Shown here in pieces: positions 1 to 64,000 of a stretch of 64,000 bases of DNA. The notes under the pieces were generated by a model. That model did no database searches. It saw only the letters and a list, made by a program, of their open reading frames with translations, and had not been told where the DNA came from. Positions within the stretch are counted from its first letter, which is position 1. The number at the start of each line of letters is the position of its first letter. Made by a program: the position numbers and the translations under genes. This DNA is from Raja brachyura (taxonomy: Eukaryota). The stretch spans positions 19,840,001 through 19,904,000 of the forward strand of contig OY740804.1 of the NCBI GenBank assembly GCA_963514005.1, written 5' to 3'.

Positions 1-75
1 AATCCTTCCTATCTACATCCTGTGCCAACTGTACTCACCACTCACTCACTCACTCAGTCTGTCTTTGTCCCCCAG

Positions 76-171
76 GCATCAATGGAAGCTCTGATCCACC
101 ACTTCAAGCTCTACACAGAAGGCTACCAAGTGCCGCCAGGGGCGACCTACACTTCAATCGAGGCTCCGAAG
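76..171 (+). CDS. NDUFS2: NADH:ubiquinone oxidoreductase core subunit S2, internal coding exon (gene starts upstream of window)
   Basis: cccag|GCA...AAG|gtgagt; 96 bp, phase 0-0; [32 protein letters not shown] matches the complex I 49-kDa subunit. Confidence 0.97.
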
Positions 172-651
172 GTGAGTACGGATATGGGCGGAGGCCATGA
201 CTTTGTGTGGTGTTTGTAGAGGGAGAGAGGGGCGGGGGGGGGGGGGTACGAGTGGGTTTCAGAGATTCATTCAGGACAGAGGGAGTTAGTGACAGTGGTG
301 ATAACAGTGAGATGAAGAGCATTCTTCCAGTCTGATGGCAGTCCATTCCGCCCATCTTGTCTGAGTGCACAGGCTCTGCAGAGGAACTGGTTCCACGCCT
401 TCGTGGGTGGCTTCGGTGGGGGGAGGGAAGTGCAGGTCTGAGAGGGGGGGAGGGGGCGGCAGAGGTGAGGCGCTGGCACAGGAAGGGGAGAGAAGGGAGG
501 TTGATGAGGGGTAAGAAGGAGAAGGGGAGGTAGATGAGGTGCGAGAAGGGGGGGGAGGGCAGGGGAGAAGAAAATAAAAGGTGTTTGCATTGAGCCTCAC
601 GGTGGTATCGAAGTAGGCCAAGGACATACACGTGGTGTCTCTCGCTCTCAG

Positions 652-735
652 GGGGAGTTCGGGGTGTATCTGGTCTCTGATGGCAGCAGTCGGCCCTACC
701 GCTGCAAGATCAAAGCTCCCGGCTTTGCCCATCTG
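652..735 (+). CDS. NDUFS2: NDUFS2 coding exon
   Basis: ctctcag|GGG...CTG|gtagg; 84 bp; [28 protein letters not shown]. Confidence 0.97.
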
Positions 736-1143
736 GTAGGTGGCTGCATTCACGAGGCTCTGCACGCGTCTCATCCTGTCCCACACAACCCCACTCCTTG
801 CGCGCCCCCCCCCCCCCCCCCCCCCGCCACTCGCAGTCCGTGTGGACCCACCCCTGTTGCCGCGGTCAATGCCCTGCCCTTCCGCTTCCTGCTGGTCAGT
901 GAGCAGCGTGGGACTCATCTCGATACAAACCACCAACAGGAAGACAGCGCAGCAACACCAAGTTCTGTGCAGGCACATGTCTGAGGACATGGCCGTCTGT
1001 GGTCACCACTGCTGCACACAATCTCCCTTCTTCACGTTTCCTGGACGCGGGGGAGGGGGCCATGTTCGGCCTGTTCAGACACTGCTGACTCCCAGCAAGC
1101 CAGGGCCCACATACAGGACCAGACTCCCTGCTCCTGTTATCGG

Positions 1144-1191
<48 letters not shown>

Positions 1192-1296
1192 CTCCCCCCC
1201 CACCACTCCTCTCTCTCATACTCTCTCTCTCTTCCCCTCCAACCCCCTCTTTCTCTCTCTCTCATATCCACCCCTCTCCCCCTCTCTCTTTTGTAT

Positions 1297-1495
1297 CCAC
1301 CCCCTCTCCCATCCGCCGGCCCCCCCTCTCCCATCCGCCGGCCCCCCCTCTCCCATCCGCCGGCCCCCCCTCTCCCATCCGCCGGCCCCCCCTCTCCCAT
1401 CCGCCGGCCCCCCCTCTCCCATCCGCCGGCCCCCCCTCTCCCATCCGCCGGCCCCCCCTCTCCCATCCGCCGGCCCCCCCTCTCCCATCCGCCAT
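1297..1495. repeat. C-rich minisatellite (~22-bp unit CCCCCTCTCCCATCCGCCGGCC) preceded by a (CT)n tract at ~1148-1190
   Basis: About 9 near-identical tandem units inside an NDUFS2 intron. Confidence 0.9.
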
Positions 1496-1582
1496 CTTTC
1501 CCCCCCCCCCCCCCCCCCCCAAATTCTCCACCCCATGATTCATCAGTCCTATTACAGAATTAACTCTCTCTGTTATTTCAAG

Positions 1583-1640
1583 GCGGGTCTTGACAGGATG
1601 GCAGAAGGACACATGCTTGCAGATGTGGTGGCAATAATTG
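1583..1640 (+). CDS. NDUFS2: NDUFS2 penultimate coding exon
   Basis: tttcaag|GCG...ATT G|gtgcgt; 58 bp; AGLDRMAEGHMLADVVAII(G). Confidence 0.96.
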
Positions 1641-2284
1641 GTGCGTATGTCAGCTTTGGATAGTGAAAAGGGAGCTTCACTCTGTGTCTGACTCGTGAAC
1701 ATATGACAGGATTGTAGGGAGAACATCACTCTGTTTCCAACCAGTGTCCTGAGTGTGAACGTGTAGAGGGAGCTTCAGTCCATGTCTAACCATATCCTGT
1801 GAGCGTGTGACGGGACAGAGTGTGGTCAGCATGGGACATGAAAATGGAATTGTTCATGAATGCAGAATCATGTTCCTTCCTTGTTCTTTGAAGAGATAAT
1901 GTTTTCTGTGACTCAGAGTGACGTAAACATTTGAGAAGGAACATGATTCTCGACCCCGAGCTAGGGCTGAATGTCACATCTCCTTTGTGTTGGCTCCCTC
2001 GCCAGATTCTCTTGCCCATCAAAATCAAGTATGAGCTATGGTTCTGATTCCAGTTCAGAGGTATCCTGCACCAGCTCTCAGCTCAAATCCTTGCCATGTC
2101 CTCCTCCATTCTATGAGTGACTGGGCATTCGTTTCTTCAGCTGTGTGTCTAGATTTAACTGCAGGGTGTTTTGTGGTTAGACTGACTTCTTTCCCACCAA
2201 TAACTGAGCTTTTGCTGTTCTCTGTCTAATTTTGGAATATGTAATGGGACAGTGTACTTCTGCTCGGTGTACATCAGCATCGCT

Positions 2285-2400
2285 GTACAAAACCCCGGCA
2301 CGGCCGTCGACTACCGGCTGCCTGGACCCGCGAATGGCCACCTTGGCCAGGCCAAGGAGCAGAGCGACAGGGAGACAACCCCACCCCCCTTGCTCCCAGC
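2285..2400 (-). mobile_element. Tx1/L1-clade LINE ORF2 C-terminal fragment
   Basis: Minus-strand LLLGLAKVAIRGSRQPVVDG; the same motif occurs at ~45.4 kb (+) and ~51.9 kb (-). Confidence 0.65.
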
Positions 2401-2607
2401 CCTCCCCCCCCCCCCCCCTCTGACCCGTAACCTGGGGGTGTGTGATGGGGCAGTGTAGAGAGAGATTCACTCTGTGCCTTTGGAGATTTTCAGATTTCAG
2501 ATGGGATATCTCTCTGCACAGGCTCGGTAAGTGGGCCTTCGTGGATGGGGATTCTGTGGTAGAGAGTCGTCTACAATGATTCTGCCTCCCACCCTCTTGT
2601 GTTTCAG

Positions 2608-2645
2608 GCACCCAGGACGTGGTGTTTGGGGAGGTGGATCGCTAG
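2608..2645 (+). CDS. NDUFS2: NDUFS2 last coding exon
   Basis: gtttcag|GC ACC CAG GAC GTG GTG TTT GGG GAG GTG GAT CGC TAG = (G)TQDVVFGEVDR*, the conserved C-terminus. Confidence 0.96.
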
Positions 2646-2765
2646 CGCACACTCCAGAAGCCCAGCTGCGCAACCGTCTCTCGCTCCCCTGTAGGGCAGA
2701 CGGGGCCATTCCGCTCCCTGCCACCCTTTGCTGCGTGTGTATGTTCCTCAATGTAACATTGGATT

Positions 2766-2771
2766 AATAAA
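2766..2771 (+). terminator. NDUFS2 polyadenylation signal
   Basis: AATAAA about 120 bp after the stop codon. Confidence 0.75.
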
Positions 2772-3399
2772 TGGAATTGCTCAAGCTCGTTGGCATCATC
2801 TCTCCGTGGGGAGTGACCTCAAAGGCCCGTAGTGGTGGGGCTGGTAGTTGCAGGAATGGAGCTGTTTAACTGCAGGGCCATCGCTACCTGTGGTTGCAGG
2901 CAGTGGAGTTACATTATGAGATTTGCACTCCCACTTATGGTGGGAGAAAATTCAGCAGGGGTCTATCTAAAATGCTCAGCCCTTCCAAACACCCATTACT
3001 TGCATCCCCACCCCTCCCCAATTTTCCATCATGTCCTGACTTATCCCTCCTGCTCCTGGCCTCCCCCCCCCCCCCCCCAACTCTCTCCCTCCTCCCTAGC
3101 TTTCCACTTATCTCGCTCTCTCTCCCTCCCACTCTTCCCCTCCCCAACTAGTCCGCTCTTCCCTCTCCTTCACCTGCTTGCTCTCCCCTTCCTTTCNNNN
3201 NNNNNNNNNNNNNNNNNNNNNNNNNNNNNNNNNNNNNNNNNNNNNNNNNNNNNNNNNNNNNNNNNNNNNNNNNNNNNNNNNNNNNNNNNNNNNNNNNNNN
3301 NNNNNNNNNNNNNNNNNNNNNNNNNNCCCCTCCTGCTTTTCATGTCTCAACCCTGTCCATCTCTCCTCGCCCCACCCCCCCCCCCCCCCCATCTTGCCC

Positions 3400-3472
3400 C
3401 ACTTCCTGTGCTCTGGGAAGTCAGTGACACTTTGACCACATATCTGGCTGGGCTCTCCAGTTTTACTTCCTC
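3400..3472 (+). promoter_or_regulatory. Probable FCER1G proximal promoter: Ets/PU.1 and RUNX motifs
   Basis: CACTTCCTG 3400-3408, TGACCACA 3433-3440 and TTTACTTCCTC 3462-3472 (reverse complement GAGGAAGTAAA), 70-140 bp upstream of the ATG; no TATA box seen. Confidence 0.55.
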
Positions 3473-3541
3473 CTCACAGACGGCCAGCCCAGCAGGCAGG
3501 ACGTGCGGACTCTTCCAGTGCGCCCGGCTGCTCGCTCCACC

Positions 3542-3587
3542 ATGAAGACTATTCTCGCCCTCGTCTTTCTCTTCCACTCCGCAGCTG
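3542..3587 (+). CDS. FCER1G: Fc receptor gamma chain, exon 1 (signal peptide)
   Basis: Kozak ccACCATGA; MKTILALVFLFHSAA + G|gtaagt (phase 1). Confidence 0.88.
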
Positions 3588-5189
3588 GTAAGTCGGACAT
3601 GTCCTGGGTCCTGTGGTCACCCCTCCCCCTGACACCTCATGTTTACCGACTAGCACTGAGCCGTGGTGCTAACTGAGGGCCACTTTGAGTTCCGTCCAGC
3701 CCTGAGCCCAGACATCCAAAATCCACCCCATCTATCCCCCGCTACAGCCCTCCACAACAAACGCCTGCCCCTACTGCCTTCCCTGCCCCCGTATCCCCTA
3801 CACCCTGCTCCTCCCCGTAACCCTCCAGCCCCTGCCCCCATATCCCCCTACACCCTGCCATATTGCTGCAACCCTCTGCAGCCTTCCCTGCCCCCGTATC
3901 CCCATACAGCCCCAACACCCTGCCCTATCCCTGTAACCTCCTGCACTCCTGTCCCTGTAACCCTGTCCAGCTCGTACACCCTGCCCAATCCCTGTAACCT
4001 GTTACAGCCCCTACACATTTCCCTGTCCCTGTAACCCCATTCAGTCCCGACACCCTTCTATATCCCTGTAAGCCCCTACAGACTCTAATCCCCCCCCCCC
4101 CCACCTCTGGCCCCTACACCCTCCCTGTTTCTATAAGCCTCTCTACCCTTCTGCCCCTCATCACCCCTTCAAGCTGCTGCATTTCTACTGGTTAGGTGTG
4201 CAGGCAGGCAGGGTGATTTGTGTTCATCGCTGTTCGACTCTGTTGTACAGGGCAGCGTGGGACTGGGTTGAGGGCGATATTCGTACCAAGCACCAATGAG
4301 GATAGTGAAATTGGGAGAGGCTGTTCCTGGAATTGAGTGAATCGTTGTCATGTTTTGGGGCGTGTACATGGTGTGCCCGAGGGTTTTGCTGGTACACCTG
4401 CCTTGACAGGGAATGGTGGTGGGATGGGAGAGTCTAGCAATTGCCAAACGATGACTGAATCCTCCCAGCCCTCCCTGTGCTGTTTCGAGACATGGTGATC
4501 AAAAGCCCTGGTTAAAATGGCCGTCTGATCTTATTTTGGTTTCAGTCTCTCTTCCTGTTGCAAAATGGGGGAGAGATGGTGATAGCGAGCGTGTGTGAAA
4601 GATGGGCCTGGCCACTCTCATACCCGAGCTGGCCCAGGCTGCGGAAGCTGCATGGTCTGAGCCCGAGTTACTGCAGGGGCAACGTTCCCCAAGGCCATGA
4701 GCCGGGAGAGGGGCCCATCTCAATATAGAGACTGACACTATGCAAGTCTCACCAATTCCTGACACAACTGAAGCACAATTGCAAGGCTTTGATATTCAGT
4801 TGACCCAGCACAGTTGTTTGAGTCCCCAAAGCCCATCAGGGAAGGAATTCCATGAATTCCCCACTCTGGATGAAAACATTTCTCCCATTTCTACACCTCA
4901 CTCTGAGACGTGGGACCCCTGGCTCCAGACACCACAGCCCTCCTCACATCTGCCCCGTCGAGTCGTTGATTCAAACCCTCTCACAGTGAAGGCCCACGGA
5001 CAATCTCCCTCCTGACTGCTGGTCTTCCTGCAGGGGCAACGTCCAGTGAGCGGTGTCCAGGGTCTCCCATGTCCCTCTCCACAACAACACCCTCCCATCT
5101 CTCGCCATCTCAACAAAAGTACCCCGGCTTTGTATTCCTTCCACCACAGTATGGGGTGGAAGGAATAGAAAGGAATAGGAATAGTCCAA

Positions 5190-5859
5190 ATGGGACAACT
5201 GTGGATAGGGTGAGCTGCTTTAAATACCTGGGAGTCCACATCACAGACGATCTGACATGGACAACACACACTGCCGCACTGGTGAGTAAGGCAACGCAGC
5301 GCCTTTACCACCTCGGGCAGCTGAGGAAATTCAGAGTCTCTCTGAGGATCCTTCAGTGCTTCTACTCTCGGGCTGTAGAAAGCATCTTGTCCGGCAACAT
5401 CTCAAACTGGTTTGGGAACTGCTCTGCCCAGGACAGGAAGGCTCTGCAGAGAGTAGTGCGTTTGGCCGGACGCACTATGGGAACTACGCTTGCCCTCCCT
5501 GCAGGAAGTATACACCAGGAGGTGCAGATCCAGAGCTAGCAACATTATGCGGGACCCCTACCACCCCAGCAACGGACTGTTCCAGCTGCTACGGTCAGGC
5601 AGACGCCTCCGGTGTCACGCTGTGAAAACAGAGGATGAGGCGGAGTTTCTTCCCACAGGCCATCAGGACTGTAAACTCTTATCTCACCAGGGACTAGTTT
5701 ACTGTACTCATTTACTGTGTGTCTCTTGAAAGAAAAAAAAATGTCTTGCATGTAAATACTGATTCTATTCTGTAGATTTTGTACAATCCACAGGCATTGC
5801 CATCTTCATTTCACTGCACAACTTGTTCGTGTATGTGACAAATAGTTGACTTGACTTGA
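5190..5859 (+). mobile_element. Rex/Babar-type LINE, 3' fragment
   Basis: FKYLGVHITDDLTW...QRLYHL...VESIL...WFG...LQRVVR C-terminal RT region; (GACTT)n tail. Confidence 0.85.
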
Positions 5860-7521
5860 AGCGGGTGACCTGCCATTTTCCCATATTGTACTCCATCTGC
5901 CATGTCCTTGCCCATTCACTTGTCCTGTCTATATCCTCACAGAACCTCCTTCATCCTCCCATCGCCTGTGCTACCCGCCATCCAAGATACTGACGTCTCT
6001 CAACCTTGCCTTTAGAACCTGTGGATGTAACCCAAGCTCCCTCTACTGCTTTACAATGCTTGATGCTCACCGTTCATTGCCTAGTCCCTGTCTGGTTTCA
6101 CCTCCCCAGATGCATCAGCTCACACTGAACCTCAAAATAATGGAGGGTACGGGTCACTGTCTCGTTCAGGGGAGTGTCCTGGGCCCAATCATTTTCAGCT
6201 GCATCATCAATGCCCTTCCATCCCAAGGTCAGAAGTGAGGATGATCATTGATTGCACAATGTTCAGTTCCATTCATAACTCATCAGCTAGTGAACAGCCC
6301 GTGTCTGCATGCAGCAGGAGCCAGACAACTGTCCAGGCCTAGAATGCTAACTTTGGGAAAGATGCAAGGGTTCCAGAAAGGATGGGCAAGGGATTTCCCA
6401 ACATGGTTCCACAGATGAGAGGGTTTTAGTTGTGGCAAAGAGGAGGGGAGACGGGAGTAGCTGGGGTTGATCTGTATTGGAGAGGGGACAGGTGCAGGGC
6501 CTTGTGGAGAGGAGAGGCTGAGCGGAAAGGGTGGAACATTGGGACTGGGATAGGCTCCTCGAAAGGACCAGCACAAACTCAGTGGGCTGAATGGCTGCCT
6601 TTCTGCTGGGCGAGTAGAAGGGCAAGCTGACCATATGAAGTTCACAACTTCAGTGGTTGGGAAATTGTCACGACATAAACATTTTGTCAAAACAGTTTTA
6701 AATAGCTCTGGTTATCTGATCGACAGAGTACAGGGCGAGAGTAAGCTAGTGATCACAATCATGCCCCCTTCCTCTGACTTTGCACCAGAGCATAAGTGAG
6801 GCATGTTATCTCCCCAGTCTCAAACTGCTGGTAACAAAGGCACGAGCAGTGGACAAGTACACCACTCACACACTACTAGAACATTGGTGAGACACAGGTT
6901 GAGCTGCCTCATACAGACTGAAAAGGCAGGGACAGAGAATTCTGGATCAGATACATGCCTGTACGCTGTACTATTGTGCTGTGGAATGTGTCAGAATTCA
7001 CTAAATTGTGTGGTCCTATCACCACTGTCTGTGTGGGAACCTGCAGGACATTTTGTAGATGGTGCAGGACACTGCGCACCAATGGTGGAGGGTGGGATGT
7101 TAGGGCAGAGGGAGGAAATATTTTTGAAGACTGATGGAGAGATGTTTTGTCCAAGGTGGTGTCAATCTTCTTGAGTTGATAGAAGTGCACTCACCCAGGC
7201 AAGTGGAAAATGTTCTCTCTCACCTTGAAAAACATCAGATTTTAGGTGTAAGCCCAAAATAAAAAATGGTAATATTGGAGTCAACAACGTGGAAGCTTAT
7301 CCATGCAGCTGACGGGAAAGAGAGTGTAGGAAAGGTCACGTTTAAACTAACAGGACAGGGAGATGTGACCAAATGCAAGGAGACAGAGGGCCATAAAAGG
7401 AGGACAGATACAAAGGGAAGATGGGAGATAAGAAAAATGAACCTGAAAGCTTTGTGCCTCAATGCGAGAAGCATTTCAAATAAGGTGGATGAGATGAATG
7501 CAGTTAGTAGTTAAGGGACAT

Positions 7522-7971
7522 TGTAATGGCAACTTTCCCACTCTTCCAGTGTCCAACTTTCCGTTGCCGTTACCACACAGGTAAGTCGGAGTGATCTTAC
7601 GCAGAACAAATGGAACAGATTTAATTGGTTCTTTATTGTAGTAGTTGTACAAACAAAGAGATGAACCTACCAGTTTTTCCTTATTCTGCATACAAGTCGT
7701 AGCTTGCTGTTCTTCCCGGTCTGGTGAAAACTGCATGCTCCCCACCCCTGTGCCTGGCCCTCCCTGTCCACAATGCTCTCTGTGCATCTAATGACCGCCC
7801 CCAAGTGTCCAAAATAATACTGCAAAATATATCTAGACAAAGTAATATAATATGCCGACAGTAGCTAACCGAAACATAAATTGCTCCGACACACCGGCAC
7901 CTAATTGTCTTACGTATATAACAAAACAATTACCAATAATAAATATTTAAAGGAGTTATAAAAACTTTACA
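7522..7971 (-). repeat. BEL/Pao 3' LTR
   Basis: TGTAA...TTACA termini; direct repeat of 11234-11698. Confidence 0.85.
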
Positions 7972-10900
7972 CATATACAACAAAGGTATGTGCTATGTGT
8001 TGCCATCTAACCTCCTTTAGTGATTCTTCAATCTTCTCCTTCATATCCTTTAGCTTGACAGGATCTTTCTCAAAGCTACTCATAGCAGTCTGAATCTCCT
8101 TTCTCTTTCGAGTCAACTGCAAGTGTTGTCCTTACTTTAAGAAGCCAAGCTATAGCAGTCTTCAGATTCCTCCATGAGGAGAAATAGGTGATCAGAGAAT
8201 TTGTGGGGTTCATTGTGATGTCTTGTTTGATTTCTGGATCATTAGCAGAGATTGCAGATTCCAAGTGAAGCTTTGGCCATTCTCTGTCTGGCTTACAGAG
8301 AAACTGGTCCATTGATCTATCTCTTGCAGCTTAAGAAGCCGTCTGCTGTTAGTCATCTGGAGGCATCATCTGCAGGATCTTCCTTTGTGTGAACATATCT
8401 TTATTGTGATTCATCAGTAGCATCCCTCACAAAAGAGATCCTGTTTGCTACAAATGTTTGGAAGCGTTTGGTTTTGTTGTTGATGTACTTAAGCACTGTT
8501 GTACTATCGGTCCAGAAGATGGATTTGTCCAGTTAAGTTGTAATTCCTTTCGCAGCATTGTGTCAGCTCTGACGGCAAGGATTGCAGCTGTAAGCTCCAT
8601 TCTGTGAATCATCATTTGTTTTAATGGTGCCACTCTGGCTTTTTCCATTATGAATGCAACATGCACTTTGTTATCATCTTCCAGTCTTAGATATGAAACA
8701 GTAACGTAGCCACTTTCGCTGGCATCTGGAAAGTGGTGCTGCAGTGCATATCTGATTTGACCAAAGCTTGCTGGCTTCATGCACCGGTCCACTGGTACCA
8801 TTTCAGCATAACCATTGTCAATCATTTCTGTGAGGAAAGATGGATATTAATTATGTAATTTCTTATTCGTGCCAAACCTGCATTTCAGGCTCTGGATGAG
8901 CTGCTCTGCAGTGCAATGTTTATTAGGCATGCTGACTCTTTCTTGTTTGAAAGGCAAGTCTAGACAGTTCATCTATCATCTTTGCTGTGAGGTTCGTAAT
9001 ATCCAAGGACTTTACATTTTCTCTGGACATTTCTTCTGTTTGCTTGCTGATTCTTTCACTGAAGTCGTGATTATATTGCTTGACCAGTAGATTCTCTAGG
9101 TTTACAATGGATAGTCGATGGACAGCAGCAGCAGGGCATCCATTTTCATCCCTGCTTTTGTTGTCTCTTCTCAGGGGACCATAGATGACCCATCCCAGTA
9201 GGGTCTTCACATCGTATGGTCCATCCTCTTAGCTGTTGACTAGCTCCCAAGGTTCCAATACCTTTTAAGCATTTGTCCCTATGAGTAGGTCAATGCCAGA
9301 GTCTTATTTCAGGAATCTTGATATCCTTCAAGTAAGGACATTGTAACAGCTCTTCGTGTCTGGGAATGTTCAGCTGAGAAACAGGCATGGTCTTGTGTGT
9401 GAACACATCGTCTTTGTCCAGACCAGATATTTCCAAACCTGAGATATGGTGACTGATCACAGGCTTCACCTGGTTTATGGTACGCAAGAGAATACTGGTC
9501 TTTCGTCCTGTAATTTTCTGCCTTCTCCTCAAGCTTTCTGTGCAAAAGGTCGATTAGCTTCCTTGATCCCAATGCAACACTGTGTCCCCCTTGTGGCTCT
9601 TTACCTGTACTGGTACAATGGAGAAGATTCAGGCTTCTTCACTGGCCCCAATATGCCCACACATATGCGGTGAGGGAACAGCATTACTCACAATTGGCAT
9701 CTCATTCTGTTCTGCATGCTCCGGCTTCTCTTTGTTCTTTTGTTCTTTTGTTCTTTTGTTCAATGCAAAGTATTTCAGGATGGTTTTGGTTGCACACATC
9801 ACAAGTCAAACAACTCTTGCCGTCTCTGCTCATGTGACCTATTTTCAAACATCCAAAGCAGACTCCCTTCTCCTTCAAGAAGTCTATCCTTTCTTGCTGG
9901 TAAAGTAGAAGAGAAATTTTGTTGAGCCAGAAGAGCAGTGATGTCTGTACATTTTGCCCTTGATGAGAATATTGAGTTAGAGTCACATCATGAGCTCTAA
10001 CAGATGCTCCATGAGTTGTTTGTTTTGGTCTAACAACCAGTTTCTGGGAGGAAGATCCAGTGCCCCTCAACACATTCTGGCATTGTTGCACTTGATCAGA
10101 TAAGTATTCATTTGCATGTGGATTTAATTTAGTTGATGCTTCCCTTTGAGCAGTTCCTTTTCTCAAGTAAGAGTTCATCCCATCAGATACTCTAGAGCTG
10201 TTTCTTGATCCCTTGGCCTCAAGTATATTGATCCTTGCATTGGCTGCTGCCAGCTCAGTCTCTCTTTTCAATTGCTCTTCTTGTGCCTCAAGCTTGTGCT
10301 TTTTTTCATGGCAGCAGCACCAAGAGAGCAGCCCTATCTGCCTGAGCAGAGAGCAGAGGCCGTTGTAGATGCACACGATGAGGGACTAGATTTGTGGCTT
10401 AATGTAAGCTTTGAGACATTTGAAACACTGTCATCAGGTCCAATTTCATCTGAGTTTACAACACTCTGTTGCATGGCACTTTCAGCTATGGAGTGTGTAG
10501 CTTGCTGTCCAATATCAGATAACCACACCTTTACATCTTGTATAAAATCATTAAAAGTTTCCATTCTTAGTTCTAGCCACTGATTTTACCTTTTAAGCTC
10601 CTTTTCAGACAGTGGTACCTTCACCAATAACATGGTTTTCACTGACTTCAGAGCTTGATTAATTGAACCAGGTTAGATTGTACTTAATTTTAATTTTCCT
10701 TTGATTTCACGAGCTCTTTCAACTTTTCAATTGACTGTTAGCTTGTTTACATATTGAGTTTCTTGTCGTCTGACACTGTACCACGAACAAGTCCCAGCCT
10801 TTGTCAGTGTGTTTAATAACTCTCCTTTCCTTTTCAGAATCCTTTCCAACATCGCCATCTTGTAACTGAGCTTTAGACATTACTTGTCCACTATCCCTTT

Positions 10901-11233
10901 AAGTCTCGTTGATGTGAAAGCCGAACGCCTGCAGCTGCTATTTCAAACCGTTGATATTGCTTTGATTCTCAAGGTCACTTCTCAAGTCTCCATTTTAGTA
11001 GCTGGTTTGCAATACAGCCTGTATATAGCTTCACCAATGAAGCTTAATGCTGTATGTACTCGCTCTCCCTGCGCGCCGGCTTTCGAGGCTTCCAGTCTCC
11101 GTTAGTCAGACTAGCGAAGGTGGCGACCGTGACCAGTTGATCGGGAATGGCGGCGTCAGGCGGGTGAAGTAAAACAGTCCTTGTTTCCGGGTTTCACATG
11201 CCCCAGTTTCACTGAGCTAGTTTTTCACTTAAA

Positions 11234-11698
11234 TATCATGGCAACTTTCCCACTCTTCCAGTGTCCACCTTTCCGTTGCCATTACTACACAGGTAAGTAG
11301 GAGTGATCTTATGCAGACTAAATATAATAGATTTTTCAGTCATTATTTATTGGTTCTTTATTGAAGTAGTTGTACAAACAAAGAAATGAACGTACCAGGT
11401 TTTCCTTATTCTGCATACAAGTTGTAGCTTGCTGTCCTCCCGAGTCTGGTGAAAACTCTATCCTGTCCACTCCTGTGCCTGGTCTGCCCCTCCCTGTCCA
11501 CAATGCCCTCTGTGCATCTAATAACCGCCCCCAAGTGTCTAAAATACGACTGCAAAATGTATCCAGACAAAATAATATAATATGCCGACAGTAGCTAACC
11601 TAAACATAAATTGCTCCTACACACCGGCCTGTAATTGGCTTACTTATATAACGAAACAATTACCAATAAGCATTAAAACGAGTTATAAACACTTTACA
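11234..11698 (-). repeat. BEL/Pao 5' LTR
   Basis: Diverged direct copy of 7522-7971, upstream of gag on the minus strand. Confidence 0.85.
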
Positions 11699-12032
11699 CT
11701 TCACCGCAACAGACAGTCTCTCCCAACGAGGCTGTTCCCAATGGACTGCTCCGCTGCTGCCTGCCGTCAATTTGTCCGCCACTAGGAACAGTCACCCAGG
11801 GATACTAACGGGAGAGAAGGGAGGGGTGGGGGGTAGAAGAAGAGAGCGAGGGGGAGAAGGAAAGAGGAGAAAGAATAGGAAATTGAGGGGGAGAGGGGTG
11901 GACAAATGAAACGAGACGGGGTGGGGTGGGTGGGTGGGCGGCTGGTACGAAGACGGGAAGCTACCTGGTACCTCTCATTGGGTCCAACTGTTTTCGACAT
12001 CCTCTGATCCTCACTCACCTCTTTCTCGCCAG

Positions 12033-12124
12033 CTGGACTGCAGGAGCCCGAGATTTGTTACGTTCTGGACGCCGTTCTGTTCCTTTATGGGACAGTGTTA
12101 ACGGTTCTGTACTGCCGTCTGAAG
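12033..12124 (+). CDS. FCER1G: FCER1G exon 2 (short ectodomain and transmembrane helix)
   Basis: ctcgccag|CT GGA...AAG|gtgagt; 92 bp; (A)[30 protein letters not shown] with the dimer Cys and TM Asp typical of FcR gamma. Confidence 0.97.
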
Positions 12125-24913: not shown

Positions 24914-26655
24914 CAGGGCTGCCAACTCTCACGCTTAGAGCGTGAGAATCACGTATTTGGACAAATTTTCACACTCGCACACTGATCACAAATTTATCAC
25001 GCTCTGTCGTGAGAAATTCTGTGATCAACGAAAAATTAAAAACTCATATAAACTGCATGGGCCGCGGGTGTTGGAGAGCCGGGGCTGGCCAGTGTTTGCA
25101 GGGCTGGCCAGTGTTTGCGGGGCTGGCGAGTGTTTGCGGGGCTGGCGAGTGTTTGCGGGGCTGGCGAGTGTTTGCGGGACTGGTAAGTCTCTCGCTGCAG
25201 CTCCGGCCATGGAGCAGCTTCAGTGCAAGAGTCCCGGGCCGTCAGAGGCGTCGGAAAACGTTGCGCCGCTGCCGTCAGAGTCTCTGTGCTGAAGGGACAG
25301 AGACTCTTAAGGCGAGGGGGAGAGAGAGAAGGGAAGGAGGCAGAGAGGGGGGGGAGAGAGAGGGGAGAGAGAGGGGGGGAGACAGGGAGGGAGAGAATGG
25401 GGAGAGAGGAGGGAGAGGGGGAGAGAGAGGAGAGGGAGAGAGGGGGGAGAGAGAGGTAGGGGAGAGAGGGAGAGGGAGGAGGGGGGGGAGAGAGAGGAGA
25501 GATGGGNNNNNNNNNNNNNNNNNNNNNNNNNNNNNNNNNNNNNNNNNNNNNNNNNNNNNNNNNNNNNNNNNNNNNNNNNNNNNNNNNNNNNNNNNNNNNN
25601 NNNNNNNNNNNNNNNNNNNNNNNNNNNNNNNNNNNGTGAGAGCGGGAAGGGAGAGAGGGAGAGAGAGGGAAAGAGAAATGGGAGAAAGAGAGAGAGAGGG
25701 TGGGGCAAAGAGAAAGAGGAGATAGAGACAGAGGAGAAAGTGAGAGGGGGGAGAGAGAGCAAGGGGGAGAGTGAGGTGGGGGGGAGAGATGGGGGGAGAT
25801 GGGGGGAGAGAGAAGGGGGAGAGAAGGGGGAGAGAGGGGGAGAGAGGAGGAGGAGAGAGAGAGAGGAGAGAGCGAGAGAGAGAGAGAGAGAGAGGGGGAC
25901 ATAGAGAGGTGAGAGAGAGAGAGAGAGATAGAGGGGGAGAGGGAGAGAGAGAGGGAGGGAGAAAGAGAGAAAGAGAGAAGGGGGTGGGGAAGAGTGAAGG
26001 GAGAGAGAGAGAAGAAAGAGGGGGAGAGGGAGAGGGGGGGAGAGTTAGTGGAAAGAGAGGGGGAGAGTGTTAGGGGAAAAAGAGGGGGAGAGAGAGAGAG
26101 AGAAGAGAGAGGGGGAGGGATGGGGAGAGAGAGGAGAGGGGGCGAGAGAGAGGGGGGAAGAGGGAGAGGGGGAGAGAGATGGGAAGATGGAGAGAGGAGA
26201 GAGAGAGGGGAAGAGGGAGAGAGGGGAGAGAGAGGGGAAGAGGGAGAGAGGGGAGAGAGAGAGAGGGGAAGAGAGGAGAGATGGAGAGACAAAGGGGGAG
26301 AGAGAGGAGAGGGGGAGAGAGAGGGGGAGAGGGAGAGGGGTGAGAGGAGAGAGAGCGGGAGAGAAAGAGAGTGGGAGAGAGGGGAGGGAGAGAGGGGGAG
26401 AGAGAGGAGAGATAGGGGGACAGAGGGAGGAGAGAAAGGGGGGAGAGAGAGAGGGAGAGAGAGAGAGAGAGAGGGAGAGGGGAGAGAGAGGGGGGATAGA
26501 GAGGCAGGGCTGCCAGCTCTCATGCATTGAGCATGCGAATCACGCATTTAGCCAAATTCTCACGCTGATCACAAATTTCTCACGCTCTGTCGTGAGAAAT
26601 TCTGTCATTAACGAAAATTTCAAAACTCATATCAACTGCATGGGCCATGGGAGTT
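24914..26655 (+). mobile_element. Two direct copies of a hAT-like transposon left end flanking a GA-rich tract
   Basis: CAGGGCTGCCA(A/G)CTCTCA... ~150-bp segment at ~24914 and ~26504; GA-rich low-complexity sequence 25310-26500 with an N gap at 25507-25634. Confidence 0.6.
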
Positions 26656-26694
26656 GGAAGCAGAAGCAGCAGAACAGTAGATTTTCACTTACTG

Positions 26695-27040
26695 TAACTG
26701 CAGGAAAAATGTTCCCGATGTTGGGGGAGTTCAGAACCAGAGGTCACAGTTTAAGAACAAAGGGTAGCCCAGTTAGGACTGAGATGAGGACAAACGTTCT
26801 TCACACAGAGAGTTGTGAATCTGTGGAATTCTCTGCCACAGAAGGCAGTGCAGGCCAATTCACTGGATGTTTTCAAGAGAGAGTTGCGTTTAGTTCTTGG
26901 GGCTAACAAAATCAAGGGATATGGGGGAAAAAACAGGAAAGAGGTACTGATTTTAGATGAACAGCCATGATCATATTGAAGGCAGTGCTGGCTCGAAGGG
27001 CCGAAGGGCCTATTCCTGCTCCTATTTTCTATGTTTCTGT
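26695..27040 (+). mobile_element. CR1 LINE 3' fragment
   Basis: AGKMFPMLGEFRTRGHSL..., 3' UTR ending in TTTCTATG repeats. Confidence 0.85.
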
Positions 27041-29406
27041 GCTTGAGTATATGGCAATAAAACTCGACCACTTGATTTTTAAGCATTCATGCATGGTGGA
27101 GGTATAATGTAGTCATAGAGTGATACAGTGTGAAAACAGGCCCTTCGGTGCAACTTGCCCACACTCGCCAACATGTCCCAGCTACACTACCTGCTTTTGG
27201 TCCATACCTCCAACCCTGTCCTATCCATGTATCAGTCTAACTTTTTCTTAAATGTTGGGATGGTCCCTCCCTCGAATACCTCCTCTGGCAGCTTGTTCCA
27301 GCCACCCACCACCCTTTGTGTGGAAAAATTTACCCCTTAAAAAGTTACCTCTTAAAAATACTTCATACAAAAAACATTGAAATTATACTTCTACAATGCA
27401 CGAAAACATGATTTTAATACATCAAATTTCAAAAAGTCCCTACCCTGGGAGGGGGGACACCCCCCGTCCACACCCTCTCTCCACTTGGTTGCTCCACTCC
27501 CTCGCCTGGTACCCCCAAGGCCAATGAGCTGTGATCGCGCACCTTCCCCACTTTCAGAAATGCTCCACGACCCCTGGTTCAGACAGAGAACACTGCCAGA
27601 TGTGAGCGGGGAACTGAGGCCAGTTGTCCGTGATGTCTGGATCCCAATGCTCAGCGCTTCATGTTTCGGATTTGGCTAATGTTATTGATTTGTAATTAGC
27701 CTGATATGTAAATATTTGACAAAACCTTAATTTATTAATCAGGAATATCCAGGGGGATGGGATAAGTGTAATATTAAAATGGCATGCAAGGTGTCAGGCT
27801 GTCTGTCACAACATACAACCCCGATAACCCATTATTTCCTTCGGTTGAATATTGGGAAGGTAGCACTATTGTCATTTGCCACTCAACTATTATGTTTGTT
27901 TACCTCACTGACTATTTCTAACCCAAATTCCTTTGACAGGTTGAATAGAAATGTCTCCAATCGCATTGTTTTATTAATTCAGCACGTAGATGAACATCCT
28001 CAAGGAGTGTAATCAGATGGAAACTGATTCAGATGCGATGTTTAAGAGCTTGTTCAAAGAAGGGGCATATTTTAAAGGAGTGACAGAGATACCCATAGGG
28101 GAATGTGTGAGGAGGTTATTATTTGTCTTTAGTTTTAGCTTGAACCAGGACATCTGAAGATTCAAATTTTAATATAGTAATTGTGCTGAAACTGACTCTA
28201 ATCAACCACGTAATGAACATCACCCATTCTGGAGGTTTTATTTTTCTGATGCCATTTAAACTTCACTTGGATTTCAATCACTTCAATGTAAAAGTAATTG
28301 GGAAAGGGGAGCATTGGAACAAAAAATTGCCCTTGGTACGTATTAACTGTAATATAATAATGTATGCATGTTCATAGGTGCAATAGAAAAAAAGATCTTT
28401 TTATCATTGTTGTGTTATGAATACCACAGAAAATATTATGTACTCTCAAGATCACATTAAATAGAATATTTTTGCTGGAATATATAGTTATTGGACTTTG
28501 CATTTTGCAAAAGTCCCAGCTGAGAGGAAGACAGCAAAATACTGAAAATATTGGGGGTGAAAATAACTTCAGGACAGTTTGTTTGGAAAATGAAAGAAAT
28601 GGTAACAGAATAGTTATACAGCTGAGTGAGTATAATTTGATGGATGAGAAATTGTGTTCAACCAATTGATTACTTCTTTGACAAAGTAACTAGCATGTTA
28701 GATAACAAGGAAGCCAATGGGCGTAGCAAATTTTGTTATTGGTCTGTGAAGTGCCCCATAAAATATTACCGCATTAGATAATCACCTGTGGACGTGAACG
28801 TAATAGGTTAACTCCAAGGGGTCAGATATGGGGCTTTATGTGTGGGACAGATATATTGTCAGTGCAGAGGGGCTAGGAGCAATGCCAAGTGTGCATCCAG
28901 AGTCAAGGTCTGGAATAGTACAAGGTGTGCAGTCAAAGCTGGGACAATGGGAGTGGGGGTCAGCACTGGGAACTTAACCAGGTAAGCAGCTATGATCAAG
29001 GTAGAATAGTGGGACAGGTGTAAGGCTGGACTCAGGGTCAGGAATGAGAGAAGGTATGCAACTGGAGTCAGGGTCAGGAGTAGTACCAGGTGTGCAGTGA
29101 GACCCAGGTTGGTGAACATGGGCCAAGTGTTTGATTATAATCTGATTTCCATACATGAATATACTAGGATCATGCATGTGCTGCACGTGTTGATCAGAGC
29201 CTGGGCTCTACTGTGGAATGTAATTACGAATGTAATTTAGTCTAACTTTATTCACAGCTAATCCAATTTAAAGCATATATATTGCATTCAAGTGTAAGTT
29301 AAAAGACTCGCTACAGTATGCACCATATTGCACAATTTCAAGCTGAAAAATGCAAAAGCCCCCCGGTTGCTATCCTTGCAGCCCATTCCCCCCACCTTCA
29401 AGGGAG

Positions 29407-29458
29407 ATGGAGACCGGGCATCTGCTCGCTCTCTGGCTGACTCTCTGCATCTCTGTCT
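29407..29458 (+). pseudogene. SLAM/CD2-family pseudogene, leader exon
   Basis: Strong Kozak gagATGG; METGHLLALWLTLCISV + T|gtgagt (phase 1), a hydrophobic signal peptide 2.2 kb upstream of the Ig exon. Confidence 0.6.
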
Positions 29459-30069
29459 GTGAGTTTCATTTTGAAAATGTTTGTCTTTCTCTACCCTCTC
29501 TCCACTAGTTCCACAGACATACTGTCCTGCATGCGATGCTCCCAGGGCAGGGACAACGTCGGGCTGATTGGAAATTGTAGGCTGTGAGACTGGGGATTGA
29601 CCCGTCAGTGAGCTGGCTGCCGCAGTCAGTGTGGGGGAGACCGGGGCAGAGAGAAGGAGGGGTGAGTTTCTGTATTTCTCTCTGCTTTCCTGTGGGAGAG
29701 AAGAGGGAAGAGTTTTACTCTCGACAGTAGAAGGACAACTTGCTCACCTAACAAGGTTGGCATCTGATAGCTGGAAGATTGTGGGCGTGGCAGAGGTGGC
29801 TGCAAGATCACTGGAATGAGATTGTCACTTCCAAAGGCAGGACAGGATGGTGCTTCTCACAAGTAATCTTGCTTCCAATCCTACCTTCTGGCCCAGGTCA
29901 ACTGGAGCTGCCCCACCATGAAGAGACTTTGTTAGATTCTAGACGTTGGTGAGGCCTCGACCTGACAGAAGATGCCTCCTTGTTGAAGAGCCAGCGGAGA
30001 GACTGTGTTTTAGCAGAGTCTAGAAGCCTTGTCATTCCTGACTTTGTCACCCTTTCTATTCAAGTGTTC

Positions 30070-31260
30070 ATAAGTTCATGCTTCATAGGAGCAGAATTAG
30101 GCTATTCGGCTCTTCGAGTCTACTCTGCTATTTAATCATGGCTGATCTATCTTTGTCTCTTAATCCCATTCTCCTGCCATCTCCCCCTTAACCTTTGACA
30201 CTATTACTAATAAAGAACCTGTAAATCTCTTTAAAAATGCCCAAAGACTTGACCTCCCCAAAGAATTCCACAGATTCACCACCCTCTGTCTAAAGAAATT
30301 AGTTATTTTATTCTGAAACTGTGCACTCTGGTCCTAGATCTCTCCCAGTACAAAGAGCCTCTCCACATCCACTCTGTCCAGGCCTTTCATTAGTCGGTAA
30401 TTTTCAATGTGATTCCCTCAAATTCTTCTAAATTCCAATTCTGGGATTCAGATCCATTTTCTTTGGAGAGGAATGACGGGAGATTTAACTGCAGCTTAGA
30501 AGATCCTGAAGAGATGTGAGGTAATTGATAGTCATGGAGTCAATTTGATGTTCAAATAGTTCCGCCGATAGGACAGTCTCGAATGATGGGACACTGAGGT
30601 ACATAAGAATAAGAACTGAGGTACTTAGGAATTATTTTGGATGGAGGATGGTGAACCTCTGGAATTCTCTGCCTCTGAGGTGCGTGGAGACTGGGCCACT
30701 GGGGCATATAAAGAGAAAGGAAATGCATGTTTGACAACTCGAACACCTGCGGTTTGCTGTTTCCTCTGGCCAATTTATATGCCTCTTCCTTGGATTTAAC
30801 ATTATCCCTAATTTCCCTCGTGAGCCACGGTTAAGCCGCCTTCCCTGTTTTATTTTTACGCCAGATATGGATAAACAGTTGTTGTAATTCATCCATGCGA
30901 TCTTTAAATCTTTGCCATTGCTTATCCACCATCAATCCTTTAAGTATAATTTGCCAGTCTATCCTAGCTAATTCCTGTCTCACCATCAAAGTTACCTTTC
31001 TTTAAGTTCAAGGTAGACAAAAATGCTGGAGAAGCTCAACGGGTGAGGCAGCATCTATGGAGCGAAGGAAATAGGCAACGTTTCGGGTCGAGACCCTTCT
31101 TCAGAGGTTCGGGTCGAGACCCTTCTTTAAGTTCAGGACCCTTGTCTCTGAATTAACCGTGTCACTCTCCATCCTAATGCAGAATTCTACCATATTATGG
31201 TCACTGATGCCCAAGATTGCTAACTAATCCTTCCTCATTACACAATAGCCAGTCTAGATG
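30070..31260. mobile_element. Degenerate CR1 fragments, mostly minus strand, with a Penelope pseudo-LTR piece at ~31010-31126
   Basis: Reverse-complement CR1 3' UTR and ORF2 segments; GGGTCGAGACCCTTCTTCAG motif. Confidence 0.7.
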
Positions 31261-31629
31261 GTTTAGGGCCAGTCTGGGCTGGGTCACACTAAGGTGTCAT
31301 GGGACACCGGGACCACTCACAGGAGTGACAACGGACATGGAGCTGGAGAGAAATTCCCGGGATTCACAGAACCATAAACAGGACACAGTGTAGAGTTTGT
31401 GGATGAGTGCGGGCAGTGGTCGGGAAGGGGACGCAGTGCACGTGTAGACTTACTCCAGCAACAACTGGCCGAACTGAAGGGGGGGGGGGGGGGGAGTTAA
31501 ACTTGTGGGTGGAAATGAACTGGGATTGGTTTAAAGTTAACTTGTGGCTGTTGGAGACGGGGTGTTGGGTATCGTGGGGTCCACAAGGATCTCCCTTACT
31601 CATCTTTCTTCTATCTGCCCCAACCTCAG

Positions 31630-31913
31630 AGCCCATGGCAGGAACACAGATTAAGGCTCAGAACATCGCCGAGATCTGCAGCTTTGCCTTGACCTGCTCC
31701 GTGACCTCCAGCGACCCCACCAGCTTCAGGTGGTGGAGGGGACGAGAAGCTCTGGGAAACGACAGCACCCATCACCGCAGGTGACACGGGGAGACGATAG
31801 AGGTTGATCACACAGCAGAGGTCAGGAGCGTTATGCACAGGTGTGAGGCCAGGAACCCGGTCAGTGAGGGCACGGCACAGATCTGAGGGGCGTCTGTAAA
31901 CAGACCACATTTG
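31630..31913 (+). pseudogene. SLAM/CD2-family C2-set Ig domain exon, disabled
   Basis: Pyrimidine tract, cctcag|; (E)PMAGTQI...CSFALTCSV...FRWWRG...CEARNPVS...C. In-frame TGA at 31782-31784 and a frameshift near 31883; phase 1-1, donor G|gtcaga. Confidence 0.85.
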
Positions 31914-32529
31914 GTCAGAGTGAGGATCAGCTTTAGGGAGCGTGGTGGGTCCCCAGGTGTCGGAGGATCATCTGATGGAACAGTGCACAGGAAACTATGC
32001 TCTATGTGTAACCCATAGCCCAGGATGGGATCTTTGCCCCCTGTGTCCATGCTTACCATCAAGTAGCCATTTCTACTCATTCCACTTTGCTGACCCTGCG
32101 CTGTACATAACCATTCATGCCTTGGCCACGTGCATTTAGAAAGTCCACCTCCACCACCCTCTCACTCAGTGTGTTCCAAGTTGCAACCACCCTGGTGAAA
32201 CAAAAAAATCTTCTTCCCCTTACCCTGAACCTATGCTTTCTGGTTACAGGCTCTTCGGCTGTGGACTTTACATGCCCTCTCTATTCCCCTCATAATTCCT
32301 ATGTTTTAAATCTCCTCCCCCTCAGCCTCCAACCCTCTCTTTCTTCATCAGTTCTATGCCAGGCAACATCCAGGGGAGTCTCTGCTGCAATCACTCCATG
32401 GTGCAATCCCGTCCTCCCTGTAAATGTGGAGGCCAGAAGTGTACATGATATTCCAACTGTGGCCTAAATAATGTGGTATAAGTTGTACCATAACCTCCCT
32501 GTTCCTTTACCCTTAAGCCCCCAAGTCTC

Positions 32530-32915
32530 CTTTCTTTTATTTTAAATATTGTTTTATTGGAAGCATATACATATCAAACCAAAAACAATTTGTTTATCAA
32601 TTACATATTAACACAGCTTATATTTATTTTAATTTTTTTAAGATTTTTTGAAAGATCGAGCTATAGAAAGAAAAGAGAGAGAAAAAAAAAAGACAAAAAA
32701 TTACCAATAACATAATTTTGGAGATAGGTGCGTAGATTATAAAGTGTAGTTATTAATCCCATCCTGGATTCAAGTTTCAGTCAAGTTTCCGTGCTGGACC
32801 AATTTACCCTTTCAGAAAATCAATAAATGGAGACCATATTCTAGCAAACAATTCTGGTTTGTCAATTAAGACAAGTCTAATTTTTTCCAAGTGTAAGGTC
32901 TCAGACATCTCCATA
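32530..32915 (-). mobile_element. L1 LINE 3' end
   Basis: Minus-strand IMEMSETLHLEKIRL....LFARIWSPFIDFLKG* (L1 ORF2 C-terminus), then an AT-rich UTR, AATAAA and an A-rich tail. Confidence 0.75.
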
Positions 32916-33959
32916 ATCCACAAGTCTTCTTTCTTAACCCTGTGCTGCCATCTCCAGGCAGCTTTGAGCTTATACCAAGGTCCTCTGTTCCTCATCACTT
33001 CATACTGGAGTTACTCAGCGGGACAGGCAGCATCTCTGGAGAGAAGGAATGGGTGACGTTAGGGGTCTGAAAAAGGGCCTCGATCAGAAACGTCAACCAT
33101 TCCATCGCTCCAGTGTGATTGATTGCGGTGCTCCAGCCCCGAAAGCCAGGTCGCCGCTGGAGCACCGCAGCCCCGAAAGCCAGGTCACCGCTGAAGCTCC
33201 AAAGCCATGCTGTCGCTGCTGGAAGCTGGAAGGCCGCCACAGCTACAAGGCCGCCAAGGCCGCCAGCTCCGCCATTAGGGCCTCAGCACAGATGGAGACG
33301 GTGATGGGGGACACGACAAGAAAAGTCAAATCCCCCCGAAGGGAGAGACTAAAACCCTGTATCTCCCACCCTCCCCCCCCCCCCCCCCCCCCAACACATA
33401 CACAGCCTAATAAACCAAAATAATCACTAAAACAGACACAAGAAGACAAAAATAAAATTAAAAACAGACGGACTGCAGGTGAGCCGCAGCTGCCAGGCAG
33501 CGCCGCCACTTCCGGGCCTTCCACAATTAGGATATACCTCATCAGGCTCTGGGGATTTATCCACCTCTCAGCCTGCTAAGCCATCACATGCGTTCACCTT
33601 TCTAATGATGAAATTATGATGAACTTCTACAGGTGTACAGTAGATAGGGTATATTGACTGGTTGCATCAGGGCCTCGTTCGGCAATGAATGACCAGGAGC
33701 GAAGGATACTATAAAAAGTTGTGCACGCTGCCCAGACCATGACAGGTTCTGACCTCCTCATCATCAAAGGGATTTATAGGAGAACTGCCTCAAAAAAGTC
33801 GCCAGCATCATCAGAGAACTACACCACCCTGGCCACACGTTCGTTTCACCCCTGCCATTGGGAAGAAGTTTCCGGAACCTGAAAACAGCAACATCCAGTT
33901 TCAGGGACAGCTTCTTCCCTACAGCCATGAATTAAACTTAGTTCCTCACACTCTGTTGA

Positions 33960-34398
33960 GAAAAGACTAGGCTTGTATTCACTGGGGTTTAGAAGGATGA
34001 GGGGGGATCTTATAGAAATATATAAAATTATAAAAGAACTGGACAAGCTAGATGCAGGAAAATTGTTCCCAATGTTGGGCGAGTTCAGAACCAGGGGCCG
34101 CAGTCTTAGAATAAAGGGGAGGTCATTTAAGACTGAAGTGAGAAATAACTTTTTCACCCAGAGAGTTGTGAATTTGTGGAATTCCCTGCCACAGAGGGCA
34201 GTGGAGGCCAAATCACTGGATGGCTTTAAGAGAGAGTTAGATATAGCTCTATGGGCTAGTGGAATCAAGGGATATGGGGAGAAGGCAGACACAGGTTATT
34301 GATTGGGGATGATCAGCCATGATCACAATGAGTGGCGGTGCTGGCTCGAAGGACTGAATGGTCTCCTGCACCTATTTTCTATGTTTCTATGTTTCTAT
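33960..34398 (+). mobile_element. CR1 LINE 3' fragment, within Rex-like sequence spanning ~33600-34935
   Basis: YSLGFRRMRGDLIEIYKII...GYGEKADTGY*; (TTTCTATG)n tail. Confidence 0.88.
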
Positions 34399-34615
34399 GC
34401 ATTGGGCAGCAAGCTTTCGCCATTCTGTTCGGTTATGTGCGACGTCTTCCACCCTCGATAGGTTTGCGTCCCGGGCTGCCAAATCCTTCGGGAATGTTCG
34501 CGTCCATGTGAGTTTTGGTCGGCCTCTTTTCATTCTCCTGTCAGGTTGCCATGTCATTGCTATCTTAAGTGGACGTTCTGGTGCCATTCTGAGTACATGT
34601 CCGGCAATACCAGCC
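34399..34615 (-). mobile_element. RTE-clade LINE C-terminal fragment
   Basis: AGHVLRM.PER..KIAMTW.P....KRGRPK.TW.RT...A.NR.EWR is typical of RTE ORF ends. Confidence 0.75.
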
Positions 34616-35280
34616 ATTAGGCTATTAAATACTACAACCTCCAAATAAGCTCTGAACTACAGAGACTATTAATGTTATTATTATACTATTATTGTTTGTT
34701 TGGTTTATGTGTACGTATGTATGTGCGTGCATGTGTGTATATATATATATAGATATATAGATATATATATAATCTGTGCATAAGTATGTGTATATGTACA
34801 CACATTCAACTTATTTTTTCTCAATTATTATTATATTGTTTACCCTGTACCATGTTTACCTATTCTGCTGGGCTGCTGCAAGTAAGAATTTCATGGTTCT
34901 ATCTGGGACATATGACAATAAAACACTCTTGACTCTTGAATCGTCCTTGGCAAATGGGAGGGAGTTTGGGCAACACAGTGGCGTAGCGGTAGAGTTATGG
35001 CCTTCTAGCACCAGAGACCCAGACCCAGATTGATCCCAGAACAGGGATCACTGGTCGCCGCGGACTCATTGAGCTGAAGAGCCTGTTTCTGCACTGTATC
35101 TCTAATGTCTAACTTTAAGATTCCATCCACACTCTGGTTCCGCACACAGATTGCTCCCTTGGTCCTTCATGGGTCCAACTATTCCACCTGGATACTCTCT
35201 CACTCACTCACATTTATAAAATGCAATGGATTTTTTCTTAACCTTCTTTGCTAGTGATATATGTATATATCACTTGATTC

Positions 35281-35760
35281 AAATTCAAATCCATTTTCCT
35301 ACCATTTCAAGCAGGGTGCAAGGCCACCAAATTCGAGTGCAGTTCCTTACCTCTTCAAGCAGGGTGCAAGGCCACCCAATTCAAGTGCAGTTTCATACCA
35401 CTTCAAGCAGGGTGCAAGGCCACCAAATTCAGGTTTTGTTTCCGACCACTTCAAGCAGGGTGCAAGGCCACCGAATTCAAGTGCAGTTTCCAACCACTTC
35501 AAGCATGGTGCAAGGTCACCAAATTCAAGTGCAGTTTCATACCACTTCAAGCAGGGTGCAAGGCCACCAAATTCAAGTGCAGTTTCATACCATTTCAAGG
35601 AGGGCGCAAGCCCACCAAATTCAAATGCAGTTTCATACCATTTCATGCAGGGTGAAACGACACCAAATTCATATGCAGTTTCATTCCATTTCATGCAGGG
35701 TACAAGGCCACTACATTCAAATGCAGTTTCATACTATTTCAAGCAGGGTGAAACCACCAT
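35281..35760. repeat. 48-bp minisatellite, ~10 copies
   Basis: GCAGGGTGCAAGGCCACC recurs at 35311, 35359 and onward; produces 16-aa periodic spurious ORFs. Confidence 0.92.
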
Positions 35761-36128
35761 AAAACCACAAAACACCACACTCACAGTTTAGTAGACATTC
35801 AGTCTGTTCAGTAGATTCACAGCTCAGACAGAGTCTTGACCTCTCCCTCCCCCATCACGCAGAGATTGTGCCACACCCACACTTCCGGGTTTTATAATTC
35901 TTCCCCCTCCCACAGGAAAAGGTATGGCCTTCATGGCGTAATTGACAGGAGAGAGATTCTCAACATTTTTTAAACACTAAAAACACTTTTGTTTCTCATT
36001 GATGGGAAGAATCCTCTGCACTTGATGAGTGGAGGGGGATAGAGTAAGGTGGCCAAAAATCACAGCCGTAAGTCGTTGCGTTTTATCTAAAATCAACATA
36101 GTGCAAACAGGAAGTTGCCAAGTTCAGA

Positions 36129-36916
36129 CAAACAACCATTTGCAGTGCCTTTTCACTTCAACCCAAAACCCCCAAGCAACCATTTGCAGTGCCTTTTCAC
36201 TTCAACCCAAACCCCCCAAGCAACCATTGGCAGTGCCTTTTTACTTCAACCCAAAACCCCCAAACAACCCTTTGCATGCAGTGCCTTTTTACTTCAACCC
36301 AAACCCTCCAAACAACCCATAGCATGCAGTACCTTTTACCTCGACCCAAACCCCCCAAACAACCATTTTCATATAGTGCCTTTTTACTTCAACCCAACTC
36401 CCCAAACAATTATTTGCATGCAGTGCCTGTATACTTAAACCCAAACCCCCCAAATAACCCTTTGCATGCAATGCCTTTTTACTTCAACCCAAACCCCCCA
36501 AACAACCATTTGCATCCAATGTTTTTTTACTTCAATCCAAACCCCCCAAATAACCATTTGCATGCTGTGCCTTTTTACTTCAACCCAAAACCCCCAAACA
36601 ACCCTTTGCATGCAGTGCCTTTTTACTTCAACCCAAACCCCGCAAACAACCCTTTGCATGCATTGCCTTTTTACTTCATCCCAAACCCCCCAAACAACCC
36701 TTTGCATGCAGTGCCTATTTACTTCAGCCCAAACCCCCCAAACAACTGCTTGCATGCAGTGCCTGTATACTTCAGCCCAAACCCCCCAAATAACCCTTTG
36801 CATGCAGTGCCTTTTTACTTCAACCCAAATCCCCCCAAACAACCATTTGCATGCAGCGCCTTTTTACTTCAACCCAAATCCCCCAAATAACCATTTGCAT
36901 GCAGTGCCCTTTTACT
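36129..36916. repeat. ~48-bp minisatellite (TTTTACTTCAACCCAAACCCCCCAAACAACCATTTGCATGCAGTGCC-like), ~17 copies
   Basis: Direct tandem periodicity; the first units are slightly shorter. Confidence 0.92.
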
Positions 36917-38191
36917 TCGTAATAAGGTGGATGAGTTGAATGTGCAGATAGCTATTAATGATTATGATATAGTTGGGATCACGGAAACATGGCTCCAGGG
37001 TGACCAAGGCTGGGAGCTGAACATCCAGGGATAGCCAATATTCAGGAGGGATAGACAGAGAGGAAAAGGAGGTGATGTAGCATTGCTGGTTAGAGAGGAA
37101 TTTAATGCAATAGAAAGGAAGGACATTAGCTTGGAGGATGAGGAATCGATATGGGTAGAGCTGCGAAACACTAAGAGGCAGAAAACGCTAGTGGGTGTTG
37201 TGTACAGGCCACCTAACAGTAGTAGTGGAGTTGGCGGTGGCATCAAACAGGAAATTAGAAATGCATGCAACAAAGTTAAACAGTTATAATGGGTGACTTC
37301 AATCTACACATAGATTGGGTGAATCAAATTGGCAGGGGTAGACTGGCAATTGATTCTTAAAGGGTTTACGGTGGATATGCAATGGAAGGCATTTAAAAAC
37401 TGCATGGATGAACTACAACAATTGTTCATCCCAGTTTGGCAAAATAATAAATCAGGGAAGGTAGTGCATCCATGGATAACAAGGGAAATCAGGGATACTA
37501 TCAAAATAAAAGATGAAGCGTACAAATTAGCCAGAAAAAAAAGCCTACCAGGGGATTGGGAAAAATTCAGAATGCAGCAGAGGAGGACAAAGGACTTAAT
37601 TAGGAAAGGGAAAATAGATAATGAAAGAAAACTGACAGGGAACATAAAAACTGACTGCAAAAGTGTTTATAGATATGTGAAGAGAAAAAGATTAGTTAAA
37701 ACAAATGTAGGTTCCTTGCAGTCACTGAGGAAGACATAAATAATCTGCCGGAAATAGTAGGGGGCCGTGGGTCAAATGAGATGGAGGAACTGAGTGAAAT
37801 CCAGGTTAGCCGGGAAGTGGTGTTAGGTAATTTGAATGGATTATAGGCCGATAAATCCCCAGGGCCAGATAGGCTGCATCCCAGAGTACTTAAGGAAGTT
37901 GCCCCAGAAATAGTGGATGCCTTAGTGATAATTTTTCAAAACTCTTTAGATTCTGGAGTGGTTCCTGAGGATTGGAAGGTAGCTAATGTAACCCCACTTT
38001 TAAAAAAGGGAGGGAGAGAGAAAACGGGGAATTACAGACCAGTTAGTCTAACATCGGTAGTGTGGAAACTGCTAGTCAGTTATTAAAGATGGGATAGCAG
38101 CACATTTGGAAAGTGGTGAAATCAGCATCGATTTACGAAAGGTATATATCTTATATACTTTTTTGAGGATGTAACTAGTAGAGTGGATAAG

Positions 38192-38669
38192 TCCTGGGAT
38201 GTCAGGACTTTCATATGAGGAAAGATTGGATAGACTCGGCTTGTACTCGCTGGAATTTAGAAGATTGAGGGGGGATCTTATAGAAACTTACAAAATTCTG
38301 AAGGGGTTGGACAAGCTAGATGCTGGAAGATTGTTCCCGATGTTGGGGGAGTCCAGAACAAGGGGTCACAGTCTAAGGATAAGGGGGAATTCCTTTAGGA
38401 CCGAAATGAGGAAAACATTCTTTACACAGAGAGTGGTGAGTCTCTGGAATTCTCTGCCAGAGAAGGTAGTTGAGGCCAGTTCATTGGCTATATTTAAGAG
38501 GGCGTTAGATGTGGCACTTGTGGCTAAAGGGATCAGGGGGTATGGAGAGAAAGCAGGTACGGGATACTGAGTTGGATGATCAGCCACGATCACATTGAAT
38601 GGCGGTGCAGGCTCGAAAGGACGAATAGCCTACTCCTGCACCTATTTTCTATGTTTCTATGTTTCTATA
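38192..38669 (+). mobile_element. Younger CR1 3' fragment nested inside the CR1
   Basis: Interrupts RVDK|GE.VDV; intact C-terminal ORF 38199-38570 and (TTTCTATG)n tail. Confidence 0.85.
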
Positions 38670-39051
38670 TTAAGGGAGAACTAGTGGATGTGTTATACCT
38701 GGTCTTTTGACAAGGTCCCACATAAGAGATTAGTATACAAATTTAAAGCACATGGTATTGGGGGTTCAGTAATGATGTGGATAGAGAGCTGGCTGACAAA
38801 CAGGAAGAGTAGGAGTAAACAGGTCCTTTTCAGAATGGCAGGTAGTGACTAGTGGGGTACTGCAAGGCTCAGTGCTGGGAACCCAACTATTTACAATATA
38901 TATTAATGATTTGGACGAGGGAATTGAATGCAACATCTCCAAGTTTGTGGATGACACAAAGCTGGGGGGCAGTGTTAGCTGTGAGGAGGATGCTAGGAGG
39001 CTGCAAGGTGACATGGATAGGCTGGGTGAATGGGCAAATGCATGGCAGATG

Positions 39052-41812
39052 TAGGCTGTGGGCCGAGTCGCTTTATTCTAATGTTTCGTGACCCAAGTCA
39101 CAGAACTACATGAAATTTTCACATATTGTGTAAAAATATTATATAAATCACCCCTGAAATTCGCCAAGAACAAGACTTGCACATTTTTATTAAATAAGAG
39201 AAAAACCGGAAAATGTTTGGGTATTTTTAGTCCAATCAAAGCACGTTTAACATTGAGTTGTACGCCAGTTGGCCAATCACGCGCTTTGTTTCAGGCTAGC
39301 TGGGCAGGGAGCACACAACATGGCTGAGAGTGCTTATACTGATGCCTGTTTTACTGGAGATTCCGATGAAGGTTATTTCTAGTTCTGTGGAATACATGTC
39401 GTGGAAACTTGCAGCAGGGTAATTGAATTTAGTGAGAAAAGCATTAAGAAGTGTGAAGAATGTGCAGCTAAGTGGATAGAAGTGGAAGAAAGTCTTGAAA
39501 GCAAAGTCCCTGTTGAGATGCTGCAACACAAAGTTAAAACCAGTCAAACTTTGTGAATCAACGAACTGCAAGGTAAGATCTAAAGTCTGAATTTATGAAA
39601 ATTAATCTGTATGGGCTTTAATTAATTTAATTGCATCCTTTATAATGTGAAAAAATGCGATTTGGAGGCTGTACATTCATTCATTCACTCCTCCATTCAC
39701 CCATTCNNNNNNNNNNNNNNNNNNNNNNNNNNNNNNNNNNNNNNNNNNNNNNNNNNNNNNNNNNNNNNNNNNNNNNNNNNNNNNNNNNNNNNNNNNNNNN
39801 NNNNNNNNNNNNNNNNNNNNNNNNNNNNNNNNNNNNNNNNNNNNNNNNNNNNNNNNNNNNNNNNNNNNNNNNNNNNNNNNNNNNNNNNNNNNNNAAACTA
39901 TCCATAACAAGGTAAATTACACATTTTCACTAATGCCAGCTTGTTGAAGTCTTTAACATATAATCTCGGAGCTTCCTGCGATAACTTACCGAGTACAGGT
40001 GCTCCGATCGCGGGGCCTATCTACTTAACATAGTGAAGCCGCGATCTCAATTAAAATGCGGCCGATTCGCGAACGCGGAGCCATGGACCATGTCAGCGGG
40101 GGGGGGGGGGGGGGGGGGTGGCTGTACATAATGCTGTCCGTAGCGGCCGTTTCCAGGCCCCGACCACGGGAGAAAAACGGACGAATATTCATTGCACTTT
40201 ATAGGCTGCCATTGGAGTGAGAAATGGTCAGAAATGGTTGATGTTTATGTAGAAATGAATTGGTGTATGTGAACTTGAACTAATTTATCTATGGTAGTAA
40301 CAGTGTTATTCTCATTAACATTAAGAAGAGGTTCAAATTTTATGAATTAAAGTCCATGCAGACTTAATAACTATGAGATGTTTTTTTTGTAGCCTCTGCC
40401 TGACCCTCCACTTGAACTAACTTATCAATGGACCTATCAAACTTATCAAAAGACTTGGAATCTGATGAAGAATATTCAGATGAAGATCAGATGTAATGTA
40501 AACAAATAAATTGGGGAAGTAAATGATTATATAAAGTTTTATTCTAGTGTCGATTCTAGTTTCACTGTTTATTTGGTCAAATTATTTAAACAATGAGTGA
40601 ATTACTTATGATAATGGCGTGCTGGTGAATGACAGTGCGACAGTCCTGCGGCAGTGCGACATCCACACACACATCCATCTGCACGCACACTTCCATGCAT
40701 ACACACACATACATCCGCGCACACACGCACACATACATCCGCATGCAGACGTACATGTACACATCCATGCACCCACATACATCCACACATATATCCACAC
40801 TTACATGCACACATCCACATATACACGTTTGACAGGTATACACAGACACACACTCAAACTACAAATACTCAAACAATGCAACACTTTTAGGGTTATTTTA
40901 GGTTAAAGGTAATATCCCTAATTTGCAAAGGCACCATCGGGGGGGTCTCTAACATAAATATAGGCTCATTGTAGCTTAAAATGAATACTCATCGAGTAAA
41001 CATCAGAGCATTCGATTTTGGTCAGAATGTGACATTTACATCAGAAATAAGACAGGTCTCTTACAGGTCTGTCACCCAGCCTGGCCCTGCCCCAGTCCCA
41101 CTATGGCTGTTACCCCCACTCTCCCCACTATGGCAGTCAGTGGGGTTCAGTAAAAGGGGGAACCCAGAGGATCTGTCCTGACCCTTTAATTAGGCAGGTT
41201 CATGAGCCCTTAAAACCCGGGACCTCTGCTGCAGTCTCATTACATTTCCTATTAAAGCAACTGGAAGATGCCTTGCAGGACTGTCCCCCAGCCTGGCACT
41301 GCCCCAGTCCCACAATGGCCGTGACCCCTACTCTGCACACTGGCAGTCAGTGGGGTTCAGTAAAGGGAGGAACCCACAGGAACTGCCCTCACACATTAAT
41401 TAGGCTGGTTCAGGAGCAGGACCTCTGCGACAGTGTCATAAAAAAACCTCACAATTATATTCATCATATTATTTTAATATAATATAATTATACTTAATTA
41501 TATATGATTACAGTCATATTTACAAGTCATATATATATATATAGGTATAATAATATATGGTTTAAATGGACTGCAACACGGAAATAGGCTGCCCATGGTG
41601 TAATATGGGCATCGGCCACTAGATGGCGCTTACTTTCCCGATCTCATTATCTAATGTTTAATTAATTAATGTGCAACTTTTGGCACTGACCAGTTATGAC
41701 TTCCTTCTCAATTATATTTCATCTAAATCTGGGGAAAATTTCATGTAGTTCTGTGACGTGGGTCATGAAAACTGATTTCTGGACACATTTTTGATGCTCG
41801 GCCCACAGCCTG
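39052..41812 (+). mobile_element. Non-autonomous DNA transposon (Academ-like YAG termini, 3-bp TSD)
   Basis: TIR (T/C)AGGCTGTGGGCCGAG plus subterminal inverted TGACCCA.GTCACAGAACTACATGAAATTTTC; TSD ATG at 39049-39051 and 41813-41815; contains an N gap at 39707-39894. Confidence 0.8.
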
Positions 41813-43129
41813 ATGCAGTACAATGTGGATACATGTGAGGTTATCCACTTTGATGGCAAAAACAGGAAAGCAGACTATTATCTGAATGGTGGCCGATTAG
41901 GAAAATGGGAGATGCAACGAGACCTGGGTGTCATGGTACACCAGTCATTGAAAGTAGGCATGCAGGTGCAGCAGGCAGTGAAGAAAGCGAATGGTATGTT
42001 AGCATTCATAGCAAAAGGATTTGAATATAGGAGCAGGGACGTTCTACTGCAGTTGTACAGGGTCTTGGTGAGACCACACCTGGAGTATTGCATACAGTTT
42101 TGGTCTCCAAATCTGAGGAAAGGCATTCTTGCCATAGAGGGAGTACAGAGAAGGTTCACCAGACTGATTCCTGGGATGTCAGGACTTTCATATGAAGAAA
42201 GACTGGATAGACTCAGCTTGTACTCGCTAGAATTTAGAAGATTGAGGGGGGATCTTATAGAAACATACAAAATTCTTAAGGGGTTGGACAGGCTAGATGC
42301 AGGAAGATTGTTCCCGATGTTGGGGAAGTCCAGGACAAGGAGTCACAGTTTAAGGATAAGGGGGAAATTTTTTAGGACCGAGATGAGAAAAACATTTTTC
42401 ACACAGAGAGTGGTGAATCTCTGGAATTCTCTGCCACAGAAGGTAGTTGAGGCCAGTTCGTTGGCTATATTTAAGAGGGAGTTAGATGTGGTCCTTGTGG
42501 CTAAGGGGATATGGCCCTTGTGGCTAAATGGAGAGAAATCTCTGATTTTTCATCGATGTGAAGCGGGGCTCTGAGTGAGGTGGCCAAAAATGACGGCCGT
42601 AAGTGGTGGCACTCTCTCGGAAATCAAATCGCAGTGAGTCCAAAGTGGTCAAGATCTTACTTTTAGTAATATAGATGGTCACTCTTTGCAAACCCAACTT
42701 CCTTACTCGGAACTCTCTCTACTGAAGGCCAGCCCATTTTCAGTCCTTAGTACTGGCCATATGCTTCCTTTGATTTCTTTATTAAAACCCCGATATCTTG
42801 ACATTTAAGGTACCCTGGAGTTGCTGTCCTCACCATTCAACATGATAGAACTTGTTAGCCATGAAATCTCACTATTCACTTTTAAAGGACCCCCACTGGT
42901 CAGATGTAGATATCCCCATGTTCTGTCACTCCTCCTCTCCCAGCAGGATATCTGTATACTGACAAGTGATTCTCAGCCCCTCTGTGGGGAGGATATCTGT
43001 ACACTAACCAGTGTCTCTCAGTTCCTTTCTCTCAGGCAGCGTAAGGAGGGGATGGATCCATCACTCCCGTGTCACTGGGAGCGAGAGGATGGGATTAATC
43101 ACAGAATCTTTCCTGCTCCCCTGTTGCAG

Positions 43130-43291
43130 CTCCCAATACAACAATGGTACCCGATACCACGACAGCACCCAACATAACGAGAGCACACATGCCTCAGACC
43201 CTCCTGATCGCACTGCCGGTGCTGGGGACCTTCCTGATCTCTGCTCCCGCCGTCCTGGAGTGTCGTGTGAAGGAGAAGAGCCACAGGAAGG
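43130..43291 (+). pseudogene. Stalk and transmembrane exon of the same receptor pseudogene
   Basis: tttcctgctcccctgttgcag|, phase 1; (A)PNTTMVPDTTTAPNITRAHMPQTLLIALPVLGTFLISAPAVLECRVKEKSHRK with two N-glycosylation sequons, a hydrophobic span and a basic stop-transfer segment; donor degraded to ggaagt. Confidence 0.65.
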
Positions 43292-43730
43292 GAAGTATCT
43301 TCAGGCACTGATGGAGAGTGGATCTGACACCCAGTCCCTGAGCCTGTGGGTGGGGGTGTGGGGAGGGGGGAGGGGGTATGTGGGGGTGGGGGAAGGGTAG
43401 GAGTGTGGATGTTGGGGGAACGGAGGGAGGGGCTAGGTGGAGTACTAAGTCAGGAAGGGTTTCAGTGTGGACCCCCTGTTCTCTGCCCCATGGACCCAGC
43501 AGAGACTTTGGATATTTACGTGAAGGGGAAGCAGAATTGTCAAACTGGATCTCAGCCCCAGTGGGGAATTGAATGCAACAGCAGACGCACAATCTCATGG
43601 CGTGCGAAACTGGGGGACTGCACCCCACAATCTCTCAGGATCACCCCCACCAAAGTACCTCAGGACCCACACAGACATTATACAATCCAAGAATATTGGT
43701 TTGTTCCAGTGATCTCAATTCCTTCTCAGA

Positions 43731-45206
43731 CTGGTGAACCTTCTCTGTACTCCCTCTATGGCAAGAATGTCTTTCCTCAGATTTGGAGACCAAAACTATA
43801 CGCAATACTCCAGGTGTGGTCTCACCAGGACCCTGTACAACTGCAGTAGAACCTCCCTGCTCCTATACTCAAATCCTTTTGCTATGAATGCTAACATACC
43901 ATTTGCTTTCTTCACTGCCTGCTGTACCTGCATGCCTACTTTCAATGACTGATGTACCATGACAGATATCAGATACAAGTCTACTTTCCTGTTTTTGCCA
44001 CCAAAGTGGATAACCTCACATTTATCCACATTATACTGCATCTGCCATGCATTTGCCCACTCACCCAGCCTATCCAAGTCACCTTGCAACCTCCTAGCAT
44101 CCTCCTCACAGCTAACACTGCCCCCAGCTTCGTGTCATCCGCAAACCTGGAGATGTTGCATTCAATTCCCTCATCCAAATCAATAATATATATTATAAAT
44201 AGCTGGGGTCCCAGCGCTGAGCCTTGCGGTACCCCACTAGTCACTGCCTGCCATTCTGAAAAGGACCCATTTACTCCTACCCTTTGCTTCCTGTCTGCCA
44301 GCCAGTTCTCTATCAAAATCAATACTGAACCCCCAATACCGTGTGCTTTAAGTTTGTATACTAATCTCTTATGTGGAACCTTGTCGAAAGCCTTCTGAAA
44401 GTCCAGATATAACACATCCACTGGTTCTCCCTTATCCACTCTACTAGTTACATCCTCGAAAAATTCTATAAGTTTCGTCAGACATGATTTACCTTTCGTA
44501 AATCCATGCTGACTTTGTCCAATGATTTCACCACTTTCCAAATGTGCTGCTATCCCATCTTTAATAACTAACTCTAGCAGGTTCCCCACTACCGATGTGA
44601 GACTAACTGGTCTGTAATTCCCTGTTTTCTCTCTCCTTCCCTTTTTTAAAAGTAGGGTTACATTAGCTACCCTCCAATCCTCAGGAACTACTCCAGAATC
44701 TAAAGAGTTTTGAAAAATTATCACTAATGCATCCACTATTTCTGGGGCTACTTCCTTAAGTACTCTGGGATGCAGCCTATCTGGCCCTGGGGATTTATCG
44801 GCCTTTAATCCATTCAATTTACCTAACACCACTTCCTGGCTAACCTGGATTTCACTCAGTTCCTCCATCTCATTTGACCCCCGGTTCCCTGCTATTTCCG
44901 GCAGATTATTTATGTCTTCCTTAGTGAAGACAGAACCAAAGTAGTTATTCAATTGGTCTGCCATGTCCTTGTTCCTCATGATCAATTCACCAGTTTCTGA
45001 CTGCAAGGGACCTGCATTTGTTTTAACTAATCTTTTGCTCTTCACATATCTAAAAAAGCTTTTGCAGTCAGTTTTTATGTTCCCTGCCAGTTTTCTTTCA
45101 TAATATATTTCCCCTTTCCTAATTAAGCCCTTTGTCCTCATCTGCTGGACTCTGAATTTCTCCCAGTCCTCTGGTAGGCTGCTTTTTCTGGCTAATTTGT
45201 ATGCTT
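43731..45206 (-). mobile_element. CR1 LINE ORF2 reverse-transcriptase fragment
   Basis: 386-aa ORF 43981-45141 with [32 protein letters not shown] and FADD; frameshifted near the end. Confidence 0.92.
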
Positions 45207-45219
45207 TCTGTAGGCTAAT

Positions 45220-45600
45220 TTGTGTTCCATGTGTACATGGAATGTGAGACGTGGCAGCCCCTGTTCGACCATCTGAAGGGGCTGCTCCTCACATTTTGGC
45301 TACATTTTAGCCCCACATTCCTGATATTTTGGCACCGGGTACAGAGGTGGGAGGGGAGGGAGGGAGGGGGGGGGGGGGTCTCCCTGTCGGTTTGCTCCTG
45401 GGCCTGGCCAAGATGGGCATTCGCGGGTCCAGGCAGCTGGTAGTCGATGGCCACACCGGGGTCAGTTACCTGCCTGTTTTCCGGGCCTACGTCCGTGCCC
45501 GCGTGTCCCTAGAGAGGGAACGCGGTGTCCAGGGGGACGCTGGAGGCCTTCGCTGCGGGAGGCCGAGTGCATTGCTGATGATGATGACGTTATTGTAAAA
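45220..45600 (+). mobile_element. Tx1-clade LINE ORF2 3' fragment
   Basis: FHVYMEC...PLF..LKGLLL.FWLHFSPT.LIF and LLLGLAKM.I..SR...RARVSLE. Confidence 0.7.
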
Positions 45601-45724
45601 TTGATGACTGTTGCTTTGGAAACTGCCACAAAGGCAGTTTTGATCGTGTTGTCCCCCCTCTCTCTTTCTCAAACTCCACGCCCCTCCCCTATATTTGACC
45701 CCTTCTCTCTCTACCTGACCTCAG

Positions 45725-46300
45725 GAGATTGCCCTTGCCATTGTGGGAAGAGAAGAAGGAGATTGACCAAGGTCTGGCCACCTGCTCAGAGTCCACAGAC
45801 AGCTGGGGAGTGAGACACGCAAGGCTGACCACACAGAGAGCCGAGTCAACAGGGACACAGAGCGAAGCCAACATCAGCACTGGAGGAGGAGATCAGATAA
45901 CAGAACTAAGTCAAGAAATGATTAAACTTCTTCCAAAATGTGGCAGAGTAACCAGAGAGAGAGACACACAAACAAATGAATCATCCCGGGAACATTAACC
46001 CTCACCCACCTCTCCCATCCAGATACAAGGCAGCCCGTTTCCCCATTGGCAGCGCACAGTGGTGATTTCTTTGTGAGTGCAGATGTGTGGGAACCTTCCA
46101 TTCTGAAGAAGAGTCGTGAGGAAAAACATCACCTATCCACGTTCTCCGAAAGTGCTGCCTGCCTCACTAATTTGCTCCAGCATGTTGTCTCTTTTCTTGT
46201 AAACCAGCACCTGCATTTGCCAGTGTCAATGCTCCTTCAGTTGTGATGTCCGCTCGTGTGAAGCCTGGTGTGAGGAACATTCTCTTATGAGTGATCCTCC
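45725..46300 (+). pseudogene. Candidate short cytoplasmic exons (45725-45771, 46023-46072, 46208 onward)
   Basis: Three pyrimidine-tract/CAG acceptors (one with a CACTAAT branch-like site) and donors gtctgg and gtgagt; reading frame unresolved. Confidence 0.35.
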
Positions 46301-46654
46301 ACCTCCAGTTTAAATTCCTTTTGGAATCATTTTGGAGGACCAGGAAACCAAGAATCAGGATTTCAGTGTGTGTGAGGGAACTCATGTTTCCAATCATGTT
46401 ACTCTGTCCGTGTGAACTCAATATAACTTTTGTACATGTGGCATTATTCTGTTCAAAACATTACAATTATTGCAAGAATTTCAGTCGGGTAACAGATAGC
46501 GCAGGGGGTGTGAGCCAAGAGCCGACGCAACTATGGAGACAGCATCTGGCACACAGATCTGCAAGCGGAGGTACATATTGAATCAATTATTCCCTCTGGC
46601 GTGCAGCGACTGATGTATACTTCACAGAACTGGCTCCGCAATGTCCTTACATTG

Positions 46655-47450
46655 TGAGCGGGTTAATCCCCTCTGACAGGGAACTAATGACTGAGTGTGG
46701 GTGGAGGGAGGGGGCGGGAGCATTCATCCTATCTGACAGGGAACATGCTGCCCGGTGTCCTTATGTTACAAGTGGTGAATGAGAGGTTAATCTCCTCTGA
46801 CAGGGAATGGGCTCCTGGGGGGTGGGTGGGGAGAGTGCTCATTCCCTCTGACTGGGAACGGATAACTCGATGTCCATACATGGTGAGCAGTGAGGGAGTG
46901 GGTTAATCCCCTCCAGTGGGGGACGGGTGCCTGGATGTGGGTGAGAGGGTTAATCTCCTCTGAGTGAGAGGGTTAAACCGCTGTGAAAGGTTGTGAGGAG
47001 ATGGGTTGAAAGGGTTAATCTCACCGATAAGGAACGGGCTGCCTGCAGTGGACAGGAAAGAGTTTAACTGATGGGCAGTGGGTGCCAGGGATGTGGGTGG
47101 AGATGGGAGGGTTAATTTCCTCTGGCAGGGAGCCGGCTGCTTGATGTCCTTTAATTTTGAGCTAGTTAAACCTCTCTGGCAGGGAACATGCTGCTGGTGT
47201 CCTTACATAGTGAATGGTGATTGAGAGGATGAATCCCCTCTGAGGCAGCAGTCTGCCTGGGATGTGTGTGGACAGAGGGGGTTAACCCACTTCAATGGGG
47301 ATGTGTTGCTGGGGAGAGAGTTTACACTGAGAGGGAACGGGTGCCCCCCGGGTATGGGTGGGGTGAGGGGGTGAGAGGGTTAATCCACTCTGATGGGGAA
47401 CGGTCTGCCCGGGATGTGGATGGGGAGAGGGTTAACACTGAGAGGGACAG
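46655..47450. repeat. Degenerate repeat array (GAGAGGGTTAATCCCCTCTGACAGGGAAC-like)
   Basis: About 12 diverged copies of a GGTTAA(T/A/C)C core immediately upstream of the ADAMTS exon. Confidence 0.6.
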
Positions 47451-47686
47451 GCTGCCAACTTTGGGAGTTTCTGGCTGCACTCCTTGCTCACGCCTACCTC
47501 CTGGATGGGACGTGTCATCTGGAGCTTGGGCTCGGGACGTCCTGTAAGCAGCCTCCGATTACGGACCAGGGATCCAGCACCGTGCCAGGCTGTGCCAGGC
47601 CGTGCCACGCCACACAGCCCTACCCTGCCCTTTTCACCCTCCACACTCCTGCCCACCCCTGCAGTGGGGAGGCGAGGGTTTTGGGG

Positions 47687-48100
47687 ATGATGTTGGGACG
47701 GTCGCTGGGACTGTGGTGCTTGCTGGTGTTGGGGGCGAGGAGGCAGCCGGGGGCACGAGGGCAGCAGGGGATGGTGGTGGGCACGTCTCGGCTGCGGCGG
47801 GTGGAGCTGCTGGTGGTGGTGGACGTGGGTCTGGCGCACGCCCTGGGTGGGGAGGTGCGCCCCTACGTGCTGGCGCTGCTGGGCGCGGCGGATCGGCTGT
47901 ACAGGCACCCGTCGCTGGGCAGCGCAGTCAGGCTGGTGGTCAGCCGGCTGGAGGTGGTGTGGGACCAGGCCATGGGTCCGCGGGTCGATCCCGACGCCAG
48001 GCAAACTCTGCACGCCTTCTGTCGCTGGCAGCGGGAACGGCGGGCACTGGGAGACTGGGGAGAGGCACCGTACGATGCCGCCTTGCTGCTGACACGAGAG
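47687..48100 (+). CDS. ADAMTS5-like metalloprotease, first coding exon (signal-like N-terminus plus start of catalytic domain)
   Basis: MMLGRSLGLWCLLVLGA...SRLRRVELLVVVD...ADRLYRHPS...FCRWQ...LGD..E..YDAALLLTRE|gtaggg (phase 0). The start codon is inferred; a good acceptor lies at 47664/47665 and the ORF is open from 47393. Confidence 0.85.
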
Positions 48101-48101
48101 G

Positions 48102-49600
48102 TAGGGCACACCCACCAGGGCACACTCACTGGGGCACACTCACCAGGGCACACTCACTGGGGCACACGCACCAGGGCACACTCACTGGGGCACACTCACC
48201 AGGGCACACTCACTGGGGCATGCTCACCAGGGCACACTCACTGGGGCACACCCACCAGGGCACACTCACTGGGGCACACTCACCAGGGCACACTCACTGG
48301 GGCACACCCACCAGGACACACTCACTGGGGCATGCTCACCAGGGCACACTCACTGGGGCACACCCACCAGGGCACACACTGAAGCAAACCCACTGGGACA
48401 CACCCATTGGGTAACACTCACTGGGGCACACCCGCTGGGGCACACTCGCTGGGGCACACTCACTGGGGCACACTCACTGGGGCACACCCACTAGGGCACA
48501 CTCACTGGGGCACACCCACCAGGGCACACTCACTGGGGCACGCCCACCAGGGCACACTCACAGGGGCACGCCCACCAGGGCACACTCACTGGGGCACGCC
48601 CACCAGGGCACACTCACTGGGGCACGCTCACCAGGGCACACTCACTGGGGCACGCCCACCAGGGCACACTCACTGGGGCACGCCCACCAGGGCACACTCA
48701 CTGGGGCACGCCCACCAGGGCACACTCACTGGGGCACGCCCACCAGGGCACACACCGAAGCAAACCCACTGGGACACACCCGTTGGGTAACACTCACCAG
48801 GACACACCTGCTGGGGCACACTCACCAGGGCACACTCACCAGGAAACACTCACTGGGGCACGCTCACCAGGGCACACTCACTGGGGCACGCCCACCAGGG
48901 CACACTCACTGGGGCACGCCCACCAGGGCACACTCACTGGGGCACGCCCACCAGGGCACACTCACTGGGGCACGCTCACCAGGGCACACACCGAAGCAAA
49001 CCCACTGGGACACACCCGCTGGGTAAAACTCATCGGGGCACACCCGCTGGGGCACACTCAGTGACACACTGACAGGGACACACTCACTGGTACATGCATC
49101 AGGGCACACTCATGGGGAACCACTCACTGGCACAGTGAATAGGTTACACTCCCTGGGGCACACTCACAGGCACACTCACCATGACAAACTCATGGGCGCA
49201 CATGGTTACACTCACCATGACACACCTACTGGGGCACAGTCATGTGCACACTCATCCATGACAAATGCAAGGGCACACTCATAGACACAATTCCCATGAC
49301 ACATTCATGCACAGATTCACCAGGGCACACTCACAGGCACACTCACTAGGGTCTGTGCACTGAGGCTAGGGCACACACATCATGACATTCACCGTAGCAC
49401 ACCCATCAGTGCACCCACAAAGGCACATTCACCAGGGCACACTCGATAGGAACACTTACCTTGGCACACTTACAGTGACACACTCACAGGGCAAACCCAC
49501 AGGAGCACACTTGATGGGCACACTCACTGGGTACATATATCAGGCACACTCACCAGGGCACACTCACAGGGGCACACATCTTGGGTCACTCGCCAACTCA
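48102..49600. repeat. 14-bp-unit minisatellite (GGGCACACTCACCA / GGGGCACACTCACT), decaying 3'
   Basis: Begins within the ADAMTS splice donor; produces His/Thr/Gly-rich spurious ORFs. Confidence 0.92.
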
Positions 49601-50571
49601 GGCTGACTGGGACACATTTGCTGTACTTGCACATCAATGCTTACACTGTGTCAGACTAGTTGTATACACCTGCTGGGTCATACTGCCAACACTCACAAAA
49701 TCACACCTGCAGGAGCACACTCAGTCACATCTGCCAGCGCACACTAGCCGCTCTCAATCCTCTGTACTTAGCATCGCACTCACCTTGTCATAATCTGTGG
49801 CCACACTCGCCACAGTCACATCACTGAGTCACACTCGCTGGACCCACACCCACATTGCTTGCAGCTGCCTGGATCACTCATGCTCACCACTCTTGCTATG
49901 CTCACACTTACCTGGATCAGACAGATGGGACTCACAGTCAATGGTGTGACACTGTGCTCACATTCACAGGATTCACTGCGGCTGCCCAGCTCAGGGTCAC
50001 TTGTCAGATACACACTCACATGGGGTCGAACACACACTCTCTCAATCTCTCCCTCCTTCTCTCTCTATCGATCTCCCTCCTTCTCCCAATCTCTCCCTCC
50101 CTCTCTGTTCTCATTCTCTCTCTCTCTCCCTCCCAACACTTTCTCCCGCTCTTTCTCTCCCCTTTCCCTCTTTAATCCCTCAATTCTCTCTCTCTCGCTT
50201 CCCCCCTCCCTCTCACCCTATAGCTCTCACCTCCCCTCCTTCCCTCTTCCATCCACCCCTCCCTCCCTCTTCCTCCACTCCTCCCTCCCCCTCTCTCCAC
50301 CCCTCCCTCCCTCTCTCCTCTCCTATTTTTGGCAGTAGCTGTTTATTGGGTTCTGCCACATTCCATTGCAAAGGACCGTAAAGCAGCAATAACAAGTCAA
50401 GGAGGCTGTGGAACTGCTGACAAACACAATGTGGTCAGACAGAACCAAAGCTTTCTGAGTTGCCTCTCACAACTCCACAACACAACAATACTGCTTCAGT
50501 AACCACACACACAAACACTGTGACAACAACTCATAAAAATAAGTACAAATACTCCAACATAATCTGTGATC

Positions 50572-50724
50572 ACTGCACCATGGTCCAGGATATTGTCCTT
50601 CAGAGCGCCTTCTCCATCGCTCATGAAATTAGTAATCACTCATGCATGTTTTTAAATCCTTTTTTAGCCTTTACAATGGAGTTTCTTGCAGTCATAATTC
50701 TTTTACCATGGTATTACATTCATC
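50572..50724 (+). pseudogene. Partial, diverged duplicate of the ADAMTS HE-containing exon and adjoining intron
   Basis: Aligns with 51557-51717; encodes CTMVQDIVLQSAFSIAHEI and keeps the gtaatcac donor. Confidence 0.85.
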
Positions 50725-50843
50725 TCTGTACACTGATTGGTGTCTGGGAGTCCCTGGCTCTTGGGGATATCTGTACACTGACTCTCTCTGTACACTGACT
50801 GTCCCCATGCACTTTCTCCGTACACTGCCCCTGTACACTGACT

Positions 50844-51116
50844 GCGGTAGAGTTGCTGCCTTTCAGCGCCGGAGACCCGAGTTCGATCCTGACTACGGGT
50901 GCTGTCTGTTTGGAGTTTGTACGTTCTCCCCGTGACTGCGTGGGTTTTCTGTGAGATCTTCGCTTTCCTCCCACACTCCAAAGACGTACAGGTTTGTAGG
51001 CTAATTGGCTTGGTATAAATGTAAAAACTGTCCCTAGTGTGTGCAGGCTAGTATTAATGTGCATGGATTGCTGGGCCGAATGGCCTGTTTCCACGCCATA
51101 TCTCTATCTCTAAACT
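50844..51116 (+). mobile_element. tRNA-derived SINE (HE1/V-SINE-like)
   Basis: B-box GAGTTCGATCC, central TGGAGTTTGTACGTTCTCCCCGTG...CTCCCACACTCCAAAGAC, CR1-like 3' end; related copies at ~34973-35115 and ~58731-59000. Confidence 0.85.
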
Positions 51117-51477
51117 CTCTCCATACACTCTCTCTCCACACTCTACACAGTATCTGTGCACTCTCTTTGTATACTCAGTACACAGTCTCTGTACACTCTC
51201 TACATAAGCTCTATGCACTGTCTCTGTACACCCTTCTCTGTACACTGACTGTACACGCTCTCTGTACACTCTCTCTGCACACTCTATAAAGTCTCTGTAT
51301 ACTCTGCACATTGTCTCTGTGCATCTCTACACTGACTCTCTGTACATTGTCTCTGTACACTCTCTCTGTAAACTGGCCATACACTGTCTACGCACTCTCT
51401 TTCCCTGCACACTCTCTCTGTACACAGTCTGTACAATCTCCAGCAGCATTAACACCTCGGTGCCATTGACCCGTCAG

Positions 51478-51616
51478 AACCTCTGTCAGGAAAACTTCTG
51501 CGAGTCGCTGGGGCTTGGCCACATTGGGACGGTGTGTGAGGTGGACGGTGGTCAGAACTGTGCCGTGGTCCAGGACATCGGCCTTCAGAGCGCCTTCACC
51601 ATCGCTCATGAAATTG
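51478..51616 (+). CDS. ADAMTS5-like exon (catalytic domain, start of zinc motif)
   Basis: cgtcag|AAC...ATT G|gtaat; 139 bp; NLCQENFCESLGLGHIGTVC...CAVVQDIGLQSAFTIAHEI(G). Confidence 0.93.
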
Positions 51617-51789
51617 GTAATCACGTGGCTGGTTTTAAGTTCTTTTTTTGCCATTACAGGGGGGTTTTCTGCGCAGTCACAATATCTTTGCACAATTATC
51701 ATGGTATTACATTTATCAATACTGCTGTTTGTGCAGTTGTACACAACAGGCATCAAATTACAATATATTTAACTCCACGATACAGTCGG

Positions 51790-53700
51790 GTCCCTGCGGT
51801 GACCAACGATCATGGAGTCTCCATGAACACCGTGTGTTCCCTCTCCAGGGACACGTGGGCACGGAGGTAAGCCCGGAAGAAGGGCAGGCAGTCGGCGGGT
51901 AGAGACCTCACTGCCCATCCCCTGGACCCGACAATGGCCACTTTGGCCAGGCCCAGGAGCAAACCGACATGAGACCCCCCCTCACTGACTCACCCCCTCC
52001 GTATCGGGTAACCAAAGGGCAGGAGCGTGGGGCTGAAATACAGCCAAATCAGAGGAGCAGCCTCATGTAATACAGTGACAGGTGGCTGGCGTATCCATGA
52101 TCCGACGTACAAACCTATTACACGGCAGGGCTGTGTACCACACCGTCCACCACGGGTCCCCGATATAAAGGGAGAGACCTCCACTGGGTACCCTCCCCGC
52201 TATCGGACAGTGGAACAGCCCGCCATGGCGTCTGGACGGGAGACAAGGGTGAGGAAGTGTCGAGTGTGCAGGAGCAGCCAGTACAGCAAGCATTTCCCTG
52301 TGCCCTGGCACGTTGGGTATCTCGGAGACAGCTCATGTTGTGTGGGACCGGCTCCCGGGAAAGATCCCGGGGCTTGGGGCCGGTGAGCAATTCCAGTGGA
52401 GCGGGGTTAAGCCCGGTCAGAATCGCTCCACGCTCACGATCATCTCTGACACCCATCGTGACAGGGGGAGGACCGGCCACTCTCATAGCTACAACACCCC
52501 CTCCCTCTGACGAGTAGCATGTTTGCGGAAAGTGACCAAATCTTGGGCTCTTAATTGCTCATAGTGAATACTTGGCCAACCTAGTTTTTACAAGGCTTAC
52601 AGCTGACCAGATATGGAACATCCTTGGCGTACTCTCCTTCCATAGTGAAGAGGCCCCAGCAAGGATCCGTTAACCTTTACGAGACTCTCTGCAGTAACTT
52701 ACAAAAGCCAGACGGGCTACGAAATGCGACCTTAGTCCAAACACTTGCAGAGTCCTTGAAAAGTTAGTCATGATCCATCCTGTCAAACACTTTCTCCTGA
52801 TCAAGGGATAGAAAGGCGACTGAATGACTAACTTCCAGTTAGTCTGAACGAACAACTTCTAGGAAAGGTGGGTCGTGGAGTAGATGGACGTTTCCTAGTT
52901 GGACCAGCCAGGATGGTGTAGGACCGGTCAGGGTGGATCACTTGGACCAGCACGGAGCCTGTCAATTTGCCATTGGTCGGGCATAAGGAAGAACTTATAC
53001 TTTGTGCTGAGGCGAGACACTGGGCACTACTCCTTAGATAACCAAAATCCTTCTGGGATGTCCTTGGGGGCAACTACATGCAGCTCCCTGAGGGAAAGCA
53101 TGGTCACCAGGGAGATGCCCCCTCTGCCCCTCTCACGGGGTAGTTGTCATCCTGCTGCCCAAGCCCTATCAGCCCCAGGCCCTGGCAGCCCCTCCATCCC
53201 TGGGGACTTGACCCTCCTGAGTGGCGCTGGGCATTGGTCAGCTCCCCCAATGCCAGGAGACCATTGAGATGTGGGAAACATCTGGGCCAACGGTTAGTAG
53301 GCCCTTCCAAAAGACCCCTCACATCCTCGTTGGATGGATCCGACGAGAATAGCCTTGTAAAAGGACCAGGTTGAGGCACTAATCCTGCCCAGATCTGTGA
53401 CAGTGGGGCAGTGTCTGCAGGTAGCTCCACAAGCTACCAGGAAACATCACAATTTTTCCAGAGAGTAGAAAGGTGAAGCGCGGTCCAAATTATGCCATGT
53501 CTGGACCCATGACCTCACGTATAAACCACAGGACCACACAAGCTGCAAGTCCCTCAGTGCTGCTTCCCGCTCTTGTACAATCGCCACTGGAGTGTGTACC
53601 CGCAGTCCCACCCAGGACATACTCCAAGTCGAGCACCTCTCCCACAAGCCCCCAATTCAGATTTCCCAACTCCTGGTTGACATTCATGCAGACTGCTGAC
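51790..53700 (-). mobile_element. Degenerate Tx1-clade LINE
   Basis: Reverse-complement LLLGLAKVAI C-terminus near 51.9 kb; decayed RT-like LQVFGLRSHFVARL near 52.7 kb; upstream boundary uncertain. Confidence 0.5.
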
Positions 53701-53852
53701 CACATGAGCCGTTCCCACAGTCCACCAAAACCTTCCAAAGTCTCACCACTTTTTAATGCTCTCTGACAACTAACCCTTCTGATTTTATTTCACAGACTCA
53801 CACAGAGCTCCTATTAGTGTCTGACCTTGAAGTGTACTGGGACAGTGTAGAC

Positions 53853-55589
53853 TGTCAAAACAATCAAAACAATCACGGACTATAAGACTGCTCCACCACC
53901 CTGTGATGACAACATTGAGTTCCTCAATGAACTCAACAACTATTTTGGACGGTTCGAGGCATTAAATAACACACCTGCAAGTAAAGGTATTCCTCACTGT
54001 GATGAACAGGCACTCAGTCTTGACATAGTGGATGTACGGAGGACCCTAAAAGGAGTGAACGCACGAAAGGCGGCAGGCCCTGATAACATACCAGGGCGGG
54101 TGTTCAGGGAATGTGCTGATCAGATGGCACATGTCCTTACGGACATATTTAACACCTCGCTGAACCAGGCTGTCGTCCCATTATGTTTCAAGACTGCCAC
54201 CATCATACCAGTGCCAAAAAAATCCAACATACATTGTCTCAACGACTACCGTCCTGTAGCACTCACCCCCATAATGATGAAGTGCTTCGAGAGGCTGGTC
54301 AGGGACCATATTACCTCCAGACTCCCCTCCACACTTGACCCATACCAGTTTGCTTACAGGCCAAACCGCTCCACAGAGGACGCTATATCCTCTGTACTCC
54401 ATCTGAGCCTGGAACAGTTAGAGGAGAAGAACACCTATGTGCGAATGCTGTTCGTGGATTTTAGTTCAGCATTCAACACAATTATCTCTCAGCACCTGAT
54501 AAGCAAACTGGTTCCATTGGGCCTCAGCACCCCCATGTGCAACTGGCTACTGGACTTCCTCACTGACAGACCCAGTCTGTGAGGGTTGGAAATAACACCT
54601 CTAACACCATCTCTCTGAGCACCGGCTCCCCTCGGGGCTGTGTCCTGAGTCCACTGCTGTTTACCCTGATGACCCACGACTGTTGTGCCAGGTTTAGTAC
54701 AAACCACATCATGAAGTACGCAGATGACACAACAGTGGTGGGCCTCATCAGGGACGACAATGAGCTGGCTTACAGGGAGGAGGTGAAACAACTGGTGGAC
54801 TGGTGCAACACGAACAACCTGATCCTGAATGTCGAAAAAACAAAGGAGGTCATCGTCGACTTCAGGCAAAACCGGCACAGTCCCACACCACTTCACATCA
54901 ATGACAGCGATGTGGAGGTGGTCAGTAGCACTGAGTTCCTGGGGGTGCAGATCACTAACAGTTTGACCTGGTCAAATAACATCTCATCAACTGTTAAGAG
55001 AGCGCAGCAGCGGTTGCACTTTCTGCGCCGGATGAGAAGAGCTCACCTCCCCCATCCCATCCTCACCACTTTCTACAGGGGCACCATAGAGAGTATTTTG
55101 CCAGCTGTATCTCTGTCTGGTTTGGGGACTGTAAAGTCTCTGACTGGAAGTCCGTGCAGAGAGTGGTGAGGACAGCGGAAAAAATCATCGGGACCTCTCT
55201 CCCCTCAATCGGGGATATTGCAACCAAACGTTGCGTGTCTAAGGCCAGCAGTATTATAAAAGACCCCACACATCTCCATCACGGACTGTTCACTCTGCTG
55301 CCTTCGGGCAAAAGATATCGCAGCATAAGGAGCAGAACATCAAGGTTCTCTGCAACAGCTTCTACCCACGAGCCATCAGACTCCTGAATGCCACGTAATG
55401 GGCTGTCACCATTGTCTATTTATCCATTTATCCTTTTATCCTTTTTATCCATTTTATCCATGTGTATCCTTCTGTTAATTATCGTGTTGCACAGGGAGCC
55501 AAATGCAACGGAATTTCGTTTGGAACTGCATATCTCGATGTATTTCTAAATGACAATAAAGTTTGTTTGACTTTTTGACTTTGACTTTG
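53853..55589 (+). mobile_element. Rex/Babar LINE, 5'-truncated, frameshifted RT
   Basis: [29 protein letters not shown] and KYADD; AATAAA then (GACTTT)n tail; TSD AGAC at 53849-53852 and 55590-55593. Confidence 0.93.
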
Positions 55590-55643
55590 AGACGGAGCTT
55601 CACTCTGTGTCTGATTGTGTCCATGTTGTCTCCCTATTCGCAG

Positions 55644-55811
55644 GACATCTCATCGGCATGGCACACGACAACTCGGAGATTTGTGTGCAGATGGGGGAGG
55701 ACTCCTGGGGTCACCAGATGATGTCTCCCATGTTGTCCAGAGTCAACATGGCTGCGCCCTGGTCTCTCTGCAGCGTTCGCTTATCCCTCGGATTCTTTGC
55801 AAGTGGCAGGG
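55644..55811 (+). CDS. ADAMTS5-like exon (zinc motif completion and Met-turn)
   Basis: tcgcag|GA CAT...AGG G|gtgaga; 168 bp; completes HEIGHLIGMAHD, then C...HQMMSP...PWSLCS. Confidence 0.93.
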
Positions 55812-55835
55812 GTGAGACTTCGTGCAAGGGGGTCG

Positions 55836-56340
55836 GTGAGGGAGCGCCGCGCTGTGGGGGGGGGGGGGGGCGGTGAGGGAGCGCCACGCTGTGGGGGGGG
55901 GCGGTGAGGGAGCGCCGCGCTGTGGGGGGGGGCGGTGAGGGAGCGCCACGCTGTGGGGGGGGGGGTGAGGGAGCGCCACGCTATAGGGGGGGGGGTGGTG
56001 AGGGAGCGCCACGTTGTGGGGGGGGGGGTGAGGGAGCGCCACGTTGTGGGGGGGGGGCGGTGAGGGAGCGCCGCGCTGTGGGGGGGGGGCGGTGAGGGAG
56101 CGCCACGCTGTAGGGGGGGGGGTGAGGGAGCGCCACGCTATAGGGGGGGTGGTGAGGGAGCGCCACGTTGTGGGGGGGGGGTGAGGGAGCGCCACGTTGT
56201 GGGGGGGGGTGATGAGGGAGCGCCACGCTGTAGGGGGAGGCGGTGAGGGAGCGCCGCACTGTGGGGGGCGGTGAGGGAGCGCCGCGCTGTGGGGGGTGGG
56301 GGGTGGTGAGGGAGCGCCGCACTGTGGGAGGGGCGGTGAA
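55836..56340. repeat. G-rich ~30-bp minisatellite (GGTGAGGGAGCGCC(A/G)CGCTGTG(G)n)
   Basis: About 16 units with variable poly-G, starting ~25 bp after the exon donor. Confidence 0.92.
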
Positions 56341-56994
56341 GGTGCCGTGCGCCGGTGAAGGGGCGGAGAGGTTCATATGAGGCTCGATGCTAAAGTGCAA
56401 GGCTGGCAGGATTAGGGAGCTCAGGTTTGTGAAGAATATTGAGGTCATGCTCATTGAGGCATTCGTCATGCCTTAGCAGCTGAAGTCAAGCGAGGAGTAG
56501 CAGGTATGTTGGAGTACACAAGATGCAAATGAGGAGGGAAAACAAGGTCATAAAACAGATTAGATTAGTTTATTGTCCTTTACTTGAGTGTGCAATTAAA
56601 TTCCTTGTTCACATGAAGCTAACAGAGTAAACAGTACACAGCAGATGATACTCACAGCCTTCTTTATGCAATGCATCATTAAGGTAGACTGGATAGTAGC
56701 AAGGGCCGTGTTCACCACTCTCTACAGCTTCAAGGTCAAGGTCGGTATGGATATGATTCGTAGTGTTGAAGTCAATAGTGTAGTCAATAGCATTCTGACA
56801 TAGGGGTTCTTCCTGACAAGGTGATGCAGGGCATAATGTAACACCAGATGTATGGCCATCCTACAAAGACCTATGTTTCTTGTCTCTGTAAATCTAGTTT
56901 TCCTGTCGCAGAGAAGAATCCAGAGAGATTCTACAAGCATATTAAAAGCAAAAGAGTAATTCAGGGGAGAATAAGGATCGTTAAAAATCAGAGG

Positions 56995-59900
56995 CCCGTT
57001 AAGAATTGCAGAATGTTGTAGACGTAGCCCAGTCCATCACACAGACCAGACTCTTCACCACTGACTCCATCTACACTCCATGCTGCCCTGGAAAAGCAGC
57101 CAACAGAATCAAAGACTTGCCCCACCTTGACATTTCCTTCCTCTCCTTGATCCCGTTGGGCAGGAGGTATAGTTGCTTGACACGTGTCCATGAGACTCAG
57201 AAACTATTTCTTCTCTCTGTTATCAGGCTTCTGAGCGGTCCTTCCATAAGCCTGGGTACTGTCCGATTCACCTCTACTCCATTGCGGACATCTGTCGAAC
57301 TGATGTGCTCCAATGCTGCACCTTCCACCATTCCACCATCGCTCTGTTTATTGTACTTGAGCTCGACTTGATTGTATGTAATGATGGTATTATCTGATCT
57401 GATTGGATAGCATGCAAAACAAAGCGTTTCACCTGTATCTCGGTACACTTAATACTCAACTTAACCCTATGTGTGGAGCCGCAGGAGATGTGCAAGGTGA
57501 TAAATTACTATTTGATTGTTGGTATTTACTGTGGAGAAAGACTAATAGTGAAGTCTTGAAGAGTCCACATTGCAGAGGAGGAGCTGCTGGAGATCTTAAA
57601 CACATGTCTTAAACACATTAAGATTGTTACAATAACAGAGGGAGGTGCCTCGTCCTTGGGACCTGAGCAGATGTATTCTAGAATGTCATTTTGGAAACTA
57701 GGGAGGAAATTGCATGGCCCATGGGTCAACGATAACCATGGATGAGGTACCAGAAGACTTGAAGCTGGCTAATGCGCCCCTTTTCAAGAATGGCTGCATG
57801 AAAAACCCTGGGACCTATAGGCCAACAAGCCTACCCCTGTGGAACTTCACTGGTCACAAATCTCCGGCCAGGATAATTCCCTCTGTCCTCCATGGCTAAG
57901 CCAGTTCTGAAGCCAAACTGCTACATCACTGTGAGTCCCATGCATCTTAAACTTATGGATCAGCCTACCATGAAGGAATTTATCAAGTGCTTACTAATAT
58001 CCACAGCATCCACTGCCCTACCGTCATCAATCGCCTTTGTAATTTCATCAAAATCTCAATCAAGCCATGACCTGCCACAGACAAAGCCAGACTATTTATC
58101 CCAATGAGAGGCAAAGAAAGGGTAGACAGTCAGAACCTTTTTTTCCAGGATAGAAAAGTCAAATAACTGTAAGGTATGAGTGAAACAAAATTTAAAAGAG
58201 ATGTGTGGGATAAGTTTTTTCCACAGTGGGTGGCTGCTTGGGGCAGTGGTTGAAGCAGATATGATAGTGGCATTTATGAGACTATGGATATGCAGGGAAT
58301 GGATTGATATGGATTGTGTGCAGACATGTAAGATTCAGTCTTGGTATCATGTTTGATACAGACATTGTGGACTGAAAGGGCCTGCTCCTGTGGTGTTCTA
58401 TATTCTATGCAATAGGTTGAGCGAAAAGACAGATCCAGTGTGTACTATATAAAGTCCAAAATCTGCAATTAGAGAGGCTGGAGAATGGGTACTGTACCCT
58501 AGCTTATGGAAGGACTGTTCAGAAGACAGAAAACAGAGAGGAAGAAACTGTCTGTGGTGTGCGTTCTGTCAAGCTTCTGTATCTCCTGCCCGATGGGAGT
58601 GGGGAGATGAAGGAATAACTGGGGTGGGAAAGGTCTTTGATTATGTTGGTTGCTTTCCCAGGGCAGCATGAAGTGTAGAATGAGTCAATGGTGGGGAGTC
58701 TGGTCTTTGCTGGAGATTGAGTGGGTTGCACAGTGGCACGGTGAGGCCCAGGTATGATCCTACCTGTGGGTGCTGTCTGTACGGAGTTTGGATATTCTCC
58801 CAGTGATTGCATGGGATTTCTCCGGGTACTCCGGTTTCTTCCCACATTCCAAAGACGTACAAGTTTGTAGGTTAATTTGGCCGTGGAAAAAAAAGTGAAT
58901 TGTTTAGGATAGTGCAAGTCTACGGGGATTGCTGATTGGCGCAGTCCCGGTTGACAAATGGGCCTGTTTCTGTGCTGTATCTATAAACTAAACTAAACTA
59001 TATTTACAACTCTGCAATTTCTTGCATTGTTGGGCAGAAAGCAACCTGCAATGGTTCCCCAACCAAGCTGCAATGCAACCCGACAGTTTGCTTTCTATGT
59101 GTAATTAGGAACTGCAGATGCTGGTTTAAACTGAAGATAAGCACAAAAAGTTGGAGTAACTCAGCGGGACAGGCAGCATATTTAGCGAGAAGGGATGAGT
59201 GACGTTTTGGGTCGAGACCCTTCTTCAGATGTGTGTGCAGAAGTTTGTAAAAATCATACCACGTTTCCTCAGTGTCCTGAGTCGGGAGACTTACCAAAAT
59301 CCAGCATTCCACACTTGCCAATTGGACAGGAAATTAGCTGATGGAAGGAATCAGAGAGTCGTAGTGGTGAGTTGTTATTCCGATTGGTGATTACCTCCAG
59401 TGGAGTTCCCCAGGGATCGGTGCTGGTTTCCTGTTGTCTGTCATTTATATTAACAATGTGGATGATAATATTGTCAACATGGGTTGTAAGTTTGAGGATG
59501 ACACCAAAACTGGTGGTATCGTGGATTGTGCGGAAGGCTGTGTAAGATTACAACAGGATTTAGATGAACTGGAATTGTGGCCAAGGAATGGCAGGTGGAA
59601 TTGAACTCAGGGAAGTAATGCTGCATTTTGGTAAGTTAAACAAGGGTGAGTCACACAGTCAATGGCAAGTGTATGAGTGTTATAGAACACGGAGATCTCA
59701 GGGTGCAGTTGCTTATTTCCTGAAAGTGGGGGGGGGGGGGGCACTAGAAACACAGGGTGGAGAAGGGGTTTGACTTTAATGGCCAGGGGATTTATTACAG
59801 GAGTTATGACGTTATGCTACAGCTCTACAAGGTGTTGGCGAGCCCACACTTATGGTCACATTGTTATGGGAATTATGTCATTAAGCTGGAACAGTGCAAG

Positions 59901-60020
59901 AAAGAAACACAGGGATGTTATCCTCTCATGATGGGCATGTTATAAGGAAAAGCTGGACAGGCTGAGTGCTTTCTCTGGCGTGAAGGAGATGGAGGGGTGA
60001 CCTTATGGAGGCATATAGAA
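56995..60020. mobile_element. Mixed degenerate Rex-like, CR1, SINE and Penelope fragments
   Basis: LQNVVDVAQSIT (Rex), CR1 RT remnants, SINE at 58731-59000, Penelope piece at ~59110-59230. Confidence 0.65.
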
Positions 60021-60136
60021 TCATGAGGTGTAGGGATAATGTTCCTGTTCACTCCTGAGACGATGCAACAGAAAACAACGGAGAGGAGTGAGATGGTCAT
60101 TTCTCGCCACCTCTCTCCCCTGCCCTCATCCTCCTA

Positions 60137-60557
60137 GAAACATAGAAACATAGGTGCAGGAGTAGGCCATTCGGCCCTTCGAGCCTGCACCGCCATTCAA
60201 TATGATCATGGCTGATCATCCAACTCAGTATCCTGTACCTGCCTTCTCTCCATACCCCCTGATCCCTTTAGCCACAAGGGCCACATCTAACTCCCTCTTA
60301 AATATAGCCAATAAATTGGCCTCAACTACCTTCCATGGCAGAGAATTCCAGAGATTCACCACTCTCTGTATGAAAAATGTTTTTCTCATCTCGGTTCTAA
60401 AAGACTTCCCCCTTATCCTTAAACCGTGACCCCTTGTCCTGGACTTCCCCAACATCGGGAACAATCTTCCTGCATCTATCTTGTCCAACCCTTTAAGGAT
60501 TTTGTAAGTTTCTATAAGATCCCCCCCTCAATCTTCTAAATTCTAGCGAGTACAAGC
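60137..60557 (-). mobile_element. CR1 LINE 3' fragment
   Basis: Minus-strand DAGRLFPMLGKSRTRGH...GYGEKAGTGY* with CATAGAAA tail. Confidence 0.9.
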
Positions 60558-60642
60558 CTCTCTCCATTTTTCCAACACTCTCTACCAGCTCCCGCTCTCC
60601 CATCGGCCCCCCAGCTCACGGTTTTCCCTCTCCCCCGCACAG

Positions 60643-60917
60643 GTGACTGCCTCTTGAACGAACCGTCCGTCTCTTTGGCTGAATCCGTCCCTCTTGCCGG
60701 CACGACCTATGACCGGGATATCCAGTGCCGGCTGTCCTTTGGCCCAGGGTTCCGGGCGCGACCGGGCCTGGACCCGTGCCCGGTGCTGTGGTGCTTGGCT
60801 CGGCACCAGGGCGAGTGGCAGCACGTCAGCAAGCAGTTGCCGGCAGCGGACGGGACGCCGTGTGGTGGGGCAGCCGTCTGCCTCCGCGGCAAGTGCACCT
60901 CCAACTGGCAACAACTG
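60643..60917 (+). CDS. ADAMTS5-like exon (end of catalytic domain plus disintegrin-like domain)
   Basis: cgcacag|GT GAC TGC...CTG|gtacgt; 275 bp; DCLLNEP...YD...QC.L.FGP...LWC...LPAADGTPCG...CLRGKC. Confidence 0.92.
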
Positions 60918-61021
60918 GTACGTACCCAGCCAGGGTGGGGGTGAATCACCTGTCTACCCCTGGACAGCGCTGAGGGAGCATCACCTTGTGCCTGACCCTG
61001 GTGACTGTTGCTGTTTTCCAG

Positions 61022-61208
61022 ACTCCGGTAAACGGGAGCTGGGGTCCGTGGGGCCCGTGGAGATCCTGCTCTCGTTCATGTGGAGGTGGGGTCCAATACT
61101 CTCGGCGCCGCTGTGACAATCCCACCCCCACCAACTTCGGCCACTTCTGCCTGGGAACGTGGGAGAGGTTCCAATCGTGCAACCTGGAGTCGTGCCCGGA
61201 CGACAACG
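61022..61208 (+). CDS. ADAMTS5-like exon (thrombospondin type 1 repeat)
   Basis: ttccag|ACT...AAC G|gtaggt; 187 bp; [30 protein letters not shown]...C...SCN...CP. Confidence 0.95.
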
Positions 61209-61931
61209 GTAGGTTCACATGGTCACAAGCAGCCCACTTAGCTTGTCCGCCGCCACCGCCACCACCGTCTCTCACTGCCTCTGATCCTCGGGTACTAAAC
61301 GTTCCCATTGCCCTGCTGCAACTTCCTCATACTAGCCCTTTTTGCAGATCTGCATTAAAGCAGGGTCATCGACTCATAGAGCAATGCGGTAGTGTAACGC
61401 GCCCTTCAGCCCACTGGGCCCCAGCTCACACCAATCACCGATGTACAGCTATGCCACATGAATCCTATTTTTATTCTCCCAGTGGTCCCACATCCCCCCC
61501 TCCCCCCAGATTCCCTTCCTCACCCCCGTCCCCCACATCCACATATTAGGGCATTTCACAGCAGCCAATTAACCCATCCACCCACACATTGCTGGGATGT
61601 GGCAGGAAACTGGAATCCCACGTGGTGACTGGCAGAAGGTGCAAACTCCACCAGCCGAGGTCAGGGTTGATGCTGGGGCACTGAGCTTTGTGATCTGCCT
61701 GAGAGTCTGAAAAATGGCCATAAACTGCAACCGCCCATCCACTTCCCACTTCACGGAGAAAATGCGTGCATCCCCTGCTCTTGCTTTGTTGCACCACTGC
61801 ATTGAACTCTGCGGATCAAATTGCACCTGGCCCTTTTTGGGCCCAGTCCATTGCCCGCTCCATGTACTCTGGTGGTCCCTCTACTCTGAGGGTGGGATGT
61901 GTCTGACGGGAAGTCCGTGGTGTGCCGACAG

Positions 61932-62095
61932 GTGGGAGTTTCCGACAGGAGCAGTGCGAGGCGAGGAACGGCCCATCTCCGGAAGGGACGCTGCAGGAGT
62001 GGGAAGCGTACTACCATGGCATCCGCTGGCCAGACCTCTGCAAACTCAACTGCCTGCTGAAGGGCACCGACCTGGTCACAGTCTTCTCCATCAAG
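61932..62095 (+). CDS. ADAMTS5-like exon (cysteine-rich domain)
   Basis: gacag|GT GGG...AAG|gttcgt; 164 bp; GSFRQEQCEARNG...EW...Y.G....DLCKLNC..KGT....VFSIK. Confidence 0.92.
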
Positions 62096-63571
62096 GTTCG
62101 TCCGTCTCCCCTCCCTACCCAACTCATCTCGCCCCCACACTGCCTGTCTGCTCCTCCAGCCCCTGTTCCCCGCAAGGCCGGCCGCTCAAGGAGGGATTCA
62201 CCCTAAACCCCACCTCCCACACCTTGCCCTTGAATAGATTAACACAGGCTCAATGCATACTGTTGAGTTACATCACAGCTTGGTTTGGGAGCAGCTTTGC
62301 CCAAGACCGCAAGATATTGCAAGGGGTTGTGAATGTAGCCCCGTCCATCACACAGAACTGAGTTTCCACCATTCATTCCGTCAATACTGCTTTCGGAAAG
62401 CAGCCAACATAATGAAAGACATCCTACTCCAGTCATTCCTCTCCCTGCGGTAGGTACAGACACACGAACACCTTCTCCCCCACTGTTATCAGGCTTTGCA
62501 ACTGTCCTCCCCTAAGCTAGCGTCCTCTCTGATTCACCTCTGGCCCATCGAAGACATTGGACTTTGTGTATCGAGCTAATGCACGACATTGCTGAGCACT
62601 ACAGTACATTCTTCACTCTGTATCTTCACATTTCCTCTACTCATTATAGTTTTATTTATCTATAGTATTACACGATTTGATTCGCTAGCAAAACAACGCT
62701 TTTCATTGTACCTCGGTACACATGACAGTAATAAATCTAAACCCACGTGGACCAACACGGGGTCAACACAAGGTCAACATTGCTTCAATGTGGCATCAAT
62801 GCAGGGTCAACTTAGGGTCAATCACATTGAGGCCATGACCAAGGAAGCGCACCAATACTTCCACTAAAGTTTAAGAAAAGTTGGCAGATCTCCAATGATT
62901 CTTAACAACATCCACATATGTGCCGTTGTAAGCATCAGGTTACTGAATGGTCCTCCCCTAAATCAGGGCGCAGTGCCGATCTTCCAACCTCCCACATTGC
63001 AGACCTTGCATTTTTTTTAATCTGCACTTTTTCCCTAACTGTAACACTCTAACGCTATATTCGACACTCTGGTATTTTTCTCCTTGCACTACCTGTTTTA
63101 CATGTGCACAGTTTGATTACACTCGTGTATGGTATGCTTTGACTGGAAAGCGTGCAAACAAATCTTCTCACTGAATCCTGCTATACATGACAGTAATAAC
63201 CCAATACCAAATGCAGGGTCAAGGCAAGGTCACTGCACAATCAACATGGGGTCAATGTGGTGTCAACATGGGGTCAATGTGGTGTCAACATGGGGTCAAT
63301 GCAAGTCAAGACAGGGCAGTGTGGCGTCAATGCTGATCCATATTGAGTCAATGACGTCGATGCAGAGCCGACACGGGCTCATTGCACACTCAATGTTCAA
63401 GTTCAAGAGAGTTTATTGTTATGTGTCCCTGACAGGACAATGAAATTCATGCTTTGCTTCAGCACAACAGAACATAGTAGGCATTGACTACAAAATCAGA
63501 TCGGTGTGTTCATATCCTATTATAGGTGTAAATGTGGTGTCAACCGCAGGTCAATGCACGATCAATCCAGT

Positions 63572-63599
63572 CTGAAGAAGGGTCTCGACCCGAAACGTC
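63572..63599 (+). ncRNA. Minimal hammerhead-ribozyme-like motif in a Penelope pseudo-LTR fragment
   Basis: CUGAAGA-A-[GGGU CUCG ACCC]-GAAA-CGUC; catalytic core intact, stem I only ~2 bp. Confidence 0.5.
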
Positions 63600-63991
63600 A
63601 CCCATTCCTTCTCTCCAGAGATGCTGACTGTCCCGCTGAGTTACTCCAGCTTTTTTTTTATCAATTCGGGGTCAGGCTTTGGTGGCTCTTTCTCTGCCCC
63701 CTGCTGACCCTCGGGCGGGCTAGATGGCTGACATCTCAACCCTGGTGGCAGCTGGGTGCCCTGGGTAGTTGACCCTGAACGATCCCATTCCCTAAGCTCT
63801 GAAGCCGACCTCTACACCGTGCTGAACCTGGCCCCTGCTGAGTGACCATAGCTGGTGTGCGTGCTGACCTAACCTCCAAATGACCCTCGTGGATGACCTC
63901 TTCCCTCCTTGACCCTCGTGTCTGACTTCTCCCATCTGGGCGACCTCTCCTTCCGAGTGACCCATTGGCTGACCCCTGGCCCCTCTCTCAG

Positions 63992-64000
63992 GTGAGGGAC
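63992..64000 (+). CDS. ADAMTS5-like next exon start (runs off window)
   Basis: cctctctcag|GTG AGG GAC = VRD, phase 0, matching the V.DGT start of the next Cys-rich exon. Confidence 0.7.

What the first reader, a model, noticed from the sequence alone, without database searches (positions are those of the whole stretch)
47665..48100. ADAMTS protease with no recognisable prodomain: signal peptide almost directly fused to the catalytic domain
Seen: ATG 47687 opens MMLGRSLGLWCLLVLGA (basic start, hydrophobic core, small residue). A ~20-aa linker then ends in RLRR (47789-47800), directly before the first catalytic strand VELL, only 38 residues from Met. All later exons are open and in phase, the HExxHxxGxxHD motif and Met-turn are intact, and the eight catalytic-domain cysteines are present. 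No prodomain-like exon was found between FCER1G and this exon, and the N gaps as given are under 200 bp. Known: proteoglycanase ADAMTS enzymes have a ~200-aa latency prodomain removed by furin; from memory, ADAMTS5 encodes signal, prodomain and catalytic start up to ...TRE in one exon. Inference: an in-exon deletion removed the prodomain, giving an enzyme that may be active on secretion or regulated differently. Even the alternative upstream ATG (47393) adds only ~98 residues with no clear prodomain similarity.
Basis: partly seen in the sequence, partly recalled or inferred. Interest (0 to 1): 0.88.

Follow-up and report, generated by a model that had tools for sequence, protein, structure and literature searches.

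The report
Skate ADAMTS protease without a propeptide
This skate gene encodes a secreted ADAMTS5-like matrix protease whose signal peptide runs almost straight into the catalytic domain; all rays and skates sampled share this, sharks keep only a stub of the propeptide, and it gives a natural test of what ADAMTS propeptides are for.

Summary
The ATG at 47687 opens a signal-peptide-like start. Twenty-one residues later the reprolysin catalytic domain begins at VELL. Exon 1 ends at 48100 with a GT donor, and exons 2-6 are intact with canonical splice sites.

No prodomain-like coding sequence was found in the 64 kb, by tblastn with 150 ADAMTS proteins, a custom profile of 174 ADAMTS1/4/5 prodomains, or Pfam. 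Transcript-like contigs from a near-identical sample run unspliced from 47604 to 47897. They leave the genome exactly at the exon-1 donor, so neither proposed acceptor (47665, 47768) was used in the one transcript contig recovered.

The short N-terminus is conserved in Amblyraja, Mobula and Pristis. Sharks keep a 25-55 residue stub with a Cys-switch-like Cys and a furin site. The prodomain was therefore lost in two steps, and the second removed the furin site.

RLRR is not the old furin site. It aligns with SRARQ/SRTRH inside the mature ADAMTS5-type N-terminus.

The gene is a fast-evolving sister of ADAMTS5, not ADAMTS4. Whether the enzyme is active on secretion is untested.

The predicted proteins are already public, but I found no paper describing this. 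It is a new variant of a known kind.

The parts
47348..47686 (+). Likely 5' UTR and transcription start region. There is no in-frame stop back to 47384, but the reading frame is not conserved among skates.
   Evidence: Transcript-like contigs of run X1 have depth 0 over 46358-47347 and depth 18-25 over 47348-47743. Related skates carry indels that are not all multiples of 3: 6 nt behind 47524 and 5 nt behind 47603. The CCGTGCCAGG repeat lies at 47580-47611.
47505..47690 (+). Upstream ORF (MGRVIW..., 61 codons) in another frame. Its TGA stop overlaps the main ATGATG.
   Evidence: In the Amblyraja gene model the same ATG is fused in frame as a 61-residue extension with no signal-peptide core.
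47687..47737 (+). Start codon and predicted signal peptide, residues 1-17 (MMLGR, then the hydrophobic core LGLWCLLVL, then GA).
   Evidence: Ten-residue Kyte-Doolittle maximum of 2.4 starting at residue 7, with (-3,-1)-rule sites after residues 16 and 17. The start is homologous in Pristis and Mobula.
47738..47779 (+). Lineage-specific linker, residues 18-31 (RRQPGARGQQGMVV). It has no Cys and no furin site at the family position.
   Evidence: It matches no part of the ADAMTS prodomain profile. In the alignment with sharks it falls in the gap left by the deleted stub.
47780..47800 (+). Residues 32-38 (GTSRLRR), the homologue of the mature N-terminus SISRARQ or SISRTRH. RLRR is at 47789-47800.
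   Evidence: PDB alignment to mature ADAMTS5; profile positions 234-246; MAFFT alignment.
47801..48100 (+). First half of the reprolysin catalytic domain (VELLVVVD ... LLLTRE). The GT donor is at 48101-48102.
   Evidence: The 2519-nt transcript contig of X1 leaves the genome at 48100.
48104..49179 (.). Satellite of 28-bp (14-bp) units filling the start of intron 1.
   Evidence: Tandem Repeats Finder: 38.9 copies, 83% matches.
51478..51616 (+). Exon 2: altered S2'-loop (CQENFCESL), VQDIGL, and the first part of the zinc motif (HEIG).
   Evidence: tblastn to the skate orthologues; AG acceptor and GT donor; alignment.
55644..55811 (+). Exon 3: rest of the zinc motif (HLIGMAHD), the Met-turn region, and the end of the catalytic domain.
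60643..60917 (+). Exon 4: disintegrin-like domain (ADAMTS_CR_2).
   Evidence: Pfam PF17771, E 7e-16.
61022..61208 (+). Exon 5: central thrombospondin type 1 repeat.
   Evidence: Pfam PF00090, E 1.4e-9.
61932..62099 (+). Exon 6: start of the cysteine-rich domain. No further exon was matched in the window, and the rest of the gene may run past its end.
   Evidence: tblastn to P0001 and P0151, residues about 455-515 of 873-876; splice sites.

Best explanation
The window holds the 5' two-thirds of an expressed, intact gene for an ADAMTS5-like secreted zinc metalloprotease found only in sharks and rays among the proteins I recovered.

In skates, translation starts at 47687. A 16-17 residue signal peptide is removed on entry to the ER. 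The protein that emerges already starts about 14 residues before the position where furin-processed ADAMTS5 starts. It has no folded propeptide, no cysteine switch and no convertase site at the family position, so neither folding nor activation can depend on a propeptide.

Shown:
- the anatomy of the gene
- conservation of this short N-terminus in three batoid orders
- the shorter stub in sharks
- a transcript colinear with the genome across the start

Inferred:
- Signal-peptidase cleavage after residue 16 or 17.
- The prodomain was lost in two steps inside exon 1. About 150 residues went before sharks and rays split. The remaining stub, with its Cys and furin site, went in the batoid stem.
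- The enzyme is catalytically competent.
- Control of activity has moved elsewhere: to transcription, to inhibitors, or to the catalytic domain itself.
For: Anatomy.

No prodomain-like sequence in the 64 kb:
- tblastn with 150 ADAMTS proteins gave nothing better than E 0.009, on the wrong strand 41 kb away.
- A profile of 174 ADAMTS1/4/5 prodomains was run against 1964 six-frame pieces. Its best hit (E 2.4) is exon 1 itself, at the mature N-terminus.
- Pfam PF01562 is absent from five orthologues but found in alligator ADAMTS4 and a paddlefish ADAMTS5-like control.

Transcript evidence:
- A 295-nt X1 contig is colinear with the genome over 47604-47897.
- A 2519-nt contig stops matching at 48100.
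- There is no depth over 46358-47347.
- A DNA contig of X4 is colinear over 45621-48130, which confirms the assembly.

Orthologues: Mobula, Pristis and Amblyraja share the start and the short N-terminus. Four shark species have a signal peptide, a 25-55 residue stub and a furin site before SISRTRHVELL. The stubs align to the Cys-switch-to-furin end of the prodomain profile.

Constraint:
- The zinc motif and the catalytic cysteines are conserved.
- Identity between sharks, rays and skates is 57-65%, against 77-80% for ADAMTS5 in the same species pairs.

Precedent: ADAMTS13 MDTCS was expressed in S2 cells with a foreign (BiP) signal peptide fused directly to the protease domain and then purified (PMC6706451). 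Its 41-residue propeptide is not needed for secretion or function (PMC4885070).
Against: - The RNA status of run X1 is a guess by the index. I infer it from the contig ending exactly at the donor.
- X1 contigs do not cover 47546-47603, so a splice further upstream cannot be ruled out from reads alone.
- The main frame has no stop between 47384 and 47687.
- Orthologue proteins are automatic gene models. One skate model is flagged LOW QUALITY, and two skate models start at an upstream ATG.
- ADAMTS1, 4 and 5 need propeptide excision for activity. ADAMTS9 and ADAMTS17 need the propeptide as a chaperone (PMC5296908). Folding without one is therefore not a given for this clade.
- No protein-level or activity data exist.
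Confidence: 0.8

Rival explanations
1. In skates, RLRR (residues 35-38) is a working convertase site. Residues 18-38 would then act as a 21-residue micro-propeptide, removed in the Golgi to leave a mature enzyme starting at VELL.
For: R-L-R-R fits the R-X-K/R-R convertase consensus (established knowledge). It is present in all three skate sequences.
Against: - It aligns with SRARQ, SRTRH and SRTRQ, which are not convertase sites and lie inside the mature enzyme of ADAMTS5, sharks, Mobula and Pristis.
- Two of its three Arg are family-conserved, so one His/Gln-to-Arg change creates the motif.
- Cleavage would remove the 7 conserved N-terminal residues and expose the first beta-strand, which starts at residue 31 of the Pristis model.
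- The segment has no Cys to block the zinc.
Confidence: 0.12
2. The short N-terminus is an artefact. A 5' exon encoding a signal peptide and prodomain exists but is hidden in an N gap, lies outside the window, or was missed by the gene models.
For: - There are three N gaps upstream.
- A good acceptor-like site (pyrimidine tract plus CAG) ends at 47664.
- The frame is open back to 47384.
Against: - The gaps are 129-188 bases as written, and the nearest is 7.8 kb upstream.
- The transcript contig crosses 47665 and 47768 unspliced.
- Frame-shifting indels among skates lie in 47520-47610.
- FCER1G lies upstream on the same strand.
- Independent models in Mobula (two species) and Pristis start at the same Met. 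Four shark species have their own N-terminal signal peptides on short stubs.
- No prodomain signal appears in any frame of the window.
Confidence: 0.05
3. The gene is decaying or has become a non-proteolytic ADAMTS-like protein. Loss of the prodomain would then be part of relaxed constraint.
For: - The stem branch is very long, 1.1 substitutions per site.
- The gene evolves about twice as fast as ADAMTS5.
- Residues invariant in ADAMTS1/4/5 are replaced around the S2'-loop calcium site, and one disintegrin-domain cysteine pair is lost.
Against: - The open reading frames are intact and the splice sites canonical in the window, and full-length models exist in about ten elasmobranch species.
- HExxHxxGxxHD, the Met-turn region and all eight catalytic cysteines are kept.
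- The clade-specific replacements are themselves invariant within the clade.
- A 2.5-kb spliced transcript contig with depth 73 was found.
Confidence: 0.04

Closest known systems
ADAMTS5 (aggrecanase-2)
   Same: - It is the sister group in the tree, with SH-aLRT 98, and gives the best PDB sequence match.
- From my memory of the ADAMTS5 gene, not checked here, exon 1 likewise runs from the signal peptide to ...TRE.
- The mature N-terminal motif is the same: S-x-S-R-x-R-x-VELL.
- Domain order is the same, including a C-terminal TSR in the full-length orthologues.
   Different: - ADAMTS5 has a prodomain of about 220 residues with a Cys switch and an RRRR/RSKR furin site, including in sharks and skates, which keep a separate true ADAMTS5.
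- The gene here has none.
- Its S2'-loop and calcium-site residues are changed.
- It evolves about twice as fast.
ADAMTS13
   Same: It is the one family member known to have a very short propeptide: 41 residues, no Cys switch, no latency, and not needed for secretion or activity (PMC6706451; PMC4885070).
   Different: - ADAMTS13 still has a propeptide and a furin site.
- It is a distant paralogue (E 0.004).
- Its latency is explained by a gatekeeper triad that is specific to it.
Bird ADAMTS4
   Same: The prodomain has been cut down independently. Seven bird models whose N-termini I read, from palaeognaths to neoavians, have a signal peptide plus a stub of about 30-50 residues, and the other listed bird models (about 25) are similarly short at mostly 640-700 residues. 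PF01562 was not found in the one bird model tested.
   Different: - Birds keep the GPxCPV Cys-switch segment and the RRAKR furin site. In that they resemble the shark stubs, not the batoid state.
- It is a different orthogroup.
ADAMTS4 (the name NCBI gives the Amblyraja model)
   Same: Its genomic neighbourhood includes FCER1G. It belongs to the same proteoglycanase subfamily.
   Different: - The gene here does not group with ADAMTS4 in the tree.
- Its orthologues carry a C-terminal TSR, which ADAMTS4 lacks (PMC4349717).

Membership tests
ADAMTS family (M12B reprolysin with thrombospondin repeats) | N-terminal signal peptide | tested here: met
   Hydrophobic core at residues 6-16 and (-3,-1) sites after residues 16 and 17. 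This is a heuristic only; SignalP was not available.
ADAMTS family (M12B reprolysin with thrombospondin repeats) | Propeptide of about 200 residues (Pfam PF01562) with a Cys switch, ending in a convertase site | tested here: not met
   There is no PF01562 in five orthologues, although both positive controls hit. No prodomain-profile or tblastn hit was found in the window. Residues 18-38 contain no Cys, and there is no R-x-x-R at the family position.
ADAMTS family (M12B reprolysin with thrombospondin repeats) | Reprolysin catalytic domain with HExxHxxGxxHD, a Met-turn and eight cysteines | tested here: met
   The exons were tested one by one. The spliced protein of the window was not joined or searched.
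ADAMTS family (M12B reprolysin with thrombospondin repeats) | Disintegrin-like domain and central TSR, followed by a Cys-rich domain and a spacer | tested here: met
   PF17771 and PF00090 were found on window exons 4 and 5. The Cys-rich domain and spacer were seen only in the orthologues P0151-P0155. No exon beyond exon 6, the start of the Cys-rich domain, was matched in the window.
ADAMTS5 orthogroup | Falls inside the ADAMTS5 clade, and is the only such gene in the species | tested here: not met
   It is sister to the ADAMTS5 clade, not inside it. Amblyraja, Mobula and Scyliorhinus each also have a true ADAMTS5 with a long prodomain.
ADAMTS4 orthogroup | Groups with tetrapod, coelacanth and lungfish ADAMTS4, and has no C-terminal TSR | tested here: not met
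   The tree separates it from ADAMTS4, whose clade has support 100. The orthologues have a C-terminal TSP1_ADAMTS domain. Only the FCER1G neighbourhood fits.
ADAMTS13-type short non-inhibitory propeptide | A short propeptide that is still excised at a furin site | tested here: not met
   The shark orthologues fit this pattern. The skate, Pristis and Mobula proteins have no furin site at the family position.

The most novel reading that the evidence does not exclude
Loss of the propeptide was made tolerable by building latency into the catalytic domain.

In ADAMTS4, calcium bound by Asp320 and Glu349 holds the S2'-loop (consensus CGxxxCDTL) open. Without calcium the loop folds into the cleft and a carboxylate blocks the zinc (PMC4885070).

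In every member of the elasmobranch clade, and in window exon 2, the two ligands are Asn and Gln and the loop reads CQExxCESL (CLExxCESL in Carcharodon). This could favour the closed, self-inhibited state until a substrate or cofactor opens it. A similar argument has been made for ADAMTS13 and its non-inhibitory propeptide (PMC6706451).
Probability: 0.15. Interest if true: 0.75.

Novelty: new variant of a known kind. Interest (0 to 1): 0.55.

Why it matters
A structural review states that all M12B proteinases carry a pro domain next to the signal sequence, with ADAMTS13's 41 residues as the short exception (PMC4885070). In ADAMTS1, 4 and 5, furin excision of the propeptide is the activation step (PMC5296908).

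A proteoglycanase-type ADAMTS that has done without any propeptide across three batoid orders gives a graded natural series:
- the shark orthologues, with a Cys-plus-furin stub;
- the true ADAMTS5 in the same animals, with a full prodomain;
- the batoid gene, with none.

This series can be used to ask three questions. What is the propeptide needed for: folding, latency or trafficking? What changes in the catalytic domain compensate for its loss? Can prodomain-free aggrecanases be produced? The independent truncation of bird ADAMTS4 suggests the propeptide is more dispensable in this subfamily than usually assumed.

Tried and rejected
- **Upstream ATG 47393 as the start.** Rejected. It lies in a degenerate repeat, the N-terminus it gives has no signal-peptide core, and the frame upstream of about 47610 is not conserved among skates.
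- **Weak tblastn hits.** The hits were at 6606-6508 (-), 7012-7125 (+) and 13174-13028 (-). Rejected as chance: they are 12-35 residues long, lie on inconsistent strands and in inconsistent order, one contains a stop codon, and E is at least 0.009 before correcting for 150 queries.
- **Shark stub as a relic of the ADAMTS4 Cys switch.** I first read it that way. The tree shows the clade is sister to ADAMTS5, so the comparison should be with the ADAMTS5-type prodomain. The profile alignment to the Cys-switch-to-furin segment still holds.
- **The look-up of encoding contigs.** I had no orthologue DNA, no dN/dS and no check of in-frame stops upstream of the Mobula and Pristis starts.
- **AlphaFold2 model of the Pristis orthologue** (25-row alignment). 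Mean pLDDT was 57.7 and pTM 0.38. Residues 1-30 are unstructured and the first strand is at 31-39, but the S2'-loop and the second half of the catalytic domain fall below pLDDT 50. The model is useless for the active site, and I ran no fold search.
- **Literature searches** for ADAMTS prodomain loss in elasmobranchs or cartilaginous fish found nothing. The main ADAMTS evolution paper contains no occurrence of 'shark', 'chicken' or 'prodomain' in a term search (PMC4349717).
- **Joined spliced protein of the window.** It was never built or searched.
- **N gaps** were left as they are.

Full report
**What is there**

On the + strand, ATG 47687 opens MMLGRSLGLWCLLVLGA. Then come 14 residues with no relatives (RRQPGARGQQGMVV), then GTSRLRR, then VELLVVVD. 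The exon-1 coding part is 47687-48100 (138 codons, ending TRE), with a GT donor at 48101-48102.

A sequence search of solved structures aligns residues 32-137 with the very first residues of the mature catalytic domains of ADAMTS5, ADAMTS1 and ADAMTS4 (E 3e-19 to 2e-16). Pfam Reprolysin starts at residue 39.

Exons 2-6 lie at 51478-51616, 55644-55811, 60643-60917, 61022-61208 and 61932-62099. All have AG/GT boundaries in matching phases. They carry:
- the zinc motif HEIG|HLIGMAHD, split over exons 2 and 3
- the Met-turn region and the eight catalytic cysteines
- a disintegrin-like domain (PF17771, E 7e-16) and a TSR (PF00090, E 1.4e-9)

These points rest. No exon beyond exon 6 was matched in the window, so the rest of the gene may lie past its end. 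I searched the exons one at a time by reference. The joined protein of the window was not built or searched.

**Is a prodomain hidden somewhere?**

Three searches found nothing.
- tblastn of 150 ADAMTS proteins against the window gave only short chance matches upstream of 47.6 kb. The best was E 0.009, on the opposite strand 41 kb away.
- I built a profile from 174 full-length ADAMTS1/4/5 prodomains and ran it, with all HMMER filters off, against all 1964 six-frame pieces of at least 20 residues. The best hit (E 2.4) is exon 1 itself, at profile positions 234-246, which is the mature N-terminus.
- Pfam PF01562 is absent at E up to 1 from the skate, Mobula, Pristis, Chiloscyllium and Scyliorhinus orthologues. 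It is found in both positive controls, alligator ADAMTS4 (1.4e-8) and a paddlefish ADAMTS5-like protein (9.8e-7).

The three N runs are 130, 129 and 188 bases, and the nearest is 7.8 kb upstream. I left them as they are. The region 46650-47450 is a degenerate tandem repeat. An FCER1G-type transmembrane exon sits at 12008-12148 on the + strand.

**Transcript evidence**

One run (X1) comes from a different coded organism but differs at only 2 of 294 laid bases. It holds a 2519-nt contig whose first 189 nt lie on 47912-48100 and which then leaves the genome exactly at the GT donor. A second contig of 295 nt is colinear with 47604-47897.

The first contig behaves as a spliced mRNA, so I take X1 to be RNA, although the index only guesses so. 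X1 depth is zero over 46358-47347 and positive from the 47348-47545 bin onward, which puts the transcription start at roughly 47.35-47.6 kb. A DNA contig of the 100%-identical run X4 is colinear over 45621-48130, so the assembly here is sound.

The limits are that only contigs were laid, X1 does not cover 47546-47603, and only one reads call was allowed.

**The region upstream of the ATG is not coding**

The main frame is open back to 47384. However, related skates differ from the window by a 6-nt insertion behind 47524 and a 5-nt insertion behind 47603, inside a CCGTGCCAGG repeat.

The RefSeq models of Amblyraja radiata (P0001) and a second skate (P0151, flagged LOW QUALITY) start at an ATG (MGRVIW...). 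In the window that ATG is at 47505, in another frame, and ends at a TGA that overlaps the main ATG. That N-terminus, and the one starting at 47393, lack any signal-peptide-like hydrophobic core. The N-terminus starting at 47687 has one, with (-3,-1)-rule sites after residues 16 and 17.

**Orthologues**

A full-library HMMER search with exon 1 (results collected) and a word-index search, with names, recover a clade found only in elasmobranchs.
- Mobula (two species) starts MMSGGLLGLSCLLVVGV QEGLPSEQW VSRTRHVELL.
- Pristis starts MISGRLLGLSCLLVVGA RGGSPGERW LSRTRQVELL.
- The skates are as in the window.
- Four shark genera (Chiloscyllium, Scyliorhinus, Mustelus, Carcharodon) have a signal peptide and then 25-55 residues. 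That stub contains a conserved R/H-C-Q/A-A/V-G and ends in RRGR, RKGR, RQAR or RRSR, directly before S-I/V-S-x-T-R-H-VELL.

The prodomain profile aligns the Scyliorhinus and Mustelus stubs to positions 196-246 (Cys switch to furin site), Carcharodon and Chiloscyllium only from position 219 (furin-site end), and the batoid N-termini only to positions 230-246. The signal peptides of sharks and batoids align with each other.

The simplest history has two deletions inside the ADAMTS5-type first exon. The first happened before sharks and batoids split and left a stub. The second happened in the batoid stem and removed the stub's Cys and the furin site.

**RLRR**

The motif aligns with SRARQ of mature human ADAMTS5 and with SRTRH/SRTRQ of sharks, Mobula and Pristis. 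Two of its three arginines are family-conserved, and one substitution makes the motif. It is therefore not the relic of the activation site, which lies 7 residues upstream, where skates have GMVV. It could still be cleaved in skates, but that would expose the first beta-strand. I give this 0.12.

**What gene is it?**

I built a maximum-likelihood tree from 33 sequences covering the catalytic domain through the spacer, using the quick IQ-TREE search with SH-aLRT support.
- The elasmobranch clade is monophyletic (support 100).
- It is sister to ADAMTS5 (98) and apart from ADAMTS4 (100) and ADAMTS1.
- Its stem branch is 1.1 substitutions per site.

The same species also have a true ADAMTS5, and the Scyliorhinus one shows the full ~220-residue prodomain and furin site. 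Identity between skate, Mobula and catshark is 57-65% for this gene, against 77-80% for ADAMTS5. The gene is faster-evolving but clearly constrained.

With a branch this long the placement should be treated with care.

**How it most likely works**

Signal peptidase alone would yield the mature enzyme, with about 14 extra residues before the usual N-terminus. There is no cysteine to cap the zinc and no convertase step.

Folding without a propeptide has a precedent in ADAMTS13. Its 41-residue propeptide confers no latency and is not needed for secretion or function, and its MDTCS fragment was expressed with a foreign signal peptide fused directly to the protease domain (PMC6706451; PMC4885070). 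By contrast, ADAMTS1, 4 and 5 need propeptide excision for activity, and ADAMTS9 and ADAMTS17 use the propeptide as a chaperone (PMC5296908). The batoid state is therefore unusual for this subfamily.

**A lead on compensation**

At positions invariant in ADAMTS1/4/5, the clade has its own invariant residues around the S2'-loop calcium switch described for ADAMTS4.
- The loop consensus CGxxxCDTL reads CQExxCESL (CLExxCESL in Carcharodon).
- The calcium ligand Glu349 is Gln.
- Asp320 is Asn, which is also the case in elasmobranch ADAMTS5.
- MADVG is LGHIG or LAHIG.

In ADAMTS4 the calcium-free state is closed and self-inhibited. I rate a built-in latency of this kind at 0.15. The AlphaFold2 model was too poor to test it.

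**Novelty**

The predicted proteins are in public databases under ADAMTS4 or ADAMTS5-like names. I found no paper that notes the missing prodomain. Earlier notes of this scan on this window (s1-881323, s1-881376) concern the gene's identity and a neighbouring pseudogene, not the prodomain. I class the finding as a new variant of a known kind.

**Not done**

SignalP was not available. There are no raw-read 5' ends.

Noticed in passing
not in the window; proteins P0041, P0296-P0328: Bird ADAMTS4 models are mostly about 640-700 residues, across roughly 30 models from palaeognaths, Galloanserae and Neoaves. The seven whose N-termini I read have a signal peptide followed by a 30-50 residue stub that keeps the GPxCPV Cys-switch segment and the RRAKR furin site. 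Turtles, alligator, lizards, mammals, amphibians, coelacanth and lungfish have the prodomain of about 200 residues, and PF01562 is on record for most of them (not for several mammal models). This is an independent truncation of an ADAMTS prodomain.
   Followed up: partly
window 51478-51616 (exon 2) and alignment A1: The S2'-loop and its calcium site are remodelled in the whole elasmobranch clade. CGxxxCDTL becomes CQExxCESL (CLExxCESL in Carcharodon), the Glu349 equivalent becomes Gln, the Asp320 equivalent becomes Asn, MADVG becomes LGHIG, and IEDDGL becomes VQDIGL (site as described in PMC4885070).
   Followed up: partly
window 60643-60917 (exon 4) and alignment A1, Pristis positions 274 and 295: Two cysteines of the disintegrin-like domain that are invariant in ADAMTS1/4/5 are both replaced in the clade, by R/Q and by H. 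This looks like the coordinated loss of one disulfide.
   Followed up: no
window 47505-47690: A 61-codon upstream ORF has a TGA stop that overlaps the main ATGATG. In Amblyraja, indels fuse it in frame to the main ORF. It may regulate translation by termination-reinitiation or leaky scanning.
   Followed up: partly
window 50570-50680: A partial copy of the 3' half of exon 2 plus the first bases of intron 2 sits inside intron 1. It spans about 110 nt and is roughly 85% identical over that core (80% mean column identity over the whole 163-column alignment), and its GT is kept. It looks like a pseudo-exon from a small segmental duplication.
   Followed up: partly
window 48104-49179 and 46650-47450: Exon 1 is flanked by repeats. 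Downstream is a 1.1-kb satellite of 28-bp (14-bp) units that starts 3 bases after the donor. Upstream is a degenerate repeat of units like gggttaatcccctctgacagggaac.
   Followed up: no
window 42200-42600 and 43600-45400: Contig depths here are enormous in all four runs laid, from four different coded organisms, with many variant letters. These are high-copy interspersed repeats upstream of the gene.
   Followed up: no
   Followed up: partly

What the first reader, a model, noticed from the sequence alone, without database searches (positions are those of the whole stretch)
47687..64000. ADAMTS5-like gene in the ADAMTS4 neighbourhood: candidate lost ohnologue retained in cartilaginous fish
Known: human ADAMTS4 adjoins NDUFS2-FCER1G and has no tandem partner, whereas ADAMTS1/5 and ADAMTS8/15 are neighbouring pairs. 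Seen: diagnostic motifs match ADAMTS5 rather than ADAMTS4. These include SR.R.VELL, A.RLY.H.S, LGD..E..YDAA.L.TRE, HEIGHL.G (ADAMTS4, 1 and 15 have HELGHVFN), PG.D.C, K.LPA..GTPCG, SFR.EQCEA.NG and KGT...VFS.KV, though overall divergence is high. Inference: this may be the ADAMTS5-type partner of ADAMTS4 from whole-genome duplication, lost in mammals. Prediction: a true ADAMTS4 lies nearby, possibly downstream, and a conventional ADAMTS5 lies elsewhere next to ADAMTS1.
Basis: partly seen in the sequence, partly recalled or inferred. Interest (0 to 1): 0.78.

Follow-up and report, generated by a model that had tools for sequence, protein, structure and literature searches.

The report
Skate ADAMTS5-like gene beside NDUFS2
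A skate carries an expressed, intact ADAMTS protease gene that sits where mammals keep ADAMTS4 but is by sequence a sister of ADAMTS5, most likely an old duplicate that bony vertebrates lost.

Summary
Six exons on the + strand (47687-62099) encode a signal peptide, an ADAMTS catalytic domain, a disintegrin-like domain, a TSP1 repeat and the start of the cysteine-rich domain. The gene runs off the window. NDUFS2 and FCER1G exons lie upstream on the same strand.

Orthologues exist in at least 12 elasmobranch species, which NCBI names 'ADAMTS4', '4-like' or '5-like'. In a maximum-likelihood tree this elasmobranch clade is sister to bony-vertebrate ADAMTS5 (100/100). Forcing it together with ADAMTS4 is rejected (AU p 2e-6). 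Its domain architecture is the ADAMTS5/8 type.

A spliced contig in one probable RNA run shows the gene is transcribed. That run shows no upstream coding exon, and no prodomain is present.

It rests on position, the mirrored (1,4)/(5,this) topology and a long ADAMTS5 stem.

Its two predictions could not be tested. I found no conventional chondrichthyan ADAMTS5 and could not look beyond the window. A relocated ADAMTS5 orthologue or a lineage-specific copy therefore remains possible. The scan holds no ADAMTS notes on other DNA of this genome.

The parts
631..735 (+). Exon of NDUFS2 (context marker of the 1q23-like neighbourhood)
   Evidence: Pfam Complex1_49kDa, 37.2 bits, on residues 32-66 of the translation of 538-981. 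A further NDUFS2-like C-terminal stretch was seen by eye in the frame ending at 1660; Pfam gave nothing for that short piece.
12032..12124 (+). Transmembrane exon of FCER1G (context marker)
   Evidence: phmmer against PDB: Fc epsilon receptor gamma chain 46.4 bits (E 6e-12) against CD3 zeta 36.5 bits. The exon was found with a short recalled motif.
47604..47686 (+). 5' untranslated part of exon 1, as far as a transcript contig reaches
   Evidence: A contig of run X1 covers 47604-47897. X1 has no depth at 47300-47593 and no joint enters exon 1. Contigs cannot prove a transcript start.
47687..48100 (+). Exon 1 coding part: Met, signal-peptide-like hydrophobic stretch, about 20 residues, then the start of the catalytic domain (SRLRRVELL...). 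No prodomain.
   Evidence: Translation. Pfam Reprolysin on residues 39-136. Donor GTAGGG. The joint 48100|51478 is seen in an X1 contig. 94-95% identical to P0001 and P0409.
50560..50700 (+). Degenerate partial copy of exon 2 (its 3' half plus the start of the following intron) inside intron 1. It is skipped by the transcript.
   Evidence: tblastn 50571-50633, 67% over 21 aa. The DNA alignment is well conserved only from the exon's 3' half onward. The X1 joint jumps over it.
51478..51616 (+). Exon 2: middle of the catalytic domain, ending in HEIG of the zinc-binding motif
   Evidence: Acceptor AG and donor GTAATC. X1 contig covers 51476-51617.
55644..55811 (+). Exon 3: rest of the zinc-binding motif (HEIG|HLIGMAHD), Met-turn region and end of the catalytic domain
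60643..60917 (+). Exon 4: disintegrin-like domain. It lacks two of the otherwise conserved cysteines.
   Evidence: Pfam ADAMTS_CR_2, 59.7 bits. PDB: ADAMTS5 80.4 bits, ADAMTS4 64 bits. Cysteine columns. Borders.
61022..61208 (+). Exon 5: central thrombospondin type 1 repeat
   Evidence: Pfam TSP_1, 41.6 bits. Borders.
61932..62099 (+). Exon 6: start of the cysteine-rich domain. The donor is at 62096 or 62100. The remaining exons lie beyond the window end.
   Evidence: tblastn to P0001 residues 455-512, 91%. Two possible GT donors. No further exon was seen in 62150-64000 in any + frame.

Best explanation
This is the 5' two thirds of an intact, transcribed gene for a secreted zinc metalloprotease of the ADAMTS aggrecanase group.

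Shown:
- The gene belongs to a clade found across sharks and rays. That clade is the sister of bony-vertebrate ADAMTS5 and has the ADAMTS5/8 architecture: catalytic, disintegrin-like, TSP1, cysteine-rich and spacer domains plus one C-terminal TSP1.
- The gene lies downstream of NDUFS2 and FCER1G, the neighbourhood that holds ADAMTS4 in tetrapods.

Inferred:
- An ancestral tandem pair, one ADAMTS1-type and one ADAMTS5-type gene, existed before the vertebrate genome duplications.
- The 21q-like copy became ADAMTS1+5 and the 11q-like copy became ADAMTS15+8.
- The 1q23-like copy became ADAMTS4 plus this gene. Elasmobranchs kept this gene and bony vertebrates lost it.

How the protein most likely works (inferred from its relatives): it is secreted through its signal peptide. 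It cuts large proteoglycans or similar matrix substrates with the HEIGHLIGMAHD zinc site, and is positioned by its ancillary domains. In skates and rays it has no prodomain, so it would be made without the usual latency step.
For: Gene reality:
- Six exons have AG/GT borders and coherent phases.
- A 2519-nt contig of run X1 joins 48100|51478 with GT..AG. That joint is absent from the DNA-like runs X2 and X4.
- Per exon the window is 88-97% identical to the skate proteins P0001 and P0409.

Constraint:
- The zinc motif is kept in 6 of 6 clade members. 30 of 32 conserved cysteines are kept in all six.

Type:
- Clade + ADAMTS5 has support 100 in the quick tree of 65 rows and 100/100 in the careful tree of 43 rows x 792 columns.
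- Clade + ADAMTS4 is rejected (dlnL 67.3, AU p 2.1e-6).
- With ADAMTS5 removed, the clade sits next to ADAMTS8, not ADAMTS4.
- Exclusive shared residues with the clade: ADAMTS5 18, ADAMTS15 8, ADAMTS4 3, ADAMTS1 1, ADAMTS8 0.
- A C-terminal TSP1_ADAMTS domain is present in 5 of 5 members scanned and in ADAMTS5, and absent in alligator ADAMTS4.

Position:
- NDUFS2 and FCER1G exons lie upstream on the same strand. ADAMTS4, NDUFS2 and B4GALT3 are called neighbours of FCER1G in man (passages of PMC10741965).

Old paralogy:
- ADAMTS1 and ADAMTS4 are sisters (95/88), mirroring ADAMTS5 and this clade.
- Clade + ADAMTS5 + ADAMTS8 as one group is not rejected (p 0.43).
- The published topology with ADAMTS4 outside all others is disfavoured (dlnL 20.4, p 0.019).
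- The bony-vertebrate ADAMTS5 stem below the split is 0.537 changes per site. The corresponding stem is about 0.03 for ADAMTS1 (ray Narcine). The catshark ADAMTS15-like protein lies inside the ADAMTS15 crown, on internal branches of about 0.05.
Against: - No conventional chondrichthyan ADAMTS5 appeared among the best 120 of 718 hits or of 708 hits, nor among the 6 unnamed ADAMTS5-like proteins I placed in a tree (10 unnamed proteins placed in all). The explanation predicts that one exists. The lists are capped. No coelacanth ADAMTS5 is listed in them either. Elasmobranch orthologues can collapse into a single 90% cluster (34 members for ADAMTS15-like). Absence is therefore not shown either.
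- The catalytic domain alone supports the ADAMTS5 sistership only weakly (68).
- ADAMTS1+4+15 as one group is borderline (dlnL 12.3, p 0.089).
- A plain count of fixed derived columns on the ADAMTS5 stem (12) exceeds the ADAMTS1 (5) and ADAMTS15 (1) counts much less than the ML branch lengths suggest.
- The clade has a very long stem (1.42), and two ray rows have deviant composition. Long-branch effects therefore cannot be dismissed.
- By my recollection of the human map, the orientation relative to NDUFS2 differs from man and needs one inversion.
- For exon 1 alone, the best non-orthologous hits include bird ADAMTS4 fragments (47% identity). This is probably because both are GC-rich.
Confidence: 0.6

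Rival explanations
1. It is the elasmobranch orthologue of ADAMTS5 itself. It evolves fast and has moved, alone or with ADAMTS1, next to NDUFS2-FCER1G. There is no other ADAMTS5 in these genomes.
For: Sister to bony-vertebrate ADAMTS5 is exactly the place an orthologue would take. No conventional chondrichthyan ADAMTS5 was listed, although a ray ADAMTS1 (P0213) and elasmobranch ADAMTS15-like proteins are in the same collection. The architecture is the same as ADAMTS5.
Against: It needs a move into just the region that holds the family's third paralogue in tetrapods, which is improbable by chance. It needs a burst of change on the short bony-vertebrate stem of the otherwise slowest paralogue (stem 0.537 against about 0.03 for ADAMTS1, with the catshark ADAMTS15-like protein inside the ADAMTS15 crown). 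The capped lists cannot show absence.
Confidence: 0.17
2. It is a copy of ADAMTS5 made within the cartilaginous-fish lineage before sharks and rays split. It is DNA-based, because introns are kept. It landed beside FCER1G and then diverged quickly and lost its prodomain.
For: There is a very long stem and a shortened N-terminus, as in many relaxed young copies. No holocephalan member was seen among the hits.
Against: The landing place coincides with the ADAMTS4 region. The long ADAMTS5 stem argues against this as it does against orthology. The clade is old and constrained: zinc site in 6 of 6 members and 30 of 32 cysteines kept. A holocephalan not being listed means little, because only 143 proteins passed among 8000 word-selected candidates.
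Confidence: 0.13
3. It is the true orthologue of ADAMTS4, as NCBI names it in Amblyraja radiata, and the resemblance to ADAMTS5 is an artefact of fast evolution in tetrapod ADAMTS4.
For: It has the same neighbourhood. NCBI names it 'ADAMTS4' or '4-like' in 4 of the 9 clusters listed. Bird ADAMTS4 fragments are among the best non-orthologous hits of exon 1. Brunet et al. report accelerated evolution of therian ADAMTS4 (passage).
Against: The AU test rejects the clade (p 2.1e-6), although composition and long branches would pull that way. There are 3 exclusive shared residues against 18 with ADAMTS5. A C-terminal TSP1 is present here and absent in ADAMTS4. Sauropsid ADAMTS4, which is not therian, was used in the trees.
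Confidence: 0.04
4. It is a decaying or non-functional gene: no prodomain, two cysteines lost, a 'LOW QUALITY PROTEIN' label in a related skate, and a pseudo-exon in intron 1.
For: No Pep_M12B_propep domain in 0 of 5 members scanned. P0409 and P0155 carry NCBI's low-quality label.
Against: All six window exons are open with good splice sites. There is a spliced transcript contig of 2519 nt. The catalytic motif and 30 of 32 cysteines are kept in all six members scanned, sharks and rays alike. The two lost cysteines are lost in all six, as expected for one disulfide removed once.
Confidence: 0.03

Closest known systems
ADAMTS5 (aggrecanase-2) of bony vertebrates
   Same: It is the sister group in every tree. 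It shares the HEIGHL.G zinc motif, PG.D.C and K.LPA..GTPCG. The domain order is the same, with one C-terminal TSP1. It is the best PDB match for exons 1 and 4.
   Different: Identity is only about 37-42%. The genomic neighbourhood differs: NDUFS2/FCER1G, with no ADAMTS1 in the 47 kb upstream. There is no Pep_M12B_propep prodomain. Two disintegrin-like cysteines are missing. There is a proline-rich linker before the last TSP1 (sequence of P0001).
ADAMTS4 (aggrecanase-1) of tetrapods
   Same: It has the same neighbourhood (NDUFS2, FCER1G). NCBI uses the same name for the Amblyraja orthologue.
   Different: It is not its relative in trees (AU p 2.1e-6). ADAMTS4 has an HELGH-type motif (5 of 6 rows), no C-terminal TSP1 and a normal prodomain.
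ADAMTS8
   Same: It is the other 5-type paralogue. A clade of this gene + ADAMTS5 + ADAMTS8 is not rejected (p 0.43) and appears in the ancillary-domain tree. It is the nearest group when ADAMTS5 is left out.
   Different: There are no exclusive shared residues (0). By Brunet et al. it lies beside ADAMTS15 (passage).
ADAMTS13 (recalled, not tested here)
   Same: It is an ADAMTS with an unusually short prodomain that is not needed for secretion or activity. This is a precedent for a working enzyme without the usual latency (recalled knowledge).
   Different: It is a distant family member. PDB matches to ADAMTS13 are weak (20-23 bits).

Membership tests
ADAMTS family (M12B metalloprotease with thrombospondin ancillary domains) | Reprolysin-type catalytic domain with the zinc motif HExxHxxGxxHD | tested here: met
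   HEIG|HLIGMAHD spans exons 2/3. Pfam Reprolysin on exon 1 and on the whole orthologues. The motif is in 6 of 6 clade members.
ADAMTS family (M12B metalloprotease with thrombospondin ancillary domains) | Disintegrin-like domain, central TSP1, cysteine-rich domain and spacer, in that order | tested here: met
   In the window: ADAMTS_CR_2 and TSP_1, and the cysteine-rich start by tblastn. The spacer and the rest are seen only in the orthologues P0001 and P0409, because the window ends first.
ADAMTS family (M12B metalloprotease with thrombospondin ancillary domains) | N-terminal prodomain ending in a furin site (typical of the family; I do not treat it as defining) | tested here: not met
   0 of 5 clade members have Pep_M12B_propep, against 3 of 3 comparators. 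No prodomain-like stretch was found anywhere in the window, including the 47 kb upstream, by tblastn with 5 queries. The transcript contig is colinear from 47604. Sharks keep about 60-80 residues ending in a basic site. Rays and skates keep about 10-20 residues.
ADAMTS5 orthologue group | Branches inside the jawed-vertebrate ADAMTS5 clade at the position of its species | tested here: inconclusive
   It is sister to all bony-vertebrate ADAMTS5 (100/100), which fits an orthologue or an older paralogue. The 0.537 stem favours the latter. No conventional chondrichthyan ADAMTS5 was available to decide.
ADAMTS5 orthologue group | Lies in tandem with ADAMTS1 | tested here: inconclusive
   No ADAMTS1-like sequence lies elsewhere in the window (tblastn with P0213 hits only this gene's exon 1). 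ADAMTS1 would be expected downstream, beyond the window end.
ADAMTS4 orthologue group | Groups with ADAMTS4 in a tree | tested here: not met
   AU p 2.1e-6 against it. ADAMTS4 groups with ADAMTS1 (95/88).
ADAMTS4 orthologue group | Adjacent to NDUFS2 and FCER1G | tested here: met
   By my recollection of the human map, the order and strand differ from man.
ADAMTS4 orthologue group | No TSP1 after the spacer | tested here: not met
   A C-terminal TSP1_ADAMTS is present in 5 of 5 orthologues scanned and in none of the one ADAMTS4 scanned. The window itself does not reach that part.
Ohnologue of ADAMTS5/8 retained only in cartilaginous fish | A conventional ADAMTS5 (and ADAMTS8) also present in the same genome | not testable with these tools
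   The protein searches are capped at 120 rows. The scan's notes hold no other ADAMTS window of this genome.
Ohnologue of ADAMTS5/8 retained only in cartilaginous fish | Lies in the paralogous chromosome region of the third family locus | tested here: met
   NDUFS2 and FCER1G lie upstream. Only two marker genes were seen. Wider synteny was not seen.

The most novel reading that the evidence does not exclude
The ADAMTS1-type/ADAMTS5-type tandem pair predates both vertebrate genome duplications. The 1q23-like copy was then resolved in opposite ways. Lobe-finned fish and tetrapods kept the 1-type gene (ADAMTS4), and elasmobranchs kept the 5-type gene. On this reading the 'ADAMTS4' of skate annotations is a hidden paralogue of mammalian ADAMTS4. 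This elasmobranch enzyme has further shed its prodomain, stepwise from sharks to rays, and would then be a naturally latency-free aggrecanase-type protease in animals whose whole skeleton is cartilage.
Probability: 0.3. Interest if true: 0.7.

Novelty: new member of a known kind. Interest (0 to 1): 0.55.

Why it matters
The only detailed history of this gene group that I could read (Brunet et al. 2015, passages) sampled no cartilaginous fish. It places the tandem duplication between the two genome duplications and leaves ADAMTS4 as a loner. A 5-type gene in the ADAMTS4 region, together with the mirrored (1,4)/(5,this) topology, would move the tandem duplication before both rounds. It would also add a sixth member to the aggrecanase group.

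It is also a practical warning. The same gene is labelled ADAMTS4, 4-like or 5-like in different elasmobranch annotations, so cross-species comparisons of 'ADAMTS4' would mix paralogues.

The missing prodomain makes it a natural test case for what ADAMTS prodomains are needed for. The gene itself is already annotated. What is new is its placement.

Tried and rejected
- True ADAMTS4 orthologue: rejected by the AU test.
- Pseudogene: rejected on open exons, splice sites, a spliced contig and conserved catalytic residues.
- Hidden prodomain exon upstream: tblastn with the first 300 residues of 5 proteins found nothing outside the known exons. The queries were two shark members, ADAMTS5, ADAMTS4 and ADAMTS1. 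The X1 run shows no joint into exon 1.
- The long N-terminus of the NCBI models P0001 and P0409 (MGRVIW...): in this window that ATG (47505) is in another frame than exon 1 and lies upstream of the transcript contig. I take it for an annotation artefact.
- Finding a conventional chondrichthyan ADAMTS5: a full-length Polypterus query and a catalytic-domain-only query chosen to favour slowly evolving outgroups both listed only bony vertebrates. The six unnamed ADAMTS5-like proteins proved to be teleost or mammal by tree. The Atlas look-up gave only family names.
- Unnamed representatives that looked like divergent ADAMTS4 or ADAMTS1 turned out to be invertebrate proteins: Limulus, Centruroides, molluscs, sea urchins and Ciona.
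- Paper search was badly designed (any 2 of 6 terms) and listed only shark papers without ADAMTS.
- Supplementary trees of Brunet et al. could not be opened. They may show which species were sampled, though the main text has 0 mentions of shark, chondrichthyan, cartilaginous or lamprey.
- Rows left out of the careful tree that were in the first tree: the elasmobranch-clade member P0156, the invertebrate or long-branch rows P0122, P0072, P0134, P0143, P0141, P0054 and P0073, and several redundant vertebrate rows. The partial or low-quality clade members P0155 and P0157 were in neither tree.
- The window's own exons were never joined. The spliced model was searched exon by exon, and the database proteins P0001 and P0409 (88-97% identical per exon) stand in for it in the trees.

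Full report
WHAT IS THERE

On the + strand from 47687 to about 62099 lie six open exons with AG acceptors, GT donors and coherent phases. Exon 1 (47687-48100) starts with Met and a hydrophobic, signal-peptide-like stretch. After about 20 more residues it runs straight into the start of an ADAMTS catalytic domain (SRLRRVELLVVVD...). Exons 2 and 3 carry the rest of the catalytic domain, with the zinc motif HEIG|HLIGMAHD split over their border. Exon 4 is the disintegrin-like domain, exon 5 the central TSP1 repeat and exon 6 the start of the cysteine-rich domain.

Pfam recognised 3 of the 6 exon translations (Reprolysin, ADAMTS_CR_2, TSP_1). The three short ones gave nothing. No further exon is visible up to 64000, so the gene continues beyond the window.

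The eighth has one more residue than written. Only four of them are specific to ADAMTS5 plus this gene's clade in my alignment. Each was searched on its own, and the joined step was left out.

SURROUNDINGS

An NDUFS2 exon lies near 631-735 (Complex1_49kDa, 37 bits). An FCER1G transmembrane exon lies at 12032-12124 (46 bits to the Fc receptor gamma chain against 36 to CD3 zeta). Both are on the + strand. An ORF at 31554-31781 has a weak Ig_2 match below Pfam's cut-off. The rest of the 47 kb upstream is mostly repeats and reverse-transcriptase fragments.

In man ADAMTS4, NDUFS2 and B4GALT3 are described as neighbours of FCER1G (passages of PMC10741965). The exact human order and strands, ADAMTS4 head to head with NDUFS2, are my recollection. 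On that recollection one inversion of the NDUFS2-FCER1G block turns [ADAMTS4<][X<][NDUFS2>][FCER1G>] into the skate order NDUFS2> FCER1G> X>. This also predicts a 1-type gene downstream.

RELATIVES

A search of 1.84 billion representatives with exon 1 found 244 proteins at E up to 0.001. The best was P0001 (96% identical), then P0002 (72%), then a drop to 47%.

P0001 is NCBI's 'ADAMTS4 [Amblyraja radiata]'. With P0001 as query the top nine clusters were all elasmobranch proteins, named '4-like' or '5-like'. They come from Pristis, Mobula, Scyliorhinus, Mustelus, Chiloscyllium and Rhincodon. Cluster look-ups added Mobula hypostoma, Hemiscyllium, Stegostoma and a second skate protein, P0409, labelled LOW QUALITY.

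The window is 88-97% identical per exon to P0001 and P0409 and identical to neither. It therefore comes from a third skate. After the elasmobranch clade, scores fall in this order: ADAMTS5 (about 595-550 bits), ADAMTS1, ADAMTS15/8, then sauropsid ADAMTS4 (about 474-440).

One result points the other way. For exon 1 alone, the best non-orthologous representatives include bird ADAMTS4 fragments (47% identity). Both are GC-rich, which probably explains this.

PHYLOGENY

A first tree used 65 rows and 957 columns (LG+C20 PMSF, quick). It put the elasmobranch clade as sister of bony-vertebrate ADAMTS5 with support 100.

A careful tree of 43 rows x 792 columns gave the following:
- Clade + ADAMTS5: 100/100.
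- ADAMTS1 + ADAMTS4: 95/88.
- ADAMTS8 beside the latter: 76/65.
- ADAMTS15 branching first.

AU tests gave these results:

| Constraint | dlnL | p | Verdict |
|---|---|---|---|
| Clade with ADAMTS4 | 67.3 | 2.1e-6 | rejected |
| Clade + ADAMTS5 + ADAMTS8 | 1.07 | 0.43 | not rejected |
| ADAMTS1 + 4 + 15 | 12.3 | 0.089 | borderline |
| ADAMTS4 outside all others (Brunet et al. topology) | 20.4 | 0.019 | disfavoured |

Further checks:
- The catalytic domain alone supports the ADAMTS5 sistership only weakly (68).
- The ancillary domains alone support it at 99 and place ADAMTS8 next.
- With ADAMTS5 removed, the clade sits beside ADAMTS8 (weak branch, 24) and not beside ADAMTS4 or the outgroups.
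- Exclusive shared residues with the clade number 18 for ADAMTS5, 8 for ADAMTS15, 3 for ADAMTS4, 1 for ADAMTS1 and 0 for ADAMTS8.
- treekit flags deviant composition for two ray rows and for mink ADAMTS4, and a very long clade stem (1.42). Both effects should pull towards ADAMTS4, yet the tree does not go there.

ORTHOLOGUE OR OLD PARALOGUE

Sister to bony-vertebrate ADAMTS5 is what an elasmobranch ADAMTS5 orthologue, a lineage-specific copy or an older paralogue would each show. Three things favour the older paralogue.
1. The gene lies in the region that holds the family's third locus in tetrapods. A random move there is improbable.
2. The topology is mirrored. ADAMTS1 pairs with ADAMTS4 and ADAMTS5 pairs with this clade. 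That is expected if a 1-type/5-type pair was duplicated as a unit.
3. The ADAMTS5 branch between the split and the bony-vertebrate crown is 0.537 changes per site. The matching branch is about 0.03 for ADAMTS1, where a ray (Narcine) marks the split. The catshark ADAMTS15-like protein (P0046, named) lies inside the ADAMTS15 crown, on internal branches of about 0.05.

The plain column count is less striking: 12 fixed derived columns against 5 and 1.

Against the paralogue reading, I could not show the conventional ADAMTS5 that it predicts. The best 120 of 718 hits and the best 120 of 708 hits are all bony vertebrates. This is weak evidence for three reasons. The lists are capped at about 85-86% identity in the catalytic domain. 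No coelacanth ADAMTS5 is listed in them either. And 34 elasmobranch ADAMTS15-like proteins fall into a single 90% cluster, so there may be only one or two target clusters.

The scan's notes hold no other ADAMTS window of this genome.

EXPRESSION AND THE 5' END

One small run of 2017 (X1, 'RNA?' by guess, organism A) holds 0.13 of the sampled words. That is close to the exonic share of the stretch given.

Laid on 47300-51700, X1 gives a 2519-nt contig that covers 47912-48098 and jumps to 51476-51617 over a GT..AG intron. This is the modelled exon 1/2 joint, and it skips the pseudo-exon. A 295-nt contig covers 47604-47897. X1 has nothing at 47300-47593.

The DNA-like runs X2 (0 differences, probably the source species) and X4 (a relative) cover introns and lack the joint. 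Contigs cannot prove a start or a level, and the RNA label is a guess. The splice joint is nevertheless hard to explain otherwise.

Several observations fit together:
- There are no prodomain-like hits upstream.
- Pep_M12B_propep is absent in 0 of 5 clade members, against 3 of 3 comparators.
- A matching signal-peptide-like N-terminus starts the Pristis and Mobula models.

I therefore conclude that translation starts at 47687 and that skates and rays lack a prodomain. Sharks keep about 60-80 residues ending in a basic, furin-like site.

HOW IT MOST LIKELY WORKS

Shown:
- The zinc site is intact in 6 of 6 members.
- 30 of 32 conserved cysteines are kept in all six. The other two, both in the disintegrin-like domain, are replaced in all six.
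- The ancillary domains and one C-terminal TSP1 are complete in 5 of 5 orthologues scanned.

Inferred from the family:
- It is a secreted protease of large matrix proteoglycans, guided by its ancillary domains.
- Without a prodomain it would lack the usual furin-dependent maturation. There is a recalled precedent in ADAMTS13.
- The two missing cysteines probably formed one disulfide. I did not test this.

WHAT IS KNOWN

Brunet et al. 2015 (PMC4349717; abstract and passages read) place the tandem duplication between the two genome duplications. They treat ADAMTS4 as the copy that lost its duplicate and report its loss in ray-finned fish.

Other papers and searches:
- Passages of PMC10499240 and PMC1867822 add nothing on sharks.
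- 'adamts5' + 'elasmobranch': 0 papers.
- 'adamts4' + 'ndufs2' + 'synteny': 0 papers.
- 'adamts4' + 'shark': 56 papers, and the 10 listed all concern cartilage or arthritis.
- 'adamts' + 'ohnolog' + 'chondrichthy': 1 paper, on perforin.

Within that library the placement of this gene is not in print. The gene models themselves are public.

VERDICT

The ADAMTS5-type identity is well supported. The ohnologue interpretation is the best reading at about 0.6, with its two predictions still untested. Interest is moderate: a revision of one gene family's history, an annotation trap, and an unusual prodomain-less enzyme.

Noticed in passing
47687-47790: The signal-peptide-like start is followed almost at once by the catalytic domain. 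Rays and skates of this clade have no prodomain, and sharks have only about 60-80 residues ending in a basic site.
   Followed up: partly
47505-47627: The upstream ATG used by the NCBI models of two other skates (MGRVIW...) is in a different frame from exon 1 in this window. It lies upstream of the transcript contig's end at 47604. The long N-terminus of those models is probably an annotation artefact.
   Followed up: partly
50560-50700: A degenerate copy of the 3' half of exon 2 with the start of its intron sits inside intron 1. The 5' half of the exon is not recognisable, and the spliced contig skips it.
   Followed up: yes
60643-60917: Two cysteines of the disintegrin-like domain that 31 of 33 other aggrecanase-group rows keep are replaced (R/Q and H) in all six clade members. 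This looks like one disulfide lost once in the clade's ancestor.
   Followed up: partly
48100-49300: Intron 1 begins with a long array of short tandem units that read as GHTHQGTLTGA-like ORFs in several frames on both strands. Read contigs break up there.
   Followed up: no
50828-51121: A very high-copy element lies in intron 1. Summed contig depth is 10^5 to 10^6 in all three runs, with hundreds of loose ends and false joints.
   Followed up: no
54028-55169: Reverse-transcriptase-like ORFs on the + strand lie inside intron 2 (LINE fragment, by eye). Similar fragments are scattered upstream, for example at 19883-20551, 41795-42571 and 43984-45288.
   Followed up: no
31554-31781: An ORF has a weak immunoglobulin-domain match (Ig_2, 17.4 bits, below the cut-off of 27) between FCER1G and the ADAMTS gene.
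   Followed up: partly
47300-51700: Run group X4-X7 (organism C) holds about 0.6 of the words, with about 1-2% differences, including in introns. A closely related species therefore shares the locus.
   Followed up: no
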